Virus record (IMG/VR): IMGVR_UViG_3300032298_000424
Location: 5,202 to 69,201 of that record
Reading direction: 5' to 3' (one strand)
Source: a virus
Length of the DNA stretch: 64,000 bases
The notes below the pieces were generated by a model. That model saw nothing but the letters and a program-made list of their open reading frames with translations. It was not told the origin of the DNA and searched no databases. Position numbers and translations under genes: made by a program. Positions 1-64,000 of the stretch are shown here, piece after piece. Positions within the stretch are counted from its first letter, which is position 1, and each line of letters begins with the position of its first letter.

Positions 1-65
1 GTTTTCTTACTTAATGGCAAATCCACTTCATACGACGGCGTGTTTAAAATAATAGGTAAAGACAT
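1..65 (-). CDS. gp26: Baseplate hub assembly protein gp26-like, N-terminal fragment (runs off window start)
   Basis: Minus-strand ATG at 65 reads MSLPIILNTPSYEVDLPLSKKT, resembling the MxLPxxxTPxYxxxLP start of T4-like gp26; GGAG-type RBS upstream; not in ORF track. Confidence 0.7.
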   Translation of the reverse strand, partial: MSLPIILNTPSYEVDLPLSKK

Positions 66-86
66 AATATACTCCTAATAATATTA

Positions 87-728
87 TTATATTCCAAATG
101 TTCGGCCGACAGAGCCAAGTAGTACTTTCCCTTTCGAAAGAACTGATTCTACAAATCCCTCTTCATTCCAATCTTCATACGATAGTGTGATTGTTAGCTT
201 TTGGGTTTGATTTTCACCGCTGTTTGTCAATTCATACGATGTGATACTTGTTGGGAACGCGTTTCTTAGCGTTACCGTGTAAACTGGGACGTCTCTTTGA
301 TCTAATTGCTGAATAATTACGTCAGTCGTGAACTGAGAACGATATTTCATAGTCATTTTTTTACGATCGAACATCCTATTGAACCAATTTTCGAAAAATT
401 TCTTCATAAAATGATCATTTGTGATGTGAAAGCTCATCGTAACGTCATCATTGATGTAAGTATAAGGCGTTTTTATCGATAATAAGTTGGTTTGGACTTC
501 AGAAGTCGAAATTTGACGTCCTGGGAGTGTAACCGAGTCACAAAGTATCGAAACATCGCGCGGATCGTTGATAAAAGGACTAGAAGTGCCTTGTCCAAAC
601 GCTCGCGCGATCAAATTTTGTGGATCGAAGCTAATTAGTGGTAAAGCCATGTAAACGGCGAATCGGTTTTGCGGTGCAAGACCTCCTCGCTTAGATATGA
701 CTGATTTAAACTTATCTATTTGTGGCAT
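87..728 (-). CDS. gp54: Baseplate tail-tube initiator, gp54-like (gp19 tail-tube fold)
   Basis: GGLAxxNRF, CDSVTLPGR, FFENW, AFPTSI..L motifs of tail-tube-fold proteins; position between gp2 and gp26. Confidence 0.7.
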   Translation of the reverse strand: MPQIDKFKSVISKRGGLAPQNRFAVYMALPLISFDPQNLIARAFGQGTSSPFINDPRDVSILCDSVTLPGRQISTSEVQTNLLSIKTPYTYINDDVTMSFHITNDHFMKKFFENWFNRMFDRKKMTMKYRSQFTTDVIIQQLDQRDVPVYTVTLRNAFPTSITSYELTNSGENQTQKLTITLSYEDWNEEGFVESVLSKGKVLLGSVGRTFGI

Positions 729-729
729 T

Positions 730-1344
730 TTATGCTCTGTATCCTGTTATCATACGTTTAGACTCTCTCCAAACGTTTCTTTTGTTTGTACCAATGAATT
801 TTTCAGTTGGTAAGTAGATTGATATCTCCCATTCAGATGATGGGACCATCATGATCCTCGATTCTATCTGACTAAAAAGATAATGTTTAAAACATGGCTC
901 AAAAGGTCTAAGTCTACCTATTGATGTAAGTAGATTATAGTTTACCCTCATCTTTGTCGTTTCATCAAACTTATCATTATTCACTGTGTCTAATAATCTA
1001 TCTAAAAAACGCGCTCTGAGAGGAGGAGCCAGATAATGTAAGTTAAGACCATAAAATCCACCTTGTGCTGGTCCTACTGCTATCATTAATGGGAAACGAT
1101 CCCAATATGGTAATGTATCAGCACCTTTTGCATCATACAAAAAATGATACATGAATCCTGGTCTAAAAGATGTCTTTTTATAAAAATGCGGATCCTTAAG
1201 GAACTGCATCGCATTGATATTTTTACCAGCTAAAGACTTTACTTTTTGTGTGAACCATTTCTTAGATTGTTCTGTTCGTTCTGGATATTGTAATCCCTGA
1301 CGTAACTTGTCATATAAACTCGTTGGTGTTTTTTTAGTAGCCAT
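730..1344 (-). CDS. gp2: DNA end protector protein
   Basis: PGFMYHFLYDAK, LPYWDRFPL, GLNLHYL, CFKHYL, LPTEKF motifs typical of T4 gp2. Confidence 0.92.
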   Translation of the reverse strand: MATKKTPTSLYDKLRQGLQYPERTEQSKKWFTQKVKSLAGKNINAMQFLKDPHFYKKTSFRPGFMYHFLYDAKGADTLPYWDRFPLMIAVGPAQGGFYGLNLHYLAPPLRARFLDRLLDTVNNDKFDETTKMRVNYNLLTSIGRLRPFEPCFKHYLFSQIESRIMMVPSSEWEISIYLPTEKFIGTNKRNVWRESKRMITGYRA

Positions 1345-1349
1345 ACTTC

Positions 1350-1357
1350 TATTTATG
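1350..1357 (-). promoter_or_regulatory. Late-promoter-like CATAAATA(GA) upstream of gp2
   Basis: One mismatch to the T4 late consensus TATAAATA, a few bases before the gp2 ATG. Confidence 0.45.
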
Positions 1358-1796
1358 TCAGTAATTTGATGCCCATAGCTTTAATCGTATCTTCTGTCCA
1401 AATAACAAACTGCCAACTCCTATCTTTTGCATAGTTATCAGCAGCTTTCCATTTACATTGGTTTTTGACGAAAGTGCGTGCCTCTTCCAAGTATTTTTTA
1501 GTCTGTCTACTTGGTTTTTTGGGAGGCACAGTTTGTGATTTTGGTTTAATCTCTACTAAAAACGTTCCTTGAGCAGTAGTATATTTTACGTCTATAAAAT
1601 AACGATGCCATTTTTTATCTAATGGATAAAAATATTGTACAACTGTCTCCTCTGAAGACCATTTTAGTACTTGTGAATTTTCATCACACCATCTAAATAC
1701 TTGTCTTTCCCAAAGAGACCTATAAACTATGTTTTTGAAGTCGCCTTCATATTTTGCTGGATTCTTACATCTGTAAAAACCTTTGTATGTAGCCAT
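1353..1796 (-). CDS. gp4: Head completion nuclease (TnsA-like PD-(D/E)xK)
   Basis: YKG..NPxKY, YRSLWER, WSSEE, HRYFID, VEIKP, NxxKWKAA, WTE motifs; likely start MATYKG at 1796 rather than the track's 1847. Confidence 0.92.
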   Translation of the reverse strand: MATYKGFYRCKNPAKYEGDFKNIVYRSLWERQVFRWCDENSQVLKWSSEETVVQYFYPLDKKWHRYFIDVKYTTAQGTFLVEIKPKSQTVPPKKPSRQTKKYLEEARTFVKNQCKWKAADNYAKDRSWQFVIWTEDTIKAMGIKLLT

Positions 1797-1803
1797 ATAA
1801 ATA
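1796..1803 (+). promoter_or_regulatory. T4-type late promoter TATAAATA upstream of gp48
   Basis: Exact TATAAATA about 40 bp before the gp48 ATG. Confidence 0.8.
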
Positions 1804-1840
1804 AGAGTGTCCGTATGTAAAAGAATCATAAAGGTACAAC

Positions 1841-2743
1841 ATGCCAATCGACAATATACCCGCTGCGTTTGATAATGTTCAAGAGTTCGTTAAGAACACT
1901 TTAGCATCCTTAAACTTTTTAAACCCGTTCGGGGCAAATGCTCCTCAGTTACGTTATCCCAAGGGGGATGTACAAAAACATCAGAACGTTATAAAGTTCG
2001 AGGCCATTGCACGTGTCAAGAAAAGTAGCGTATTAGATTTTAAAGTAGCTAAGTTTGCTGAGAGTGCACTCGGTTCAGTAACTTTATATATGCCTTCAGG
2101 AATAAGCGTTGCAGATACATTGAGTTATGATAATGCAGATACTGGTTTAGGCGGTGAGATAATGAAAGCCGGTGGTTCTGCAGCATCTCCTGGTGAATTC
2201 ATCGATACATTAAAAGATCAATCTAAAGGCGTAGCTCAAACTGCTGTAGCAGCTGGTACTGCAAAAGTGGCACAAAGCAAAGGTTTGGTTGGTGGTGCAG
2301 CGACTCAAGGTATAATCAATAGAGGTGAAGTTGTAAATCCTCACACACAGATGTTATTTAAATCTCCTTCGCTTCGTCAATTTCAATTTCAGTTTAAGAT
2401 GTTTCCAAAAACTAAAGCTGAAGCTCAAGAAATAATTAAGATAGTTCAATTCTTCCGCGTAGCTGCATATCCAGCTCTTGGAAACGGTAGTGGAACTGAT
2501 TCAATTAACATGTCTACATTTAAATTTCCAGATGTATTCAAAGTTACGTTCTTAACTGGAAGTAAACAAAATAAAAATATTATTAGGATGATGGATTCTT
2601 ATTTAACGTCAGTGACTGTTAACTATAATCCAACTAGTCCAACTTTCTTCGAAGATGGTATGCCATCTGAAATAGATTTGTCTTTGACTTTCCAAGAAAG
2701 CAAAGCACTCAACAGAGACCTCATCCTTTCAGGAGGTTACTAA
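1841..2743 (+). CDS. gp48: Baseplate tail-tube cap
   Basis: LRYP, VTLYMP, NPHTQMLFKSPSLRQFQFQF, FPDVF, VNYNP, DGMPSEIDLSLTFQE motifs. Confidence 0.88.
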   Translation: MPIDNIPAAFDNVQEFVKNTLASLNFLNPFGANAPQLRYPKGDVQKHQNVIKFEAIARVKKSSVLDFKVAKFAESALGSVTLYMPSGISVADTLSYDNADTGLGGEIMKAGGSAASPGEFIDTLKDQSKGVAQTAVAAGTAKVAQSKGLVGGAATQGIINRGEVVNPHTQMLFKSPSLRQFQFQFKMFPKTKAEAQEIIKIVQFFRVAAYPALGNGSGTDSINMSTFKFPDVFKVTFLTGSKQNKNIIRMMDSYLTSVTVNYNPTSPTFFEDGMPSEIDLSLTFQESKALNRDLILSGGY

Positions 2744-2744
2744 T

Positions 2745-3473
2745 ATGTCATATTTCTTCCAAGGTTTTCCAACAATGCAATATGATGTATTTGCAAATGG
2801 AAGACCCGTTGAAACCACAGATTTATTTAGATCCGTTAGACTTAAAAACAATTTACGTGATGATATAATGCTTTATGAAGCATATCATATTAATGATGGA
2901 GAAAGACCAGATCATGTATCATTAAAGTTATATGGTACTACTGATTATTATTGGACTTTTTTCATGATTAACACAGATTTAGTAAATTCATATGCTGATT
3001 GGCCATGTTCTACTACTGAAATGGAAAATAAGATTAAAATTAAATATCAAGGTAATGTATTGTTGACTGACGAAGATATCTCTACTAAGTTTGTTCGTGG
3101 AGAAACATTACGAGGATCTATCTCTCTAGCGACTGCTAGTATCATACAAAAAGATACAGATAAGGGTGTGATTCGCTTATCAACGACTGATCAAGTTGGC
3201 ACCTTCGTAGATGGAGAACTTGTAAGAGGTTTAACGTCAAACGATCAGATAATTATCAATAGTCAAAGGCCATACACTGTTGCTGCAAATCACTTTGAAG
3301 ATTCACAAAGAAATTGGGTAAGAAAGGATTATCCTGGAGCAGTGCCTATGCCAAATGACGAACATGAAAGAGAATGGAATGAATATAAGACAGACATTCG
3401 AGTTATCAGACCTGAATACATTACTCAAGTAGTAGACGAATTTTATAAAATAATTAATCCAGACTCACAATAA
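2745..3473 (+). CDS. gp53: Baseplate wedge subunit (LysM-like)
   Basis: YFFQGFP, DGERPDHVSLKLYG, YYWTFFMIN, DWP, IRVIRPEY motifs. Confidence 0.9.
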   Translation: MSYFFQGFPTMQYDVFANGRPVETTDLFRSVRLKNNLRDDIMLYEAYHINDGERPDHVSLKLYGTTDYYWTFFMINTDLVNSYADWPCSTTEMENKIKIKYQGNVLLTDEDISTKFVRGETLRGSISLATASIIQKDTDKGVIRLSTTDQVGTFVDGELVRGLTSNDQIIINSQRPYTVAANHFEDSQRNWVRKDYPGAVPMPNDEHEREWNEYKTDIRVIRPEYITQVVDEFYKIINPDSQ

Positions 3474-4738
3474 TGTCATTAGGTAAATTTGACTATTCAG
3501 TTGAATCAGTTCAACTAACATCTTCTACTGGGCAAAAGCTCGAGATAAAAGATTTGGTGATATCGATTGATATCTATGAATCACTATTATCTCCGTACAT
3601 TAAAGTAGAGTTAGGTATCACAGACGCTTCTAACTTACTTGAAACTGTTCCGATATTAGGTCAAGAAAAAGTAGATTTAGTTTTATTAGAAGGTAAGGCC
3701 AAGATTAAGAAAACGTTTTATGTTGGTTCTGTAGCAAACTATATTCGTGCTAATAATCAAGCTTCGATGTACACATTGAAACTTATTACACCAGAACAGT
3801 TGATGAATAGTTTGAGACTTGTATCTCATGCATACACGGGTAAAATATCTGACGCTGTACAAGGTGTTATGAAAGATTATTTAAATAAGAATGTTGATGT
3901 TACAGAAGATACCGTTGGCAATTACAAACTAGTTATTCCAAATTGGAATCCATATCAAGCTATAGATTGGTTAACGCGCAAAGCAATGGATAAAAATCAA
4001 ACGCCATTTGCTTTCTATGAAACATTTACTGGTGGTCATCGTTTGCAGTCTTACACAACTCTATTCAATCAAAAGACATATAATAAGTTTGTACATAAGG
4101 GCGGTACATCAGCTAGCACTGATGCAGGGCAATTGGCTGCGTCTTATAATGTAGCTATTGAATATGATATTAGAGATTATTCAAACACATATAAGAATAC
4201 ACTGCGCGGAGCATTTGGTTCTGCTATGCATACTGTGGATATTAGCACAAGATCTTATAAACTTTTAAAATATGATTATCTAAAAGATTTTGATAAGAAA
4301 GCACACTTAGACAAAGTGCCGTTTATCAATAAAGAATTTAAAGTGCAAAATAAACCTCTTAATGAATATGATTCAGTGCATTATGTAACTAATAAAAACT
4401 CTAAAGCTTGGGGTATAGCTTCATATAATAATTATAACAACGAAGCGGAATTTACAAAGTTAGAGGCTGATGCATATGTTTATCAACTTGGATTAACTAC
4501 TCTCAATATGGTAATTCGTGGAAGAACAGATTTATATCCTGGCAAGATTATCGAATTCGAAGTAGATCGCGATAGACCATCAATATATGGTGTTGCTAAG
4601 GATAGCAATGAATATATTTCTGGAAGATATTTGGTAATGCATACACATCATAAAATGGTTGATGGTAAATACACAATCATTATGGATGTAGTAAGAGATT
4701 CTCTTGGCAAAAAAGTTAAACAACGTGGTGGTAAATAA
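3473..4738 (+). CDS. gp27: Baseplate hub protein, gp27-like
   Basis: IDIYESLLSP, PILGQE, IPNWNPYQAIDWL, FYET, SGRYLV..HH motifs; lies between gp53 and gp5. Confidence 0.7.
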   Translation: MSLGKFDYSVESVQLTSSTGQKLEIKDLVISIDIYESLLSPYIKVELGITDASNLLETVPILGQEKVDLVLLEGKAKIKKTFYVGSVANYIRANNQASMYTLKLITPEQLMNSLRLVSHAYTGKISDAVQGVMKDYLNKNVDVTEDTVGNYKLVIPNWNPYQAIDWLTRKAMDKNQTPFAFYETFTGGHRLQSYTTLFNQKTYNKFVHKGGTSASTDAGQLAASYNVAIEYDIRDYSNTYKNTLRGAFGSAMHTVDISTRSYKLLKYDYLKDFDKKAHLDKVPFINKEFKVQNKPLNEYDSVHYVTNKNSKAWGIASYNNYNNEAEFTKLEADAYVYQLGLTTLNMVIRGRTDLYPGKIIEFEVDRDRPSIYGVAKDSNEYISGRYLVMHTHHKMVDGKYTIIMDVVRDSLGKKVKQRGGK

Positions 4739-4741
4739 ATT

Positions 4742-5983
4742 ATGAAAAATTACATGAACTGGTTTACTGGTGTGGTCGAAGATCGTGATGATCCACAAGA
4801 ATTGGGTCGTGTGCGTGTAAGAATATTTGGTTTACATACAGACGACTTATCAAAGATTAGGACGAGTGATTTACCGTGGGCTCATACGATGATGCCTACG
4901 ACGTCTGCATCTATTTCTGGATTGGGATTTTCCCCAACTGGTTTAGTAGAGGGTTCGTGGGTCGTTGGTTTCTTTGCAGACGGTGAAAACTGTCAAGATC
5001 CTATCATCCTCGGTTCTATACATGGATATCCAACTCAAAATGTAAACGAACGCAATGCTTTTAAAGACTTTAACGGCAATTATCCTCGTTGGTATAATGA
5101 AACTGATGTAAGCAAGGTTGCGAGAAATGAATGGAAAGATCATGTATCCTATTATTCTCGCTATGCTGAGCAGGTTAAAGGGATTGAGAAAGCTACTAAA
5201 CCTTATATCCCAACGGTTGTAAGTGACTCCCCAGAAGAGTCCAGGGGCTCATGGGAAGAGCCAGAACCACGTCGTGGAGTTAGAGGAACATATCCATTCG
5301 TTCATACCTTTGAGAGTGAAACAGGCATCGTCCGTGAGATCGATGATTCTGAAAATAACTCGCGAATTGTTGAGCATCATCCTGCAGGTACATTCTACGA
5401 GATATTTCCAGATGGTGATAAAGTAACTAAAGTTTCTGGTGAAAATTATACGATAGTTGTTTATGATGACAATATCTTAATTCGTGGAACACAAAATATC
5501 ACGATCGAAGGTGATTCGCGAGTATTGGTAAAAGGTGATTATGTAATGGAAGTTATGGGTGACTATAACTTAAAAGTACACGGTAATCGTTATACTAAGA
5601 TATCACAAAATGACGCAATTGAAACTGTTGGTAACTTTAACTTAAACGTAAAAGAAGATTTCTTAACTCGCGTTGGTAAAAATCAAACGTTATTAATTGA
5701 TGTAAACAAGACTGAAACAATAGGTGGAAGTTCTTCATTAATGGTAACAGGAAAAGTAGATAACGTATTCTTAGACACTATGAGTACGTTCTCAAACGGT
5801 GCACAATCAGTATCAACCAATTCAACTCAACAGTTCTTATCTAAGAATGGTTTAGAGTTTGGTTCTGAAGCAAATTGGAACCTTAAGTGTAATGCAAACA
5901 TGACTATTGAAACAGTCGGAACTTTCTCAATTGAAAGCGGAGGCAATTTTAGTGTCGACGCTCCTAGAGTGGATTTAAACTAA
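4742..5983 (+). CDS. gp5: Baseplate central spike gp5 (OB fold + beta-helix; no lysozyme domain apparent)
   Basis: WFTGVVEDRDDP..LGRVRVRIFGLH, LPWA, GSWVVGFF, YPF..ESETG, HPAGTFYEI, VxG beta-helix repeats, C-terminal VDLN. Confidence 0.9.
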   Translation: MKNYMNWFTGVVEDRDDPQELGRVRVRIFGLHTDDLSKIRTSDLPWAHTMMPTTSASISGLGFSPTGLVEGSWVVGFFADGENCQDPIILGSIHGYPTQNVNERNAFKDFNGNYPRWYNETDVSKVARNEWKDHVSYYSRYAEQVKGIEKATKPYIPTVVSDSPEESRGSWEEPEPRRGVRGTYPFVHTFESETGIVREIDDSENNSRIVEHHPAGTFYEIFPDGDKVTKVSGENYTIVVYDDNILIRGTQNITIEGDSRVLVKGDYVMEVMGDYNLKVHGNRYTKISQNDAIETVGNFNLNVKEDFLTRVGKNQTLLIDVNKTETIGGSSSLMVTGKVDNVFLDTMSTFSNGAQSVSTNSTQQFLSKNGLEFGSEANWNLKCNANMTIETVGTFSIESGGNFSVDAPRVDLN

Positions 5984-5984
5984 T

Positions 5985-7385
5985 ATGTCAAATTCTCCAT
6001 GTGGAATTAATGCAGCCTTAGATGAAGCAAAGGCTGGAATCGATTCTCTTAAAGAAAAGATTGCCGGTGGATTGGATTCTATAGGTGACTTAGATTCTAT
6101 TGCTACAACTATTAAGAATAAGTTAAAGGAAGTAAATGTTCCGAAACTTGAAAGTATTAATTTAAAAGAAGAGTTACTTAATCTTCCTAACTTAAACGCT
6201 GAGGAATATTCTGCAAAAGTTGCAGAACTAAAAGCCAAGTTTGGTACAGCAGTTCCTGACTTAGATACGGTTATTGCGAAGATCCCTAAACCGGTTGGAT
6301 TGAATGCTCAAGGCAATAAAGATATTTTTACACAACTCAATGATGCGTTGGGTAATGTTGGTGCTGCATTCCAAAATGTTCAAGAACAACTTAGTTCACT
6401 CTCTATAGAATCTTTAACTGCAAGTATATGTGATGAGAAAAAGATTGATCCTATTACTAAGAAAGAAGTTCCTGTAGTACCTAACGTTGAAGTGGTACAG
6501 AAGACTATTCCAGATCCAGTTACAAAAGAACCAGTTCCAGTTGTAATAGATCCTGTTACTACTAAAGAAGTTCCAATAACTAAAGTAACTCCTCCTCCGC
6601 CTGGAGCTCCTGCAGTAATTCCTGCACCAGTTTATGAAACTAAGCCTCAAGTAAAACCAACTCCTCCTATAGTTCCTCAAAAAAATCCAGTAGTTGAAAC
6701 TAAACCATCGACTCCTCCATCTTCTGGATTTACATTTGCATTTACTAAAGAAAAATTAGTAGCGGCTGGTGGCGCTGCAGCAGGTAATTGGTATGATTAC
6801 CTAAGAGATACTTTACCAAAATACAATATTACAACACCTGAGCGTGTAGCTGCATTTGTTGGTAATGTTGGAGTTGAAACGAGTTGGACACAAATTGAAG
6901 AAAGCGTAAAGTATAGTGCAGACTTTATATTTAAAAATTTAAACCCAGGAAATAAACGATTCGCTACGCTTGACGATGCTCGAGCTGCTGTATCAAAGGG
7001 AGCAGAATACGTTGCTAACGTCATCTATATGGTAGAACGTAAGTTATTAGATCCTCAACCTGGTGATGGTTGGAAATATCGTGGAAGAGGTTTGAAACAA
7101 CTTACATTTAAAGACAACTATCTTAGAGCATCGAAGGCATTCTTTGGGGACGATCGTCTAGTTAAAAATCCAGACTTAGTAGTTACAGATAAGAATATCG
7201 CTGTTGAGACTGGTGCTTGGTATTTTAAGACTAAAAATATTTCTGATTATGCCGATAAGAAGGCTTGGGGAGAATGTGGAGCCATAGTTAATGCAGGCAA
7301 ACCTAATGCTGATCCCGCAAAAGTAGTAGACTACCAAAAGAGAATAAATGCTCAAGAAAAAGCATATAAAGCATTCACGGCATAA
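5985..7385 (+). CDS. Coiled-coil + Pro-rich linker + glycoside hydrolase family 19 (lysozyme/chitinase-like) protein
   Basis: C-terminal ITTPERVAAF..ET..EE, ANVIY, GDGWKYRGRGLKQLT.KDNY, NPDLV, AWYF motifs of phage GH19. Confidence 0.85.
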   Translation: MSNSPCGINAALDEAKAGIDSLKEKIAGGLDSIGDLDSIATTIKNKLKEVNVPKLESINLKEELLNLPNLNAEEYSAKVAELKAKFGTAVPDLDTVIAKIPKPVGLNAQGNKDIFTQLNDALGNVGAAFQNVQEQLSSLSIESLTASICDEKKIDPITKKEVPVVPNVEVVQKTIPDPVTKEPVPVVIDPVTTKEVPITKVTPPPPGAPAVIPAPVYETKPQVKPTPPIVPQKNPVVETKPSTPPSSGFTFAFTKEKLVAAGGAAAGNWYDYLRDTLPKYNITTPERVAAFVGNVGVETSWTQIEESVKYSADFIFKNLNPGNKRFATLDDARAAVSKGAEYVANVIYMVERKLLDPQPGDGWKYRGRGLKQLTFKDNYLRASKAFFGDDRLVKNPDLVVTDKNIAVETGAWYFKTKNISDYADKKAWGECGAIVNAGKPNADPAKVVDYQKRINAQEKAYKAFTA

Positions 7386-7391
7386 TAAATA
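7384..7391 (+). promoter_or_regulatory. Late-promoter-like AATAAATA(GA) upstream of gp25
   Basis: One mismatch to consensus, just before the gp25 ATG. Confidence 0.45.
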
Positions 7392-7396
7392 GAACC

Positions 7397-7864
7397 ATGC
7401 GCTCACAAAACTTATCAGACAAAGTATTAGGCAATCGTCCAAGCAGTTCTCAGACTATGCGAGAACTAACGTACGGCGGTAGAGAATCTACGTATGCAGA
7501 CTTAGACCTATTGTTTAGACCCAACCCAGTGACAGGAGATTTAAATCCAATTCGCGACGTTGATGCAGTTAAAAAGTCTGTGCAAAATTTAGTATTAACT
7601 AATTTCCAAGAAAGACCATTTCAACCTGAAATCGGATCTGGAGTTAGAGGTTTATTATTTGAACCAGCAGATGATATTACGATTCATGGTATAGAAGAAG
7701 CTGTCCGCAGAGTCCTTGCTAACTTTGAGCCAAGAGCACGTATACTTGAAGTTGATTCTGTCTTTGACGAAGGATTGAACGCGTATAGGCTCACACTAGA
7801 ATTTCAAGTAATCACTACTGGTCAAGTAGCAACAACAACTATTGTATTAGAGAGAACAAGATAA
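7397..7864 (+). CDS. gp25: Baseplate wedge subunit
   Basis: YADLDL.F..NPVTGD, AVKKSVQNLVLT..ERPFQPEIGS, LLFEP, FEPR motifs. Confidence 0.92.
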   Translation: MRSQNLSDKVLGNRPSSSQTMRELTYGGRESTYADLDLLFRPNPVTGDLNPIRDVDAVKKSVQNLVLTNFQERPFQPEIGSGVRGLLFEPADDITIHGIEEAVRRVLANFEPRARILEVDSVFDEGLNAYRLTLEFQVITTGQVATTTIVLERTR

Positions 7865-7865
7865 T

Positions 7866-9740
7866 ATGCCGATCAATGTAACCGAACTAGATTTCTTTCA
7901 AATAAAAGAAAATTTAAAGGATCATTTAAAAGGTCTTCAAGCTGGCGGTAAATTTACTGACTACGACTTCGAAGGATCTGGCATGGCTGTGCTCATAGAT
8001 CTTTTAGCATATAATACACACTACAATGCATTGAATGCAAACATGGCGGTGAATGAGGTATTCTTAGACTCTGCAGATCGTAGACAGAATATTGTATCTC
8101 ATGCTAAGTTATTAGGTTATATCCCACGTTCTAAAACTTCTGCATTTGCAACTATTAATATTGTTGTGAATAATCCAACTGGTGCTCCTTCTAGGTTAAC
8201 TCTTGATAGAGGTACAGAATTCACGACGACCATCAATGATAAGCAATACATCTTTACAGTGCTTGAAACTCAAACGATTTCTCCTATTGCAGGAGTGTAT
8301 ACATTTGAAAATGTTAAGATAAATCAAGGCGTTTTAAAATCTACGTTCTATGTAGTAGATTCATTCGATGAATATCAATATTATGAAATTTTAGATTTAT
8401 ATTGTGATAGAGAAACTATCACTGTTAAAGTAAAAGAAAACCTTTCTGCGACTTTATCTGATGTATACACATTGGCAAAAGATTTTACAAAAGTTAATGC
8501 AGAATCAAAAGCATATTACATACAAGAAGCCGTATCAGAAAGATTTGAAATTTATTTTGGCGATGGTATAACATCTAAAAAATTGGATGCTGGTAATGTG
8601 GTGGAAATTGAATGGTTATCTACTGCTGCAGAAGAAGCTAATGGAGCAACGATATTTACGCTAAACGGAAATATTGAAGGTAATACAAATGTTACTATAT
8701 CAACAGTATCAAAATCTGATTCTGGTTCTGATCGCGAATCAAACGACTCTATTAAATTTAATGCACCATTGACGTATATTGCGCAAAATAGAGTAGTTAC
8801 ACCAGATGACTACCGTGCTGCTATCTTAGAAAACTATTCTAATATTGAATCTATTGCAGTATGGGGTGGAGAACAAAACGATCCTCCTCAATACGGTAAA
8901 GCTTATATCTCTATTAAACCAAAAGATGGTGAAACGTTAGATGAAGTTGAAAAACAAAAGATCAAAGATCAGGTCTTAAAGCCACGCAATATTGTTTCTA
9001 TCAGTCCAGAGATTATCGATCCAGAATACACATACCTTAAGTTAGAAGTATTTTATAAGTATAATCCTGCACTTACATCTAGAACTGCTGGAGAATTAAA
9101 ACAACTTGTAACAGAAACTATTGCAAATTATAATTCTGCGGACTTACAACAATTTGATGGTGTGTTTAGAAATTCTAAATTAACAAGATTAATTGACGCG
9201 TGTGATCCATCTATTTTAAATAGTACAGTCAGAGTGTTTATGGTAAAACGCTTGGTCCCAATATTAAATACACCAAGACTTTATACCATACAATTCTCTT
9301 CTCCATTATACTCTACGCGTTCAAACGATAAAGTTATTACTTCGACATCATTCACGTATGGTGGAATAACATCTTACATACAAGATAGAGCTCAAACATT
9401 GGGTAGCGCTGAACCTCATTCTGATAAAGGCGGAACACATACATTAGAAATATATAAACTATTAAATAATAATAAAATTACTACAATATCAGATATAGGT
9501 TATATCATTGCAGATCAAGGATTAGTAGTATTAGAAAAATTTACTCCATCTGCTATAAGCGGTGATTATATTACTATTACTGGAATTCCAAATTCTAATG
9601 ATATTGCTCCTAAAAGAAATCAATTAATAAAGATTAATATGGATGATGTTACAGTAACTGGCGAAGTTGATACTATTGCTACGGGTGGTACACCTGCAGG
9701 TGTAAGTTACACAACAACTCCTCGTCATAAAGAAGATTAA
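7866..9740 (+). CDS. gp6: Baseplate wedge subunit
   Basis: LDF..IK, FTDYDFEGS, LLAYNTHY, NEVFLDSA, FGDG, QNRVVT..DY, WGGEQNDPP.YGK motifs. Confidence 0.95.
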   Translation: MPINVTELDFFQIKENLKDHLKGLQAGGKFTDYDFEGSGMAVLIDLLAYNTHYNALNANMAVNEVFLDSADRRQNIVSHAKLLGYIPRSKTSAFATINIVVNNPTGAPSRLTLDRGTEFTTTINDKQYIFTVLETQTISPIAGVYTFENVKINQGVLKSTFYVVDSFDEYQYYEILDLYCDRETITVKVKENLSATLSDVYTLAKDFTKVNAESKAYYIQEAVSERFEIYFGDGITSKKLDAGNVVEIEWLSTAAEEANGATIFTLNGNIEGNTNVTISTVSKSDSGSDRESNDSIKFNAPLTYIAQNRVVTPDDYRAAILENYSNIESIAVWGGEQNDPPQYGKAYISIKPKDGETLDEVEKQKIKDQVLKPRNIVSISPEIIDPEYTYLKLEVFYKYNPALTSRTAGELKQLVTETIANYNSADLQQFDGVFRNSKLTRLIDACDPSILNSTVRVFMVKRLVPILNTPRLYTIQFSSPLYSTRSNDKVITSTSFTYGGITSYIQDRAQTLGSAEPHSDKGGTHTLEIYKLLNNNKITTISDIGYIIADQGLVVLEKFTPSAISGDYITITGIPNSNDIAPKRNQLIKINMDDVTVTGEVDTIATGGTPAGVSYTTTPRHKED

Positions 9741-9743
9741 AAA

Positions 9744-10856
9744 ATGCCGTATACCGTTTTAACTGACAGGTTAGGGACTACGACACCGCAGTATTACGTA
9801 TTAGACGAAGTAATACCTGAACATCTTCGCGCTAATGAACGCTTCATGGAATTCCTTGAAGCTTATTTAGAGTGGCAGCAATCAACAGTTTATTCTCCTG
9901 GTAGTATTATAAACAAACTAGTCGATATTAAGAATATTGATAACGTTGCCGAAGAATTTCTACCGTATATTCAACGTGCTGTTGCAGGTCCAATTCCAAC
10001 AGTTACAGGTGTTGATCGTAGAAAGCTTTATAAGCAGATTATCGACTTATATCTAGCTAAAGGTTCATTGCCTTCATACGAAGCTTTATTTAATATATTA
10101 TTCCAAGATCAGATAGAACTTTATTTCCCCAGGGTTGATATGTTACAACCTTCCTCTGGGAAATGGAATGATGCTGATGGAAGATACGCTGATAATAATG
10201 GATTTCTATCTGATAGAAAATATTTACAAGACAGTTATTATTACCAAGATTACTCATATGTAATTAAAACAAGTAAGTCCTTCCAAGATTGGAAGGATAT
10301 AGTTACTAAAGTACTTCATCCAGCTGGATTCATCTTCTTTGGTCAAATTAAAGTAGTTTCTACTGCTTTAGTTGGCCAACAAAGATTAAAGACGAAGTTG
10401 GTGCAAATTGGTAGAGTAGTTGCTGAAGAAGCTACTAGACCTATCATCTTAGATACTGTAGCTATACCAATAAGTATAGCCGAAACTTATCGCGAGTTGT
10501 TGGGTACAATTATTACTCCAGTTGTTGGAGAAGCTATTGAGGGATTAACATCTAAACCAGCAATTCCACTTGGTCCAACATTTAAACACTTTGATCAGTA
10601 CAAATTCTTGATAGAAGAATTCGCTTCGAATTATGATGATGTTGTACTTGAAGGACCATGTTTAGGACTTAAGACCAATTTTGTACCTGTACTAAATAGA
10701 AATGTTATAGATGAAACGTATGAAAACGGCACAACGATATTAATGTCTTCCTTCTTGACAGTTCAACCAGCAGATTTAGCTGGAAGTTCATATAATGAGA
10801 CAATAGATTTACTTGATCCAACTTCAGGATCTGATGTTGTAGTTGAGCTCAACTGA
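9744..10856 (+). CDS. gp7: Baseplate wedge initiator, short gp7-like
   Basis: FLEAYLEW, LYLAKGS, LQDSYYYQDYSYVIK, LHPAGF.FFG motifs. Confidence 0.78.
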   Translation: MPYTVLTDRLGTTTPQYYVLDEVIPEHLRANERFMEFLEAYLEWQQSTVYSPGSIINKLVDIKNIDNVAEEFLPYIQRAVAGPIPTVTGVDRRKLYKQIIDLYLAKGSLPSYEALFNILFQDQIELYFPRVDMLQPSSGKWNDADGRYADNNGFLSDRKYLQDSYYYQDYSYVIKTSKSFQDWKDIVTKVLHPAGFIFFGQIKVVSTALVGQQRLKTKLVQIGRVVAEEATRPIILDTVAIPISIAETYRELLGTIITPVVGEAIEGLTSKPAIPLGPTFKHFDQYKFLIEEFASNYDDVVLEGPCLGLKTNFVPVLNRNVIDETYENGTTILMSSFLTVQPADLAGSSYNETIDLLDPTSGSDVVVELN

Positions 10857-10864
10857 TATAAATA
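10857..10864 (+). promoter_or_regulatory. T4-type late promoter TATAAATA upstream of gp8
   Basis: Exact TATAAATA in the intergenic region. Confidence 0.8.
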
Positions 10865-10894
10865 GACCATATATTCCTAAGGATTTTAAAAACC

Positions 10895-12361
10895 ATGTCT
10901 GCTATTATTACTACTAAATTTCGTTATCAAAACGCTAATACCTTGGTTCAAGGTTTAGCTGGAGAACTTGATGATGTTTATTATCTTGGTATAGGTCGAG
11001 CATTTGCTTGGTCTTCTGATTCTTCTCCTCCAACCCCAACTGATGTTCAATCAACTGAGTTTGATGCTCAGAGAAACTTATTAGCGCTTAAAAAGATAGC
11101 GCTTACAAACGTATCTCGTGCAATCCCTCGCTATAATTGGATTTCTGGTTCAACATACTCAGAATACGATGACCAAGATAGTGCTTTAAGTACAAAACAA
11201 TATTATGTGGTAACTGATGAGTTGAACGTCTATAAGTGCATCAAAGCTGGTACTTCAGGTTCATCTATCAAACCCGCTGGTACACCTACTTCTATTGGAT
11301 CTGTATTAGCAGACGGTTATCAATGGAAATATATGTACACATTATCAGGCGCAGACGTTGCTAAGTTTAATACATCTTCCTTTATTGCTGTGAAAAAATT
11401 AGAGTCAGATGATGATTCAGTTCAATGGGATGTTCAAGAAGCTGCACTTCCTGGTGCCATTCAAAGAATTAAAATAACGAACGGCGGTGTTGGTTACACA
11501 TCTAAACCTACTGTGACAATTACTGGTGATGGTATTGGTGCTTCTGTTATTGCAGCAGACGTTACACTTACTGGTGGCGTTGTTACAGAAATCTTGATGA
11601 ATACAGCAAGAGTTGGTAGCGGATATACAATAGCAAATGTAAGTTTTAGCGGTGGAACTCCTGTTACTCCAGCAACAGCAAGAGCAATCATCTCTCCAAA
11701 AGGAGGTCATGGTTCAAATCCTATTGAAGAACTAGGTGGCTTCTATGTTATTATCGACGTTAACCTAGTTGCAGATGAAGGTTCTGGAGATTTCTTAGTT
11801 GATAATGATTATAGACAAATTATGTTAGTAGCAAATCCACACCAAGTTGATGCAACAGCTGTACGTTTACTTGGTAAATGGACAGCAACTACAGCGTATA
11901 TTGTTGGAGATGTCGTTTATTATGATAATTATGCATACGTATGTGATACTCCTCATACTTCAGTTTCAACATTTGAGCCAGATATTGCTAAATGGACAGG
12001 ACCAAGTGTAGCTTCTGCAGCAACATTAAATAGTCTTACTACAATTACATACACTGGATTATCTGGTACTCTTGCAGCAGATCAACAAGTTATAGGTCAA
12101 ACAAGCGGTGCAATCGGTTATGTAGATAGCGTAGATACCGAAGATACTATAATAAAATTCCATCAAAATTCTACTACTGGATTTGGTAGTTTCCAAGAAG
12201 GTGAATCTATTACTATAGGCGGCGCTACAGCAACTATCGATTCAATAAGTGCACCAGAATATGTGCCAATGTCCGGCAAATTAGTATATCTTGAAAATTT
12301 ATCGCCTGTAAATAGAAACATAAATCAAACAGAAGATATCAAGTTAGTATTAGAACTATAA
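10895..12361 (+). CDS. gp8: Baseplate wedge subunit
   Basis: IITTKFR..NA, YLGIGR..W, PRYNW, VYKCI, DGYQWKYMY, GGHG.NP..ELG, SG.LVYLEN, QTEDIKLVLE motifs. Confidence 0.9.
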   Translation: MSAIITTKFRYQNANTLVQGLAGELDDVYYLGIGRAFAWSSDSSPPTPTDVQSTEFDAQRNLLALKKIALTNVSRAIPRYNWISGSTYSEYDDQDSALSTKQYYVVTDELNVYKCIKAGTSGSSIKPAGTPTSIGSVLADGYQWKYMYTLSGADVAKFNTSSFIAVKKLESDDDSVQWDVQEAALPGAIQRIKITNGGVGYTSKPTVTITGDGIGASVIAADVTLTGGVVTEILMNTARVGSGYTIANVSFSGGTPVTPATARAIISPKGGHGSNPIEELGGFYVIIDVNLVADEGSGDFLVDNDYRQIMLVANPHQVDATAVRLLGKWTATTAYIVGDVVYYDNYAYVCDTPHTSVSTFEPDIAKWTGPSVASAATLNSLTTITYTGLSGTLAADQQVIGQTSGAIGYVDSVDTEDTIIKFHQNSTTGFGSFQEGESITIGGATATIDSISAPEYVPMSGKLVYLENLSPVNRNINQTEDIKLVLEL

Positions 12362-12383
12362 TTCAATTTAAGGCTTTTAAAAT

Positions 12384-15300
12384 ATGTCATTAAAGATCTT
12401 TTCTCAAGCACCATATTATGATGATTATGATGAGGCAAAAAGATACCTTCGCGTATTATTTAGACCTGCTGTTTCTTTACAAGTAAGAGAGTTAAATCAA
12501 CTTCAAACATACTTACAAACTCAAGTAGAGCGTGTAGGTTTGCACTTGTTCAAAGAAGGTGCGATGGTCATTCCTGGTCAATCTTCTGTCGATACAAACA
12601 TAACTTACATAAAGATTGAGAATGAGACTAATGGCGTAGACATCAATGATATTGCAAATGAATTAATTGGTTCTACCATAACAGGTCAAACTTCTGGAGT
12701 CACTGCTAAAGTTACTACTGTAACTCTTGAAGAACCAAATGAAGATAATCCATTACTAACAGATGCTATAACATTATTTGTTAGATACACCTCTTCAGGC
12801 GATGACAATGAAACTAAAACATTCGTCGCTGGAGAATTATTGGTTGCAGATGCAACTACTACTACATCATTAGTAGAGAGAACAGTACAAATCAAATCTG
12901 GTACTGGTGTTCTTGGTAAAGGTACTATTGCAGCTATTCAAAAAGGTATCTACTTCGTAAAAGGTCAATTTACTCTTGTTACAGATCAAACTCTAGTAAT
13001 TTCTAAGTATAGCAATACACCAAGCTATAGAATTGGTTTAGATGTCGATGAAAACATCGTTGATTCTAATGATGATAGTACTTTAGCAGATAATGCCAAC
13101 GGAGTTCCAAATCAAAATGCTCCTGGTGCGCATCGTTATCAAATTATCTTAACATTAACTAAACTAGCTCCTGATTCAGTGCTCGATGATACATTCATTG
13201 AACTTATTAGAATCACTGATGGTATATTACAGTCTAGAGTTACAGAGACTGATTACTCAATCTTAGCAAAGACTTTAGCTAGACGTACATTCGACGAATC
13301 TGGTCATTATACAGTTTCTCCATTTAAAGTTGCAGTTCGTGAACATCGTAACAATGATAGAGGTGCGTGGAGTGGACCTGGTACAACTTATCAACTTGGT
13401 GATATCGTCACATCAGGTGGCAATTACTTTGTAGCTCTTAAGAGCGGTTTATCTGGAGCTGTTGAGCCATCAACGTTGTTTGATGCGACTGATCCGTATC
13501 AAAATTTAAATGATGGTATTATTGATTGGAACTACACGACCAATCCTTCATTCAATAGAGGTTACTTAACTCCAGAAAAAGGTGGTGATGAAGCTGCTGT
13601 AGCGGTTGCTATTGAACCTGGAAAAGCATATGTTCAAGGTTATGAGATTGAAAAAATTGCAACTGAATATGTAAAAGTATCTAAAGCAAGAACATTTGAT
13701 CGTATATCAAATGACGCTATACCCGTATCATATGGTAATTACATTTACGTTTCAAACGTTTTAGGATTGCCAGATTGTTCAACATTCCCTCAAGTTGATT
13801 TATATAATCGACTAACTCCAGCTTCTACTCCTCAAGCAGCTGGTTCTGGCACTAAAGTTGGTACAGCTAGACTTCGTGGATGGGAATTCCATTCAGGTAC
13901 GCCTGGAACATCAACTGGTGTTTATAAAGCATACATCTTCGATGTTAAGATGGAAAGCGGATACACGTTTGATCGTGATGTAAAACAAATATTCTATGAT
14001 AGCGGTACAACTAAGACCAATATTGCAGCCGATGTTTATGGTAAGTACACTACACTTTCTGGTTTTATAACTGCTTCAGCTACTACAATCACAGGTTCTT
14101 CTGGAACTGCATTCACTACGCAACTCAAAGTTGGTGATTACATTAGAACAATTAATTCGACTGCAGCATATGAATTCCGTAGAGTTACTGCAATTACAGA
14201 CAGCGATACACTTACCATAGATTCAGCATTTAGCGGTACTGTATCTGGTGCGGTTTATTCACGAGTCGGCACTGAGATCAATGAGCCCGGTGGTTTACCA
14301 TTATTATTCCCACTTGCATATTCATTTATTAGAAATACACGTGGTGGTACTGGAGATAATGAACAAGCAACCACATACACTACAACACAACGCTTTGATG
14401 CATCAACTGGTGCATCACAGACGTCATTAACATTCTCAGTAGGTTCAGCAACTAGTCCAACTACTAGCGGTTCAGAATTCAACCCTGCTGCAACTTCTAC
14501 TGATTACATCTTAGTTAATAGGACAGATGGTACTATTGAATCACCAAGCGGTATAACGCTTCAAAATAATGGTGTAGATGTATTAATTAGTGGATTAACA
14601 GCTAGTAAAGCATATAGCTTATTAGCTCCTGTTCGTAAAGCTGGTTCTCCAGCACAAGAAAAGAAAAAAACATTAGTTGATAATGCAACTGCAGATTTTA
14701 CAACACTAGCATCTGTAACACCATTGACTTTATCACTAGCTAAAGCTGACGGTTATAGAATAGTAACTATTCGAATGGCTGAAGATTTTACAGCTGCGTC
14801 ATCTGATCCAGCTACTACTACTGATATTACATCTTGGTTTACTTTTGATAATGGTCAGCGCGATACACATTACGATGTTGCTACTATCACACGTAGAGAT
14901 GGTTATCCAGTTCCAAGCGGAGCTGTTCGTGTCATATTTGATTATTTCGATCATAGTATTGGTACAGCTGGTGACTACTTTACAGTTAACTCATATAGCG
15001 GCGAAGTTCCATACAACAAGATCCCATACTATATCTCTTCAACTGGTGTAGTAGCTTTATCAGATGTTATGGACTTCCGTCCTCGTATTGGAGATGCTGG
15101 CGCATTATTCTCTGGTACAGGTGCTTCACAAACTGAAATTCCTAAAATTGGTTTCGAAACTTCTGCAAGTTATTCATATTACTTGCCGCGTTCAGACAAA
15201 TTAGCATTAAATATAGATGGCACATTCTTCTCAGTTGATGGAGTTGCAAGCTTATCTCCTGAAGAACCAAAAGATCCAAACTTAGGCATGTTAATTGCTA

Positions 15301-18300
15301 AGTTACATATATCAGCTTACACATTATTCCCATCTCAAGGTTCTATCCAAATAGAAACCATCGATACTAAACGATATACGATGCGTGATATTGGTAAACT
15401 TGACAAGCGCATTGAAAACTTAGAATACTACACAGCATTATCATTATTAGAACAAGAAACTAAGTCATTGACAATTCAAGATGAATTGGGTCTTGATCGT
15501 TTCAAGAATGGTTTCATCGTTGATAGTTTCAAAGGTTCTGACCTTGGAGATACAGCATCAATAGATTATCGTTGTTCTATCGATATGTCATTACAAGAAT
15601 TACGACCATTCTACACAATGGATAATGTCAACTTATTAGAAACTAACCAATCGGATATTGCTCGTGATGCTGATGGATATGCATTGACTGGCGATATTAT
15701 CACATTACCATATACAGAACGAGAATTAATAAAACAACAATTTGCATCTCGTACAGAGAACGTAAACCCGTTTGCCATCTTTACATTCTTAGGAAGTATG
15801 ACTTTAAACCCTCCTTCAGATGAATGGTTTGAAGTTGATCGTAGACCAGATATTGTAAACAACATTGAAGGTAACTTTACAGCTGTACAAACTGCGCTTG
15901 AATCAACTGGTGCATTAGGTACAGTTTGGGGTGCATGGGAAACCAATTGGGTTGGTCAAACAAGAAATATAGATCGTTTAGTTGTAACACGCGGATTTGA
16001 TAGCAGAGACTATGGTCTTGGAGCTGCACGTTGGTCAGATCGTCGTACATTTACTCAAGCAGAATTACAAGCTATTGGTGGTGATGCTACTAGTTTTGGT
16101 AACGATGCTGCAGGTGCTCGCGTTCTTACATTCCAAACTCAAGCTACAACAGTTGGTCAATCACGTACAGGTATTCAAACATCTGTTACTCCCAGAATAG
16201 ATTACCAAGTACTTGAAGATAGAGTATTACAGTCAGCTCTGATTCCATATATCAGATCACGTGATTTACTCTTCGTTTGTAAAGGTTTAAAACCAAATAC
16301 GAAACTATTCCCGTTCTTTGATGATACTGATATATCTTTATTCGTAACTCCAGCAACAAAAGTTAATTTATCTTTAGTAACTGAAACTACGACTCAGTTT
16401 GATACTGAAACTAACGTTGGTGGTGCTGCAGAAGAATTTGCTAGACAAGTAGATGGTAAAGCAGAAGTTTCATACAATAAAGGTGACGTAGTTTTTGTTA
16501 AACAACGTGGCGCTACAACATATAACACTCAAGCTGTTTCTCCAGGAACTGGTATAGCTGTGTTAGTTGAAAGAAGCATTCAAGAAGAAGCTGAAGCCGT
16601 TTATTTGATGAACATCAAAGGTTCTTTCCAAAACGGAGATATCTTAAAAGGTTCTATTTCTGGAACAGAATATGAAGTTAATGGAAGCGTAGTAGTAGCT
16701 ACAGAAGCTGATGATATTATAACAAACTTTAATGGTTCAGTTGCTGGTGTGTTTAAGATCCCAAATACTCAGTCAATTCGTTTCAGGACTGGTATTAGAG
16801 AATTTAAACTGTCTGATAGTAATACAGGATCTTTAGATTTTACTACGCAAGGTCGTGGTCAATATCGTGCTCAAGGTATATTAGAGACTAAACAAAAAAC
16901 TATTAATGCTGTTAGAAATGCAGAGATTGCAACTCAACAAGTTTCTGAATCTCAAACAACTGAGGTTTATTCAGACGAGCGTTTAACTCGTGATAGCGGA
17001 TGGTATGATCCACTAGCACAAACATTCTTAGTACAATCTACTGGTGGTGCATTTATCACCAGCGTTGATATATTCTTTGCAACAAAAGATGTCGGGATTC
17101 CAGTAACTCTTCAAATTCGCGAAGTTGTAAACGGATATCCTGGCCAGCGCGTATTGCCGTTCTCAAGAGTTACACTAACTCCAGATAACATTAATATTAA
17201 TCCAAATACTGGAACAACTCCTACTACATTTAGATTTGAATCTCCTGTATTCTTACAAGATTTGACAGAATATTGTATAGTGTTATTATCAGATTCAAAT
17301 AACTATAGAGTTTGGATATCGCAACTTGGTGAAAAAGCTATTGGTACAGATCGTTTTATATCTGAACAACCTTATGCTGGTGTGTTATTCAAATCACAAA
17401 ATGCTTCTACATGGACAGCAAACCAAGAACAAGATTTGAAATTCACGATTCGTTCTGCCGTATTCGATATTACACAATATCCAGTAATCCAATTTAATAA
17501 TGAACCATTGCCTCCGATCATATTAGAAACTGATCCGTTCCAAACTAAGAGCGGGACTGATAAGGTGCGTGTATTTGCTAAAAATCATGCTATGCCAAAC
17601 AACTCATCAGTCATCATCTCTAACGTGGCTGCAGGAACATATAATGGTATAGTTACAACATCATCTACCGGATTAAATGGAACATTTACTATTGTAGATA
17701 GCGAGATCGATTCATTTGTAATCGATGTTAATGCTAATGCTACTAATAGTGGCTTTGTTGGTGGAGAAAATGTGATTGCAACGGTTAACGTTGGCTATGA
17801 TGCAGTAAACTTTATTGCTCAATCTCAAGTGTTCTCAGAAACTACATTAGCGTTTGGTATGACACCTATCAATGAGTCATACAGCGCAGCTTCTTCAGAA
17901 ACTTCTTTAATACCAAATGTGACTACATATTTCGATAATAAGAATATCATAGCTTCTCAAACAAATGAAAACTTATCTGCGTTATCTGGTAACAAGTCAT
18001 TGGTTGTAACTGCAAGATTAACATCTGAAAATGAAAACTTATCTCCGGTTATCGATACTTCTAGGATGTCATTGACAACAATCTCTAACAAGATTGACAC
18101 ATACACCTATTCAACTAAAAATAACGATGACTTAGATTACAAGACAGTATTGACTACTGCTGGAAACAATGTATCATACGCTGGAAGCACCATCAGTATT
18201 GCGAATACTGGAAGCTTAAGAAGTGATGCTACTGGTATAGCAGTTGGTAAGTATATTGAAATAACTGGAACAGGATCTTCAACTAATAACACGACTGATC

Positions 18301-18785
18301 CTATATTGGTAACTGGTGTTGCTTCAGATGGTGCTACAATTACTTGCGACCACACATTTGTAACACAGTCAGCGACCACTACTACTATCACTTTATTGGA
18401 TAACTATGTTAGTGAGATCGCTCCAACAGGTGGTTCTTCTGAATCTAAATATGTTACGCGCGTAGTTAACTTAGCAAATTCTTCAACTTTCTTGAAGATT
18501 ATGTTTGGTGCTAATATTCCAGCAGTAACCGGTTCAGATATAGAAGTTTATTATAAACTATTACCTGCTGGTTCTACTACAGATATCACCAAGTTTAACT
18601 TTGTGAGAGCTACTCCTACAGCCAACTTAATTAAGACATCTAATCGCAATACATTTACTGATGTTGCATATGAATTAGAAAACTTACCAGTGTTTGATGC
18701 TGTTGTGATTAAGATTGTATTTAAGACTGGTAATTCTGCTCAAGTACCTAGAGTTAAAGATCTAAGGGTTATAGCTTGTGCTTAA
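12384..18785 (+). CDS. Large virion structural protein, VrlC/DUF4815-like
   Basis: PYYDDYD..K.Y.RVLFRP, RELNQLQ, APGAHRY, LARRTFDESGHY, RYTMRDIGKL..RI..LEYYT.LSLLE, DRFKNGFIVD, DPLAQTF, SQNASTW motifs; follows gp8 as in many aquatic T4-like phages. Confidence 0.85.
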   Translation: MSLKIFSQAPYYDDYDEAKRYLRVLFRPAVSLQVRELNQLQTYLQTQVERVGLHLFKEGAMVIPGQSSVDTNITYIKIENETNGVDINDIANELIGSTITGQTSGVTAKVTTVTLEEPNEDNPLLTDAITLFVRYTSSGDDNETKTFVAGELLVADATTTTSLVERTVQIKSGTGVLGKGTIAAIQKGIYFVKGQFTLVTDQTLVISKYSNTPSYRIGLDVDENIVDSNDDSTLADNANGVPNQNAPGAHRYQIILTLTKLAPDSVLDDTFIELIRITDGILQSRVTETDYSILAKTLARRTFDESGHYTVSPFKVAVREHRNNDRGAWSGPGTTYQLGDIVTSGGNYFVALKSGLSGAVEPSTLFDATDPYQNLNDGIIDWNYTTNPSFNRGYLTPEKGGDEAAVAVAIEPGKAYVQGYEIEKIATEYVKVSKARTFDRISNDAIPVSYGNYIYVSNVLGLPDCSTFPQVDLYNRLTPASTPQAAGSGTKVGTARLRGWEFHSGTPGTSTGVYKAYIFDVKMESGYTFDRDVKQIFYDSGTTKTNIAADVYGKYTTLSGFITASATTITGSSGTAFTTQLKVGDYIRTINSTAAYEFRRVTAITDSDTLTIDSAFSGTVSGAVYSRVGTEINEPGGLPLLFPLAYSFIRNTRGGTGDNEQATTYTTTQRFDASTGASQTSLTFSVGSATSPTTSGSEFNPAATSTDYILVNRTDGTIESPSGITLQNNGVDVLISGLTASKAYSLLAPVRKAGSPAQEKKKTLVDNATADFTTLASVTPLTLSLAKADGYRIVTIRMAEDFTAASSDPATTTDITSWFTFDNGQRDTHYDVATITRRDGYPVPSGAVRVIFDYFDHSIGTAGDYFTVNSYSGEVPYNKIPYYISSTGVVALSDVMDFRPRIGDAGALFSGTGASQTEIPKIGFETSASYSYYLPRSDKLALNIDGTFFSVDGVASLSPEEPKDPNLGMLIAKLHISAYTLFPSQGSIQIETIDTKRYTMRDIGKLDKRIENLEYYTALSLLEQETKSLTIQDELGLDRFKNGFIVDSFKGSDLGDTASIDYRCSIDMSLQELRPFYTMDNVNLLETNQSDIARDADGYALTGDIITLPYTERELIKQQFASRTENVNPFAIFTFLGSMTLNPPSDEWFEVDRRPDIVNNIEGNFTAVQTALESTGALGTVWGAWETNWVGQTRNIDRLVVTRGFDSRDYGLGAARWSDRRTFTQAELQAIGGDATSFGNDAAGARVLTFQTQATTVGQSRTGIQTSVTPRIDYQVLEDRVLQSALIPYIRSRDLLFVCKGLKPNTKLFPFFDDTDISLFVTPATKVNLSLVTETTTQFDTETNVGGAAEEFARQVDGKAEVSYNKGDVVFVKQRGATTYNTQAVSPGTGIAVLVERSIQEEAEAVYLMNIKGSFQNGDILKGSISGTEYEVNGSVVVATEADDIITNFNGSVAGVFKIPNTQSIRFRTGIREFKLSDSNTGSLDFTTQGRGQYRAQGILETKQKTINAVRNAEIATQQVSESQTTEVYSDERLTRDSGWYDPLAQTFLVQSTGGAFITSVDIFFATKDVGIPVTLQIREVVNGYPGQRVLPFSRVTLTPDNININPNTGTTPTTFRFESPVFLQDLTEYCIVLLSDSNNYRVWISQLGEKAIGTDRFISEQPYAGVLFKSQNASTWTANQEQDLKFTIRSAVFDITQYPVIQFNNEPLPPIILETDPFQTKSGTDKVRVFAKNHAMPNNSSVIISNVAAGTYNGIVTTSSTGLNGTFTIVDSEIDSFVIDVNANATNSGFVGGENVIATVNVGYDAVNFIAQSQVFSETTLAFGMTPINESYSAASSETSLIPNVTTYFDNKNIIASQTNENLSALSGNKSLVVTARLTSENENLSPVIDTSRMSLTTISNKIDTYTYSTKNNDDLDYKTVLTTAGNNVSYAGSTISIANTGSLRSDATGIAVGKYIEITGTGSSTNNTTDPILVTGVASDGATITCDHTFVTQSATTTTITLLDNYVSEIAPTGGSSESKYVTRVVNLANSSTFLKIMFGANIPAVTGSDIEVYYKLLPAGSTTDITKFNFVRATPTANLIKTSNRNTFTDVAYELENLPVFDAVVIKIVFKTGNSAQVPRVKDLRVIACA

Positions 18786-19017
18786 TGAACCTTTGATGAA
18801 AGTAGAAAACGAAATAGGGTTGTATCGCGATCCTGTTTCAAAAGTTATCATAAATAAAGATGACATTTCATATAATAAGTATTTGCAAAATAGACAAAGA
18901 CTAATTAATGCACAACAACAGGTTGAAAAGAATACCTCTGATATCAACGATATCAAAAAAGAAGTAAGTGAAATTAAAAGCATGTTAGTTACTATTCTTG
19001 CTAACATCCAAAAATAG
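18778..19017 (+). CDS. Small coiled-coil hypothetical protein
   Basis: LYRDP.SK.IIN followed by heptad pattern; overlaps VrlC-like stop. Confidence 0.65.
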   Translation: MLNEPLMKVENEIGLYRDPVSKVIINKDDISYNKYLQNRQRLINAQQQVEKNTSDINDIKKEVSEIKSMLVTILANIQK

Positions 19018-19027
19018 AGAGATATAA

Positions 19028-20125
19028 ATGGCAGCTATTAACGTAAATCTAACCGACACCTTTAACGGGTGGAGACTAAAAACTAATCAGATTGGTGACT
19101 TTGTAGGAGACACTGCTGGTTTATTAACTGATGCAACTAATGTTGTTGCAGCTATTAATGAAGTAAGATCTGCAGCTCCTCTCGATGGTGTTATCTCTAC
19201 TGATGGTAATGAATTTAAAGTAAACGTAGATTCAGCAGATACATTTGAACTTGTATTAACAGCCGCTGGTAATTTATCAGTTACCGGTGAAATGACTGCA
19301 ACAAAGTTTAATGGTCCATTAACAGGCAATGTAACAGGCAATGTAACAGGTGCTGTTACAGGCAATGCATCAACTGCCACAACATTACAAAATGCTCGCA
19401 CAATCAATGGTGCTTCTTTTAACGGCTCTGCTAATATAACATTCAATACAGATGCAACTGCAGAAGGTAGTACTAATCTTTATTTCACGAATGCGCGTGC
19501 TAGATCAGCAATAAGTATTGCCGCTACAGGCGGTAATATTACATATAACTCAACGAGTGGTGAATTTAGTTTAACTAATGCTAATGTGGTTGCAGCTCTT
19601 GGTTATACACCTTGGCATTCAGGCAATGATGGAGCAAGCTCTGGTCTTGATGCTGACTTATTAGACGGTATGAATAGCGCTACAGCTGCAACTAATTCTA
19701 CTATCGCAGCACGTGATAGTTCAGGCAATTTAACAGCAAATGTGTTTAACGGTGTTGCAACATCAGCTAGATACGCTGACTTGGCAGAAAAATATACAAC
19801 AGACAAAGAATATCCAGTTGGAACTGTCATGGTGATTTCATTAAGTGCTGATTCAGAATGTACAGCTTCTTATTCTCCAGGTCAAATCGCAGTTGGTGTA
19901 ATCTCTGAGAAGCCAGCATTCTTGATGAATAAAGATGCTGATGGTCAAGCGATTGCTCTTCGTGGTCGAGTTCCAGTTAGAGTGATTGGACCAATTACAA
20001 AAGGCCAAACTGTAATTGCTAGTGTTGATGGCAAAGCAATTTATGGTGTATTAAACCCTGTTGCAATAGCGCTTGAAACAAATCAAGAATTCAAAGAAAA
20101 ATTAGTTGAGTGCGTGATATTATAA
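19028..20125 (+). CDS. Tail fibre/spike protein with C-terminal intramolecular-chaperone (peptidase G2-like autocleavage) domain
   Basis: N-terminal TDTFNGWRLKTN, TGNVTGNVTG repeats, LDADLLDG, C-terminal YADLAEKY...GVIS..PAFLMN..GRVPVRV. Confidence 0.75.
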   Translation: MAAINVNLTDTFNGWRLKTNQIGDFVGDTAGLLTDATNVVAAINEVRSAAPLDGVISTDGNEFKVNVDSADTFELVLTAAGNLSVTGEMTATKFNGPLTGNVTGNVTGAVTGNASTATTLQNARTINGASFNGSANITFNTDATAEGSTNLYFTNARARSAISIAATGGNITYNSTSGEFSLTNANVVAALGYTPWHSGNDGASSGLDADLLDGMNSATAATNSTIAARDSSGNLTANVFNGVATSARYADLAEKYTTDKEYPVGTVMVISLSADSECTASYSPGQIAVGVISEKPAFLMNKDADGQAIALRGRVPVRVIGPITKGQTVIASVDGKAIYGVLNPVAIALETNQEFKEKLVECVIL

Positions 20126-20553
20126 TGCATGAAGAAGTATTCTTTCAATTTGTAAAAAATCACGATAACTTATCACACTTAAGTTATACTGAAAATAGAC
20201 GCGAAGGTCAACAGATCATCGGTTTAAAGGTTGCTGGTATTCCAGGCGAAGATGATGATATTTTTGTTCCATACGTTGCTGAATTATTAAAAGAAGAAGA
20301 TACTACTATCATCGATCCAAACTATGATGCTGTTTATGAAAGCTTTACAGGTATCGATCATAACTTAGATTCAGTAGAATATATCAAAACCTTGGTAGAA
20401 TCTATGACAACACGTGAAGAGATATCTGTATTTTGTGTTAACAATATAGTTAAAAAATTAATCGACTGTAATATTGATGCAAGTAAAGTTTATGTAAGAG
20501 TTAAACCCCACTGGCCAACCGACTGGTGTGATCAGGTAATCGAGGTTCAATAA
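20125..20553 (+). CDS. Hypothetical acidic protein
   Basis: ORF; ATG at 20125 overlaps the upstream TAA (track start 20110 is GTG). Confidence 0.6.
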   Translation: MHEEVFFQFVKNHDNLSHLSYTENRREGQQIIGLKVAGIPGEDDDIFVPYVAELLKEEDTTIIDPNYDAVYESFTGIDHNLDSVEYIKTLVESMTTREEISVFCVNNIVKKLIDCNIDASKVYVRVKPHWPTDWCDQVIEVQ

Positions 20554-20939
20554 TGGCAACCACAGAACGCAATCCTAAAGCAAATATATTTCCAGATAAT
20601 AGTCCTATAACTACATTAAGAAATAATATTGTAGCTGGAAACAACATTACTGCTAGCGATATCAATTCTTTGACTAACTTAATAATGGCCTGGAAGGGTC
20701 ATTATCACACGTATGATGATGCATGGCAATTAGCTACTTATGGTAACAACGGTGATCGTGGCAATTACTATGAAGATAAAAACACTGGGCCTGCCGTTCG
20801 CACAATTACTGAAGTTTTTGTTCCCCCTGCACAAGTCTCATCAGGTACTGATATATATGCAACTCACCACAATGAAATGAGATTTTTTATCTCTCTCGTT
20901 GGAAATCATGTCCATAGAATTGATGACCGCACTAGTTAA
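20553..20939 (+). CDS. Small protein with two G..I.A...N......HxH..DD repeats; homologous to the leader of the 23134 peptide
   Basis: IVAGNNITASDINSLTNLIMAWKGHYHTYDD and VSSGTDIYATHHNEMRFFISLVGNHVHRIDD. Confidence 0.7.
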   Translation: MATTERNPKANIFPDNSPITTLRNNIVAGNNITASDINSLTNLIMAWKGHYHTYDDAWQLATYGNNGDRGNYYEDKNTGPAVRTITEVFVPPAQVSSGTDIYATHHNEMRFFISLVGNHVHRIDDRTS

Positions 20940-22162
20940 CGTAGTAAACTTTTATCTTCTACGATTAGACTTACTTTCTCTTTTAGTTCATTAAAATATT
21001 TTTCCCCAGCATTTAGAGGTATCAAGCCTCTAGCAATAGCATCATACTTAAATGTTGTCAGTTGAAGATCATGTTTAAGAGCAACTGATGCAAACCTAAC
21101 GCCTACATCTCGGCGCCATTTCCTAGATTTCATATCAAAAGCAAAGAAGTTACCAACTTGTCTAGTTGAGGTTATATCGTGCTCACTAATAAGCCAATCT
21201 AAAAATTCTTCAACTAAGCGTTGATTATCATAGTCGTTTTCTTCATATAGGTTTAATGCTTCATTAGCAGCAGCAAGTCCAATCACCGATCCGCTATTAG
21301 TCCATCCATGTACTATCCATTCGTTTTCTAATTGATTCCAAATTTGATTATGAATCGCAACAGCAGATAACGGTACATATCCAGCAGTAATACTCTTAGA
21401 TAGTATTATAAATGTTGGTTCTATTGGTAATGCATAGTAATGAAATGGTGAACCAGTCTTAAAAAATCCGGATGCAGATTCGTCTAATATTAGGTGAATA
21501 TCGTTAGCTACACAAAAATAGTTTAATTCATCCCAGAATTGATATGAACATTGCAATACACCAGACAAATAAGTGAAAGGTTCTATAACAATAGAACTAA
21601 TCTTGTCTACATCCAATTTTGCCAATTCGTTTAATGTTGCTTGCCCATCGTTTCCAAATGGTGATAATAATTTGATATTCTCTGGCCAATCGGGTAGGTG
21701 TTGTCCTAATCCACCCAAATCACTAATAGCTCCTGTTAACCATGTAGATCCATGGTAAGATCCTTTGAATGTGATGATCTTCGTCCTATTGCTTTTTTGT
21801 TTTAGACGAGTCATATAAGACAATCTTAAAGCAGACTCTACAGCATCGGAGCCAGAACTACCAAAGAAAAATTTCTGATGGTGTGAAAAATAAGCCGCTA
21901 ATCTTTTTGAGTATGTTACACCAATCTCAGCTAACATACTATTATTATGTCTACTGAACGGTAAAGTTTGGGAGGCATTATAAATAGCATTGGATATTGA
22001 ATGTTGAGAGTAACCCAGGTTGCAGTTAATATTGCCGCACTGGGCATCTAGGATCCGCTGACCAGACTTTGCAATCAGGTGAAAGCCGTCAGCGGAACTG
22101 ATGATCAATGGTTCTAAGTCCGAGTGATTGGTGTAAGGAAGAACATAGTTATAATTAAACAT
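20936..22162 (-). CDS. Class III PLP-dependent aminotransferase (BioA/omega-amine family), inverted relative to neighbours
   Basis: LGY, SGSDAVESAL, SYHGST, IVIEP, LILDE..SGF..TG, SKSITAGYVPLS (PLP lysine), HGWT.SG; likely start MFNYN at 22162. Confidence 0.9.
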   Translation of the reverse strand: MFNYNYVLPYTNHSDLEPLIISSADGFHLIAKSGQRILDAQCGNINCNLGYSQHSISNAIYNASQTLPFSRHNNSMLAEIGVTYSKRLAAYFSHHQKFFFGSSGSDAVESALRLSYMTRLKQKSNRTKIITFKGSYHGSTWLTGAISDLGGLGQHLPDWPENIKLLSPFGNDGQATLNELAKLDVDKISSIVIEPFTYLSGVLQCSYQFWDELNYFCVANDIHLILDESASGFFKTGSPFHYYALPIEPTFIILSKSITAGYVPLSAVAIHNQIWNQLENEWIVHGWTNSGSVIGLAAANEALNLYEENDYDNQRLVEEFLDWLISEHDITSTRQVGNFFAFDMKSRKWRRDVGVRFASVALKHDLQLTTFKYDAIARGLIPLNAGEKYFNELKEKVSLIVEDKSLLR

Positions 22163-22171
22163 GAGGATATA

Positions 22172-23131
22172 ATGAAACCTATAGTATTTTTTCAATGCGG
22201 TGAAACTCAAAGTACACCATGGCTAGATGCTATCCAAACTTGGAATTCAGATTCAGATATAAAAGGATTTTGGATAAATCCAAAGCATCCGCAATCATAT
22301 CTATATCACTTTGAAAAGAAAGAAAACAAGATAGTTTTCAATAAAAATGTTGGTTATGTAGAAGGATCTGATTTTGTAATTACTAAACAATTCGTGCAAC
22401 CTGGCATGGATATGAATCGATCAGTAACAAAGGGTATCAATATAGATTTTATCATTGAATGGTTAAATGCCAACGATGGTAAAGCTTTAGGATTCGGAAC
22501 ATTTTTAAGTAGCGGATCACATGTCGATATTATCCAAAACAGTGTATACTATACTAGAGATCCTTGGATGGGTGGTCATATATTAGATATTGAAAAAAAT
22601 GAATTCATATCTAGCGATGATAACAATAAATTGAGCACTGTTACTTGGTTTTATGCATATAAAGTAAAAAATTTACCTATCTATCTTTTAGTATTTAATC
22701 CGTCAACGACTACGATGGGAGATAATGTAGAATTCGAAACCGAAACTAATAGATATAGAATAATGGATCCTCACATGGGATACATGTCTACTCAATTTTT
22801 AAAACCAAAGATGAGTAAAAATGCATATCCATTAGAAGACAAATGGTATGTCGTAAAGGGTGAAGAGTTTAGTTTTGAAGTTGGTGCTTTAAGTACAATT
22901 AAACTTGGTTTAGGAGAAATCATAGATCCAAGCTTAATTAAGGTTTTAAGTGATTTAAATTTAGAACATTTGGGTGATAATAAATATAAAGCTAGATTTA
23001 AGAATGGTCAACAGTCTGCTTATATTAGTATTAGAATGAACACAGGTAATACGATGGATTGGACATTTATCAATAGTGGCAATCGGTTAGTATATAATAT
23101 TAAGATTAGCAAACATTACGAAGAGGTTTAA
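22172..23131 (+). CDS. Hypothetical protein immediately upstream of the Cys-rich peptide
   Basis: ATG at 22172 with GAGGA RBS; no motif recognised. Confidence 0.7.
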   Translation: MKPIVFFQCGETQSTPWLDAIQTWNSDSDIKGFWINPKHPQSYLYHFEKKENKIVFNKNVGYVEGSDFVITKQFVQPGMDMNRSVTKGINIDFIIEWLNANDGKALGFGTFLSSGSHVDIIQNSVYYTRDPWMGGHILDIEKNEFISSDDNNKLSTVTWFYAYKVKNLPIYLLVFNPSTTTMGDNVEFETETNRYRIMDPHMGYMSTQFLKPKMSKNAYPLEDKWYVVKGEEFSFEVGALSTIKLGLGEIIDPSLIKVLSDLNLEHLGDNKYKARFKNGQQSAYISIRMNTGNTMDWTFINSGNRLVYNIKISKHYEEV

Positions 23132-23133
23132 AA

Positions 23134-23340
23134 ATGGGTATAGAAGATGTAAGCACGTTTACTACTGGATCTACTATTCCAGCAGAAAAGGCCGCAGCAG
23201 ATACCGTTTCTGCTGATACATTTAGACAAATGCTGGATGTGCTAGAATCATTAGCATCTCACAGCCACATATTTTATGATGATTATAACACTGTCTGCGA
23301 ATGTCAGTGTGCTTGTGCTTGTGGCCGTGGGACTGTATGA
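23134..23340 (+). CDS. Putative RiPP-like precursor peptide with C-terminal CECQCACAC (CxCxCxCxC) core
   Basis: 68 aa, GAGG RBS, five Cys at alternate positions, ATGA overlap with the following radical SAM gene. Confidence 0.8.
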   Translation: MGIEDVSTFTTGSTIPAEKAAADTVSADTFRQMLDVLESLASHSHIFYDDYNTVCECQCACACGRGTV

Positions 23341-25058
23341 AAACTATTTGGTTAAAAACCGAAGCACAAAAACAAAGGCAGCAAGATCATAAAGCATCAG
23401 TAATAGAAACTGATGGACAGTTCCAATTCCTTAGCGAGAAAATTATCACTCCAAAGGGATTGGATAAAATTAATAAACTAATCTCAGTTGTTCCAAAGGA
23501 AAATGAGACTGTACTTAGTATAAGCAATACGAAATATCTGTTTAGTGAATTGAAGCAGATGAATCTTATATTAACTAATGCATGTAATTTGTCATGTTCT
23601 TATTGTTATGAGCAGCATAAGAAAGACTTTGGTAGATTTACCAATGAGTCTCTCTTGACTGCATATCGATTCTTAAAAGATGCAAATAATAACCAAAAGA
23701 AAGTATTTCAATTTTTTGGCGGCGAGCCTTTAATCCACAAAGATATCATCTTAGATTTCCTTCGTAAGAATAAAGAAGAATTACAAATTAACTCACGCGG
23801 TGAAACCAATACAGTTATCGGTATCGTCACTAATGGGTTATTACTGACTCAGCCTTTAGTCGATGAATATTTCTCGCACGACTTTACATATATGCTTATC
23901 TCGCTAGATACAGATAAATCTGAGGTCGATCATAGAGAGATCGGTCAAGATAAGATAAACAAGCTCATGGATCAGATCCAAACAATCCCAGAAGAGCCAA
24001 AATTTCAAAAGCGAGTCACTGTACGTTGTACTCTTGCCAGAGAGAATGCACCTTATTTTGCAGAGTTTGTTGATAACTTATACGAGCGAGGAATTAGACG
24101 TTTAGTAGTTCATCCGCTCATATTAGATTCTGCGAGAGGATTCATTCAATGGACTGAGCAAGAATGGAATACTTTGCATAATGACATATTAAACTCTCTA
24201 GATAAGTATGAAGACTTACAAATACATTTTAGTGAAGGTGTTGGTAAGAAAGGCGAAGAGAACTGTATGATTGGTTCTGATATGATAGCTATTGATGCCA
24301 GTGGAGATTTTTCAGGTTGTTATTTTTTCACAAATCAAAAAGGCGGTTCAACTGCCGATACTATATTAGGCAATGTTTTTAATAATACGATCTATATCGA
24401 TCGTTATAAGCACTTCCAAAAAGAATATGCTAAGATGTTTGAAGAGGAAGAACAATGTAAGACATGTGACTATAAGAATGCATGCTATCAGTGTCCAGCA
24501 GGTAACTTAGATACTGGCACACGTATGTTTAGACCAGATGATATGTGTCAAAAGATCGTTAAGCTTTATGTAGATTTGCAAGAAGATATTGCTAAGAAAC
24601 AATTTAAGATTAAGTATGATACATTAGTTCGCGCATTACATACTGAAGGATATGAACTAACATTCCTTAAAGCTATCAGCTATATGTTATTTTATTATGT
24701 TTATCAATATCATCCATCACTTGATAAAGTGCATAATGATCTCGTTAATAAATTTAAAAATCCTCAAAGGTTGTTGGGTTTTTGGTTAGAGATCATGGAA
24801 GGTAAACATAAAGAACTAGATGAAGTTAAACCAGAAGAATTCCTCGATACAATACAAGAATTGATTGGTGATAAACAAGTAAGCATCGATGACTTTTATT
24901 ATCAAATTTTGGCTAAAAGAAACATGCCAACTGGTAGAATTGTTAAAGTACAAAATCAAATGCAAGAAGTATTCTTCTTAGCATTACTCCACGTATTGAT
25001 ATTGGCGTCCGATGATCGGGCTTTAGATGATGCAATCAGCTATAAACTTCTACAATAA
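23337..25058 (+). CDS. Radical SAM/SPASM maturase 1 with C-terminal helical extension
   Basis: CNLSCSYC, FFGGEPL, VTNG, SPASM C..G..IDASG...C and CKTC..KNACYQC...C; likely start MKTIW at 23337. Confidence 0.92.
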   Translation: MKTIWLKTEAQKQRQQDHKASVIETDGQFQFLSEKIITPKGLDKINKLISVVPKENETVLSISNTKYLFSELKQMNLILTNACNLSCSYCYEQHKKDFGRFTNESLLTAYRFLKDANNNQKKVFQFFGGEPLIHKDIILDFLRKNKEELQINSRGETNTVIGIVTNGLLLTQPLVDEYFSHDFTYMLISLDTDKSEVDHREIGQDKINKLMDQIQTIPEEPKFQKRVTVRCTLARENAPYFAEFVDNLYERGIRRLVVHPLILDSARGFIQWTEQEWNTLHNDILNSLDKYEDLQIHFSEGVGKKGEENCMIGSDMIAIDASGDFSGCYFFTNQKGGSTADTILGNVFNNTIYIDRYKHFQKEYAKMFEEEEQCKTCDYKNACYQCPAGNLDTGTRMFRPDDMCQKIVKLYVDLQEDIAKKQFKIKYDTLVRALHTEGYELTFLKAISYMLFYYVYQYHPSLDKVHNDLVNKFKNPQRLLGFWLEIMEGKHKELDEVKPEEFLDTIQELIGDKQVSIDDFYYQILAKRNMPTGRIVKVQNQMQEVFFLALLHVLILASDDRALDDAISYKLLQ

Positions 25059-26145
25059 ACGAGATAAGCCTCTTAATAATGTTAAGATGCTTATCATTTA
25101 CCTTGGGAATAAGTGTAACTTTGATTGTGTATATTGTGATCGAGGTTATATTGAATCGCTTGGCGGTCAATCGTTAAACGGAAACACAACTCAAGAGTTA
25201 CAAGATTTTTTCTTGTGGGCAGAAAAACAAGAAAATAAAGTTGAATGGGTATCTTTCCATGGTGGTGAGCCATTGTTATTCGCAAAACGCATGGAACAAT
25301 GTCTTGAATGGTTGATGCCAATCGCTGAACGCAATGGTTGGAAAGTTGGAATGACCACCAATGGTTCTCTAGTAAAAGAAAATCAGCATATATTTGAGAA
25401 GTATTCTGGCAAACTTGGTGCAACTATAAGCTATGACTTCATGTTCCAAGAAGAGAATCGTGATAGATTGAATGTAGTAGAGATGGCTGAAGTATTAAAT
25501 CAGCATTGTTTTGATTGGAAGTGGCAATATGTTCTGCCTATTGAAGATAGACGTGCATTCTCATTTGAAAATGTACAATCTATAGTAGACACGTGTTATA
25601 GCACTGGATGTAAGACTGTAAATGTCATTCCTCTAAGACATCATCGCGGAGAAGACAAATTTGATGTTATAATAGATCGAATTAATTTACCGCAATTCTT
25701 TGGTGCATTTCTCGAGTTTATCCAAATATTGTATATAAAAAAGTTAAATATTTTTATCGATGGTAATTATGATAAGATTGACAAAGCATATTTTGCAGAA
25801 CATAATAAGCTAATCTTATCTCCCGACGGATATCTGTATCCAGAATTCGATTTCTTAGAATATAAAGTTGAGAATACCCGCATAGGCAAATGGCAAGATG
25901 GAGTAGAAGTTTGGCAACCCATCGGAGATCAAAGTAGAATACATGAATCGTGTGATTCATGCGAACAAAAAGCAAGTTGCGGTTTAAAATATCTTTATAA
26001 GTTGTTCGACAAACAACCGCAAGGAAGTTGTAAAGATTTCTATAAATTTGTTGATGTAGCTATAATGCATAATGCTGAATTGAAAAAGGAAAAAAGTTTA
26101 TTCCAGAGGATCGGTATAGATAATCAATTCAAGGTGAATAAATGA
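25027..26145 (+). CDS. Radical SAM protein 2 with partial SPASM domain
   Basis: CNFDCVYC, FHGGEPL, TTNG, LSPDGYLYP, CDSC..KASC..C. Confidence 0.9.
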   Translation: MMQSAINFYNKRDKPLNNVKMLIIYLGNKCNFDCVYCDRGYIESLGGQSLNGNTTQELQDFFLWAEKQENKVEWVSFHGGEPLLFAKRMEQCLEWLMPIAERNGWKVGMTTNGSLVKENQHIFEKYSGKLGATISYDFMFQEENRDRLNVVEMAEVLNQHCFDWKWQYVLPIEDRRAFSFENVQSIVDTCYSTGCKTVNVIPLRHHRGEDKFDVIIDRINLPQFFGAFLEFIQILYIKKLNIFIDGNYDKIDKAYFAEHNKLILSPDGYLYPEFDFLEYKVENTRIGKWQDGVEVWQPIGDQSRIHESCDSCEQKASCGLKYLYKLFDKQPQGSCKDFYKFVDVAIMHNAELKKEKSLFQRIGIDNQFKVNK

Positions 26146-27200
26146 ATAGAGACGATTTCGACAATTATCCAGATCTAGCACAATATTGGTTAAGGGAAGA
26201 TGCACTACGTTCATTAGACTATGATGTATATTTTAGTGTTGGTACAAGATACTATTGTGATGCTGGTTGCAAAGTATGTTATATTAAAGATCACTTAAAA
26301 GAAACGAAAGATTTATCTAATTTTGGAAATGATTTAGATAAACACCAAGAAGAATGGTTTAAGTTTTTTAAATATTTCGGTGTAATTAGAACTAATGACG
26401 ATCTATACTATCTAAAGCATAATCATCAAAAAGAGTATGAGTGGTATCAAAAATATGGTCATATGTTTGAATTATGTATTACTGATAATGCTATATTTAG
26501 GACACTAGAATTAGATGACATTAATTTAGCCAGTATTGCAGACATCTCAATAAGTACAGATTTTTTGAATCATGTTGGTGTAGAAAAAGTATTGGTTGCA
26601 TGTAAACAGCTTTATGATAAATTTGGCGTTAGAAAGATAAAGTATATTGACTGCGGTCACCCAGAACTATTTAAAGATATTATAGAATGGGCTAATAAAT
26701 TAGATTTACATAATTGTGTACATCATGATTTTAGAACTAATCACAGAGATATACTACACCATGCTTGGGCAGAATACCAAAATACGTGGGTAATTAATGA
26801 TGATAAAGGTTTGATGCACATCTATAGAGAATCAGTACATCTTTACTATGATAGATTTTTCTTTTCATCAGATGATGCTACCGACTTAACGATTGAACCG
26901 TTTTATCAATTTGACAATAGTATAGACATAAAAGCTTTTATGGTTAAGATGTTACAAGGTAAACAAACCTTATATAATCTTTGGAAAAATAGACCCATTG
27001 AAAAAAGATTTAGAGATTACTATACGACAACCATGCAATATATTATCAATGAAAATTTTAATTTTATCCCTAGAATTATGATGTCTCCAAAGGCAAAGTT
27101 TTTTTACAAATTACTAGAAGAAGGATGGATCCAAACTCCATACGGTCTTCTTAAGTCATCTGAATCAGATAAGATTATACCAATTATAGGCACAAAATGA
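26142..27200 (+). CDS. Divergent radical SAM-like protein 3
   Basis: CDAGCKVC (CxxxCxxC) near the N-terminus but no GGEP motif; ATGA overlap with upstream gene. Confidence 0.6.
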   Translation: MNRDDFDNYPDLAQYWLREDALRSLDYDVYFSVGTRYYCDAGCKVCYIKDHLKETKDLSNFGNDLDKHQEEWFKFFKYFGVIRTNDDLYYLKHNHQKEYEWYQKYGHMFELCITDNAIFRTLELDDINLASIADISISTDFLNHVGVEKVLVACKQLYDKFGVRKIKYIDCGHPELFKDIIEWANKLDLHNCVHHDFRTNHRDILHHAWAEYQNTWVINDDKGLMHIYRESVHLYYDRFFFSSDDATDLTIEPFYQFDNSIDIKAFMVKMLQGKQTLYNLWKNRPIEKRFRDYYTTTMQYIINENFNFIPRIMMSPKAKFFYKLLEEGWIQTPYGLLKSSESDKIIPIIGTK

Positions 27201-28528
27201 GCTTTAGTAAATTTCAAACACAATCTGGTAAAGTATTCTATTATAGAAACTTAGACAATAGTCTTCATAATGATAAGGGTGAGATTTTATCTTTACCTCC
27301 TAAAGAAGGTTATGAATTCTTTGAAAATGTACAACATAATTTTGGTGTGCAACATAAGACGAATAAACCAACTGCATTACGCATTCTTCTAGGACATGCG
27401 TGTAATTACTCATGCACATATTGCATGCAAAAAGATATTGGCAATCCTGATGAGAAACCACAAAATTTTTGGTTAGAATCATTTGTAGAATCTATTAACA
27501 AATATCTTGACTTAGAAAACTTAGAACGCATTGAACTTTGGGGTGGAGAACCATTCCTTTATTGGAATGATATGGTTCCGATCATGAAATTACTTGATGG
27601 TCCAGGTCGACACTTCTATATCTCTACAAATGCATCACCACTAAGACAAAAGCACGTAGATTTCTTCAAGACTTTAACTGCTAGTGTCATGATGGGTATT
27701 TCACACGATGGTCCAGGTCATGAGCGTCTTCGCGGAGAAGATATCTTTGATAAGAAGAGTGTTGTTGATGTTATCAAGCAATTTGATGATATGAGTCCTA
27801 AGGTACAATATAGTTTTAATTCTGTTGTCTCTGCTACAAACTTTGATATGTTTGAGATTAATGATTATTTTAAAGCAGTTAAAGATAAGTTGGGTTTGAA
27901 GCATGCGAGGATCAGTTACATTCCTGCACGAGTTTATGACGATACAGATTCTAAAAACTCAGCTGATCATGTTATTAAAGGTGATGATCTACCCAAGTTT
28001 AAGAAGATAGTCAATGACTATATTAAAGCTGCTATCAAGCAATTGAGAGAGGGCGGAGATCGCATATTAAACTCTAATGTTATCGATGGAGATGCTGGAG
28101 TTCTTAAGTATGCCGCTTTAACTCGACATCAAATACCTATTACGATGACGTCGAATTGTGGAGCTGATGCAGCTGACATCCTTTCTATGGATATTATGGG
28201 ACAAGTTAGATTATGCCCACACACCTCTGAGAAATTTAAAGGAGGTCATATCAAAGATATTAAAAGTGTTAAGATCATACAATTAGATTTAGATAGAAAA
28301 CACGAGCATTGTTATACATGTCCAGTTAGAAGACTTTGTAAGTCTAGTTGTCCTATTAAATTTCCCGATGAAGTGTTTATGCATAATTGTAGAGTAGAAA
28401 AGATTTGGTATTCTGCTATTCAACAAAACGCATTCTCATTATTGTTTAATGAACCCATAGAATTATTAGAAACTGGATTAAATGAAATTAGACCTAAAGA
28501 AGATACAAGAGCACCGATCTCAGCTTGA
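27197..28528 (+). CDS. Radical SAM/SPASM maturase 4
   Basis: CNYSCTYC, LWGGEPF, STN, ISHDG, SPASM CGA..DIMG.VRLC and CYTCPVRRLCKSSCP...C. Confidence 0.92.
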   Translation: MSFSKFQTQSGKVFYYRNLDNSLHNDKGEILSLPPKEGYEFFENVQHNFGVQHKTNKPTALRILLGHACNYSCTYCMQKDIGNPDEKPQNFWLESFVESINKYLDLENLERIELWGGEPFLYWNDMVPIMKLLDGPGRHFYISTNASPLRQKHVDFFKTLTASVMMGISHDGPGHERLRGEDIFDKKSVVDVIKQFDDMSPKVQYSFNSVVSATNFDMFEINDYFKAVKDKLGLKHARISYIPARVYDDTDSKNSADHVIKGDDLPKFKKIVNDYIKAAIKQLREGGDRILNSNVIDGDAGVLKYAALTRHQIPITMTSNCGADAADILSMDIMGQVRLCPHTSEKFKGGHIKDIKSVKIIQLDLDRKHEHCYTCPVRRLCKSSCPIKFPDEVFMHNCRVEKIWYSAIQQNAFSLLFNEPIELLETGLNEIRPKEDTRAPISA

Positions 28529-29237
28529 GAATCATTCTCTTCTTGTAACTAATACTATACAATCTATTGAAGATCTTAGAATCTTCATGAAATATCATGT
28601 CTTTGCGGTATGGGATTTCATGAGTCTATTAAAGACTATACAGCACAATGTGGTGCCAACTAGTAACATATGGTTACCAACTCCTGGCACAAGGTCTGAT
28701 ATAGCTAGGATGATTAATGAGATAGTCCTCTGTGAGGAATCTGATATATCTCCCGATGGTAAATCATCTATAAGTCATTTCGACCTATACTTACAGTCAA
28801 TGATGGAAGTAGGTGCTGATACAATGCCTGTTAGAAATTACCTGGATGCGGTTAGCAAGTTTAATTCACACATAGACTGTGAGTATGTTCCAAAGGCTTC
28901 TATGGATTTCGTAAAAACCACATTTGATGCTATAAAAATGGGTCCTCATTGTGCTGCAGCTTCATTTTGTTACGGTAGAGAATCAGTAATCCCTGCAATG
29001 TTTAAAAGATTACTTAAACAGATTGATATATCAGAAACTGATGCTCCTAAGTTTCACTATTACTTAGAAAGACACATCCAGGTTGATGGAGAAAGTCATG
29101 GACCAATGTCAGAACATTTGGTTAATTATTTTTGTAAGGATGATCCATTCCTTATTCATGAGGCCGAACAAGCGGCGATTACAGCTATCAAAGCTAGAAT
29201 TAAACTATTTGATGACATAGAATCGCAACTCATATAA
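28482..29237 (+). CDS. DUF3050 heme-oxygenase-like (HDO) metalloenzyme
   Basis: FM..HVFAVWDFMSLLK, INEIVL.EESD, SHFDLYL, GRE.VIP.MF, YYLERHI.VDG..HG motifs. Confidence 0.85.
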   Translation: MKLDLKKIQEHRSQLENHSLLVTNTIQSIEDLRIFMKYHVFAVWDFMSLLKTIQHNVVPTSNIWLPTPGTRSDIARMINEIVLCEESDISPDGKSSISHFDLYLQSMMEVGADTMPVRNYLDAVSKFNSHIDCEYVPKASMDFVKTTFDAIKMGPHCAAASFCYGRESVIPAMFKRLLKQIDISETDAPKFHYYLERHIQVDGESHGPMSEHLVNYFCKDDPFLIHEAEQAAITAIKARIKLFDDIESQLI

Positions 29238-29240
29238 ATA
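29233..29240 (+). promoter_or_regulatory. T4-type late promoter TATAAATA
   Basis: Exact match overlapping the DUF3050 stop, upstream of 29277. Confidence 0.75.
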
Positions 29241-29276
29241 AAGCCAGAATAACTCTTTTTTTGGATTTTGCTATAA

Positions 29277-29612
29277 ATGTCTCAGTTAGTTAACCTAGTT
29301 ATAGACCAAGGCTCAGACTTTGTGGCCACATTGGACATTGAAGATTCCATTGGTACGCCAATTAATCTTACATCATATACAGTTCGTGGTCAGATTAGAA
29401 AAACATATACGTCTTCCACAGCTGTATCAATTGGCTGTGTAAAGACTACTAATCAAGGTGAAGTAAAATTGACCTTGACATCAACACAAACTAGCGGAAT
29501 GCGAGACGGTCGTTATGTCTATGATATAGAAATTGTTCATTCAACACTTGGTACAGTTATCCGAGTCGTTGAAGGACAAGTAACAGTAACACCAAGAGCA
29601 ACTAGACCTTAA
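29277..29612 (+). CDS. Small virion structural protein (BppU N-terminal-like)
   Basis: NLVIDQGSDF, GQIRK.Y.S, LTLT..QT, GRYVYDIEI, RVVEG.VTVTP motif common in T4-like aquatic phages. Confidence 0.7.
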   Translation: MSQLVNLVIDQGSDFVATLDIEDSIGTPINLTSYTVRGQIRKTYTSSTAVSIGCVKTTNQGEVKLTLTSTQTSGMRDGRYVYDIEIVHSTLGTVIRVVEGQVTVTPRATRP

Positions 29613-29623
29613 GGGATTTGTAG

Positions 29624-29851
29624 ATGTCTACCGCGTTAAGATCAAAGATTAAACTTGACACACCAGTTACAGTACGTACTTTTGCCTTAGGTATTACGTC
29701 ACTTAACTTATTAGACTTAAATGATGTTGATGCTACCGAACTAGAAGACGGTGCAATGATGATATATGATGCTGATACTGCAAAATTCAAATTAACAGCT
29801 ACGGTTGATCACCCAAGATCAAAGGTTAAAATCATCGGAGGAAAGTACTAA
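29624..29851 (+). CDS. Small structural protein
   Basis: L.DLNDVD...EDG....YD....KF fibre-type repeat; C-terminal I.GG.Y. Confidence 0.6.
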   Translation: MSTALRSKIKLDTPVTVRTFALGITSLNLLDLNDVDATELEDGAMMIYDADTAKFKLTATVDHPRSKVKIIGGKY

Positions 29852-29854
29852 GCC

Positions 29855-31240
29855 ATGGCAACCATTATTAAAATCAAAAACTCAGGTATAAGTGGAGCAC
29901 CCAGCACACTTGCGACCGGCGAGTTAGCATATTCATACTTACAGCAATTACCAATTGAAGGTGTCGTAAGTACTAACGGAGGTGATCGCCTCTACATCGG
30001 TACAGGCACAGAAACTGCAGGTGAAGCGAATGATATCGTACACATTGGTGGTAAGTACTTTATGGACATGTTGGACCATGAAAATGGTGTCTTAAGTCCA
30101 AACTCTGCCATAATTACTGATTCAGACAGTAAAGTCAATCAATTAAATATTGATAACCTTCGATTAGATGGTAATACTTTATCTGTTACACAAACAAACG
30201 GTAATTTAAATCTTGAAGCTAATGGTACTGGTACAATTAGTTTTAATTCTGATGTAGACTTAACTAATATTAACGTTGATACTATATCATCTTCAAGAAC
30301 TGATGGTAAGATCTTTATCGAACCATCTGGCACAGGTTATTTACAAATAACTAGTACAAATGCTGTACGTGTTCCAGTTGGTAATACTGCATCCCGTGAT
30401 GCATCACCTCTTGCAGGTATGTTCCGCTTCAACACAACGACGAACGTGTTTGAAGGTTACGACGGTATTGCATGGAATGCTATTGGTTCTCGTTTACAAG
30501 ATATTGATGGTAACACATATGTTTCTCCAGAAAATTCTCCTGGCGCAAATAACAATCAATTACGTATGTTTACGGATGGTCTTGAAAGATTAAGAGTAGA
30601 CAACGATGGTGCATCAAAATTCTCAGCTGACTTAACAGCAGCAACGCCAATTGGTACAAAGATTTTAAACAATAAGATCTCTACATTCGGCGCCGATATC
30701 CTTTACATAGATCCATCAACTGGTGGTTCAAATACTGGTTCTGTTGTTATTGAAGGTAATTTGACAATTAAAGGTACTACAACAACCGTCAATTCTGCAT
30801 CAGTTCAATCAAATAATCCAACTTTGATTTTAGGTATGCAATCTGATTCTGAAGGTACAGAAACTGCACTTACTGCGCCAGATGGTTTAGATAAAGGTAT
30901 GGAATTTAGATGGCACAATGGAACAGCTGCTAAATCAGGTTTCTTCGGTTATGACACTTCTGCAAATAGATTTACATTTATTGAAGATGCAACTAACACT
31001 AGCGATACTTTTTCTGGTACAGCATCAGATGTACGTTTTGGTAATGCATTACTAACAGAATTATCTTTCTCAACATTTACCAATAACTCAATCCCTTGGG
31101 TTGACGTAGATGGTGACACAGGTTTTATCACCGGTGACGGTACAAGTGTTTACAACGGCGGTGATACAACTGGTCAAGTATTACAGATGAATGCATCTGG
31201 TTTACCAGTATTCTCACACATTGATTGTGGCACATATTAA
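29855..31240 (+). CDS. Tail fibre-like structural protein
   Basis: IKIK.S...P..L..GELAY N-terminus, VPVG.TA.R..GMFRFN..FEGY, EGNLTIKGTTTTVNS, C-terminal IDCGTY. Confidence 0.75.
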   Translation: MATIIKIKNSGISGAPSTLATGELAYSYLQQLPIEGVVSTNGGDRLYIGTGTETAGEANDIVHIGGKYFMDMLDHENGVLSPNSAIITDSDSKVNQLNIDNLRLDGNTLSVTQTNGNLNLEANGTGTISFNSDVDLTNINVDTISSSRTDGKIFIEPSGTGYLQITSTNAVRVPVGNTASRDASPLAGMFRFNTTTNVFEGYDGIAWNAIGSRLQDIDGNTYVSPENSPGANNNQLRMFTDGLERLRVDNDGASKFSADLTAATPIGTKILNNKISTFGADILYIDPSTGGSNTGSVVIEGNLTIKGTTTTVNSASVQSNNPTLILGMQSDSEGTETALTAPDGLDKGMEFRWHNGTAAKSGFFGYDTSANRFTFIEDATNTSDTFSGTASDVRFGNALLTELSFSTFTNNSIPWVDVDGDTGFITGDGTSVYNGGDTTGQVLQMNASGLPVFSHIDCGTY

Positions 31241-31260
31241 TTAAATTATAAGGATATATT

Positions 31261-31440
31261 ATGGCTATTGAAGCGAGTCAAGAATTTGTGAATAAGTTTG
31301 TAGAGCGTCAACAAAGAGCAATTGCAGATCTGATGAATAAAGTTATTTTATTGGAAACGCAATTAGCAGTTGCTCAAGATCGTTTAGCAATTTTAGAAGC
31401 AGACAAAAAAGAAGATACAACAGAAGAAGTTAAAGAATAA
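31261..31440 (+). CDS. Small coiled-coil protein (59 aa; below the track cutoff)
   Basis: MAIEASQEFVNKFVERQQRAIADLMNKVILLETQL...; AAGGA RBS; TAA overlaps next ATG. Confidence 0.7.
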   Translation: MAIEASQEFVNKFVERQQRAIADLMNKVILLETQLAVAQDRLAILEADKKEDTTEEVKE

Positions 31441-31949
31441 TGGCAAACGGTACAATAGTTCAACTTCGCAGAAGCGATACACAAGATTCTGTGCCAGATG
31501 GTACAGCCTTGTATGAAGGCGAAGTTGCGATTAATACTACCAATAGAAAGCTTTACACTCGTGTTGTTCCAGGTTTAGATCTAGTTGAAGGTATACCATT
31601 TGGCGTATTGGAAGCAAACATTAAAAATTGGAATCATGCAACTGAAACTACTGTTACGCTAGATTCTTTTGATATTACATTACATAAGACAGCAAAATAT
31701 TTCATTGAAATAGGTAGTAGCGGTGGAACAGCAACTGGTTATTATCAAGCGATGGAAGTTATTGTTATTCATAACCAGGTTGATGCTTTTATAACACGAT
31801 ATGGCGTAATAGAGACCAATGGCGAAATAGCAACTGTTACTGCTGATATTGTTAGTGGACAATTAAGATTAAGAATTACAAGTACTCCATTAGCTTCTAA
31901 TACAAACTATGTAGCTAATTTTGTTCGTATCATGCAGCAAGTATGGTAA
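31440..31949 (+). CDS. Virion structural protein (fibre-attachment-like N-terminus)
   Basis: IVQLRRS...P...EGEVAIN..KLY and LDSF...AKY.I...E..V.H...YG domain. Confidence 0.65.
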   Translation: MANGTIVQLRRSDTQDSVPDGTALYEGEVAINTTNRKLYTRVVPGLDLVEGIPFGVLEANIKNWNHATETTVTLDSFDITLHKTAKYFIEIGSSGGTATGYYQAMEVIVIHNQVDAFITRYGVIETNGEIATVTADIVSGQLRLRITSTPLASNTNYVANFVRIMQQVW

Positions 31950-31968
31950 GTTTCGTATCATGCAGCAA
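31924..31968 (+). repeat. 17-bp perfect direct repeat TTCGTATCATGCAGCAA, 11-bp spacer
   Basis: Copies at 31924-31940 and 31952-31968. Confidence 0.9.
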
Positions 31969-31969
31969 T

Positions 31970-31977
31970 TATAAATA
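31970..31977 (+). promoter_or_regulatory. T4-type late promoter TATAAATA
   Basis: Exact match just before the ATG at 31985. Confidence 0.75.
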
Positions 31978-31984
31978 GACTAAT

Positions 31985-32248
31985 ATGACAACAACTAGTA
32001 AACCATTTTTAGTAAAAGACGATTTCATAATTGATAATGCTTCAGGCAGATCATTTGTGATTCCTCATGGAACTGGTTTTGAAAGACCTGCTGCCCCTAT
32101 AAAGGGAACTATGCGTTATAGCGATGACTCAGAGACATGTGAAATATACAATGGCGATGAGTGGCAAAACGTTGCACAAGTTGGTGAATCAGTAACGCAA
32201 TCTGGTGCAGAAGAAATCGCACTAGTTCAATCTATTATTTTTGGATAA
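31985..32248 (+). CDS. Small structural protein
   Basis: IPHGT..ERP....GTMRY....EIYNG.EW fibre module; C-terminal SIIFG. Confidence 0.65.
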   Translation: MTTTSKPFLVKDDFIIDNASGRSFVIPHGTGFERPAAPIKGTMRYSDDSETCEIYNGDEWQNVAQVGESVTQSGAEEIALVQSIIFG

Positions 32249-32251
32249 GAT

Positions 32252-32593
32252 ATGGCATCAGTTAGTAATATTACAAATAAAGTAATAAAAAATTTAGGTA
32301 AAACTGAACAGACACTTGTAACTACGACTAGTGCACAAAAAGCTGCATGCGTAGGATTAAGTCTTGCAAATATTACTAATACAGTTGTTAAAGCTTCAAT
32401 ATTCGTAACAGATGCTAGTTCTATTAAAGGCTATTATATAAAAGATTTAGAAATAGCTCCGCAAAGTAGCGCTAGAATTATTAACGGTGGAGAAAAATTG
32501 CTTTTAGCTCCAACTAACTCTGTAAGTATAGTATGTGATACAACCGATGGACTAGATGCTATATTTAGTTTAGTTGTTATAACATACTCATAA
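32252..32593 (+). CDS. Small beta-sandwich structural protein
   Basis: GLSLAN, IKD..I....S....GEKL.L pattern common in T4-like aquatic phages. Confidence 0.6.
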   Translation: MASVSNITNKVIKNLGKTEQTLVTTTSAQKAACVGLSLANITNTVVKASIFVTDASSIKGYYIKDLEIAPQSSARIINGGEKLLLAPTNSVSIVCDTTDGLDAIFSLVVITYS

Positions 32594-32601
32594 AGGTTAA
32601 T

Positions 32602-33387
32602 ATGACTACTCCATATATCTTAGGTAAATCTGTAGCGGAATTTAATGAACCGTCAACTACTTTTTTATATGCGCTTAGACGTACTGAAGACGGTGATTTG
32701 TATCTATTAAAAGTTAATGAAAATGACAAATCAAATGTGAATTTATTTGGTGAAACTATCCCATCTCAATTTGCTGACTACGCATTGGGTGATGATTTTT
32801 TTGAAGGTAGAGGCGAAGACCACGTATTAGATTATACAACTGCTGATGTTAAATATGAACAATGGAAATTTGTAAATAGCGAACAAACGTATTACATCGA
32901 TTCTGATGGTTATTTTACATTAGATACTTCTAATTTACAGTTGTCAGAAATAGAAGATATTCAAATTCCAGCTGGTCATCAACAATCATTTACAATATCG
33001 GGCGAAAATTATAATATAAACCTATTCGATAAGTTGATCGAAATGGGATGGAATGGATTATCTAGTGTTGCACTTACGATTAGTGGTAACATTGGTTCTA
33101 CGCATCCTAGAAAAGCAGCGTTAAGTATTGATAAGCTATTTAAGAATGGTTTAACTATCATAAATAATGGTAATATCGTAGGATGTAATGGTAATTTACA
33201 AAATGATCCGGTTGTCAATAGAAATTTTGGTATAGCTATAAGTATCGAAGTTCCTGTTACAGAATTTACAAACAATGGACTTATCAAGGCTGGCGTATTT
33301 AATTCACAGTATGCTAACGCATTCAGAGGATGGACTAACATCACTACTTGGGATAATAATGGCACTTGGATAGGCTATGACGATTAA
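32602..33387 (+). CDS. Structural protein with gp38-adhesin-like C-terminal half
   Basis: YALRRTEDGDLY, YEQW, YYIDSDGY N-domain; INL...V.LTI.G.I.S...AL...LTI.N.G.I.G C-domain. Confidence 0.5.
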   Translation: MTTPYILGKSVAEFNEPSTTFLYALRRTEDGDLYLLKVNENDKSNVNLFGETIPSQFADYALGDDFFEGRGEDHVLDYTTADVKYEQWKFVNSEQTYYIDSDGYFTLDTSNLQLSEIEDIQIPAGHQQSFTISGENYNINLFDKLIEMGWNGLSSVALTISGNIGSTHPRKAALSIDKLFKNGLTIINNGNIVGCNGNLQNDPVVNRNFGIAISIEVPVTEFTNNGLIKAGVFNSQYANAFRGWTNITTWDNNGTWIGYDD

Positions 33388-33421
33388 TAAGCATTTAATT
33401 GCAATTCAAAGGAAATAACAA

Positions 33422-36400
33422 ATGGCAGAGTTTAAATTAGGTAGACTTAAATTTGTATGGAAAGGTGCATGGACAGCGTCTGCTACATATGTAAAAGATG
33501 ACATCGTAAGACACGGTGGAAAATCATATGTGTGTGTGCAAGGACACGTTGCTGGCGGTACCTTATATTCGGACGATGCCAAATGGCAATTGATGAATGA
33601 CGGTTTTTCATGGAAAAACGCATACACTGTAGCAACATATTATAAAGTAAATGATATCGTAGCATACGGTGGTTCAACATACATTTGTACAACAGCACAT
33701 ACAGCAGCTGGTGGCGGAATATTAAATCCAAGTTATTGGGATATATTCGCTAAAGGTGTTGAAGTAGAAGAATCTTGGGATTCAGCTGTTGATTACCAAA
33801 TTGGCGATGTTGTTTCATATGGCGGTTATACTTATTACGCATTAGAAGCAAATGATGACGTTGTACCTACTTCAGATGTTACTGTTTGGAGACCTTTCGT
33901 TGAAGGCCTAAATAATCGTGGAAATTGGGTTGCATCAGGTTCTGGTGTATTACCATATAGAACTGGTGACTTAGTGCGTTTTGGTGGTAACCAATATTTA
34001 AACATTGCAGACTCTACAACAGAAAATCCTTATGACACTGATCATTGGGAATTATTTAGTCAAGGTTTTGCTTGGCTAGGAAACTGGACTAGCGGCGTTG
34101 CTTACAAATTAAACGAAGCTGTTAAGTTTAGTGGATCAACATATATTTGTATTCAAGCACATACTGCTAGCGGATCAAATGATCCTGGTGCTGACACAGT
34201 TCACGCTTATTGGAATACATTAGCTGACGGTACTGCTTCAGCAGTTGTAACCACACGCGGTGATACAGTTTATCGTGATGCTAGCGGTGCTGCACGACTT
34301 CCAATAGGAACACTAGGAGCATCACACACAGATCATCAAGGTATTGCAAGGCAAGTACAACCTGTTTTAGTTGTTAATGCTGCTGGTAATGAACCAGAAT
34401 GGTCAGCTGCAGCGCACTTAGGTTGTGAAGCTATCCACGTAGATAATCACTTAGTAGTTGGTCCAGACACTGGTCAAGTTGGTTCTGTCTTTATCGGTGA
34501 AGATGCACAGACATACTTAGCTGATGATGGTCCATATTCAGGTTATGTTGGTCTAACAGATGTTAGATTATTAGCAGTTTGGGACGTTGACGCATTTGGT
34601 CAATTTGCATTAAAGAACATTAATGATGGTCCTTCTGCTTCTACAGACTTAATTCTTTACACTGATGACGGTGATAACGATTCTGGTTGGATCGACATGG
34701 GTATCACATCATCTGGCTTTGACATTACTTCTGGTTATGGTATCACTGACGTTCATGATGGTTACATCTTCATGTCAGCACCCGCTGGAAGTACAGGTCC
34801 AGGTAACTTAGTTATCGCCACAGGCGAAAATGGTACTGAGAAAGACATCGTATTCGTTACAGGTGGTTTTGATCCTACGACTAATACAGATGCTGAAAAG
34901 ATGCGTATCATTGGCGAAGGTCGTAATGGTGCAGTATTTGTGGGTACAATCGCTGATAACTTATTAACTGTCGCTTCTGTAACTAGTGGCGGTCCTATCG
35001 TTTTTGATGGAACTAAATCAATCGTTGGTACCGGAGTAGTTAACGGAACAACTATCACATCACAATTAAGTGGCACAGCTGGTGGTGCTGGAACATATAC
35101 AGTTGATCAAAGACAAACAGTCGCTGCTGGAACCACTATCACTCAACAAAAAGATCCAGCTGGTGTTGAAATTTACATCAATACAAGCTCTTACAACCCA
35201 TACACCGGAGCCTTAAGAGTACAGGGCGGTGTGGGTATAGAAGGTAGCCTAAACTTAGACGGCGAGATCCAAGCTTATGGTGGTGCTATCTATCAAGGCC
35301 GTGATGGTGAAATCACTGCTAAACAACTTACACAAGATGACACAGTTTATTCTGGTTATGTTGGTCTAACAGACGCATCTGCAGTATTCACAGGTCATGC
35401 TGATTCATTCGTACAAGTTGCGTTGAAGAACTTCAATAGCGGAACTGGTGCTTCAACAGACATGATCGTATATGCATCTAACGGAGATAATGACTCTGGC
35501 TGGATGGATATGGGTATCACATCTGAAAACTATAATGACCCAACATTTACTGTTACTGGTCCATCAACTGGTTACATATTCATGTCAGCTCCAGCTGGAT
35601 CATCAGCTACTGGTAATATGTTGATCGGTACTGATGAAACAGGTACAGAAAACGACATCGTATTCTTCACAGATGGCTTCGATGCCGGTAACGAAAAACT
35701 ACGTATTGTAGGTGCTTCACGCGCAGGTAAAGCTGCTGGCGTTGAGATCTACGCTGATACAGAATCTACTTCAACTACTACAGGTGCTTTACGTGTTGAC
35801 GGCGGTGTTGGTATCGTCGGTAACTTAAACGTTGGTGGTAACGTAGCTATTACTGGTACAATTGCAATTGGTGGTGCTGGTTCTTCTTTAGAAACAACAA
35901 CTCTTGCAGTTTCTGACCCAATGATTCGTATGGGTTCTGGTAACCCAAGTGACTTGATCGACTTGGGTTTCTATGGTACATTTAGTACAATCTCTACGGA
36001 ACTTAATGGTGGAATCAATGCTTCTGTTACAACAATTACCGTAGATGATACTACTGCATTTGCATCTACAGGTAAGATAGCTATTGGCACAGAAGAGATG
36101 ACTTATACTGGTAAGACAGCTACAACGTTTACTGGTGTTACTCGTGGTGCTAACGGTACTACAGCAGCTTCACACTTAGACAACGATAAAGTTTACGTAG
36201 CTCTATTTGCTGGTCTAGTACGCGATGCTTCAGACGGTGCATTCAAGTTATTCACTAGCCTAGATTCTCTAGCTCCTACTGCAACAGTTGACTTTGGTGA
36301 TGCTCAACTAACATATGCTCCTCTAACTACTGGTAACCTAACAGCAGGTTCTGGTACATTCTCAGGAGATATAGCTGCAAACGGTGGAGATATTACTACT

Positions 36401-36901
36401 AGCGCAACTGGTACAGCAACAGTATTCAATACTAACGCTACTACGTTGAATATCGGTGGCGCAGCTACTACTGTTAGCATCGGTGCAGCAACTGGTACTA
36501 CGACGATCAACAATAACTTGCAAGTTGGCGGTATCACTAACGTCGAGTCTATCGTCGAATTAATGGATTCTAAGACCGCTGCAACTGGTACAGTAACACA
36601 TGATTTCGCCGTTACTGATGTATTCTACCATTCTAGCATTAGTGCAAGCTTTACAGCTAATATTACGAACGTACCTACAACCGCTGGAAGAATTATGTCC
36701 GTTACATTAGTTCTAGCACAAGGTGGTACTGGATACTTACCTACAGCTGTACAGATCGATGGTGCATCACAAACTATTAAATGGGCGGGTAACACACAAC
36801 CTACACCTCAAGCAAACAAGACAGACGTTGTTGTATTCACATTGATTAGAACTGGCGCTGGTGCTTGGGTTGTTTTAGGTCAAATGTCTTCATACGGTTA
36901 A
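33422..36901 (+). CDS. Long tail fibre/adhesin with N-terminal CBM5/12-like repeats and an internal duplication
   Basis: MAEFKLGRLKFVWKG, five W...Y...D.V..GG..Y repeats, TTTGALRV.GGVGI motifs, duplicated GDNDSGW.DMGITS module. Confidence 0.8.
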   Translation: MAEFKLGRLKFVWKGAWTASATYVKDDIVRHGGKSYVCVQGHVAGGTLYSDDAKWQLMNDGFSWKNAYTVATYYKVNDIVAYGGSTYICTTAHTAAGGGILNPSYWDIFAKGVEVEESWDSAVDYQIGDVVSYGGYTYYALEANDDVVPTSDVTVWRPFVEGLNNRGNWVASGSGVLPYRTGDLVRFGGNQYLNIADSTTENPYDTDHWELFSQGFAWLGNWTSGVAYKLNEAVKFSGSTYICIQAHTASGSNDPGADTVHAYWNTLADGTASAVVTTRGDTVYRDASGAARLPIGTLGASHTDHQGIARQVQPVLVVNAAGNEPEWSAAAHLGCEAIHVDNHLVVGPDTGQVGSVFIGEDAQTYLADDGPYSGYVGLTDVRLLAVWDVDAFGQFALKNINDGPSASTDLILYTDDGDNDSGWIDMGITSSGFDITSGYGITDVHDGYIFMSAPAGSTGPGNLVIATGENGTEKDIVFVTGGFDPTTNTDAEKMRIIGEGRNGAVFVGTIADNLLTVASVTSGGPIVFDGTKSIVGTGVVNGTTITSQLSGTAGGAGTYTVDQRQTVAAGTTITQQKDPAGVEIYINTSSYNPYTGALRVQGGVGIEGSLNLDGEIQAYGGAIYQGRDGEITAKQLTQDDTVYSGYVGLTDASAVFTGHADSFVQVALKNFNSGTGASTDMIVYASNGDNDSGWMDMGITSENYNDPTFTVTGPSTGYIFMSAPAGSSATGNMLIGTDETGTENDIVFFTDGFDAGNEKLRIVGASRAGKAAGVEIYADTESTSTTTGALRVDGGVGIVGNLNVGGNVAITGTIAIGGAGSSLETTTLAVSDPMIRMGSGNPSDLIDLGFYGTFSTISTELNGGINASVTTITVDDTTAFASTGKIAIGTEEMTYTGKTATTFTGVTRGANGTTAASHLDNDKVYVALFAGLVRDASDGAFKLFTSLDSLAPTATVDFGDAQLTYAPLTTGNLTAGSGTFSGDIAANGGDITTSATGTATVFNTNATTLNIGGAATTVSIGAATGTTTINNNLQVGGITNVESIVELMDSKTAATGTVTHDFAVTDVFYHSSISASFTANITNVPTTAGRIMSVTLVLAQGGTGYLPTAVQIDGASQTIKWAGNTQPTPQANKTDVVVFTLIRTGAGAWVVLGQMSSYG

Positions 36902-36914
36902 TAAGGATTAAAGA

Positions 36915-38552
36915 ATGGCCTTTAGTGGAACCATTGGTGGGAGTAATACCAAAACTGGCCGTGGAGCATATCACCCAGGAGTAGGCCCAGTCGACATCAA
37001 TTATCCAGTCTCAGTGAGTACTGGAACTGAGTTGGCATCTCCAGTTAATGGATTGCAACTTAGAATTGATGCATCACAGAGTATTTGGACAACATATGAA
37101 AATTTACCAACACACTTAACGGGTGTTGGTAAAGTTACTTCTACTGTTATTAATGAAACTGATAGCGGCACATTTACTGTAACACAACCTTGTAGAGTTT
37201 GGTTACTTAGATCACCGGCATGGAATGCTGTAGATGTTTCCGCATATACTTTATATGCTAGTAATCAAACACTTGGTTTAGATGGAGCTAATACATCAGT
37301 TTATTATCGAGATGTTACTCCAGGTACATATCCATATGATAACAACTCTGCGATGTATATTTGGGCGTTCGATACTCCTGTTTCAGAAGTAAGCGGTACA
37401 TTAGGTACAACTGTAGTTAATGGCGCTGGCGATACTATTGCTAACACAAGTTCTACTCGTATTTCAGGTCAACGTGGTACATATGATCCATTTCATAATG
37501 GACCAGTAACATATTCTATTTCTTCTGGTTCGCTTCCACCAGGTTTCACGCTAAACTCTTCGACTGGTCAAATCACTGGTACATATACTGCATCAGGTAT
37601 TAATACTGACGGTCAAGTGTATTCGTTCACTGTTCGTGCTACTGATAATTCTCCAGGCGCAAAATCAACCTCAGACAGAAGTTATACAGTAACACTATCA
37701 GTACCATGGTTATATCGTCAAATCATCACAACATTGTATATGGTTGGTGGGTATAAAGATGCTTCTGCATGGTCTAATGGTAATAGATTCCCACGTTCAA
37801 CTGAAACATGTACTAACTTAGGTAATGGTTGTATTGACAACTACAACTACAAATCTGGTATGTGTAGTGATAATAATGGTTACGTATTTGGTGCTGGTGG
37901 TGGCCACGCAGTTGATTTAAACGCTACGTCAAAATTTAGTATAAGAACAGAAGTCAAGGCATCAAATCCAGGTGGACCTGGATATTCAGCATCAGATACT
38001 GCTACAGCGTTCGCACCAGATCGCAATAGATCATATACTACTGGTGACGGTGTAAGTAATATGTTTAGATTTACTGCATCAACTGAAGCATATGCTACAC
38101 TAGGTGGTGGACAAGGTGGTCATGCTTGTCAAGTTTCTGGTGAAAATAAAGGAATTTATTGGGGCGACGCTAATAGATCTATTAACTTTAGCACTGAAGC
38201 TCAAGCTACTATTAGTATGGCTGGTGGAGCACACGGTCAACAAAAAGGCTTGTCATCAAAACTTAATTTAGGTTATGGTGGCAACGAAGGTACATATAAC
38301 GCCGGATACAACCATCGTAAAATCAACATTACTAATGAGACATACGGCACAATCACAAAGATGTTAGGTAACTGCGGTGAAGAAAATTACGCGATGTCTC
38401 AAGATCGTGGCTACATTTTAGGTGAATATAACGGTGCACAAAACAATAACTGCGGTAGATTGATTTATGCAACTGACGCAGGAACTCAATTAAGTACATC
38501 AGTACAAGGCAATGGCGGAGCTTCATCTGGCCATTGTTTCTGGAGAGATTAA
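36915..38552 (+). CDS. Fibre-tip/receptor-binding-like protein, paralog A (Ig-like + Gly-rich repeat domain)
   Basis: TYSI.SGSLPPGF.LNSSTGQITG....Y.FTVRA (putative Ig), GYGGNEG, C-terminal GASSGHCFWRD. Confidence 0.7.
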   Translation: MAFSGTIGGSNTKTGRGAYHPGVGPVDINYPVSVSTGTELASPVNGLQLRIDASQSIWTTYENLPTHLTGVGKVTSTVINETDSGTFTVTQPCRVWLLRSPAWNAVDVSAYTLYASNQTLGLDGANTSVYYRDVTPGTYPYDNNSAMYIWAFDTPVSEVSGTLGTTVVNGAGDTIANTSSTRISGQRGTYDPFHNGPVTYSISSGSLPPGFTLNSSTGQITGTYTASGINTDGQVYSFTVRATDNSPGAKSTSDRSYTVTLSVPWLYRQIITTLYMVGGYKDASAWSNGNRFPRSTETCTNLGNGCIDNYNYKSGMCSDNNGYVFGAGGGHAVDLNATSKFSIRTEVKASNPGGPGYSASDTATAFAPDRNRSYTTGDGVSNMFRFTASTEAYATLGGGQGGHACQVSGENKGIYWGDANRSINFSTEAQATISMAGGAHGQQKGLSSKLNLGYGGNEGTYNAGYNHRKINITNETYGTITKMLGNCGEENYAMSQDRGYILGEYNGAQNNNCGRLIYATDAGTQLSTSVQGNGGASSGHCFWRD

Positions 38553-38555
38553 TAA

Positions 38556-39809
38556 ATGGCAGCATTTGGAACTAAAGGCGGAAATAATAGAAATAGCGGT
38601 AGGGGTGGGTTTCATCCTGGAGCTATCAATGATACTTCTTTATCTGCACCATCTGGTTCATTGGGTACTTCTACAGTAAACGGGACTGGCGATACTATTG
38701 CTAATACTGGTTCTACGGCCGTTTCAGGTCAACGGCAAGTATTTGATCCGTGGCACAACGGTATTACATACTCTATCGTTTCTGGTTCTTTACCTCCTGG
38801 TTTTTCTTTAAACTCATCGACTGGTCAAATTACTGGTGCATATTCTGCATCTGGTGTTAACACTGATGGGTTGGTGTATAACTTTACTGTTCGAGCCAGT
38901 GATAACTCACCCGGTGCAAAGACAACATCTGATCGTTCATATAGTGTAACTCTTTCAGTGCCTTGGTTATATCGCCAAATCATTACAACGTTGTATATGG
39001 CTGGTGGATACAAAGATTCCAATCTTTGGTCAAACGTAAACAGATTCCCAAGATCTACTGAGACATGTACAAACTTAGGTGACGGTAAAATTGATAATTA
39101 CCACTATAAGTCTGGAATGTGTGATGATAATCGTGGACACATTTGGAATGGAAACTCCACTACTACATTTAACATGAGAACAGAATCTAAGGTAAATGGA
39201 GTGGGTGCACCAGGACATAATACAAGTAATACAGGCACTGTATTTGCACCAGATCGTAACAGATCGTGGACTACTGGTGAAGGTATAAGTAATGTGTTTA
39301 GGTTTACGGCAAGTACGAATTCATTTGCTAACATCGGTGGTGGTACTGGTGGTCATGCGTGTGGAATATCCGGCGAAAATAAAGGTATTTGGTGGGCAGG
39401 TCAAGGCACCAACTACACTGCAAAAATAGATTTTTCTACAGAATCACAAGCAACAGGTATCGTTGCTGGTGGTGCACACGGTCAACAAAAAGGTATGTCT
39501 GCAAAGACAGGCTTTGGTTATGGCGGTAACGAAGGTACGTATGCTGGTGGTTATAACTATAGAAAAACTAATATTACCAATGAATCATATAGTACTGTTG
39601 CAAAGATGTGGGGTAATTGCGGTGAAGAAAACTACGGTATGTCGCAAGATCGTGGTTATATGATTGGCCAATATGATGATTCAGGCGGCGTAGGTCAAAA
39701 TAATAGATGCGGTAGACACATCTATGCTACAGATGCAGGTGCACAATTAGGCACTACTGTACAAGGACATGATGGAGCTTCCTCTGGACATTGTTTCTGG
39801 AGAGATTAA
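38556..39809 (+). CDS. Fibre-tip/receptor-binding-like protein, paralog B
   Basis: Near-collinear with paralog A but lacks the ~130-aa N-terminal insert; same C-terminus. Confidence 0.7.
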   Translation: MAAFGTKGGNNRNSGRGGFHPGAINDTSLSAPSGSLGTSTVNGTGDTIANTGSTAVSGQRQVFDPWHNGITYSIVSGSLPPGFSLNSSTGQITGAYSASGVNTDGLVYNFTVRASDNSPGAKTTSDRSYSVTLSVPWLYRQIITTLYMAGGYKDSNLWSNVNRFPRSTETCTNLGDGKIDNYHYKSGMCDDNRGHIWNGNSTTTFNMRTESKVNGVGAPGHNTSNTGTVFAPDRNRSWTTGEGISNVFRFTASTNSFANIGGGTGGHACGISGENKGIWWAGQGTNYTAKIDFSTESQATGIVAGGAHGQQKGMSAKTGFGYGGNEGTYAGGYNYRKTNITNESYSTVAKMWGNCGEENYGMSQDRGYMIGQYDDSGGVGQNNRCGRHIYATDAGAQLGTTVQGHDGASSGHCFWRD

Positions 39810-39815
39810 TAAATA
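39808..39815 (+). promoter_or_regulatory. Late-promoter-like AATAAATA upstream of island 2
   Basis: One mismatch to consensus at the paralog B stop; AT-rich context lowers specificity. Confidence 0.35.
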
Positions 39816-39851
39816 GTATTAGCTAAATAATTTTTTTGTTAAAGGTAAAAA

Positions 39852-40766
39852 ATGACTGATATCGTAGAGTATGGAAAATACAAGTATGAAAATCACTTCC
39901 CTAAAAAGAAGATTTCAACTGATGTTTCTTTGATCCCTAAAAAATCCCAAGAATTAATAGAGTTTTCATATAACAACTATTGGAGTACTCCAAAGTTTAA
40001 GTTAAAGTGGTTTGTGGGTCAAGCCGAATATACCCCATTCCATATCATCCGTCAATATCTTCTTGAACTTCGTGCACGTGAAGACTCTTTAGAGTTACAA
40101 GAATATGAGTTGAAAAAGATCGAGATTGAATTAAAGATGGCAATCAGAGATCGCGATGAGGCAACTGATGAATTAGTTAGAGAAATGCTAGATTTAGAAG
40201 TAAATAAAAAAACTAATGGTGTTGCTTCAACTCGCACTAGAGTCAAAGATCTTTACATTGAACGGCAATTCTTCTTAGAACTAGTCGAAGAATTTTTAAA
40301 CGGTCCACACGGCAAAACCCCAGATGGTAGGCCATTGACCGCTGTGTTAGGCACCGAAGAAGAAGAGTTATACGAAAAACAATATTGGACAGTTCGTTTA
40401 GCACGTCAAGCAGCTATGGATTTGTGTGCTTATGGTCGTATCGGTTCTGGCAACTTAGATGCTATCATGCAACTTGGGGCCGAACAAAGAGAAGAAACTC
40501 TTGCTCTTGCGCATACAGTTAACTTAGCCGTAGAACAACAACAAACTACATTGCGTCAAGAGGCTGCGAAGTCTTTACAACTTACTAATGATGGCAAGAT
40601 GCAATATATTGGTTCATTGAATCCAGAACTTATTAATAATGCAATTAATGCAGACTTAGAACTTATGAAAGCTGCAAGTGCTAGATTAAATTTAGATAAT
40701 AAAAATTCAAATGAGCCTCCTCCTCCAACTTTGCCAAAAGAATTTAATGAAATATATAACCTTTGA
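39852..40766 (+). CDS. Hypothetical coiled-coil protein
   Basis: FV.Q...TP....RQ.LLEL, YW..RL.RQAA.D....GRIG.GN.DAI motif; function unknown. Confidence 0.65.
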   Translation: MTDIVEYGKYKYENHFPKKKISTDVSLIPKKSQELIEFSYNNYWSTPKFKLKWFVGQAEYTPFHIIRQYLLELRAREDSLELQEYELKKIEIELKMAIRDRDEATDELVREMLDLEVNKKTNGVASTRTRVKDLYIERQFFLELVEEFLNGPHGKTPDGRPLTAVLGTEEEELYEKQYWTVRLARQAAMDLCAYGRIGSGNLDAIMQLGAEQREETLALAHTVNLAVEQQQTTLRQEAAKSLQLTNDGKMQYIGSLNPELINNAINADLELMKAASARLNLDNKNSNEPPPPTLPKEFNEIYNL

Positions 40767-41469
40767 AAAATCTGAGTATCACAAAAATCTATTAAATAAA
40801 CTAGAACACAAATCTATAGCTAGTTTTTGGATATATGATGTCTATCAGATAGAATGTGATATTAATGATTTACCTAAAGAATTGCAGGAAACGTTAGTTG
40901 AATTACCCGAAAGCGTAGCTAGATGTTCATGCTTTTCTCATATTAATTTAAATGAACGAAAAACCATGAATATAAAGGTGGAGCAACAGGCTTTTGAATG
41001 GGTTAAACACACTTTTGATATACCTGCAAATAAGAAATTAAATCCTAGAGATAAATTTACATATACAATAACTGAAGAAGATGAAAAGAATTGTGTAGAA
41101 TTCATTAAGACTATCTTATTGCAGTATCTACAAAAACATTATTGCTTACTATCAGATGGTAATAAACTAAGATATAATAAAAAAATTAATAAGTTAACAG
41201 AAGCTATTCTAGACTGTAAAACTAATCACGAGTGCCACGTTATAATGCACAATCATTATAATCACCCTCTTTTGGTGGTGGAAAATAAACTTGGAAGATC
41301 TCTGCCTGGTGCAAAATGGAACTTATCACGTGATCATGGTTCAAGAAATCCAGTACGAGAAGAAGAAATCACTGAAGAAGCTTTAGATCCTGGACCTACT
41401 ATACATACTATAAGCTCTGATGTATTTACATTGAAATGGGAAATAGGTGAGCCAGTAAGAATAGAGTAA
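40747..41469 (+). CDS. Hypothetical protein
   Basis: ORF; likely start MKYITF at 40747. Confidence 0.6.
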   Translation: MKYITFEKSEYHKNLLNKLEHKSIASFWIYDVYQIECDINDLPKELQETLVELPESVARCSCFSHINLNERKTMNIKVEQQAFEWVKHTFDIPANKKLNPRDKFTYTITEEDEKNCVEFIKTILLQYLQKHYCLLSDGNKLRYNKKINKLTEAILDCKTNHECHVIMHNHYNHPLLVVENKLGRSLPGAKWNLSRDHGSRNPVREEEITEEALDPGPTIHTISSDVFTLKWEIGEPVRIE

Positions 41470-41484
41470 TATAATAACTATAGG

Positions 41485-43167
41485 ATGAATAAGGTGACTC
41501 CGAAAAAAATATTTAGTATTCCAATCAATCCTAAACTTTCACAAGAAGAGTTTACGGCATTTTATCATTGGCTTTCAGAATACAAAGACTGGATTGCTGA
41601 TGTGTACTTTACATCTAGAATAAACCCGTTCAATCAAGATGCAATGGGCGACGTCATCATGTTTAATCAAGATAAGGTTAACCTTATCGAGACAGCATTA
41701 AACATTCAAAAATATCTTGGAATTAAAGCATCTGCAACCTTTAATAATATCCAAGTAGCTCCAACGCAAACAAATTTAGATACTTTTATTGTCAACTTTA
41801 AACCGTTGTACGATGCAGGTATTCGTGTAGCAACTATTCCTCATACACATTGGATGGCCACTGGTCAAATTAAAGCTGCATTCCCAGAGTTATTTGTTAA
41901 AAATACCATACTAAGAAACGTAAGAAGACCTGCTGAAGTAGTAGCACTAGCCAAAGAAGGGTTTGATTATATTAACTTAGATCGTGATCTAATGCGCGAT
42001 AGAGATGCTTTAGTTAGACTACAAGAAGCTAAGAAGTGGATTAAAGTAAACTTAGGTAAAGACATTCAATATAGTCTATTGGCTAATGAAGGTTGCTTAG
42101 GTGAGTGCCATATGATGGATGAACACTTTGAATATAATAATACTCGTGGAGAAAAAGATCCATCTTACTTTAATTCTCCAATAAGTCGTGTAAGTTGCCC
42201 AAAATGGGACGTTGAAGATCCAGCAGTTTATTTAAAGACCGCGAACTTTGCTCCGTGGAAAGCAGATTGGGATGAATACTTAGATTTGGGTATTGATGTG
42301 TTTAAGATGCATGGAAGAGAAAGCATTGCCAGGTTGGGTGAGACCATGCGTAAAGTAGAAAGATACGTAGCAAATGAAGAAATATTAGATGATAATTTTG
42401 AAGACTTTATTAATAAGGCTCAACTTACTGGTAAACCTATTAATATTTGGCGCGATAAGATTAAAAATTGCAAATTTGATTGTTGGGAATGTCAATACTG
42501 CGATAAGATTGAAGAGAAAAAAGACGAGTATGATTATACGTCTCTAACTAAACACGTCGTAGATTCTATTGCAAAGAGTGGTATTCCAAAGGTTAACATT
42601 AATATCAGTGGCTTAACTAGTTCGCGCGTTCAAACATTATTAAATGTACTAGCTTCCAAGTGCGGTTCCTATCTAGAAGTTGGATCTTATTTGGGTGCAA
42701 CTGCGGCCGCAGTACTATATAAGAACCCCATTAAAGCATATTTTATTGATAGATGGGAACAACAAATTCAACCCGCCAATGATAACTTTCAAACTGAAGC
42801 TAATGATTACGACACCTTTCTTTTAAATATTACCCCGTATGTAGATAAATCTGATGTAAAGATCTTTAGAGAAGACATGCTGAATGTTAACTTGAATGAA
42901 ATAGATTCTAAAGTTGATATGTTCATGTATGATGGTCCGCATGATGCTAAATCTACGAGTGATGCAATTAAATACTATTGGCCAGTCTTAGCTAATGAAG
43001 CTATCTTAATTTTTGATGATGCAAATTGGGAGACAGTTATTCAAGGAGTTAGAGATGGATTGAATGAAGTAGATGCTAAAGTAATCTATGAAAAGATGAT
43101 ATTGAATTCTGAAGAGAATCCACGAGAATGGTGGAATGGATTATATATTTTGGTGATTAAAAAATGA
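41485..43167 (+). CDS. Peptidase-U32-like (Fe-S) domain fused to a class I SAM methyltransferase (Methyltransf_24-like)
   Basis: YINLDRDLMRD, LANEGC...C, SC..W, FKMHGRE, CKFDCWECQYC; C-terminal LEVGSYLGAT, MYDGPH, LIFDD. Confidence 0.75.
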   Translation: MNKVTPKKIFSIPINPKLSQEEFTAFYHWLSEYKDWIADVYFTSRINPFNQDAMGDVIMFNQDKVNLIETALNIQKYLGIKASATFNNIQVAPTQTNLDTFIVNFKPLYDAGIRVATIPHTHWMATGQIKAAFPELFVKNTILRNVRRPAEVVALAKEGFDYINLDRDLMRDRDALVRLQEAKKWIKVNLGKDIQYSLLANEGCLGECHMMDEHFEYNNTRGEKDPSYFNSPISRVSCPKWDVEDPAVYLKTANFAPWKADWDEYLDLGIDVFKMHGRESIARLGETMRKVERYVANEEILDDNFEDFINKAQLTGKPINIWRDKIKNCKFDCWECQYCDKIEEKKDEYDYTSLTKHVVDSIAKSGIPKVNINISGLTSSRVQTLLNVLASKCGSYLEVGSYLGATAAAVLYKNPIKAYFIDRWEQQIQPANDNFQTEANDYDTFLLNITPYVDKSDVKIFREDMLNVNLNEIDSKVDMFMYDGPHDAKSTSDAIKYYWPVLANEAILIFDDANWETVIQGVRDGLNEVDAKVIYEKMILNSEENPREWWNGLYILVIKK

Positions 43168-44693
43168 TTAAGAAGATAAAAAATATTGTTATATTTGGTG
43201 GAGGAACAAGCGGTTGGTTAACAGCAGCTTATATGACAAACCGTTTAAACTTTCCATGTAATATCACATTGATAGAAAGTAAATCACTTGGACCTATTGG
43301 AGTTGGTGAAGGTACACAACCATTTACTTCTAGATTTTTACATGATGCGGGTTTAGAACCAAAGCAGTGGATGAAACCAGCGCAAGCTGCATTTAAATAC
43401 GGCGTATTATTATCTGGTTGGAATAAAGAACCATACTTTGTAGATAATGATTTCGTTGAAAACCATATCATGGGTCCAAACTTATATGCACACGACTATT
43501 TTATTCATAAAACAAATGAAGAGTGGGTAAAATGGCAACCGGCTTATAGATTAGCTATGGCAAATAAAAGCCCTAAGCTTGGTGGTTATGATCATTCCAT
43601 GTCTCTTCGAGACTTTAAAGACTGGGGTGCGGTGCACTTTTCAGCATTTGATATATTAGATACTATCCACGATTTAATTAAAGATCGAATTACATATTTC
43701 GACACTAAGATTACAGAGATAAAATCTAATGATGAAGGTATCGAATACTTATTAGATGAACAAGGTAGAAAACATACAGCCGATCTTTTTATTGACTGCA
43801 CGGGCTTTGAAGCCAAGTTAATCAATAAAGAATTAAAAGTGCCTTTTATTGATATCTCTAGTATTCTTCCATGCGATAGTGCAGTTGCTATGCCTACACA
43901 ATTTAAAAATCCGCAAGAAGAATGCCATCCATATACTAAAGCAACCACTATGACGGCTGGTTGGAGATGGACAATCCCAACATTCAAACAGATTGGCAAT
44001 GGTTATGTGTATTCATCTAAACATATTTCAGCTGAAGATGCTGAAAAAGAACTAAGAGATTCTATCGGCGAATATGATGCTAAAGCTCGTCATTTAAAAA
44101 TGAGATGCGGAGCTTCTGAGAAGGTAGCACATAAGAATGTTATTGCAGTTGGATTATCTGCTGGGTTTGTAGAGCCTTTAGAAGCAACTGGTATTACATT
44201 CACTACTAAGATCGTTGAAGCATTAACAAACGGATTAAATCATCATAGCGGTATTTGGAATGATAACTTAATGAATGCTTTTAATGCAGCATATATTAAT
44301 ATGGTAGTTGAAATCATTGCGTTTGTTTGGGCTCACTATCATTATAGTGACAGAGATGATACTCCTTTCTGGCAAGAAATCAGAAACCAAAAAATAGAAG
44401 ATGCGCCGCAGTATATCCAAGAAATGTTTAGTCACTTCTATCCTACACTACATCGTAGATTTTATATAGACGATAAGACCTCTGGTTTCCATAGTGGTCA
44501 TTGGTTTAGTATGTTACATGCCAATAGAGTGTATGATAACATTGAAAAACCTAAACTATCAGAAGAAGAGATGAAGTATGCTGAATACTATATTAAGTCA
44601 AAAACTGATGAGATAGATAATGCTATAGAATATTTCCCAAATCATTATGAATTTTTGAAGGATTGGTATGAGAGAACCAGTAACGCTATTTAG
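43164..44693 (+). CDS. Flavin-dependent (tryptophan-halogenase family) halogenase
   Basis: GGGTSGW, IGVGEGT, FKYG (catalytic-Lys region), FIDCTGF, GWRWTIP (WxWxIP), GLSAGFVEPLEATG. Confidence 0.9.
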   Translation: MIKKIKNIVIFGGGTSGWLTAAYMTNRLNFPCNITLIESKSLGPIGVGEGTQPFTSRFLHDAGLEPKQWMKPAQAAFKYGVLLSGWNKEPYFVDNDFVENHIMGPNLYAHDYFIHKTNEEWVKWQPAYRLAMANKSPKLGGYDHSMSLRDFKDWGAVHFSAFDILDTIHDLIKDRITYFDTKITEIKSNDEGIEYLLDEQGRKHTADLFIDCTGFEAKLINKELKVPFIDISSILPCDSAVAMPTQFKNPQEECHPYTKATTMTAGWRWTIPTFKQIGNGYVYSSKHISAEDAEKELRDSIGEYDAKARHLKMRCGASEKVAHKNVIAVGLSAGFVEPLEATGITFTTKIVEALTNGLNHHSGIWNDNLMNAFNAAYINMVVEIIAFVWAHYHYSDRDDTPFWQEIRNQKIEDAPQYIQEMFSHFYPTLHRRFYIDDKTSGFHSGHWFSMLHANRVYDNIEKPKLSEEEMKYAEYYIKSKTDEIDNAIEYFPNHYEFLKDWYERTSNAI

Positions 44694-45276
44694 AGCTGAC
44701 TTATTTAGTTATGCAAACATAGGTACACCAGAGCAGAGGCAAGAGTTAATCGACAGATTGTTAGCTCTTAAAGCTTCTGGTGCTAAAGATATTAACGAAT
44801 TGACTAATAACGAAGGTTGTTGGAGATATTCTTTTCCAGTAACAGATTGTGAATGGTTAAATAACGCATTAAGCGTTATAATGAATGACGCATTTACATA
44901 TTATGCAAATCAACCCGGCAGCAGAATCAGAATACCAACTGAAGAAAACAAAATAAAACTCGGGAGTTGGTGCAATATTAATGAGAAATATGCTAGGAAC
45001 GTTTATCATGCACACAAAGGTTCTATATTCTCATGTGTATATTATTTACAGGCCACAGACACTGGTAGATTAATCCTTACCAATCCTGCTAATGTTTTAA
45101 ATGATTGTAGTGATTTTGCTCCGTACACTAGAGACTTTTTCTTTCTCCCCAAAGATGGTGATTTAATCCTTTGGCCTTCATGGATTCCGCATGAAGTAGA
45201 ACCCAATATGTCAGATAGACAACGAATTAATATAGTATTTGATATTGATGTGCCTTTCATATATGAACCAAAGTGA
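44668..45276 (+). CDS. 2OG-Fe(II) oxygenase (TIGR02466-like)
   Basis: WCNIN, HAH...FSCVYYL, GDLILWPSWIPHEV, RINIVF. Confidence 0.85.
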   Translation: MREPVTLFRADLFSYANIGTPEQRQELIDRLLALKASGAKDINELTNNEGCWRYSFPVTDCEWLNNALSVIMNDAFTYYANQPGSRIRIPTEENKIKLGSWCNINEKYARNVYHAHKGSIFSCVYYLQATDTGRLILTNPANVLNDCSDFAPYTRDFFFLPKDGDLILWPSWIPHEVEPNMSDRQRINIVFDIDVPFIYEPK

Positions 45277-45757
45277 GATATTATTTCCTGTTGAAATATT
45301 TTTTGGAAAAATAACATTAGATGATCGTATAATATACGATTTTAAAAAATGGTTAGAGATCCAAAAGCTATTAGAAGACGATATCAGCGCTATAAGCACA
45401 ACAATGAATGGCTGGCAGTATGCATTCAAACAACACGATATTCAACCAGAATGGCATAAAAATATAGTATCACAAATTGATACTGACTTCTATATAAAAG
45501 AAAAAAGTAGTTGGGTGGTTGACTATGATGTCGGTGGATATCAAGATCCGCATATTCATAAAAGTAGTAAAGGCACTACTATAATTAATATTGTTGGCAG
45601 CGGGGATTTATTATTATATGATACTCGACCAACTGGTGGATTTGAAGTAAAGACTTTAAATCCTGGGGATTGGATATATATTCCAGGTTGGTTGATGCAC
45701 GCTAGTCAACCATGTAAAGAAAAACGAAGCATATTAGTGATTGATTATAAAAAATGA
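45263..45757 (+). CDS. 2OG-Fe(II) oxygenase-like protein
   Basis: W...Y..GGYQDPHIH, L.LYD.RP, GDWIYIPGWLMH, KRSIL; likely start MNQSE at 45263. Confidence 0.75.
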   Translation: MNQSEILFPVEIFFGKITLDDRIIYDFKKWLEIQKLLEDDISAISTTMNGWQYAFKQHDIQPEWHKNIVSQIDTDFYIKEKSSWVVDYDVGGYQDPHIHKSSKGTTIINIVGSGDLLLYDTRPTGGFEVKTLNPGDWIYIPGWLMHASQPCKEKRSILVIDYKK

Positions 45758-46527
45758 AAATTGAGTTTTTTTCTAGTATTGAAGGTGTTGCAGAATCTAC
45801 TCCTATTTTAGAAGCTAAAGATTTCCAACAAGCTTGGTTTTCGCAATCGCGTGAAGACTATATTAAACGTCTAAATGAAGTTAATGGCACAACTATATCA
45901 CATGCATACAGGTGTCCAGGTATATTCGATCTATATAAAAATGGATTCTTCGTAACTGCTTGGTGTGATATAATAATTGAAACCAATGGAGATCCAAATT
46001 ATTATAAGTGGACTCTACCTAATATCACCTTAGCTGAGATGATGGATAAAGCAGAAGATGCTCCTATCGTACAAGATCATTCTTTCGACGGAGTAGCTAA
46101 GCACATACCTATTCCCCCAAACACATTAAGATCTATCATAAAAATTAATACGCCTTGGCACATAGTTGCTCCTAAAGGTATTAAATTTATGATGCTTCCA
46201 GTACCATATTCTGACGACTTTACGTTTACGCAGTCTACGGGAATATTAGATCCTTCTATATCAGATGCAATTAATTTACAACTTTATTGGCATAAATTAA
46301 ATGGTTCACACATGATAAAAGCTGGTACACCATTAGCATATATGATACCATTGACAGAGAATAAATATAAGTTTATCTGTAGAGATAAAAATGTTTATGA
46401 TGATTTGTGGTTGAGAAAGAAGAAGTTTTTACAGAATTTTACGTTTACGCATAAGCGCTCTCAAATGAAAGAAAGTTATGTGAAGCATAATGAATCGAAG
46501 TGCCCCTTTCATAGGTGGTTTAAATAA
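45754..46527 (+). CDS. Hypothetical protein of a family often found beside phage 2OG oxygenases (dUTPase-like C-terminal motif)
   Basis: CPGIFD....GF, KINTPW, GILD, IKAGTPLAYMIP. Confidence 0.55.
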   Translation: MKIEFFSSIEGVAESTPILEAKDFQQAWFSQSREDYIKRLNEVNGTTISHAYRCPGIFDLYKNGFFVTAWCDIIIETNGDPNYYKWTLPNITLAEMMDKAEDAPIVQDHSFDGVAKHIPIPPNTLRSIIKINTPWHIVAPKGIKFMMLPVPYSDDFTFTQSTGILDPSISDAINLQLYWHKLNGSHMIKAGTPLAYMIPLTENKYKFICRDKNVYDDLWLRKKKFLQNFTFTHKRSQMKESYVKHNESKCPFHRWFK

Positions 46528-46877
46528 TGACAATTTATCAAACATTAATCGCATGTTTTATAACGTGCGTTTTACTTTTTATAGTTTATAGACACACTGG
46601 GTTTATAGCTATAAAAGACTGCTATGCGATGTGGTTCACTAGAAAGTATTGGACCAATTATAACATAGTAGAGGCTCTTAGTTGGGCCACAAAGGCGATC
46701 ATCATCGTCCCAGGTTTAATCTTTGGGATTCAAATTTGGTGGTTATATTTCTTAACGTTATTGACAAGTCTTACATTGATTTGGGCAAGCAATAAGAAAC
46801 TATTACCTACCTTAGTTGCATTCAATAGTCTTTGGACTTGGATTAGCGTGATGGTCATTGTTAAAAACTTAGTTTAA
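46527..46877 (+). CDS. Small integral membrane protein
   Basis: About four hydrophobic segments; KKLLPTL motif. Confidence 0.65.
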   Translation: MTIYQTLIACFITCVLLFIVYRHTGFIAIKDCYAMWFTRKYWTNYNIVEALSWATKAIIIVPGLIFGIQIWWLYFLTLLTSLTLIWASNKKLLPTLVAFNSLWTWISVMVIVKNLV

Positions 46878-46887
46878 GAGGTGAATT

Positions 46888-47928
46888 ATGGACTTCGTCC
46901 TAAATGTTCTATTAAAGAACATATCATACCTCTGGATGATATTCTTCATCATGATCACTGCTGGACTAGCAAAAGAGCATCAACTCTTCGCCCCAGCTTT
47001 CGCATATGTAAGAAACACATTCAGAAGTAATAAGTTTGTTGTTGTACTCTTGAGCGCGATTGGTGGTATATTACCAATTGAAGGTAGAGTTACTGTGTCT
47101 GCAGGTTTGCTTGATACAGTAGCACCTAAAGATGGACCTGGCCGACAAAAATTAGGCATCGTTGATTATCTAGCGACGCATCACTATTATTTGTGGTCTC
47201 CGATAGAAAAGACAGTTATCTTGCCTATCGCAGCATTTGGTTTATCTTATACAGCATGGTTAGGCCTTATCGCGCCTCTATTGGTTGTTAGTTTGGCATT
47301 CATTACTTGGTATATTTGGTATCAAGTACACGAAGATCAAATTGCAATCGCCCCAGGAAATTTTAAATTATCAGCCGTCTTACGCAATGTTATTCCTATG
47401 TTTATAGCCATTGGCCTTTACATTTATAACTCTGAATGGATGATTGGTTGTTTTGGTTTCTTGACTTTATATTATATGTTAATTACCCAAGAATGGAACT
47501 TTAAGAAGTTATTAAATTATATTCGATGGGACGTGTTATTAGTAGTTGGCGCAGTTATCATATTAGGTAACTATATGAAATCTCATGGCGGCGATTTTGA
47601 AGCACTAATAAAAGGAAGTGGATTAGATCCTACAACTTTTGTTGGTATGCTGATGATTAGCGCTATTGGTTTTATAGCCAGTTTTTTAATGGGTAGTAGT
47701 GGCAAGTTTGTAGCAATAGCTGTATTAATGGCTCAAGTTTTTGGAATTGAGTATTTCTTATGGTTCTTTGCAGTAGACTTTGCAGCATACCTATTAAGTC
47801 CAACTCATAAATGCGTAATGGTAGGTCATAAGTATTTTGATACACCATTAACAACATATTATAAAGCATTAGGCACATGGGGTGGTTTACTTTTAGTAAC
47901 TGCTGGAGTAATCACGTTCGTGTTATAA
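46888..47928 (+). CDS. Multi-pass membrane transporter (ion-transporter-superfamily-like)
   Basis: About 10 hydrophobic segments; GGILPIEGR, THHYYLWSP.EK, GSSGKF, YLLSPTHKC. Confidence 0.65.
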   Translation: MDFVLNVLLKNISYLWMIFFIMITAGLAKEHQLFAPAFAYVRNTFRSNKFVVVLLSAIGGILPIEGRVTVSAGLLDTVAPKDGPGRQKLGIVDYLATHHYYLWSPIEKTVILPIAAFGLSYTAWLGLIAPLLVVSLAFITWYIWYQVHEDQIAIAPGNFKLSAVLRNVIPMFIAIGLYIYNSEWMIGCFGFLTLYYMLITQEWNFKKLLNYIRWDVLLVVGAVIILGNYMKSHGGDFEALIKGSGLDPTTFVGMLMISAIGFIASFLMGSSGKFVAIAVLMAQVFGIEYFLWFFAVDFAAYLLSPTHKCVMVGHKYFDTPLTTYYKALGTWGGLLLVTAGVITFVL

Positions 47929-47943
47929 AAAATAGAGTGTTAC

Positions 47944-47969
47944 AGAGGGGTTGATTCGACAACCCCTCT
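47944..47969 (+). other. 10-bp perfect stem-loop upstream of the outer-membrane protein gene
   Basis: AGAGGGGTTG-attcga-CAACCCCTCT; only a weak U tract follows. Confidence 0.7.
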
Positions 47970-47992
47970 TATCAAACAACAGGGGAATAAAG

Positions 47993-48859
47993 ATGAAAAA
48001 TATATTCATAGCAATATATTTTGTGTTATGCAGTTTTCCAGTATTTGCACAAAATAAATTAGAAACACCGACTGAGAAAATTCAAGATGAAAAGCAACTA
48101 AAACTTCCAAGTGTTACAGTTACTGACAAATATTTAACAAGTCAATTTGATACGGTTGGGGAATATAATCAACCTGTATGGACTACTACTAGAATGTTTG
48201 CAAGTACTAGAGCATACGTTATGACTCCTCCAGGAAATGTAAAGTATGAAAAGTGGTTCGACTTTAGAGATAGAAAAGACGGACCAACTATGATTCGAAT
48301 GCGTGATGAGTTAGCTTTTGGTTTAGGTAATAGATTAGAACTAGATCTATATCATCACACAGTTTATGATGGCGCTGCAAATAATCAGACGTTTTCGACT
48401 AGAGGTTTTAGTTGGGAAATTAGATATGCACTAGCTGATTGGGGAAAAATTTGGGGAAATCCAACATTATACTTCGAGCATAAGATGATAAATGGTAGAC
48501 AAGGTATAGAACCTAAACTATTGTTAAGTGATAGAATAGGCAATACTGATTGGATTTGGGCAACTAATCTCATCTATGAAGCAAACCTTTCTGGAGAAAC
48601 TCCTGCAGAACAAAAGAAAGAATATGCAGTAACTGCCAGCGTTGGTAAAGTTTTTAATGAAAACTGGATGCTTGGATTATCATCTCATGTACGTAAATAC
48701 GATTATGATACTAATCTAACGGAAGTTTATTTGGGTCCTGCAGTCAACTATAAAATCAATAATAACGCTAGAATTAGCGCAGAATATATGCCTAAGATTA
48801 GTGATGATGGATATTATGATAGCAGAAGCTTTATGATTTTTGCATATGACTTTAAATAA
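47993..48859 (+). CDS. Secreted outer-membrane beta-barrel-like protein
   Basis: Signal peptide MKNIFIAIYFVLCSFPVFA-Q; amphipathic strands; aromatic C-terminus FMIFAYDFK; ATG at 47993 with AGGGG RBS. Confidence 0.7.
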   Translation: MKNIFIAIYFVLCSFPVFAQNKLETPTEKIQDEKQLKLPSVTVTDKYLTSQFDTVGEYNQPVWTTTRMFASTRAYVMTPPGNVKYEKWFDFRDRKDGPTMIRMRDELAFGLGNRLELDLYHHTVYDGAANNQTFSTRGFSWEIRYALADWGKIWGNPTLYFEHKMINGRQGIEPKLLLSDRIGNTDWIWATNLIYEANLSGETPAEQKKEYAVTASVGKVFNENWMLGLSSHVRKYDYDTNLTEVYLGPAVNYKINNNARISAEYMPKISDDGYYDSRSFMIFAYDFK

Positions 48860-48886
48860 AAGCTGATAACTTATAATATATCACGT

Positions 48887-48916
48887 AATGGGGATCTCAA
48901 TGATCCCCATTTTTTT
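48887..48916 (+). terminator. Rho-independent terminator
   Basis: AATGGGGATC-tcaat-GATCCCCATT followed by a T run. Confidence 0.85.
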
Positions 48917-48923
48917 ATAAATA
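48916..48923 (+). promoter_or_regulatory. T4-type late promoter TATAAATA upstream of dps
   Basis: Exact match fused to the terminator T tract. Confidence 0.8.
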
Positions 48924-48948
48924 GATTAGTCTAATAAGGAAAATTACT

Positions 48949-49386
48949 ATGAATCAACTTGTAGAACAGCTGCGCAAGATCTTAACTTCTAATTTTGCGT
49001 TATATTTAAAAACCCATATGTTCCACTGGAATGTAGAGGGAGAAAACTTCTCAGAATACCATGACTTCTTCGCTGACGTTTACGCAGACTTATTTGCACA
49101 ATCAGATGTATTAGCTGAATTCATTCGTCAATTGGGTGAAAAAGCACCTGGATCTTTAACAGTGTATGCATCTCAAAGCTTAATCAAAGATGAAGAAGAT
49201 TTCCCAGATGCTATGACAATGTTTCAAAAACTTCAAGCAGATACTCAAGCCATGATATCTTTATACCAAGGTTTATATGATATTGCTGAAAGCGCACGTG
49301 AACATCAAATTTCAAATTATGCGGCTGATCGTTTAGCTGCACATAAAAAAACCGCATGGATGGTTCGTTCCATCCTAAAAAAATAA
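48949..49386 (+). CDS. dps: Dps (DNA-binding ferritin-like) protein
   Basis: LYLKTH.FHWNVEG..F..YH.FF, D.LAE.IR.LG, H.K.AWM ferroxidase-centre motifs. Confidence 0.92.
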   Translation: MNQLVEQLRKILTSNFALYLKTHMFHWNVEGENFSEYHDFFADVYADLFAQSDVLAEFIRQLGEKAPGSLTVYASQSLIKDEEDFPDAMTMFQKLQADTQAMISLYQGLYDIAESAREHQISNYAADRLAAHKKTAWMVRSILKK

Positions 49387-49396
49387 GAGAAATTAA

Positions 49397-50134
49397 ATGG
49401 CAACCCCAACCAATAGAGCAGAATTAAAAGAATATTGCCTTAGAGCATTGGGTCAGCCAGTGCTTGAAATCAATATTGACGAAGATCAGTTAGATGATCG
49501 TATTGATGAAGCACTTCAAAAATATTATGATTACCACTATGACGCGCAACGAAGAGTTTATATTCCACACCAAGTTAGTGAAATTGATATAGCTAATGGA
49601 TATATGACTCTCAGCGATGACGTAGTATCAGTTACTCGTATATTACCATTGACTTCTGCATGGTCAGGCATGAATATGTTTAATATGAAATATCAAATGT
49701 ATCTAAATGACTTTTATGCGTTATATAGAGCAGACTCAATGCAATACTTTGTTGAGATGCAACAATATCTTTCAACGCTAGATGCTTTATTGAATGGTGT
49801 TCAAACAGTACAATATCAAAGACACGGAAATAGATTATATATTGAAACTAAGTGGAGTGAGAAGATTCAAGCTGGACAATATATCATGGTTGAAGCATAC
49901 GGAAGAGTAATAAGCGATGAGATTTGGAATGATTTTTGGTTAAAAAGATATTCTACTGCATTAATACAATTTCAGTGGGGTGCAAACTTAGCTAAGTTCG
50001 ATGGTATGCAATTACCTGGTGGCGTTACAATTAATGCCCGTCAATATATCGATGATGCTGAGAATGATATTAGACTATTAGAAGAAGAACTACGTAATAC
50101 ACACGAACTGCCAGTCGACTTTTTCTGTGGATAA
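49397..50134 (+). CDS. gp13: Neck protein
   Basis: ELKEYCLRALG.PV.EIN..DQ..DRIDEAL, WLKRY.TAL...QWG.NL.KF.G.QLPGGVT.N. Confidence 0.92.
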   Translation: MATPTNRAELKEYCLRALGQPVLEINIDEDQLDDRIDEALQKYYDYHYDAQRRVYIPHQVSEIDIANGYMTLSDDVVSVTRILPLTSAWSGMNMFNMKYQMYLNDFYALYRADSMQYFVEMQQYLSTLDALLNGVQTVQYQRHGNRLYIETKWSEKIQAGQYIMVEAYGRVISDEIWNDFWLKRYSTALIQFQWGANLAKFDGMQLPGGVTINARQYIDDAENDIRLLEEELRNTHELPVDFFCG

Positions 50135-50138
50135 TTAA

Positions 50139-51176
50139 ATGCCAACCAATGTCTACTTTAATCCCGGAGTCTTATCCGAACAAAGACTTTATGAGGACAT
50201 GATCGAAGAGTCTCTAAGAATTTATGGACAGGATATTTACTATATTCCTAGAAATCTTAAAAACTTAGATAACGTAATGAATGATGCTATAGCATCTGAA
50301 TTCAATCAAGCTTACTTCATTGAAATGTATATCGACGAAGGTGGATATACCGGTGAAGGTACTATCATGTCTAAGTTCGGTTTAGAAATACGAGATCAAG
50401 CGACATTCGTTGTATCACGTAGAAGATGGGAAAACTTTATTGGTCGAGAAAATACTACCATGATTGGTGGTCGTCCCAATGAAGGAGATTTATTATACAT
50501 CCCGCTTTCTGGTACATTTATGGAAATCAAATTCGTTGAACACGAAGCTGCTTTCTATCAATTAGCCAACATTTTCGTATACGAATTGCATTGCGAAACA
50601 TTCGAATACTCTGGAGAGAAGTTCAATACTGGTTATGATATTATTGATGGTATTGAAAATACATTCGCTGCAGCTCAAACATTAAACTTGGGTTCTGGTA
50701 ATAGTATACCATTTATAGAAAATGAAGAAGTACAACAGTTCTTAGGATATGACACTGATAATAAACCAATCTTTGTATATGGAAACTTAGCTTCTGTTGA
50801 TTTTGCTGGTGGTGTTGCTGCAGCTATTACGGTAAATCAAATAAGATCTACTGATAAAAAACCAAGATACTTCCAAGAATCTGGTATTGGGGATGCAGCG
50901 ACAGAGAGACGATTGATTGGTATGACATCTGGTGCGGCATTCTTGATTACTACTGCTGGTAGTAGTCTTGAATTACCAAATGATCCTAATGCACAAAATA
51001 AAAACTTCGAAGAATTTGGAGATACGATACTTGACTTCTCAGAAACGAATCCTTTCGGAGAACCAGGAGGCGCATATGAACAACTTACATTATCAGATTA
51101 TGAACCTTCAGCAATTTCACTAGATAACAACATCTTACGCTTTGACGAAAATACGGCAACGTGGGATGCAAGATAA
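50139..51176 (+). CDS. gp14: Neck protein
   Basis: ESLRIYGQD.YYIPR, SKFGLEIRD, RPNEGDLLY.P, FVEHE..FYQL, DFSE.NPFG. Confidence 0.92.
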   Translation: MPTNVYFNPGVLSEQRLYEDMIEESLRIYGQDIYYIPRNLKNLDNVMNDAIASEFNQAYFIEMYIDEGGYTGEGTIMSKFGLEIRDQATFVVSRRRWENFIGRENTTMIGGRPNEGDLLYIPLSGTFMEIKFVEHEAAFYQLANIFVYELHCETFEYSGEKFNTGYDIIDGIENTFAAAQTLNLGSGNSIPFIENEEVQQFLGYDTDNKPIFVYGNLASVDFAGGVAAAITVNQIRSTDKKPRYFQESGIGDAATERRLIGMTSGAAFLITTAGSSLELPNDPNAQNKNFEEFGDTILDFSETNPFGEPGGAYEQLTLSDYEPSAISLDNNILRFDENTATWDAR

Positions 51177-51197
51177 CAGAATTTAACAGGAAAAATC

Positions 51198-53276
51198 ATG
51201 GCAAAACAAATACTTAACGTAGGCACAACAAATAATGATAAGACCGGTGATACACTGCGCGCTGGTGGATTAAAGATCAAAGCCAATTTCGATGAAATTT
51301 ATGCAGCTTTAGCATCTAATGGTATTAATATCTCAGGTGGTAATGTATTAAAAACTGGTGATTATCAAGACTTATCTAATAAACCTGTTTTTGCCACTGT
51401 AGCGACAACCGGAGATTTCTATGATTTAACTGATAGACCAGATCTTGGTATCTTTGTTGGTGCACCAGCTAACGAGATGGGTTCAGATGGTCACGTTGCT
51501 GGTAACATGGCATTTGATTCCAATTTTCTTTATGTATGTAAAGAAGATTATGTACAACAAGATCAATTCACTGGATTTAGTGGCGTAGTAGATAATGCAG
51601 GAGTCGTGGTTTATACTTTAAATGCTGCTAGTTCTTCAACTGGTACTACTGTAACGCTTACTGAAAATGCCGGAGCATACACTCCAGAAGTTGGATGGGA
51701 AATCGGCGATGGATCTACTACTCGTACTATAACCAATGTGGATACATCAGGAGACGATATAGTACTAACTTTAGATGGAGCATTTACGGCAACAACTGGT
51801 ACTCCATATCATATAATTTATAGTGTGAATGCAGGTCAACACGTTCTTATTGTGAATTGGAATTCAACTACATATCAAGATCTATTTGATCAATATATCG
51901 TCGATGAAAAACCAGCAAAGTTGTTTATTAGTGCTGATGGATATGGACGAATTGTAAATGATGTAGTATTAAACGCAACTGATGATGAACTATATATTGT
52001 CTATACAGCTGGTAGTGCAATTGGTGCATTTACTGGATTGACTTTTAGATTTAATCAACCGTCAATTTGGGAATCAATTCCATGGACAACTGTATTCGGT
52101 GAAGGCGGTGGTGATGGTGGCGGTGGTGGTTCTACTGGTGCTTGGACTTGGGAAGATGATGAAGCAACGCAAGCATTACTTGGTGGTGAACAAGGTTCTT
52201 ATATTGATGGCCAATCTCCAGGCGGTTTATTGCTTCATAATGATGATGCGATTACATTACAAGCCGGTGACAAAGGTTTATCTTACGATGATACTGGTGT
52301 TTTACAATTTCAAGAAGGTAGTACTATAACTGAAACACCTAATACGTTAGTTCTAACTCCTCCAACAGCATTGACTGGTCAAGGTTTAGTTATTAGAACA
52401 ACTGTAGGTGGTGGTTTATCTACTATTGATACATTTACTCCAGGTTCACCAGTAACAATAACATTTACTGATAATGGATCACATCTCAGTACAGGTGGAT
52501 ATGTAGACGACTCAGAAAGCAATACTTGGGCTTATACAATTACAGGAATTTCTGAAGCAGATTTGGGTAGTCCACTTACCGGATCATTCTTAGCAGAAAA
52601 TTGGGGCACGCCGAATATTAATCAAAACGTTATAACTTTCAATATTCCTGCTGAAAGCGAGGGTACTGGATTTACGATCACATTAGATAGAGTAATTACT
52701 GATCCTCCTTATTATCTTGAAGGTATTACTTTAAATAGCGATAATCGCATTTACCTCGAGGTTGGTGAGGTTATAACTACTGAAGTAAGTCACGTACACT
52801 TAACTACTGCTGATCCAACCACAGTTGATTTATATCTTGGTGACGATAATCAATATGTTAAGATTGAAAAAGATGGTGGTGATGTTGTCATTGGAACTGA
52901 CTCAAATACTCATCGTTGGAGATTTGATACCAATGGCGCATTAACATTCCCAGATGCATCTGTACAAACTACTGGTATACCTCAAGGTCAACAGTTATTT
53001 TTAATGGATGGGACTAATACTATGACTTACCTTACCGATGTAAATTTCAGCCTATTATTGGCAACTCCAGCTGTAGGGTATATGGGAAATGATACACACG
53101 TGATAACACTTCCAGATGGAGCTCCAGGTCAAAGATTAGTTGTTGTAAATAACGCTTCATTGTGTAATCTTGAAATTGTACCACACACTGTTCCAGCCGG
53201 AGGTAGAGCAGAGTTTGTATACACTAGCGGCACCTTTGGTGATGGTTGGATCCCATTATATGGTACAGCAATCTAA
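51198..53276 (+). CDS. Structural protein with gp9/gp10-like N-terminal domain
   Basis: MAKQILNVGT..ND.TGDTLR....K...NF.EIY, typical of the T4 gp9/gp10 N-terminus. Confidence 0.65.
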   Translation: MAKQILNVGTTNNDKTGDTLRAGGLKIKANFDEIYAALASNGINISGGNVLKTGDYQDLSNKPVFATVATTGDFYDLTDRPDLGIFVGAPANEMGSDGHVAGNMAFDSNFLYVCKEDYVQQDQFTGFSGVVDNAGVVVYTLNAASSSTGTTVTLTENAGAYTPEVGWEIGDGSTTRTITNVDTSGDDIVLTLDGAFTATTGTPYHIIYSVNAGQHVLIVNWNSTTYQDLFDQYIVDEKPAKLFISADGYGRIVNDVVLNATDDELYIVYTAGSAIGAFTGLTFRFNQPSIWESIPWTTVFGEGGGDGGGGGSTGAWTWEDDEATQALLGGEQGSYIDGQSPGGLLLHNDDAITLQAGDKGLSYDDTGVLQFQEGSTITETPNTLVLTPPTALTGQGLVIRTTVGGGLSTIDTFTPGSPVTITFTDNGSHLSTGGYVDDSESNTWAYTITGISEADLGSPLTGSFLAENWGTPNINQNVITFNIPAESEGTGFTITLDRVITDPPYYLEGITLNSDNRIYLEVGEVITTEVSHVHLTTADPTTVDLYLGDDNQYVKIEKDGGDVVIGTDSNTHRWRFDTNGALTFPDASVQTTGIPQGQQLFLMDGTNTMTYLTDVNFSLLLATPAVGYMGNDTHVITLPDGAPGQRLVVVNNASLCNLEIVPHTVPAGGRAEFVYTSGTFGDGWIPLYGTAI

Positions 53277-54052
53277 TGTTCGGTCAATACTTTTATAATC
53301 AACATCTGCGTAAGAGCGTAGCTATCTTTGGTACGCTTTTCAACAATATTACGACTGTTAAGCGTGATCAGATGGGTAATGTGTTAAGCACTGTTAAAGT
53401 ACCATTAGCGTATGGTCCAAAACAAAAGTTCTTAGCACGTTTAAAGGAAGAACCAGATCTTTTGGCTCCTGAAGTAGCACTTCGCTTACCACGTATGTCA
53501 TTTGAAATTACTTCTGTTGCATATGATACGATGGCGAAAGTTAATAGGAACATAAAATTACAAACTCCATCTATTCATGGTGTTAACACAATCTATACTG
53601 CAGCACCATATAATTTATCAGTACAATTAAACATTATTGGTAAAACTCAAGATGAAGTTTTACAGATTACAGAACAGATTTTACCATATTTTAATCCTGA
53701 ATACATAGTTACAGTAAAAGAAATACCTGAGATTGATTTGGTTAGAGATGTACCTATCACTCTACAATCTGTAACTATGATCGATGATTATGAAGGCGAA
53801 TTTGAACAACGTAGATCATTAATTTATACACTAGATTTTAATATGAAAATCGCATTTTATGGACCAATACAAAAAGATATCGGTGTTATCAAAGATTCTA
53901 CTGTTAATATTAGAAATCAAGATACACTCAAAAGGGTATCTACTATAAACAATCAAGTTTCTCCATTAAACGTTGGTCCTGCAGATCCGCATGATATTAT
54001 TGAAACAATTATTAATTATGACCAAGACTTCGGTTTTGTTGACAGCGAGTGA
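53276..54052 (+). CDS. gp15: Tail sheath stabiliser and completion protein
   Basis: YFYN..LRK....FGTLFNNI, VPLAYGPKQKFL, LPRMSFE, QI.EQILPYF.P; ATG at 53276. Confidence 0.93.
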   Translation: MFGQYFYNQHLRKSVAIFGTLFNNITTVKRDQMGNVLSTVKVPLAYGPKQKFLARLKEEPDLLAPEVALRLPRMSFEITSVAYDTMAKVNRNIKLQTPSIHGVNTIYTAAPYNLSVQLNIIGKTQDEVLQITEQILPYFNPEYIVTVKEIPEIDLVRDVPITLQSVTMIDDYEGEFEQRRSLIYTLDFNMKIAFYGPIQKDIGVIKDSTVNIRNQDTLKRVSTINNQVSPLNVGPADPHDIIETIINYDQDFGFVDSE

Positions 54053-54516
54053 ATGATATGAAAAGTATAGATACTATTGAAAGCAAAAAAGAGAAGATAG
54101 CAAAAGCCCTTAGTAAGAATATGCCGATATCGGCACCACTGGAATCTTCGCCACCGGTCGACGACCTGCAGGTTGACTATGATGTGTCGAGAGAGACATA
54201 TAAAGAGCTTATTGATAAGGGTAACGTAGCTATCGACCTCATGATGGAACTTGCAAAAGATTCGCAACATCCTCGCGCTTTCGAAGTATTAGCAGGTTTA
54301 CTAAAAACACAAGCTGATAATACCGATAAGCTTGCTGATCTCCAGAAAAAGCTTCAAACCCTTCGCAATGGGCCGAAGGCTAAATCTACTCCCGAACAAA
54401 TAACTAATAATAATGTATTTGTAGGATCTACAACAGACCTACAACGTTTTATTCTTGATCAACAAAAGAATAAGAATGATGTGATCGATGTCAACACTAA
54501 CACACCTAACCAATAA
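54049..54516 (+). CDS. gp16: Terminase small subunit
   Basis: DY..SR, A..S.HPRAFEV, NNNVFVGST.DLQ. Confidence 0.92.
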   Translation: MNDMKSIDTIESKKEKIAKALSKNMPISAPLESSPPVDDLQVDYDVSRETYKELIDKGNVAIDLMMELAKDSQHPRAFEVLAGLLKTQADNTDKLADLQKKLQTLRNGPKAKSTPEQITNNNVFVGSTTDLQRFILDQQKNKNDVIDVNTNTPNQ

Positions 54517-56137
54517 CGAGTACGGGTATCTAGGGAACCCGCTCGTTAAACGAGATGGTGTTCAACAGACTTTCTCCCAAGACGAACTATCAGAATACAT
54601 TAAGTGTATGAATGATGCTGCGTACTTTGCAAATAAGTACATTAAGATCATTAACCTTGATGCTGGTTTAGTTCCGTTTAGTCTTTATCCGTATCAACAG
54701 AAAATGTTCGATCATTTTAACGAAAATCGATTTTCTGTTGTTTTAGCATGTCGACAATCTGGTAAGTCTATCTCATCTGTCGTATATATTCTTTGGTATG
54801 CGATATTTAAACCAGAACAAACGATTGCAATCTTAGCAAATAAAGGTGCAACTGCTCAAGAAATGCTGGGCCGTGTTACACTTGCATTAGAAAACTTGCC
54901 ATTCTTTTTACAGCCAGGTTGTAAGACGCTTAATAAGAAATCAATAGAGTTCTCAAACAACTCTCGTATTGTTGCAGCTGCAACATCTGGTAACTCTATT
55001 CGTGGTATGTCAGTCAATCTACTGTTCCTTGATGAGTTCGCGTTTGTTGAGAATGATGGTACATTCTATACATCTACATATCCTGTAATTACTTCAGGTA
55101 AAACTACTCGTGTTATTATTACATCAACTGCGAATGGTTTAGGTAATACTTTCCATAAATTGTGGGAAGGTGCAGTACAAAATACTAATGACTTTAAAGC
55201 ATTTCGTGTTGACTGGTGGGACGTTCCTGGCCGTGATGATGAATGGAAGCGTCAAACAGTTGCAAACACATCAGAACTCCAGTTTGACCAAGAATTTGGT
55301 AATAACTTCCATGGTACAGGTAATACGTTAATTAATGCCAATGCGCTGTTATCTTTAAAATCTAAAGAACCACTGTATTCGATGAATAGCGTAAATGTTT
55401 ATGAAGTACCAGTAAAGAAAGATAAAGAAGATCCAGAATCTAAAGACCACAATTATATTATATTAGTTGACGTAGCAAAGGGTAGAGGGCAAGACTATTC
55501 AACGTTTAATATTATAGACGTAAGCACTAACCCGTTTAGACAGGTTGCTACATTTAGAGACAATAATATCTCTCCTCTACTGTTCCCAGATGTGATTTAT
55601 AAATATGCTAACATGTATAATAAAGCATTAGTTGTCATAGAAAATAATGATGCAGGTCAAGTTGTATGTAATGGACTATTCTATGATTTAGAATATGAAA
55701 ATACCTATACATCTAATGGTGTTAAAGCTGATGCCATCGGTGTTTATATGGATAAACGGACTAAGAAGATTGGTTGTTCGCATATTAAAGACTTAGTTGA
55801 GCAGAAAAAGATTGAGATCGTTGATGCTGAAACTATCGTAGAGATGTCTACATTCGTTTCTAAAGGTCAATCATATGAAGCTATGACTGGTATGCATGAC
55901 GATTTAATGATGAACCTGGTGATGTTTGGTTGGTTTGCTGCTACACCAATGTTTGCAGAATCAATCGATAGCGGCATGAGAGAATACATCTATGCGCAGC
56001 AAATGAAACAGATAGAAGATGAAGTACTGCCATTTGGGTTTAATGATGATGGCAGAGAAGAACAAAACCCTACTCATATAGACAACGAAGGGCAGGTTTG
56101 GCGAGAATTTAATTGGCCAGAAGATCCACAACCATGA
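54488..56137 (+). CDS. gp17: Terminase large subunit
   Basis: YLGNP, RQSGKS (Walker A), LFLDEFAF (Walker B), STANG, VDVAKG.G.DYS, HDDL.M. Confidence 0.96.
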   Translation: MSTLTHLTNNEYGYLGNPLVKRDGVQQTFSQDELSEYIKCMNDAAYFANKYIKIINLDAGLVPFSLYPYQQKMFDHFNENRFSVVLACRQSGKSISSVVYILWYAIFKPEQTIAILANKGATAQEMLGRVTLALENLPFFLQPGCKTLNKKSIEFSNNSRIVAAATSGNSIRGMSVNLLFLDEFAFVENDGTFYTSTYPVITSGKTTRVIITSTANGLGNTFHKLWEGAVQNTNDFKAFRVDWWDVPGRDDEWKRQTVANTSELQFDQEFGNNFHGTGNTLINANALLSLKSKEPLYSMNSVNVYEVPVKKDKEDPESKDHNYIILVDVAKGRGQDYSTFNIIDVSTNPFRQVATFRDNNISPLLFPDVIYKYANMYNKALVVIENNDAGQVVCNGLFYDLEYENTYTSNGVKADAIGVYMDKRTKKIGCSHIKDLVEQKKIEIVDAETIVEMSTFVSKGQSYEAMTGMHDDLMMNLVMFGWFAATPMFAESIDSGMREYIYAQQMKQIEDEVLPFGFNDDGREEQNPTHIDNEGQVWREFNWPEDPQP

Positions 56138-57156
56138 ATTTCACACTAATACTATTTGCATCGGCATTTGCAATATCATCTGTTGCTGCATATTATTCTG
56201 TAGCAGGATTAGTTGCTATATTTTCTGGCGAACCCATCGCAGCTATCATAATGGGCGTAGCTTTAGAAATAGCTAAACTTGTCGCTGCTTCATGGATATA
56301 TCGCAATTGGCAAACTACTGCTAGATTACTTAAATACTATTTTACAATAGCAGTATTAATACTTTCATTGATAACTTCAATGGGTATTTTTGGTTACTTA
56401 TCAAAATCACACTTAGAACACAGCGTTGTTTCTGGTGGAGTATCATCACAGGTTCAACTAATTGATGACAAGATATCAACTGAAAAAGAAAATATAAGCG
56501 CTGCAAGAAAAGCGTTAAAACAATTAGATGAATCAGTAGACCAAACGATGACTAGATCTACTGATGAAAAGGGTGCAGAAAGAGCTGCATCTTTAAGACG
56601 TTCACAACAGAAAGAACGTCGTACAATTTTAGCCTCGATTGATGAGTCACAAAAGACAATTGAAAAACTTAATGTAGAGAAGGCACCTATTGCTGGTGAT
56701 CTAAGAAAGATTGAAGCAGAAGTTGGCCCGATAAAATACGTTGCAGAGTTGATCTATAGTGATTCGTCAGTTGAGGTTATTGATAAAGCAGTTAGGTTAG
56801 TAATTATACTAATCATCTGCGTGTTTGATCCATTGGCTATTTTACTGTTGATAGCTGCAAATATGGAAATGAGGAAAGGTACTCCTCGTGCAAGTGCCAC
56901 AACAGAACAGAAGGAGGAGAAGATCGTGGAAAAACGACCCTCTGGAACATCGAGAACTTTACCTATAAAACCTAAAAAACCTAAAAAGCCTAGTCTTCCA
57001 AAAAGGACAAAGCCTATGGTACCAAAAAAGAAACCGAAACCAGTTCCTAAGAAAAAACCAGTTCGTAAACCCAAGAAAAGTACAGTTGGTGCTACTCCTG
57101 GATTAGATGATGTTATCACCATTAAGAAGAGCACAGTATATCGCTTCGATGGCTAG
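56134..57156 (+). CDS. Membrane protein with coiled coil and Lys/Pro-rich C-terminal tail
   Basis: Three N-terminal TM segments, coiled coil, EVGPIKYVA, TM with FDPLA, K/P-rich tail; ATGA overlap with gp17. Confidence 0.7.
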   Translation: MNFTLILFASAFAISSVAAYYSVAGLVAIFSGEPIAAIIMGVALEIAKLVAASWIYRNWQTTARLLKYYFTIAVLILSLITSMGIFGYLSKSHLEHSVVSGGVSSQVQLIDDKISTEKENISAARKALKQLDESVDQTMTRSTDEKGAERAASLRRSQQKERRTILASIDESQKTIEKLNVEKAPIAGDLRKIEAEVGPIKYVAELIYSDSSVEVIDKAVRLVIILIICVFDPLAILLLIAANMEMRKGTPRASATTEQKEEKIVEKRPSGTSRTLPIKPKKPKKPSLPKRTKPMVPKKKPKPVPKKKPVRKPKKSTVGATPGLDDVITIKKSTVYRFDG

Positions 57157-57168
57157 AAATCCAGAAGT

Positions 57169-57176
57169 TATAAATA
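57169..57176 (+). promoter_or_regulatory. T4-type late promoter TATAAATA upstream of gp18
   Basis: Exact match in the intergenic region. Confidence 0.8.
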
Positions 57177-57258
57177 TATGCAGAAGTGATAAATTCTTAT
57201 TATGGCACATATTATGCTCTCAACAATCCATATTAACTTAAAATCGAGGTAGAGAAAA

Positions 57259-58950
57259 ATGGCTTTTCAAGTTTCTCCTGGCGTAGCAATACGCGAAATC
57301 GATCTTACTAACGTTGTACCTGCAGTCTCTACTTCAATTGGAGCTACTGTAATTACAGCCTTAAAAGGTCCGATAGAGGAGATTATAACCATTACTTCAG
57401 AGAAAGAACTGGCAGACACATTTGGTGTGCCTACAGATGATACAGCGCAATACTTTTTTAACGCTGCAGCTTTCCTAAAGTACGGTAATAATCTTAAGGT
57501 GGTCCGTGTCGCTGGCTCTGGCGCATTAAATGCAACATGCGGAGTATCAACTGCAGGCACTGGACTTTTAATCAAAAATAAAGATCATTATGAAAACAAT
57601 TACGAAGATGGCTCAGCAACTCAAGGTTGTTTTGCTGCTCGTGATGCTGGTGATCTAGGTAATTCAATCTCAGTTGAATTCGTAACTAATGCTACAGGAT
57701 ATGCAGCATGGACAGATTGGAAAGATCAATTCGATACTGCTCCTGGTACATCTGATTATGCATTAGCTAAAGGTGGTACTGCAGACGAAATGCATATCAT
57801 TGTATACGACAGATCAGGTTATATCACTGGTGTTGCTAATACAGTACTAGAAAAGTTTCCCTTTGTTTCACAAGCGCGTGATGCTAAGAAATTTGACGGT
57901 ACATCAAACTACTACAAAGAAGTTATTAATGCAACATCTAAATATATTTGGTGGTTAGATCATTTATCTACATTAACAAACGCTGGTTCATTAGGTTCAG
58001 AAAACTTTGCAACGATTGATACTGTATACAGTAAAGATCTTGCTGGTGGTGCTGATGGTGCTGCGGTAGATGAAGGTGATATCGATGATGGCTTCCAAGT
58101 ATTCAACGATGCAGAAACCGTTGACGTCAACTTATTGATTGGTGCACCGACTCTTGCTTCTACAGCAGGCGAAACTCAAGCAGCTAACTTAATCGCGATC
58201 GCAGAAAATCGTAAAGATTTAATCGCGTTTGTCTCTCCTCCAATCAGTGCAACGGCAGCATCAACATCGCAAAAAGCAGATGTTATTGATTTCGTTGACA
58301 CACTAACATCAACGTCTTATGCAGTTGTAGATTCTTCAGCATTGAAGATTTATGACAAGTATAATGACGTATATCGTTGGATTCCAGCTGCTGGTCATAT
58401 GGCCGGTCTTTGTGCTAATACAGACGAAGTTGCTGACGCTTGGTTCTCACCAGGTGGCTTCACTCGTGGTCAGTTATTAGGCGTAACAAAGATTGCTTTC
58501 AATCCTAAAAAAGCTGAACGTGATGATTTATACAAAAGACGTGTAAATCCAATCGTTTCTTTCCCAGGTGAAGGCACAGTATTATTTGGCGATAAAACTC
58601 TTCTAAGTAAACCGTCTGCATTCGATCGTATTAACGTACGTCGTCTGTTTATCATCTTAGAAAAAGCTATCTCAACTGCTGCTAAGTATCAGTTGTTTGA
58701 GCTTAACGACGAATTCACTCGTGCTATGTTCCGTAACATGACAGAACCTTTCCTCAGGGAAATTCAAGGTCGTCGTGGTATTACAGACTTCAAAGTAGTT
58801 TGTGACGAGACAAACAACACTGGTGAGATCATCGACAGCAACCAGTTTGTTGCAGATATCTACATCAAGCCAGCACGTTCTATTAACTTTATTACTCTGA
58901 ACTTCATCGCTACTCGTACTGGCGTTGACTTTGCAGAAATCGGAGGTTAA
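57259..58950 (+). CDS. gp18: Tail sheath protein
   Basis: SPGV..REIDLT, FLKYG, WFSPGG..RG, FGDKT, SAFDRINVRRLF, IKPARSINFI.LNF.ATRTG. Confidence 0.97.
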   Translation: MAFQVSPGVAIREIDLTNVVPAVSTSIGATVITALKGPIEEIITITSEKELADTFGVPTDDTAQYFFNAAAFLKYGNNLKVVRVAGSGALNATCGVSTAGTGLLIKNKDHYENNYEDGSATQGCFAARDAGDLGNSISVEFVTNATGYAAWTDWKDQFDTAPGTSDYALAKGGTADEMHIIVYDRSGYITGVANTVLEKFPFVSQARDAKKFDGTSNYYKEVINATSKYIWWLDHLSTLTNAGSLGSENFATIDTVYSKDLAGGADGAAVDEGDIDDGFQVFNDAETVDVNLLIGAPTLASTAGETQAANLIAIAENRKDLIAFVSPPISATAASTSQKADVIDFVDTLTSTSYAVVDSSALKIYDKYNDVYRWIPAAGHMAGLCANTDEVADAWFSPGGFTRGQLLGVTKIAFNPKKAERDDLYKRRVNPIVSFPGEGTVLFGDKTLLSKPSAFDRINVRRLFIILEKAISTAAKYQLFELNDEFTRAMFRNMTEPFLREIQGRRGITDFKVVCDETNNTGEIIDSNQFVADIYIKPARSINFITLNFIATRTGVDFAEIGG

Positions 58951-58952
58951 TC

Positions 58953-59480
58953 ATGGCTATTCTCGGCGTAGATGATTTTAAATCAAAACTAGTTGGCGGC
59001 GGTGCACGTCCCAATCTGTTCAAGGCAACAGTTAACTTTCCAGCTTATGCTGGAGGTGAAGTTGAATTGACAAGCTTTATGATTAAAGCTGCTCAATTAC
59101 CAGCATCTGTTGTTGGTACAGTATTGGTTCCTTTCCGCGGTCGTCAACTAAAGATTGCCGGAGATCGTACATTCGATCCATGGACAATCACAGTAATTAA
59201 TGATACCGACTTTAAAGTGCGTAATGCATTTGAACGTTGGATGAACGGCATCAATCAACATCGTAACAATACAGGTTTAACAAATCCTATTGATTACCAA
59301 GCTGACATGCAAGTTGCTCAATTAGATAAAGCAGGAAATGAAGTTAAGGTATATAACTTCCGCTCTACATTCCCTACAGCTGTATCCGCAATTGAATTAT
59401 CATATGATTCAGTAGACGTAATTGAAGAATTCCAAGTAGAACTTCAAGTTCAATACTGGGAATCTGATACAACGTCTTAA
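58953..59480 (+). CDS. gp19: Tail tube protein
   Basis: GGARPNLF, KAAQLPAS, FRGRQLKIAGDRTF..WT.TV.ND. Confidence 0.96.
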   Translation: MAILGVDDFKSKLVGGGARPNLFKATVNFPAYAGGEVELTSFMIKAAQLPASVVGTVLVPFRGRQLKIAGDRTFDPWTITVINDTDFKVRNAFERWMNGINQHRNNTGLTNPIDYQADMQVAQLDKAGNEVKVYNFRSTFPTAVSAIELSYDSVDVIEEFQVELQVQYWESDTTS

Positions 59481-59500
59481 TTAAACGTTGGTAAATAGAA

Positions 59501-59520
59501 GGAGAGGGGAAACCCTCTCC
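59501..59520 (+). terminator. Stem-loop (8-bp stem, GAAA tetraloop) between gp19 and gp20; terminator or mRNA-stabilising hairpin
   Basis: GGAGAGGG-gaaa-CCCTCTCC; weak U tract; promoter-like GGTAAATAGA just upstream. Confidence 0.6.
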
Positions 59521-59548
59521 CTCACTTTGTTATTATAAAGGTATAAAA

Positions 59549-61150
59549 ATGGAATTATTCGGCTTCGAAATATCACGTAAAAAGCAAGAAGAAGAACAAG
59601 CGAAGAAACAATCGTTTGTTGCACCTGACATTGATGACGGTGCGACCGTTGTTTCTGAGGGTGGGTACTATGGTCAATACGTAGATATCGAGGGCACTAA
59701 GGCTAAGGATGACTCGGACTTAATTAAAAAGTACCGTGAGATCTCTCTTTATCCTGAGTGTGATGCTGCCATCACGGATATCGTTAATGAAGCTATCGTA
59801 GCTGATGATGATGTTCAACCCGTTGATATTATTACTGATGATATTAAATATTCAGAAACAATTAAAAAACTAATTAAACAAGAGTTTGATAATGTAGTTA
59901 AGTTATTAAAGTTCAACTATCAATCTCATGATATATTCCGCAAATGGTATGTTGATGGTAGAATATACTATCACATGATTATCGATGAAAAAAATCCTAA
60001 AGCAGGTATTCTAGAATTACGCCCAATAGATTCTATTAAGATTCGTAAAGTTCGTTCAGTTATTGAAGAAAAAGATAAAGCTACTGGCGCGAAGATGGTA
60101 AAAGGCTTTAATGAATTTTACATCTATAACGATTCGTTGATGGGTAACTATGCAAATCCAGGTGGATTTGGTGGTCCTCGTACACAAGGTCTTAAGATTG
60201 CTAAAGACTCTATCGTTCATGTTCCATCTGGTTTGATCGATAGCACTTCTAAGAAGATGCTTTCATATCTTTATAAAGCATTGAAACCTGTAAATCAATT
60301 GCGTATGATGGAAGATTCACTTGTCATCTATCGTATGGCTCGTGCACCAGAACGTCGTATATTCTACATCGATGTAGGTAATTTGCCTAAAGGTAAAGCT
60401 GAATCATATCTTCGCGATATCATGGCAAGATATAAGAACAAGATTGTTTATGATGCTACTACTGGTGAGATTAGAGATGATCGCAAACACATGGCTATGC
60501 TGGAAGATTTTTGGTTACCACGTCGTGAAGGCGGTAAAGGTACTGAGATCTCTACATTACCCGGTGGTGAAAATCTTGGACAAATCGAAGATATTATCTA
60601 CTTCCAGAAAAAACTATATCGTTCTTTAAACGTACCGATGTCTCGTATGGAGACAGAAAATAGTGGCTTCTCTCTTGGACGTTCTAATGAGATATCAAGA
60701 GATGAGTTAAAATTTCATAAGTTTGTAAGTCGTCTTCGTAAGAAGTTTGCTGACTTGTTTATGCAAGTCTTAAGGTCACAATTGATCTTAAAAGGTGTTA
60801 TCTCAAGAGAAGATTGGGAAAGCATCAAAGAAGATCTAATCATTGACTTTAAGAAAGATAACTATTTTGCAGAGCTTAAAAATAGTGAAATCTTAAGAGA
60901 GCGTATGCAGACACTGGCATTGGTTGATCCTTTTGCTGGCAAATACTATTCACAAATGTGGATCCGTAAACATATCCTTCAACAATCTGATCAAGATATT
61001 GAAGAAATGGATATGCAAATGGAGCAAGAACCTCCATCGCAGCAAGAACTAATGATGATGCAACAACAGCAAGCTGAAGCGCCTGCTGAACCAACCCCTG
61101 ATCAACCCGCTAATCCTTTGTTAGCGACTGATCAAAATACTAACGCGTGA
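59549..61150 (+). CDS. gp20: Portal protein
   Basis: LFGF.I, FRKWYVDGR, NQLRMMEDSLVIYR..RAPERRIFYIDVGNLPK, EDFWLPRREGGKGTEI.TLPGG. Confidence 0.97.
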   Translation: MELFGFEISRKKQEEEQAKKQSFVAPDIDDGATVVSEGGYYGQYVDIEGTKAKDDSDLIKKYREISLYPECDAAITDIVNEAIVADDDVQPVDIITDDIKYSETIKKLIKQEFDNVVKLLKFNYQSHDIFRKWYVDGRIYYHMIIDEKNPKAGILELRPIDSIKIRKVRSVIEEKDKATGAKMVKGFNEFYIYNDSLMGNYANPGGFGGPRTQGLKIAKDSIVHVPSGLIDSTSKKMLSYLYKALKPVNQLRMMEDSLVIYRMARAPERRIFYIDVGNLPKGKAESYLRDIMARYKNKIVYDATTGEIRDDRKHMAMLEDFWLPRREGGKGTEISTLPGGENLGQIEDIIYFQKKLYRSLNVPMSRMETENSGFSLGRSNEISRDELKFHKFVSRLRKKFADLFMQVLRSQLILKGVISREDWESIKEDLIIDFKKDNYFAELKNSEILRERMQTLALVDPFAGKYYSQMWIRKHILQQSDQDIEEMDMQMEQEPPSQQELMMMQQQQAEAPAEPTPDQPANPLLATDQNTNA

Positions 61151-61163
61151 AAGCGCAATATTT

Positions 61164-61171
61164 TATAAATA
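61164..61171 (+). promoter_or_regulatory. T4-type late promoter TATAAATA upstream of gp67
   Basis: Exact match. Confidence 0.8.
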
Positions 61172-61186
61172 TATTGAAAGAAGGCA

Positions 61187-61444
61187 ATGATGAGTGAATT
61201 AGCAAATGATTTGTTAGACGCTATCGCATCTGGTAACCAAGAACAAATGCGTGCTAGATTTGATGGTGTTATGAATAATAAGATTAATGATGCCCTTCAA
61301 GCTAGGAAGATAGAGCTTGCCCAAAGCATTTATGGTCAAGTACAAGCGAAAGCTGAACAAGAAGAAGCTCTTCCAGTTGATGATGCTGAAGTAGAAGAAC
61401 AACCCGAAACGGTAGCATCTGAAGATGGAACTAAAGAAGCTTAA
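61187..61444 (+). CDS. gp67: Prohead core protein, gp67-like
   Basis: Small acidic ORF directly after portal, in the T4 gp67 position. Confidence 0.6.
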   Translation: MMSELANDLLDAIASGNQEQMRARFDGVMNNKINDALQARKIELAQSIYGQVQAKAEQEEALPVDDAEVEEQPETVASEDGTKEA

Positions 61445-61625
61445 GGATATTCGTGAAAGCGGAAAGATTTTATTAAGCCTTCCCGCTGGCACAGATAAAG
61501 TCGAGGTCAAAGAGACTCTCGGCATGTATTACATTTATATAAACGACTTAAAGGTAGAAACCTTTAGGACTAAAGAAACGGCTTTAGAAGTTGCTAATGA
61601 AGCAGCTCAAGCTTTAGGGACATAA
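61425..61625 (+). CDS. Small prohead-associated protein (gp68 position)
   Basis: Synteny between gp67 and gp21 only. Confidence 0.45.
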   Translation: MELKKLKDIRESGKILLSLPAGTDKVEVKETLGMYYIYINDLKVETFRTKETALEVANEAAQALGT

Positions 61626-61627
61626 GA

Positions 61628-62275
61628 ATGAAACTAATTACAGAACAAATTGATTCAGACATTCAGGTTATAACTGAAGCTAAACAAAACGGATCTAAAG
61701 ACTTCTTCATTGAAGGCATCTTTATGATGGCTGATTCGAAAAATCGTAATGGTCGTGTATATGAATCCAAGATTTTAAAACCTGCTGTTGAAAAATATAT
61801 TCAAGAGCAAGTTAAACAAGGTAGAGCTGTTGGTGAACTTAACCATCCTGATGGCCCAACAATTAACCTTGACAAAGTTTCTCACCTAATTACAGACCTT
61901 CGCTTTGAAGGTAATAATGTAATAGGTAAGGCAAAAATCCTAAACACACCTATGGGTCAAATCGTAAAAGGTTTGCTCGAAGGCGGTGTAAAATTAGGAG
62001 TATCATCTCGTGGTATGGGTAGTCTTGAGGAAAGAAACGGTCAAAACTATGTGAAAGATGATTTTCACTTAGCTACCGTTGATATCGTCCAAGATCCATC
62101 TGCGCCTGCTGCTTTCGTTAACGGAATCATGGAAGGTGTAGAATGGATTGTTGAGAACGGTATTTTTAAACCTCAAGAAATTGAAAAGATTGAGACTGAA
62201 ATTAAGAGAACGCCAAAGGCTCAGCTAGCTGAAGCTCAAGTACGTGTTTTCCAACATTTCCTCTCTAAACTTTAA
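61628..62275 (+). CDS. gp21: Prohead core protease
   Basis: IEGIF, NRNGRVY, GELNHP, VSH, GVSSRGMGS, D.V.DPSAP.AFV.GIME. Confidence 0.96.
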   Translation: MKLITEQIDSDIQVITEAKQNGSKDFFIEGIFMMADSKNRNGRVYESKILKPAVEKYIQEQVKQGRAVGELNHPDGPTINLDKVSHLITDLRFEGNNVIGKAKILNTPMGQIVKGLLEGGVKLGVSSRGMGSLEERNGQNYVKDDFHLATVDIVQDPSAPAAFVNGIMEGVEWIVENGIFKPQEIEKIETEIKRTPKAQLAEAQVRVFQHFLSKL

Positions 62276-62293
62276 CACTAAGGAGTGATTTGA

Positions 62294-63364
62294 ATGTCAC
62301 AACAAGATCTTAATAAAGGTCAATTAGACGACGTAAAGCTTAGTGATGAACAACTCGTTGAAGTTTCTGAGGAACTAGCTGAAGATGCAGCAGCAACTGT
62401 AGCCGCAAAGGGAGACGCTAAGTCTGCCAAATACGGTCAAGATGCTGATTTCCAAGACGACAAGCCTAAAACGCTTGCTGATCTGGGAGCTACTAAGACA
62501 GCTGAAGCCCCTAAAACTAAATCGGGTATCATTGCTGCAACAGTTGAAAAATTGTCTAGCTTGAAAAAAGAAGATCTTCAGGTTATCTACGGTAAGCTTT
62601 TCTCTGAAGAGTCTACTGAAGAAGTTAAAGAAGCAGCAGTTGCAATCGATGTATCAGAAGACCTAAAAGCTCTTGTTGATTCAGATGCAAATCTTTCAGA
62701 AGAATTCAAAGAGAAATCTGCGGTTCTATTTGAAGCAGCTTTAACATCTCGCGTAGCTGTAGAAAAAAATAAACTTGAAGAGCAGTATCAATCTAACTTA
62801 GACGAAGCTGTAGAAGGCATTCGTTCAGAACTCGTTGAGAAGATCGACGGTTACTTGAACTATGTTGTAGAACAGTGGATGGAAGAAAATGAACTTGCTG
62901 TAGAGACTGGCCTCCGTGCTGAGATCGCAGAAAGCTTTATTGACTCTCTAAAAACTGTATTCGTTGAACACTACATTGATGTTCCAGAAGGTAAAGTCGA
63001 TCTAGTCGACGGTTTAGCCGAACAAGTTGAAGAACTTGAAGGTCAATTACAAGCTCACACTGAAAAAGCTGTTGCGCTTGCACAGAAAGTTGAAGAACTT
63101 TCACGTGAAAAAATTGTCCGTGAAGCTACTGAAGGTATGATCGCGACTGATGCTGAAAAGCTTAAGTCACTCGTTGAAGGTATTGACTTTGATGACGCTG
63201 AATCTTTCACTAAGAAAGTTATCATCGTTAAAGAAGCTCACTTCAAGGGTACAGCACCTACAACAATCAGTGAAGAAACAGACGAACAACCTGCAGAACA
63301 AACTACTGCTTCTCCACGTATGGCAGCTTATATGAGCGCTATATCCCGTACTACTAAAAAATAA
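62294..63364 (+). CDS. gp22: Prohead scaffolding protein
   Basis: LSEEFK.K...FEAA, YL.YVVEQW..EN..A...G.R.E..ESF, M.AY..AI. Confidence 0.92.
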   Translation: MSQQDLNKGQLDDVKLSDEQLVEVSEELAEDAAATVAAKGDAKSAKYGQDADFQDDKPKTLADLGATKTAEAPKTKSGIIAATVEKLSSLKKEDLQVIYGKLFSEESTEEVKEAAVAIDVSEDLKALVDSDANLSEEFKEKSAVLFEAALTSRVAVEKNKLEEQYQSNLDEAVEGIRSELVEKIDGYLNYVVEQWMEENELAVETGLRAEIAESFIDSLKTVFVEHYIDVPEGKVDLVDGLAEQVEELEGQLQAHTEKAVALAQKVEELSREKIVREATEGMIATDAEKLKSLVEGIDFDDAESFTKKVIIVKEAHFKGTAPTTISEETDEQPAEQTTASPRMAAYMSAISRTTKK

Positions 63365-63378
63365 AGAGGAAACATAAA

Positions 63379-64000
63379 ATGTTTTTAGCTGAACAAGCAC
63401 AACAAAAATGGGCTGAAGTCCTAGATCACTCAGATCTTCCAGCGATTAAAGACCCATACAAACGCGCAGTTACTGCCGTTATTTTAGAAAACCAAGAGAA
63501 GGCACTTGCTGAAGAGCGTGCACAATCTTCTTATGGTTCATTAAACGAAGCTGCTCCAACAAACGCAACTGGTGGCAGCATTGCAAACTTTGACCCAATC
63601 TTAATCAGCTTGGTTCGTCGTTCAATGCCTAACCTTATCGCTTATGACATCGCTGGTGTACAACCAATGTCAGGTCCAACTGGTTTGATCTTCGCGATGA
63701 AATCACGTTACACATCACAAAGCGGTACAGAAGCACTTTACAACGAAGCTGATACAGATTTCTCATCATCTTCATTCAGTGGTTCTACACCAACTAACAA
63801 GAATGGTACACATGGTGGTACATCTGATGGCTTGCCAGGTACAGACACAACAGTTAACACTGGTGGTTCTGCTACTGCTGGTACAGCCGCTGCTGATACA
63901 ATCGCTGATGACTTCGGTCTTGGTGGTGGTATGACTACAGCTGAGTCTGAAGCTTTAGGTGATTCTTCAACTAATTCTTTCGCTCAAATGGCATTCAGCA
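63379..64000 (+). CDS. gp23: Major capsid protein, N-terminal part (truncated by window end)
   Basis: ATG at 63379: MFLAEQAQQKWAEVL...AVTAVILENQE...FDPILISLVRRSMPNLIAYDIAGVQPMSGPTGLIFAMKSRY. Confidence 0.96.
   Translation, partial: MFLAEQAQQKWAEVLDHSDLPAIKDPYKRAVTAVILENQEKALAEERAQSSYGSLNEAAPTNATGGSIANFDPILISLVRRSMPNLIAYDIAGVQPMSGPTGLIFAMKSRYTSQSGTEALYNEADTDFSSSSFSGSTPTNKNGTHGGTSDGLPGTDTTVNTGGSATAGTAAADTIADDFGLGGGMTTAESEALGDSSTNSFAQMAFS

Follow-up and report, generated by a model that had tools for sequence, protein, structure and literature searches.

An apparently phage-restricted radical SAM cassette may tailor the cysteine tail of a retained peptide–protein complex

What might a T4-like freshwater phage make with a run of radical SAM (rSAM) genes set among its tail genes? 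The question is raised by a 64,000-nucleotide stretch of one such genome (the window), in which a short cysteine-rich ORF heads a compact block of enzyme genes (Table 1). A preliminary description had read the block as a multi-enzyme peptide-maturation pathway; its observation is confirmed here, and its interpretation is supported in part.

Table 1. Genes of the block and its flanks, with positions in the window (gathering score of Pfam PF04055, 29.5)
Feature	Position	Strand	Remarks
Tail-fibre-like gene, 365 aa	19028-20125	+	PHROG tail-fibre families phrog_19602, 30742, 454; upstream bound, context, outside core
142-aa protein	20125-20553	+	Variable; among T4-like relatives only
g128, 128 aa	20553-20939	+	Two helix-HxH-x3-D modules; core cassette member
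Class III (PLP) aminotransferase	20936-22210	-	Aminotran_3 154.3 bits (cut-off 30.5); accessory
g335, ~320 aa	22172-23131	+	N-terminal alpha/beta part, C-terminal Ig-like sandwich (modelled)
Precursor peptide, 68 aa	23134-23340	+	Cys-rich C-terminal tail, CxCxCxCxC-RG
rSAM1	23337-25058	+	PF04055 62.4 bits; 7-Cys SPASM region
rSAM2	25027-26145	+	PF04055 39.1 bits; paralogue, 4 auxiliary Cys, twitch-like
g352	26142-27200	+	Fourth radical-SAM-fold protein (modelled); CxxxCxxC
rSAM3	27197-28528	+	PF04055 44.2 bits; SPASM-type region, 6 conserved auxiliary Cys
DUF3050 protein	28482-29237	+	PF11251 258.2 bits (cut-off 22.2)
Structural genes, 111, 75, 461 aa	29277-31240	+	Downstream bound, context

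The cysteine-tailed ORF is present as first described. An AAGAGG Shine–Dalgarno sequence lies 8 nt 5' of its ATG, and its stop shares an ATGA (23337-23340) with the start of rSAM1, an arrangement that points to translational coupling. From the peptide to the DUF3050 gene the genes do overlap head to tail, by 4 nt (peptide/rSAM1), 32 nt (rSAM1/rSAM2), 4 nt (rSAM2/g352), 4 nt (g352/rSAM3) and 47 nt (rSAM3/DUF3050), as read from the coordinates. PHROG matches bear out the tail-fibre and structural flanks that had been reported; downstream, the 461-aa protein (29855-31240) matches phrog_15769, phrog_697 (‘structural protein’) and phrog_6005, and upstream, a homologue of the C-terminal domain of the tail-fibre-like protein precedes the cassette or lies close to it in 20 of 26 related loci and in locus L030 (tblastn). 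The adjoining 142-aa protein has no match in Pfam, NCBIfam or PHROG, and its tblastn matches, at 23–93% identity, are confined to some loci. A late-promoter-like motif, TATAAATA, is found at 29233-29240, immediately 5' of the 111-aa gene, and the sole copy ahead of the operon lies 186 nt 5' of the g335 ATG, the number of such motifs in the window being that expected by chance.

The preliminary description had conceded that its reading would suffer if homologous rSAM blocks usually lacked a cysteine-rich peptide. The peptide is present in every cassette locus examined, 31 in all: 28 from IMG/VR, one each from the window and Ralstonia phage RP12, and one on a mis-binned MAG contig. Peptide and rSAM1 occur together in 26 of 26 loci (25 from IMG/VR, and RP12) and likewise in L030, L041, L042 and L045; rSAM2, g352 and rSAM3 are found in each of those 26 whose contig reaches far enough, and g128 in the window, in all 26 and in the same four additional loci. 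The carriers are T4-like contigs and, as distant relatives of the window phage, RP12-like and other jumbo contigs, and gene order shifts among them, with g128 placed between g352 and rSAM3 in L021/23/24/30 and the peptide ahead of g335 in RP12, L020, L022, L025, L041 and L045. Among 185,579 cellular species genomes, two pattern scans returned no relative of the peptide and a single relative of g352, the latter on the mis-binned MAG contig, which is 14.8 kb long and carries phage genes only; of 50,697 phage records, just two, RP12 and RP31, combine rSAM1 (41% identity) with the peptide and a relative of g128. The cassette is thus best read as phage-restricted. It adjoins tail-fibre, baseplate or virion-structural genes in 10 of 11 lineages told apart by eye (the window clade, L013, L015, L020, L021/23/24/30, L022, L025, RP12, L041/42 and L045; no structural neighbour was seen in L017/L026), although structural modules occupy so much of a T4-like genome that adjacency there is weak evidence.

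Of the four radical SAM genes originally counted, three pass PF04055, and the fourth, g352, is recognized by its CxxxCxxC motif and modelled fold. rSAM1, labelled rSAM/SPASM, has a full 7-Cys SPASM region; its SPASM match, at 20.3 bits, falls just below the Pfam cut-off of 21.5. This protein extends ~70 aa N-terminally and ~150 aa C-terminally, and its C83/87/90, together with C310, 328, 374, 377, 383, 386 and 404, is conserved in 26 of 26 homologues; its nearest relative of solved structure is 5wgg (CteB; E 2.7e-12). rSAM2, clearly related to rSAM1 (hhalign probability 100%, E 1.4e-66), conserves C30/34/37 and C309, 312, 318 and 335 in 22 of 22 homologues, and rSAM3, which scores 25.1 against the TIGR04085 (SPASM) cut-off of 27, conserves C69/73/76 and C321, 340, 372, 375, 381 and 385 in 19 of 19. 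g352 matches phrog_36229 (3.1e-39) and nothing in Pfam or NCBIfam; C39/43/46 is conserved in 19 of its 20 homologues, among which no auxiliary-cluster cysteine is conserved, and its profile approaches that of rSAM1 with a probability of only 29% (hhalign, E 5.8e-4). Its AlphaFold model (pLDDT 89.3) nevertheless returns radical SAM enzymes as all 12 of its best VIA matches, including MoaA (1tv7_A; Z 10.9, rmsd 4.6, 235 aligned) and SuiB (5v1q_A; Z 10.7, rmsd 4.8, 245 aligned).

In NCBIfam the best named relatives of these enzymes, all matched below their cut-offs, are maturases of peptides or proteins, namely PapB, the CXXX-repeat family, SCIFF and QhpD. The highest score of the three rSAMs, that of rSAM1 to PapB, is 116.5 bits against a cut-off of 340, and none reaches the cut-off of PapB, SCIFF, QhpD or any other maturase family; with scores so far under every equivalog cut-off, any statement of chemistry is a guess, and the thioether or C–C cross-links foreseen earlier find no backing in family membership. 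At E<=0.01 the only Pfam matches in the three rSAMs are Radical_SAM, Fer4_12 and SPASM, so that no PqqD-type RRE is detected.

The peptide family comprises 88 clusters at 90% identity. A variable N-terminus of ~25 aa is followed by one helix-HxH-x3-D module, an aromatic and acidic stretch of FYDDY type, (C-x)3-5, an invariant R-G and two final residues. Ten positions (M33, L40, H43, H45, D49, C59, C61, C63, R65 and G66) are invariant in 18 diverse peptides, and the C-terminal 42 residues are conserved throughout, variation lying in the N-terminus, not in the Cys core; the tail carries three to five cysteines with a constant enzyme set. Over the last 44 codons, mean pN is 0.21 and mean pS 0.78 (ratio 0.26; 231 locus pairs), a sign that the ORF is coding and subject to purifying selection. 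On the best reading, then, the peptide is unlike a classical bacteriocin precursor of leader and core, its conserved part being a single helix-HxH-x3-D module.

That module links the peptide to g128. The two profiles align with a probability of 94.8% (hhalign, E 4.9e-8), and HxH-x3-D is invariant in both families; judged by these alignments, the peptide module is homologous to each half of g128. The g128 family (phrog_31780) has 263 representatives at E<=1e-3 among 1.84 billion proteins, with H50, H52, D56, G64, H119, H121 and D125 invariant in 19 homologues. Of the 150 relatives listed, 141 carry two HxH motifs, neither more nor fewer, and a CxCxC tail is seen in none; some relatives bear swapped-in beta-propeller, C-terminal or Hint domains.

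Peptide and g128 are also predicted to bind one another (ipSAE 0.69, against 0.01 for the best of three controls), in a model that may stack the two chains on the ground of their homology alone. Of 80 solved complexes, 58 reach the mark for this score, as against 2 of 110 mismatched pairs, counts that are only approximate here because the analysis used its own alignments; contact agreement between runs is at least 80% and partner pLDDT at least 64. In the predicted complex, peptide helix 30–40 packs against g128 helices 40–47 and 109–117 with the HxH regions inside the interface, and residues 56–68, which span the Cys tail, are absent from the confident interface, where a residue that the tool does not name is merely uncertain. 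A natural fusion, P0241 (230 aa; one protein cluster, two contigs), carries three helix-HxH stretches and a Cys tail on a single chain, its first two modules being recognized with weak HMM E-values (0.004 and 0.001 in a three-sequence search). The g128 profile matches no solved structure at E<=10, and that of the peptide gives four rows (E 0.9–4.8), none a fibre or spike protein, so any link to the HxH sites of such proteins is one of motif. In RP12, the g128 homologue (ORF074) is annotated as hypothetical, not as a virion protein.

The remaining proteins are less constant. The DUF3050 protein had been described as a di-iron heme-oxygenase-like enzyme, an assignment that is doubtful, since its closest solved relative, HamA (PDB 9vwb_A; phmmer E 1.8e-47), is a mono-iron, 2OG-binding N-oxygenase according to PMC12522199. 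By hand count, H39, E85, H99, R166, H198 and R239 align with HamA H40, E84, H96, R167, H199 and R240, the Fe or 2OG residues given there (PMC12522199); on sequence grounds it is a HamA/MgoB-like oxygenase of heme-oxygenase fold. Its gene is frequent in the cassette, not universal, and accessory in some lineages, being absent from L018, L022, L025, L041, L042 and L045, where the sequence runs beyond the rSAM genes. The upstream aminotransferase is of class III, as first stated, and its best NCBIfam scores lie far from cut-off (bioA, 172.5 against 405; daptide aminotransferase, the fourth-best match, 146.6 against 450); tblastn confines it to the window and 9 of 26 loci, all close relatives, which makes it an accessory gene, not a core member.

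g335 has no match in Pfam, NCBIfam or PHROG. It has homologues in 20 loci (tblastn, 20–98% identity), and an ORF of ~300 aa adjoins the peptide in relatives also. The best VIA matches to its AF2 model (pLDDT 81.4) span residues ~200–319 only, for example ICAM-3 (1t0p_B; Z 7.2, rmsd 3.0, 77 aligned) and the tail of phage SU10 (7z47_G; Z 6.8), and, all lying below Z 8, may reflect a common arrangement.

On a modest balance of probability, we propose that a phage-specific rSAM cassette acts on a retained peptide–g128 complex, possibly an accessory of the tail or virion, and modifies its exposed Cys tail. The cassette would be a phage-restricted protein-tailoring unit that moves with tail-fibre and baseplate genes. 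Peptide and g128 would form a three-module, pseudo-trimeric bundle uniting three HxH motifs, from which we infer a metal site resembling those at the tips of phage spikes and fibres, and the (Cys-x)3-5-Arg-Gly tail would remain free. This tail, perhaps with the neighbouring invariant Asp and with the Tyr, may be the substrate of three paralogous rSAMs with SPASM/twitch-type auxiliary clusters and of the rSAM-fold g352, which lacks them. The likeliest chemistry would be Cys-derived cross-links of thioether kind (ranthipeptide, QhpC or sactipeptide type) or another Cys oxidation; a HamA-like mono-iron oxygenase may contribute an oxidative step in most lineages, and in the window's own clade an aminotransferase is present as well. 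Neither cut nor exported, the product would persist as a modified peptide–g128 complex, made late alongside the structural genes and probably acting at or on the tail-fibre or baseplate apparatus. The earlier suggestion that the product stays in the cell or virion gains support from the peptide–g128 homology, the predicted binding and the natural fusion; as had been noted, no protease or ABC exporter is found among the block's ten proteins, in which Pfam, NCBIfam and PHROG detect no family of proteases, exporters or immunity proteins.

A conserved ‘leader’ helix immediately 5' of a SPASM enzyme also fits an ordinary RiPP, with helix-HxH as leader, g128 as a PqqD-like stand-alone leader-binding chaperone, and a cross-linked Cys-rich core that a host or unrecognized protease would cut to give an effector, either diffusible or intracellular, that serves against competitors, against defence or in host takeover. 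We hold this to be unlikely. A short ORF coupled to its SPASM enzyme, rSAM family names that are all those of RiPP maturases, an invariant C-terminal R-G that could serve as a recognition site, tailoring enzymes of natural-product type (the HamA-like oxygenase, the aminotransferase with its daptide match) and a modelled g128 that would grip the ‘leader’ and leave the tail free speak for it; yet none of the gene-mapped loci holds a protease, transporter or immunity gene, the variable part is the N-terminus rather than the Cys core, no RRE of PqqD type is detected in the three rSAMs (Pfam, E<=0.01), and a chaperone homologous to, or fused with, its own substrate, or decorated with propeller or Hint domains, would be odd. 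That the rSAM, DUF3050 and aminotransferase genes are instead auxiliary metabolic genes whose products work on a small molecule, nucleic acid or host protein, with peptide and g128 as neighbouring HxH structural proteins and not substrates, seems improbable. T4-like phages are reported to have multi-rSAM islands for which no substrate is known, with 11–12 rSAM genes in CP220 and CPt10 (PMC2853527) and 12 in a Tara T4-like genome (PMC5332604); the known substrate of HamA is an amino acid tethered to a carrier rather than a ribosomal peptide (PMC12522199), and g352 lacks auxiliary clusters. Against this stand the strict linkage that peptide and g128 keep with the four rSAM-fold genes, despite reordering, on T4-like, RP12-like and other jumbo contigs alike, the ATGA overlap and the maturase kinship of the rSAMs.

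Very improbable, in our view, is an unmodified Cys tail that binds metal or Fe–S, the peptide being a metallochaperone or cluster scaffold for the four Fe–S enzymes or for a metal-loaded tail tip: the alternating Cys-x repeat and HxH motifs do resemble metal ligands, and [4Fe-4S] clusters are required by each of the four enzymes nearby, but four dedicated rSAM paralogues would be left without a substrate, the number of cysteines varies from three to five while the enzymes stay constant, and Pfam and NCBIfam detect no known Fe–S scaffold (IscU, NfuA) in the block. Hardly more credible is a peptide-derived cofactor or metallophore, PQQ- or mycofactocin-like, in which a few FYDDY or Cys residues would be cross-linked, oxidized by the DUF3050 protein, transaminated and excised as a redox-active or metal-binding small molecule. 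An rSAM/SPASM enzyme beside a heme-oxygenase-fold enzyme and a peptide with conserved Tyr and acidic residues would suit it, as would the place of the HamA family in diazeniumdiolate metal-ligand pathways (PMC12522199). The block has no peptidase, however, several lineages dispense with DUF3050 and the aminotransferase, conservation spans 42 C-terminal residues rather than a di- or tripeptide, and a protein end-product is what the fusion and the domain-decorated forms of g128 suggest.

The cassette thus suggests that enzymes tailor a phage protein which is retained, not a secreted antibiotic. New here are the peptide's presence in all 31 loci examined, the apparent phage restriction, the g128 homology, the predicted binding, the fusion, the HamA kinship and the accessory standing of individual genes. 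Among known systems, PQQ synthesis joins PqqE, PqqC and PqqA, and the rSAM/SPASM enzyme, heme-oxygenase-fold enzyme and peptide of the cassette recall that mix.

Ten closely packed ORFs lie between a tail-fibre-like gene (19028-20125) and the structural genes that begin at 29277 (see table). Genes of T4 type in the window include a tail protein (phrog_350) and the baseplate wedge subunits phrog_219 and phrog_438; the parent IMG/VR record is 69 kb long and an estimated ~42% complete. The gene families and overlaps described from sequence in the preliminary description agree with the ORF coordinates and with matches in Pfam, NCBIfam and PHROG. The 9.1-kb block had no megablast match in 50,697 phage records. 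Freshwater and lake metagenome runs contain near-identical DNA, with five runs from four studies, besides the possible source, holding at least half of the sampled words; among the 24 runs listed, none is an RNA run holding this DNA.

Features of the tail-fibre-linked cassette in the window
Feature	Position	Strand
g142	20125-20553	
g128 (128-aa protein with two HxH modules)	20553-20939	
Class III aminotransferase	20936-22210	minus
g335 (~320-aa protein)	22172-23131	
68-aa peptide with Cys-rich tail	23134-23340	
rSAM1 (radical SAM paralogue)	23337-25058	
rSAM2 (radical SAM paralogue)	25027-26145	
g352 (fourth CxxxCxxC gene)	26142-27200	
rSAM3 (radical SAM paralogue)	27197-28528	
DUF3050 protein	28482-29237	

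The peptide ORF is preceded by a Shine-Dalgarno site and overlaps rSAM1 through an ATGA, the two being translationally coupled in the window. Scans of the window for sigma-70 promoter-like sites (61 found against 59.4 expected) and terminator-like structures (5 against 5.3) stayed at the level of shuffled sequence. The motif TATAAATA occurs nine times against 9.9 expected, all nine on the plus strand; several copies sit 15-45 nt ahead of gene starts (1796, 10857, 29233, 31970 and 48916), a placement that resembles T4-type late promoters, though the total count is that of chance. Elsewhere in the window, the gene after the gp5-like gene (5985-7385) matches phrog_181, an endolysin family (E 5e-99), its C-terminal part being chitinase/GH19-like, and 41485-43167 matches phrog_1458, phrog_36869 and, weakly, a DNA methyltransferase PHROG. 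Within the cassette, g335 ends in an Ig-like sandwich, with structure matches at Z ~7, too low to exclude a common arrangement; its profile found one weak match among PDB sequences, the uncharacterised 4opw (E 0.0016), and its ESM Atlas scores (at most 0.83) do not exceed those of shuffled proteins.

Three of the enzymes belong to the radical SAM superfamily by Pfam: rSAM1, rSAM2 and rSAM3 match PF04055 with 62.4, 39.1 and 44.2 bits, all above the gathering threshold of 29.5 bits, and keep the CxxxCxxC motif in 26 of 26, 22 of 22 and 19 of 19 homologues, respectively. They are paralogues (hhalign probability 100% for rSAM1-rSAM2, 98.7% for rSAM2-rSAM3 and 94.3% for rSAM1-rSAM3), and all match phrog_1802. 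Further cysteines beyond the motif are invariant in the same homologue sets, seven in rSAM1 (26/26), four in rSAM2 (22/22) and six in rSAM3 (19/19), and include a CxxCx5Cx2-3C arrangement. Judged by these residues, rSAM1 would carry a full SPASM set, rSAM2 a twitch-like remnant and rSAM3 a near-full SPASM; the SPASM HMMs themselves fall slightly short of their cut-offs (PF13186 at 20.3 against 21.5 for rSAM1, TIGR04085 at 25.1 against 27 for rSAM3). An apparent insertion in rSAM1 of some relatives was rejected: tblastn showed genes of normal length, the surplus match length being the adjacent paralogue.

The fourth gene, g352, has no Pfam or NCBIfam match, its profile returned nothing useful from PDB sequences, and its hhalign probability against rSAM1 is 29%. 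CxxxCxxC is kept in 19 of its 20 homologues, and for its predicted structure (pLDDT 89.3) all 12 of the 12 best VIA matches are radical SAM enzymes (Z 8.2-10.9), headed by MoaA (Z 10.9, rmsd 4.6, 235 residues aligned) and SuiB (Z 10.7, rmsd 4.8, 245 aligned) and including ChlB, SkfB, anSME, EpeE, CteB and others; MoaA is also the best Foldseek match (E 2.6e-3). Because the motif is conserved and the best fold matches are to radical SAM enzymes only, the initial count of four radical SAM genes seems fair, by Pfam for rSAM1-3 and by the motif and predicted fold for g352, a probable member. The four rSAM-fold genes thus appear as a series with graded loss of putative auxiliary clusters.

The nearest named relatives of these enzymes are peptide or protein maturases, at scores far under the curated NCBIfam cut-offs. 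Against PapB (NF047865, cut-off 340 bits), rSAM1, rSAM2 and rSAM3 score 116.5, 57.0 and 49.2 bits; rSAM1 likewise falls below the cut-offs for SCIFF (TIGR03974, 74.7 against 425), QhpD (TIGR03906, 73.2 against 453), the CXXX-repeat maturases (TIGR04115, 79.3 against 350) and the anaerobic sulfatase maturases (TIGR03942, 53.4 against 349.45). We therefore assign the enzymes to no named RiPP class. Pfam and NCBIfam recognised no PqqD-like RRE among the cassette proteins (E<=0.01), rSAM1 with its ~70-aa N-terminal extension included.

The peptide belongs to a family of 88 clusters at 90% identity, all unnamed, in which the first ~25 residues vary freely and the last ~42 are strongly conserved. 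The conserved part runs, in order, through a helix, an HxH motif, an invariant Asp four residues past the second His, an aromatic/acidic stretch and three to five Cys-x repeats, and ends with an invariant Arg-Gly two residues before the C-terminus; loci whose tail has only three Cys still carry all four rSAM-fold genes. Over the last 44 codons, 231 locus pairs give a pN/pS of 0.26, with synonymous change near saturation. A variable N-terminus joined to a constant Cys 'core' is the reverse of the usual diversifying bacteriocin families. A local Pfam scan found no match to the peptide, whose profile drew four PDB rows at E 0.9-4.8, none informative.

The conserved helix and HxH of the peptide recur in its neighbour. 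Homologues of g128 keep H50, H52, D56, G64, H119, H121 and D125 invariant, which amounts to two helix-HxH-x3-D modules, and the peptide profile aligns to the second of these (hhalign probability 94.8%, E 4.9e-8), with HMMs that cross-match. A full HMM search of 1.84 billion representatives yielded 263 g128 relatives at E<=1e-3; of 150 that were listed, a Cys-repeat tail is seen in none, and the number of HxH motifs is two in 141. The g128 profile found no PDB match at E<=10, and the ESM Atlas places the protein in unnamed viral clusters only (0.91-0.93), and beyond these points weakly (0.79; TM 0.49) to viral clusters of which about a quarter of the members carry PF27846, the radical SAM-target Cxxx repeat.

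Complex prediction supports binding between the two proteins, with a score of 0.69 for g128 and peptide against 0.01 for the best of three controls; 58 of 80 solved complexes attain the mark used, as do 2 of 110 mismatched pairs, a calibration that is rough only, as own alignments were used. At least 80% of contacts agree between runs, and partner pLDDT is at least 64. In the models, the lowest-error contacts join peptide helix 30-40 to g128 helices 40-47 and 109-117 in a predicted three-helix arrangement, and the interface takes in both HxH regions of g128 and peptide residues 44-55, leaving the Cys tail (56-68) outside its confident part. Among longer relatives of the peptide, for which the search returned three proteins, P0241 (230 aa; one cluster on two contigs) has three helix-HxH stretches followed by a Cys tail, and looks like a single-chain g128 plus peptide. 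P0239 has a ~140-aa insert before the module. P0240 (206 aa) has an intein-like insert of ~140 aa within the Cys-x repeat, recognised by eye and with no Pfam match, which begins with Cys and ends with Asn then Cys, as in inteins; its relatives in other viral contigs match this insert only, and the locus search also returned L045, a cassette locus.

Relatives of g128 vary in other ways, some with an insert between the modules and others with C-terminal extensions. In P0189 (389 aa), a lactonase-type beta-propeller (PF10282, E 1.8e-6) is inserted between two HxH modules, which suggests a two-module scaffold for the display of variable binding domains; the locus search with this protein matched through the propeller only. 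P0205, P0218 and P0236 carry, after a ~140-aa extension, a C-terminal Hint autoprocessing domain of the intein/hedgehog type, and in L041 and L042 (10001-11359) a Hint-bearing g128 is followed by a Cys-tailed peptide and then by radical SAM genes. Locus searches with P0200, P0241, P0209 and P0222 returned no locus. Against phage records, tblastn with the window's g128 found no match, and the diverged relative P0209 found only the Ralstonia jumbo phages RP12 and RP31.

The DUF3050 protein (PF11251, 258.2 against a cut-off of 22.2 bits) had been taken for a di-iron HDO. Its closest solved relative, 9vwb (phmmer E 1.8e-47), is HamA of fragin biosynthesis, described as a mono-iron protein of the heme-oxygenase fold; it binds 2-oxoglutarate, and its substrate, a valine hydroxylamine held on an NRPS carrier domain, is oxidised further (PMC12522199). 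By a hand-counted mapping, window residues H39, E85, H99, R166, H198 and R239 align with HamA H40, E84, H96, R167, H199 and R240, which that account names as Fe or 2OG residues (PMC12522199), and 19 of the protein's D, E and H residues are unchanged in 13 or more of the 14 cassette homologues. Given this likeness to HamA, our best guess is that the protein would carry out N- or C-oxygenation of a tethered substrate, in place of the di-iron assignment. The aminotransferase is a class III member (PF00202, 154.3 against 30.5 bits) that falls below the equivalog cut-offs of bioA (172.5 against 405) and daptide_amino (146.6 against 450).

We mapped the window proteins on 26 loci, comprising 25 recovered by an rSAM1 protein-pattern scan of IMG/VR and RP12; in isolates, rSAM1 tblastn matched 17 records, of which only RP12 and RP31 are close (41% identity). 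The peptide, rSAM1 and g128 are each present in 26 of 26 loci (g128 of RP12 and L025 being added by profile search), and rSAM2, g352 and rSAM3 wherever the contig continues. The DUF3050 gene occurs in 17 of 26, and is absent from L018, L022 and L025 despite continuing DNA; the aminotransferase occurs in nine of 26, all close relatives. Four further loci recovered by separate searches (L030, L041, L042 and L045) carry peptide, g128 and four rSAM-fold genes, with no DUF3050 within reach in the last three. The neighbourhood check bore out the co-occurrence of Cys-rich peptide and radical SAM block in every case: the peptide lies next to rSAM1, or a few genes from it, in 31 of 31 loci. Gene order varies meanwhile, with g128 between g352 and rSAM3 in L021, L023, L024 and L030, and the peptide ahead of the ~300-aa ORF in RP12, L020, L022, L025, L041 and L045; a linkage that outlasts such rearrangement argues for a functional unit.

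A search of 185,579 cellular species, one genome each, with a single peptide pattern found none, and a single g352 pattern in the same set found one contig, L030, assigned to an uncultured Alteromonadales MAG; scans with one pattern each could miss distant cellular relatives. The 14.8 kb of L030 consist entirely of phage genes, tail-fibre genes and the same cassette among them, and the assignment probably reflects mis-binning, and at most hints at the host. Two features of the loci lie outside the core genes: an extra ~480 bp between rSAM2 and g352 in L007-L011 (about 10806-11290), where the window genes overlap by 4 nt, and a gene for a MazG-like pyrophosphatase (phrog_1247), which recurs some genes upstream of the cassette in three jumbo or large contigs, L022 (2325-3476), L025 (3747-4757) and L041 (6894-7859). 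Human faecal 'Bacteriophage sp.' records (MT835472 and 13 others) encode radical SAM/SPASM proteins 22-26% identical to rSAM1; with the PF27846-bearing viral clusters of the Atlas, these suggest that phage-borne radical SAM/peptide systems may be more widespread.

Of 11 lineages, into which the loci were grouped by eye and not by a tree, ten have tail-fibre, baseplate or virion genes beside the cassette. Homologues of the fibre gene's C-terminal domain lie by the cassette in L015, L020 and the L021/23/24 group; the window clade and L030 are flanked as well; L013 has a virion structural PHROG (E 6e-225), L041 and L045 have tail-fibre and baseplate wedge matches, and in the jumbo contigs L022 and L025 tail-fibre PHROGs directly adjoin the cassette. 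Just upstream of the RP12 cassette lie two ORFs with an annotation as virion structural proteins, ORF072 and ORF073. No structural neighbour was found for L017/L026. The system is confined to phages in these searches, and is linked to tail-fibre neighbourhoods across unrelated myovirus lineages.

The simplest model fitting the data is that of a protein complex which is tailored by enzymes and retained, and not that of a RiPP which is released. In this model g128 would supply two modules and the peptide one, giving a pseudo-trimeric HxH unit whose free Cys tail would be worked on by the radical SAM set, with further steps added by the HamA-like oxygenase and, in one clade, by the aminotransferase. 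A more specific form of it, which we put forward tentatively, as possible but some way from probable, would make the cassette the first machinery dedicated to the post-translational maturation of a phage tail or baseplate component. That component would be a pseudo-trimeric HxH metal module, heterodimeric (2+1), whose protruding Cys-repeat tail would be cross-linked or oxidised by four radical SAM proteins into a chemically hardened or metal-chelating tip for adsorption or penetration. The 69-kb record (~42% complete) nowhere matches PAAR_motif (PF05488) at E<=1, an absence that speaks neither for nor against a spike-tip reading of g128 and peptide. The odd enzyme mix could, speculatively, be explained by a route from Cys through formylglycine and an amine to an N-oxygenated product. 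The sulfatase motif is C-x-P/A-x-R, which the C-x-C-x-R of the tail resembles; a tail Cys might be converted to formylglycine, its aldehyde transaminated by the class III aminotransferase, and the resulting amine N-oxygenated by the HamA-like enzyme to a protein-borne N-hydroxy or diazeniumdiolate-type metal ligand.

Other readings seem less likely. One is an ordinary RiPP, with g128 as leader chaperone. By gene content the cassette agrees with the general definition of a RiPP gene cluster, the candidate precursor being encoded with a putative modifying enzyme in 31 of 31 loci, and leader removal and export are usual but not obligatory in such clusters; as the preliminary description had observed, no protease or exporter is visible, with no peptidase or transporter family among the ten proteins in Pfam, NCBIfam or PHROG, and the constant core sits beside a module shared with g128. 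We regard this reading as rather doubtful. Unrelated auxiliary metabolism is unlikely beside a peptide that keeps to rSAM1 throughout. It is very unlikely that the product is a peptide-derived cofactor, a reading to be set against the same missing protease and the absence of the DUF3050 and aminotransferase genes from some loci. A plain metal-binding tail would account for the Cys-x repeats; with four rSAM-fold genes kept even where three Cys remain, we hold it to be the most improbable of these. Under the retained-complex model, if the product is a modified virion protein, radical-SAM cross-linking would join the few covalent modifications known from phage particles, and seven small genes expressible in E. 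coli would offer a simple experimental handle on the purpose of phage iron-sulfur enzymes.

In bacteria, pairs of a radical SAM/SPASM maturase and a Cys-rich peptide are familiar as sources of released RiPPs, and both the enzyme superfamilies and the logic of 'Cys-rich peptide plus rSAM/SPASM' were known already. As in ranthipeptide (PapB), SCIFF and sactipeptide systems, a short Cys-rich peptide lies directly upstream of a radical SAM enzyme with putative SPASM clusters; PapB is the best-scoring named family for rSAM1 and rSAM2, SCIFF and CXXX-repeat maturases come next for rSAM1, and among solved sequences rSAM1 is closest to 5wgg, whose title is 'Structural Insights into Thioether Bond Formation in the Biosynthesis of Sactipeptides'. 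Unlike in those systems, rSAM1 is a non-member (116.5 against 340, 74.7 against 425 and 79.3 against 350), each peptide is accompanied by four rSAM-fold genes, the 'leader' is an HxH module with homology to the partner protein, and the cassette is without protease or exporter and, in the searches made, found only in phages, in tail-fibre neighbourhoods. An analogy is QhpC, a small Cys-rich polypeptide that is cross-linked by a radical SAM/SPASM enzyme, QhpD, and then kept as a subunit of a complex. TIGR03906 is a top match of rSAM1 (E 1.6e-20) and rSAM3 (E 2.2e-13), but their 73.2 and 49.7 bits are far below 453, and the cassette lacks dehydrogenase subunits and a periplasmic export signal, its partner being the two-module HxH protein. 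A further analogy is a SPASM enzyme reported to make thioether cross-links in protein in methanogens (PMC13692751).

The DUF3050 protein shares its Pfam family with HamA, PvfA and MgoB of the fragin, Pvf and mangotoxin-regulating clusters. HamA works on carrier-tethered valine together with the N-oxygenase HamC; the cassette differs, with no NRPS or HamC-type family among its ten proteins by Pfam and NCBIfam, and a HamA-type oxygenase in such a setting would widen the known substrate range of DUF3050 proteins.

Phage HxH tips, such as the P2 gpV apex and T4 fibre tips, have three HxH motifs on a three-fold or pseudo-three-fold axis, an arrangement that we infer here. Iron sites occur at the T4 fibre tips. 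To our knowledge no HxH tip has a Cys-repeat tail and dedicated radical SAM enzymes. An Fe ion is reported in the P2 spike apex domain (bioRxiv 10.1101/2023.02.25.529910); in the cassette, both chains contribute HxH residues to the predicted interface, where they may form a metal site. Unlike in the homotrimeric tips, its modules would come from two chains (2+1), or from one in the fusion.

The same cassette occurs in RP12 and RP31 as ORF074-ORF080, with a g128 homologue (ORF074), a ~295-aa ORF (ORF075), three radical SAM genes (ORF076, ORF077 and ORF079), a g352 homologue (ORF078) and a DUF3050 gene (ORF080), and RP12 has an unannotated 65-aa peptide at 82889-83086 of NC_041911. Identities to the window are 30-42%, the peptide lies ahead of the ~300-aa ORF, and the aminotransferase is lacking; these phages are phiKZ-related, whereas the window phage is T4-like. 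Their description gives 32 virion proteins for RP31, annotates the RP12 DUF3050 homologue as MgoB-like, and in its listing places the enzymes under 'other genes' without comment and leaves the peptide unnamed (PMC5468394).

Clustered radical SAM genes with no known function are reported from the Campylobacter phages CP220 and CPt10 (PMC2853527) and from marine environmental T4-like genomes (PMC5332604), in accounts of these clusters that name no substrate peptide or partner; rSAM1 tblastn found no similarity to either group. In the literature searched, we found no description of a phage radical SAM cassette with a Cys-tailed peptide or HxH partner; the phage restriction, the 2+1 HxH architecture common to substrate and partner, the four-enzyme set and the tail-fibre linkage appear to be new there. 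As these accounts describe them, the radical SAM clusters of T4-like and jumbo phages have gone more than fifteen years without a substrate (PMC2853527, PMC5332604, PMC5468394), and for one such island the cassette offers both a candidate substrate and a partner protein.

Follow-up and report, generated by a model that had tools for sequence, protein, structure and literature searches.

A small Cys-rich open reading frame that stands in front of radical-SAM genes, close to phage tail-fibre genes, raises the question of whether its product is a leader peptide of the classical kind, released after modification, or one chain of a tail-associated assembly. The locus lies in a 64,000-nucleotide stretch of an IMG/VR virus record (IMGVR_UViG_3300032298_000424, positions 5,202 to 69,201), hereafter called the window. 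A sequence-only reading had claimed that the leader of the 68-aa Cys-tailed peptide is a virion-type HxH module, that the same module occurs in both halves of a neighbouring 128-aa protein, and that the two products dock together into a trimeric fibre. The coordinates and the three segments quoted for this claim proved correct when rechecked in the ORFs of the window, and the features concerned are as follows.

19028..20125, plus strand: 365-aa fibre-like protein (tail-fibre PHROGs); heads the operon into the 147-aa and 128-aa genes
20110..20553, plus strand: 147-aa protein, its gene placed between those of the fibre-like and partner proteins (ORF; conserved-locus comparison)
20553..20939, plus strand: 128-aa partner protein, two helix+HxHxxxD units, zero Cys (ORF call and family)
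20628..20720, plus strand: partner unit 1, residues 26-56, helix and then H50-Y-H52-T-Y-D-D56
20835..20927, plus strand: partner unit 2, residues 95-125, helix and then H119-V-H121-R-I-D-D125
20936..22210, minus strand: class III aminotransferase (PF00202 at 5e-45)
22172..23131, plus strand: 319-aa conserved cassette protein, no family match; start set by alignment with relatives (listed ORF start 22124)
23134..23340, plus strand: 68-aa Cys-tailed peptide with variable N-terminus, one helix+HxHxxxD unit and invariant tail; GAGG upstream
23188..23283, plus strand: peptide unit, residues 19-50, helix (M33, L37, L40) and then H43-S-H45-I-F-Y-D49-D50
23296..23337, plus strand: peptide Cys tail C55-E-C-Q-C-A-C-A-C63-G-R-G-T-V, presumed radical-SAM substrate
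23337..25058, plus strand: radical SAM/SPASM enzyme 1 (Pfam Radical_SAM 8.2e-17, and SPASM)
25027..26145, plus strand: radical SAM enzyme 2 (family matches; present across related loci)
26142..27200, plus strand: 352-aa CX3CX2C protein (C-DAG-C-KV-C; phrog_36229 at 3.1e-39)
27197..28528, plus strand: radical SAM/SPASM enzyme 4 (family matches; present across related loci)
28482..29237, plus strand: DUF3050 protein of the haem-oxygenase-like, iron-containing redox enzyme superfamily (PF11251 at 9.5e-77)

In the window the fibre, 147-aa and 128-aa genes are arranged so that each end overlaps the next start, the stop of the 147-aa ORF and the ATG of the partner sharing one base. The window shows no enrichment of the T4 late-promoter word TATAAATA (9 found versus 9.9 expected), and a copy at 21979, upstream of the 319-aa gene, is suggestive only. 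The 319-aa gene lies beside the peptide gene in 22 of 33 related loci, as far as BLAST detects it, and its product has zero Pfam, NCBIfam or PHROG matches and ESM Atlas scores of at most 0.83. Its AF2 model (pLDDT 81) ends in an Ig-like sandwich of about 115 residues (approximately 200-319), the best fold match giving Z 6.7 and rmsd 3.2 over 78 aligned residues (Foldseek, VIA-align); this arrangement is common and assigns no function. The DUF3050 gene was found in 17 of the 33 loci, and its RP12 homologue has been termed MgoB-like (PMC5468394). The aminotransferase gene, present in nine of the 33, is a clade-specific accessory, and its matches to BioA and to the daptide aminotransferase are weak, both under cut-off.

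The three units at issue are IVAGNN...HYHTYDD (partner residues 26-56), VSSGTD...HVHRIDD (partner residues 95-125) and KAAADT...HSHIFYDD (peptide residues 19-50, followed by CECQCACACGRGTV). Their HxH motifs do stand in one register, as had been proposed, but the invariant signature is HxHxxxD, with the Asp six residues past the first His (H50/H52/D56 and H119/H121/D125 in the partner, H43/H45/D49 in the peptide); the 'DD' of the peptide comes one residue later than in both partner units. Chance or compositional likeness between short helical segments containing His might explain such a resemblance, and the pairwise scores inside the window are indeed weak: in Smith-Waterman comparisons against 2000 shuffles, the N unit versus the C unit gave z 3.3 (score reached by 22 shuffles), the N unit versus the leader z 3.8 (9 shuffles) and the C unit versus the leader z 2.7 (44 shuffles). 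The comparison with shuffled controls that had been suggested is therefore marginal within the window alone, but it goes far beyond chance with relatives included, since no shuffle out of 2000 reached the score of the window leader against the 125-aa protein of phage RP12 (z 9.0) or that of the RP12 leader against the same protein (z 8.5). Family profiles compared with hhalign gave Prob 95% and E 3.4e-8 for the leader versus the C unit, Prob 88% and E 3.3e-6 for the N versus the C unit, and Prob 38-48% and E 2-3e-4 for the leader versus the N unit, with HxH falling on HxH in all three alignments. In addition, HxHxxxD occurs three times in the 56 ORFs of the window (20,582 residues), exactly in these three units, versus 0.35 expected by composition, and it is retained without exception in the 39 diverse partners and 39 peptides compared. 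Shuffles with relatives, profile-profile E-values and the invariant motif together refute a chance resemblance, which we regard as extremely improbable. Judged by these comparisons, the peptide leader and the two partner halves are homologous units, and the proposed common module is upheld.

The unit number is constant as well. The partner family comprises 66 clusters, and a profile search of 1.84 billion representatives returned 214 of its members; among 39 diverse family members H50, H52, D56, G64, H119, H121 and D125 are invariant. Two units were found in 142 of the best 150 of these 214 matches, one in six, none in two and three in none. The unit-less pair consists of a 48-aa fragment and P0302 (650 aa, '5 stretches'), which was rejected as spurious, being a Gly/Asp/Asn-rich repeat protein without any HxH. 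Inter-unit spacing varies between 56 and 326 residues, which makes the linker a tolerated display loop. Some partner relatives carry extra beta-propeller, beta-sandwich or Hint domains. The AF2 monomer of the partner (pLDDT 72, moderate) has helices at 17-27, 34-47 and 103-117. As for the peptide, its 88 clusters all possess one HxHxxxD unit, and 86 of them have five Cys. Residues H43, H45, D49, D50, Y51, C55, C57, C59, C61, R65 and G66 are invariant in 39 diverse sequences, and the tail is nearly so, a single 19-residue tail being shared by 37 of the 88 clusters, while the N-terminus varies. A weak search found no longer fused forms of the peptide and no natural peptide-partner fusion.

The window and all 33 related phage loci each contain one partner gene and one peptide gene (one locus, L021, is truncated where its contig stops, and another, L031, is split), and four radical-SAM genes follow the pair wherever the contig reaches. 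These loci span T4-like phages and the PhiKZ-related Ralstonia phage RP12, the known carriers being 32 IMG/VR loci together with RP12 and RP31. Starting from the partner, the peptide was seen at 17 of 24 loci, and the other seven contigs end 0.06-2.3 kb past the partner gene, too early to count as absences. Two pattern scans of 185,579 prokaryotic species genomes revealed no true copy of the cassette, and the peptide pattern had zero matches there. Two MAG contigs matching the degenerate DNA pattern were discarded; they hold the 9-residue pattern without any cassette gene and are thus chance matches. The cassette looks phage-restricted.

Structure prediction of the peptide with the 128-aa protein, a check that had been proposed, was favorable: the 1:1 model reached an ipSAE of 0.61 (0.60-0.65 over the runs) versus 0.00 for the best control. 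Of 80 solved complexes 58 score this high, and of 110 mismatched pairs 2 do, counts that are only approximate here because custom alignments were used. The runs share at least 82% of their contacts, with a partner pLDDT of at least 66. In the model the peptide helix is contacted by the core of unit 1 (L40, I44, W47) and that of unit 2 (M109, I113, V116). Six of the 25 lowest-error pairs link strictly homologous positions (peptide 33/37/40 with 40/44/47 and 109/113/116), and 11 further helix-helix pairs among the 25 deviate by -1 to +5 residues, a sign of parallel packing. The predicted interface covers partner residues 50, 52 and 116-125 and peptide residues 44-53, the tail (54-68) lying outside. 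PDB sequences searched with the partner and peptide family profiles gave 0 matches at E <= 10, and with no such relative the predictor is unlikely to owe its high score to a complex already solved. Such programs may bring homologous amphipathic helices together irrespective of any contact in vivo. The model supports 1:1 binding with parallel, in-register helices. Docking of the peptide with the 128-aa protein, through three homologous helices, was thus borne out in the model, but docking into a trimeric fibre lacks a sequence basis, because the four fibre-like or giant structural proteins of the window contain no HxH. The two units of the partner and the one of the peptide already form a complete three-unit set by themselves.

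We therefore put forward, as a reading whose probability we place slightly below even, that the peptide and the 128-aa protein join as the two chains of a single small assembly. Three helices, a pair supplied by the partner units and the third by the peptide unit, would pack parallel and in register as a bundle. Their HxH turns would then meet at one level and form a six-histidine cage together with three Asp, a geometry suggested by the contact lists, and the cage would probably hold a metal ion. The bundle would hold the peptide in place and leave its invariant CxCxCxCxC-RG tail, at the C-terminus, projecting freely, to be modified by the four co-encoded radical-SAM proteins, the DUF3050 protein and clade-specific extras. 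The product would stay a protein-like two-chain particle, not a released antibiotic, and might serve the tail-fibre or baseplate apparatus as a component or as an assembly factor.

Known HxH cages are the natural comparison. In the P2 gpV apex and in fibres three HxH copies form an Fe cage (10.1101/2023.02.25.529910; PMC11705849). As in P2 gpV and the T4 gp37 needle, HxH is strictly conserved here, three copies are expected on one axis and the setting is that of phage tail genes. In contrast, the copies are predicted to be divided between two unlike chains (2+1), the motif stands behind an alpha-helix and has an invariant Asp at +6, and no sequence or fold relation to solved or predicted fibres or spikes was found. 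The characterised cages that the first of these sources describes are all made of three identical chains (10.1101/2023.02.25.529910), and the account of T4 gp37 has successive cages along one axis (PMC11705849). On this pattern the partner could form a homotrimer with two stacked His cages and the peptide another with one cage and a 15-Cys tip, the heterodimer model reflecting nothing but shared ancestry; the extra domains of some partner relatives would also fit, since fibre proteins bear such domains. However, a single three-unit set accounts more simply for the unvarying 2+1 count and for the one-to-one pairing of the genes, and the heteromeric model matched homologous layers at 0.61 versus 0.00 for the controls. 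We consider two separate homotrimers quite improbable.

Whether the two-chain assembly belongs to the virion is a separate matter. Baseplate-wedge genes lie upstream of the cassette and fibre genes downstream, the 365-aa fibre-like gene is conserved upstream, 8 of 10 flanking ORFs in distant jumbo-phage loci match tail-fibre or virion PHROGs, and RP12 ORF072 and ORF073, just upstream of its cassette, are fibre-repeat proteins. The label 'virion-type' thus suits the neighbourhood, where distant lineages have fibre genes on the flanks of the cassette, but the unit itself was seen in no fibre. Homology to virion proteins was not borne out: the profile search finds only the two-unit family and the peptide, and no fibre, collar or spike protein was matched in the 1.84 billion representatives, in PDB sequences or among BFVD folds. 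Likewise, it was not seen outside the partner and the peptide in all six-frame ORFs of the window and the 33 loci or in the best 150 of the 214 matches. The partner model matched nothing in the PDB at E <= 0.001 (Foldseek), and in BFVD only its RP12 homologue A0A1L7N0Q6 (E 1.5e-3, TM 0.57), no virion protein. For RP31, Supplementary Table S3 of the phage report gives 32 virion proteins (PMC5468394). The setting of the cassette suggests a possible virion role.

The enzymes bring in a different possibility, raised as an alternative in the sequence-only reading too, in which the helix+HxH unit is the recognition sequence for one or more maturases. Here the 128-aa protein is a PqqD-like chaperone, a decoy or regulator, or else another substrate whose modification falls on HxHxxxD or close to it, and the modified peptide acts free, in or on the host, and not as a virion part. 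The organisation is RiPP-like, the small ORF adjoining and being translationally coupled to a radical SAM/SPASM gene (the ATG of enzyme 1 overlaps the TGA of the peptide gene, ATGA), and the nearest enzyme families are peptide maturases. PapB, the ranthipeptide maturase, is the top-scoring NCBIfam family for enzymes 1 and 2 (116.5 bits for enzyme 1, cut-off 340), followed by CXXX-repeat (79.2 versus 350) and SCIFF (74.8 versus 425) as other best maturase scores; the QhpD model gave 73.1 and 49.7 bits with enzymes 1 and 4, which at a cut-off of 453 are not members. None of the radical-SAM enzymes of the cassette reaches any curated family cut-off, and with scores so far below them the chemistry is a guess, thioether-type being suggested by the nearest relatives of the two proteins, out of four, that have SPASM domains. 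The 352-aa CX3CX2C protein is likely a divergent fourth radical-SAM protein, by its motif, which RP12 ORF078 shares; it does not match the Pfam Radical_SAM model, and its gene is present in all loci reaching that far. In enzyme 1 about 80 residues precede the Fe-S motif, a stretch that commonly houses recognition domains, and the tailoring genes vary between clades (aminotransferase, ketosynthase, desaturase), as in natural-product clusters. Leaders can also descend from stand-alone proteins, as in NHLP and Nif11, although neither the peptide nor the 128-aa protein matched any NCBIfam or Pfam family at E <= 0.1, the models of these leaders included.

Compared with SPASM thioether RiPPs (ranthipeptides/PapB, SCIFF, CXXX-repeat), the cassette shares the small Cys-rich ORF adjoining SPASM maturases, but it has four radical-SAM proteins per peptide and an invariant core, and it is phage-only and set in a fibre module. 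Pfam, NCBIfam and PHROG scans found no protease and no exporter or transporter among its genes, and the N-termini of enzymes 1 and 4 had no Pfam match to a PqqD/RRE domain at E <= 10, RREs being often too divergent for Pfam. A nearly invariant tail, a variable N-terminus and the lack of protease and exporter are, as far as the sequences go, the opposite of a typical secreted RiPP. PqqD is a separate small protein that binds the precursor leader and presents it to the radical-SAM enzyme; the partner, in contrast, is a duplicated leader copy, not a winged-helix RRE, and has no PqqD match. Moreover, Cys is absent from 107 of the 131 short partner-family members, which therefore cannot be thioether donors, a decoy would not demand a constant two units, and in the high-scoring complex model the leader helix lies on the partner. 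With the phage restriction and the constant fibre neighbourhood also against it, we find the classical leader rather unlikely. A precedent for the two-chain particle, in proposed function only, is QhpC, the small Cys protein (gamma subunit of quinohemoprotein amine dehydrogenase) that is cross-linked by the SPASM enzyme QhpD and kept as a complex subunit; the peptide would similarly be retained, not released, but the cassette contains no dehydrogenase subunits.

At its widest, the two-chain assembly would mean that phages of at least two distant lineages build an enzymatically made tail part, in which a pseudo-trimer with a heteromeric His cage shows a Cys ladder welded to a rigid knot by four radical-SAM enzymes, in some clades maybe decorated further by aminotransferase or ketosynthase/desaturase chemistry, and employed, on fibre or baseplate, to adsorb to the host or attack its envelope. 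We hold this full picture to be unlikely. If true, it would provide the first example both of a RiPP-type virion component, cross-linked by enzymes, and of a His cage built from non-identical chains; open-access PMC papers and bioRxiv preprints, subscription journals being outside the scope, yielded no report combining fibre HxH cages with radical-SAM maturation of a Cys peptide. The peptide and partner are small, soluble-looking and easily co-expressed, so the key experiments are cheap. Finally, should the 2+1 assembly hold, it would show how a structural oligomerisation unit can be copied to give a RiPP leader, or a leader to give such a unit. It would then also offer a way into a widespread phage-only cassette, known from 88 peptide clusters and 214 partner representatives of T4-like and PhiKZ-related phages, and enzymatically cross-linked virion parts would become a testable question.

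The two halves of the 128-aa protein of the window (hereafter the partner) and the leader of the 68-aa peptide encoded downstream of it share a homologous unit. The sequence-only reading had drawn attention to this resemblance, and the three segments that it quoted were found at their positions in the window. Within the window the pairwise scores are marginal against shuffled controls (z 3.3, 3.8 and 2.7, with 22, 9 and 44 of 2000 shuffles as high, respectively), whereas no shuffle out of 2000 scored as high when the window leader (z 9.0) or the RP12 leader (z 8.5) was compared with the 125-aa protein of Ralstonia phage RP12, so that the case for homology rests on related sequences. Profile-profile comparison aligned the leader with the C-terminal unit (Prob 95%, E 3.4e-8), the N- with the C-terminal unit of the partner (Prob 88%, E 3.3e-6) and the leader with the N-terminal unit (Prob 38-48%, E 2-3e-4), each time with HxH on HxH. 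Among 39 diverse sequences per family, the residues that never vary are H50, H52, D56, G64, H119, H121 and D125 in the partner and H43, H45, D49, D50, Y51, C55, C57, C59, C61, R65 and G66 in the peptide; what the units have in common is therefore a helix with HxHxxxD after it. This motif occurs three times in the window ORFs (20,582 residues), always at these units, against 0.35 expected. The observation of a shared unit is thus confirmed by the cross-genome scores, the profile E-values and the invariant motif, while chance similarity, to which we would assign a negligible probability, is refuted.

The 69-kb IMG/VR source record has a completeness estimate of 42%, and the window encodes T4-type baseplate-wedge and tail-fibre genes. 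The cassette and its surroundings are organized as follows.

Genes of the cassette region (window coordinates)
19028-20125, 365-aa fibre-like protein
20110-20553, 147-aa protein, function unassigned
20553-20939, 128-aa protein (partner)
20936-22210, minus strand, class III aminotransferase
22124/22172-23131, 319-aa protein, function unassigned
23134-23340, 68-aa peptide
23337-25058, radical SAM/SPASM enzyme (enzyme 1)
25027-26145, second radical-SAM enzyme
26142-27200, 352-aa protein with CX3CX2C
27197-28528, third radical SAM/SPASM enzyme
28482-29237, DUF3050 protein

Three joins overlap: the fibre and 147-aa genes by 16 bases, the 147-aa stop and the partner start by one base, and the peptide and enzyme 1 genes, whose stop and start lie within ATGA (23337-23340). 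By gene arrangement, translational coupling extends through the cassette. The CX3CX2C of the 352-aa protein (26142-27200) is kept in RP12 ORF078 and missed by the Pfam Radical_SAM model; with this protein counted in, the cassette encodes four proteins of the radical-SAM type; the strictly invariant Cys of the peptide likewise number four (C55, C57, C59, C61). The T4 late-promoter word TATAAATA occurs at nine sites in the window (e.g., 10857, 21979, 29233 and 31970), every one on the plus strand and several within short intergenic gaps, with a total count not above chance. Directly upstream of the fibre gene lies a 2133-aa protein with DUF4815 (phrog_358; 12384-18785), which is kept in most related loci.

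A pattern scan of IMG/VR yielded 32 loci. Together with RP12, one peptide gene with one partner-family ORF just upstream was present in 33/33 loci, a count that includes L021, cut by a contig end, and L031, in which the partner is split over two frames. Four radical-SAM-type genes come next in each locus, as far as the contig extends. The other genes are less constant: DUF3050 was found in 17/33 loci, the 319-aa protein was BLAST-detectable in 22/33 and the aminotransferase was present in 9/33. The slot between the partner and 319-aa genes holds different tailoring enzymes by clade, namely the class III aminotransferase in the window clade (9/33 loci; window 20936-22210), a beta-ketoacyl synthase and a fatty-acid desaturase in its place in L016 (5448-7467), and a ketosynthase in its place in L052 (6416-7609). 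These variable enzymes hint at extra decoration, perhaps of a lipid type. The split partner gene of L031 (5176-5492) is intact in the near-identical L032 (4195-4533); a frameshift or else a mistake in assembly would account for the split.

Among 50,697 records of cultured phages, the only matches were the Ralstonia jumbo phages RP12 and RP31, where the peptide gave a tblastn match (E 3e-8) at an unannotated spot. RP12 carries the same cassette, including the 125-aa protein with two HxH units; its peptide homologue is a 65-aa ORF ending NCNCNCACTRGSL (L001 11989-12186, corresponding to about 82888-83085 of AP017924.1). The GenBank records of both phages have no annotated feature for the homologue, which would therefore be undetectable in published virion proteomics. 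The virion proteome published for RP31 comprises 32 proteins (PMC5468394). Two patterns retrieved no true copy from prokaryotes (185,579 species, one genome each).

In the protein databases, the partner family comprises 66 clusters and the peptide family 88. A HMMER pass over 1.84 billion representatives recovered 214 partner-family proteins at E <= 0.001; among the 150 of these that were listed, HxHxxx[DEN] occurs exactly twice in 142, once in six and not at all in two, and neither a third motif nor the Cys ladder was seen in any. The two motif-less proteins are a 48-aa fragment and P0302, which was dismissed as spurious. The motifs lie 56 to 326 residues apart (median 69), and 107/131 short members are Cys-free. 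Longer relatives carry a beta-propeller between the units or terminal beta-rich or Hint domains, and the two-unit core behaves as a scaffold displaying other modules. Extra domains were noted in L028 (8614-9969), P0266, P0259, P0251, P0264 and P0240; P0251 has the propeller inserted between its two units, in P0266 a beta-rich domain is followed by a Hint (intein-like) one (Hom_end_hint, 37.9 bits), and some relatives have N- or C-terminal beta-sandwich-like domains. As for the peptide, one motif is present in 88/88 clusters and five Cys in 86/88, one 19-residue tail is common to 37/88, and the first ~25 residues are variable. A weak search found no longer fused form.

In a single complex prediction of partner and peptide (39-row alignment per chain), the pair passed with an ipSAE of 0.61 (runs 0.60, 0.61 and 0.65; best control 0.00); the benchmark level is reached by 58/80 solved complexes and 2/110 mismatched pairs, and is a rough guide since custom alignments were used. 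Contact agreement between runs was at least 82% and partner pLDDT at least 66. The model supports partner-peptide binding. Memory of a solved complex is an unlikely cause of the pass, because the PDB contains no sequence relatives of either family. The homology alignment places peptide residue r opposite r+7 and r+76 of the partner. Six of the 25 lowest-error pairs fall at exactly homologous positions (peptide 33 with partner 40 and 109; 37 with 44 and 113; 40 with 47 and 116) and 11 further helix-helix pairs deviate from these positions by no more than -1 to +5 residues, the pattern expected when three helices run parallel and in register. The confident interface takes in residues 50, 52 and 116-125 of the partner and 44-53 of the peptide, with the peptide tail (54-68) outside it; an extra partner helix (16-23) contacts the peptide too. 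The partner monomer was folded with moderate confidence (pLDDT 72; helices 17-27, 34-47 and 103-117), and a fold search with this model matched solely the RP12 homologue.

It has also been proposed that the unit is of virion type. The context is consistent with a link between the cassette and fibres: translational coupling links the partner gene to the fibre gene in the window, baseplate and fibre genes bracket the cassette in the T4-like clade, 8/10 flanking ORFs in distant jumbo-phage loci match tail-fibre or virion PHROGs, and two fibre-repeat proteins lie directly upstream of the cassette in RP12. However, searches with both family profiles (filters off, six-frame ORFs of at least 30 aa, window and 33 loci) returned only the two families at E <= 1, as they did against the full genome record, and profile, PDB-sequence and fold searches did not detect the unit in fibre, collar or spike proteins. 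Since, furthermore, no HxH occurs in the window's fibre-like proteins, the label stands as an analogy of motif and geometry and not as demonstrated homology, and docking of the peptide into a fibre is unsupported.

Three HxH copies enclosing Fe on an axis are an established design, described for the P2 gpV apex (10.1101/2023.02.25.529910) and for phage fibres (PMC11705849). The unit count here, constant across the families, differs in that one chain contributes two units and its neighbour a single one. Given this count and the three-copy design, the simplest reading would be a 2+1 pseudo-trimer of partner and peptide. That each protein instead forms its own homotrimer, mini-fibre-like, would be closer to the fibre design and is improbable beside the predicted interface between the two chains. 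The 2+1 pseudo-trimer would close one six-His cage, possibly aided by the three invariant Asp, and the Cys ladder would protrude six residues further on.

Among known families, the enzymes come closest to the thioether-forming peptide maturases PapB, CXXX-repeat, SCIFF and QhpD. As every enzyme scores far below the curated family cut-offs, we can only infer that the Cys ladder may be welded by thioethers. The unit, lying in the leader, may alternatively be the maturase recognition sequence, with the partner a protein of leader origin that serves as chaperone, decoy or second substrate; we consider this somewhat unlikely. No comparable cassette was found in open-access PMC papers and bioRxiv preprints (subscription journals being outside the scope), and in the RP12 paper (PMC5468394) the cassette enzymes appear as isolated annotations only. 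Finally, no protease or exporter was found among the cassette genes and, considered with the lack of a recognition domain recognizable by Pfam in the N-termini of enzyme 1 and the 27197-28528 enzyme, the invariant 'core' and the restriction to phages, this points to a product that is retained and protein-like rather than a secreted RiPP.
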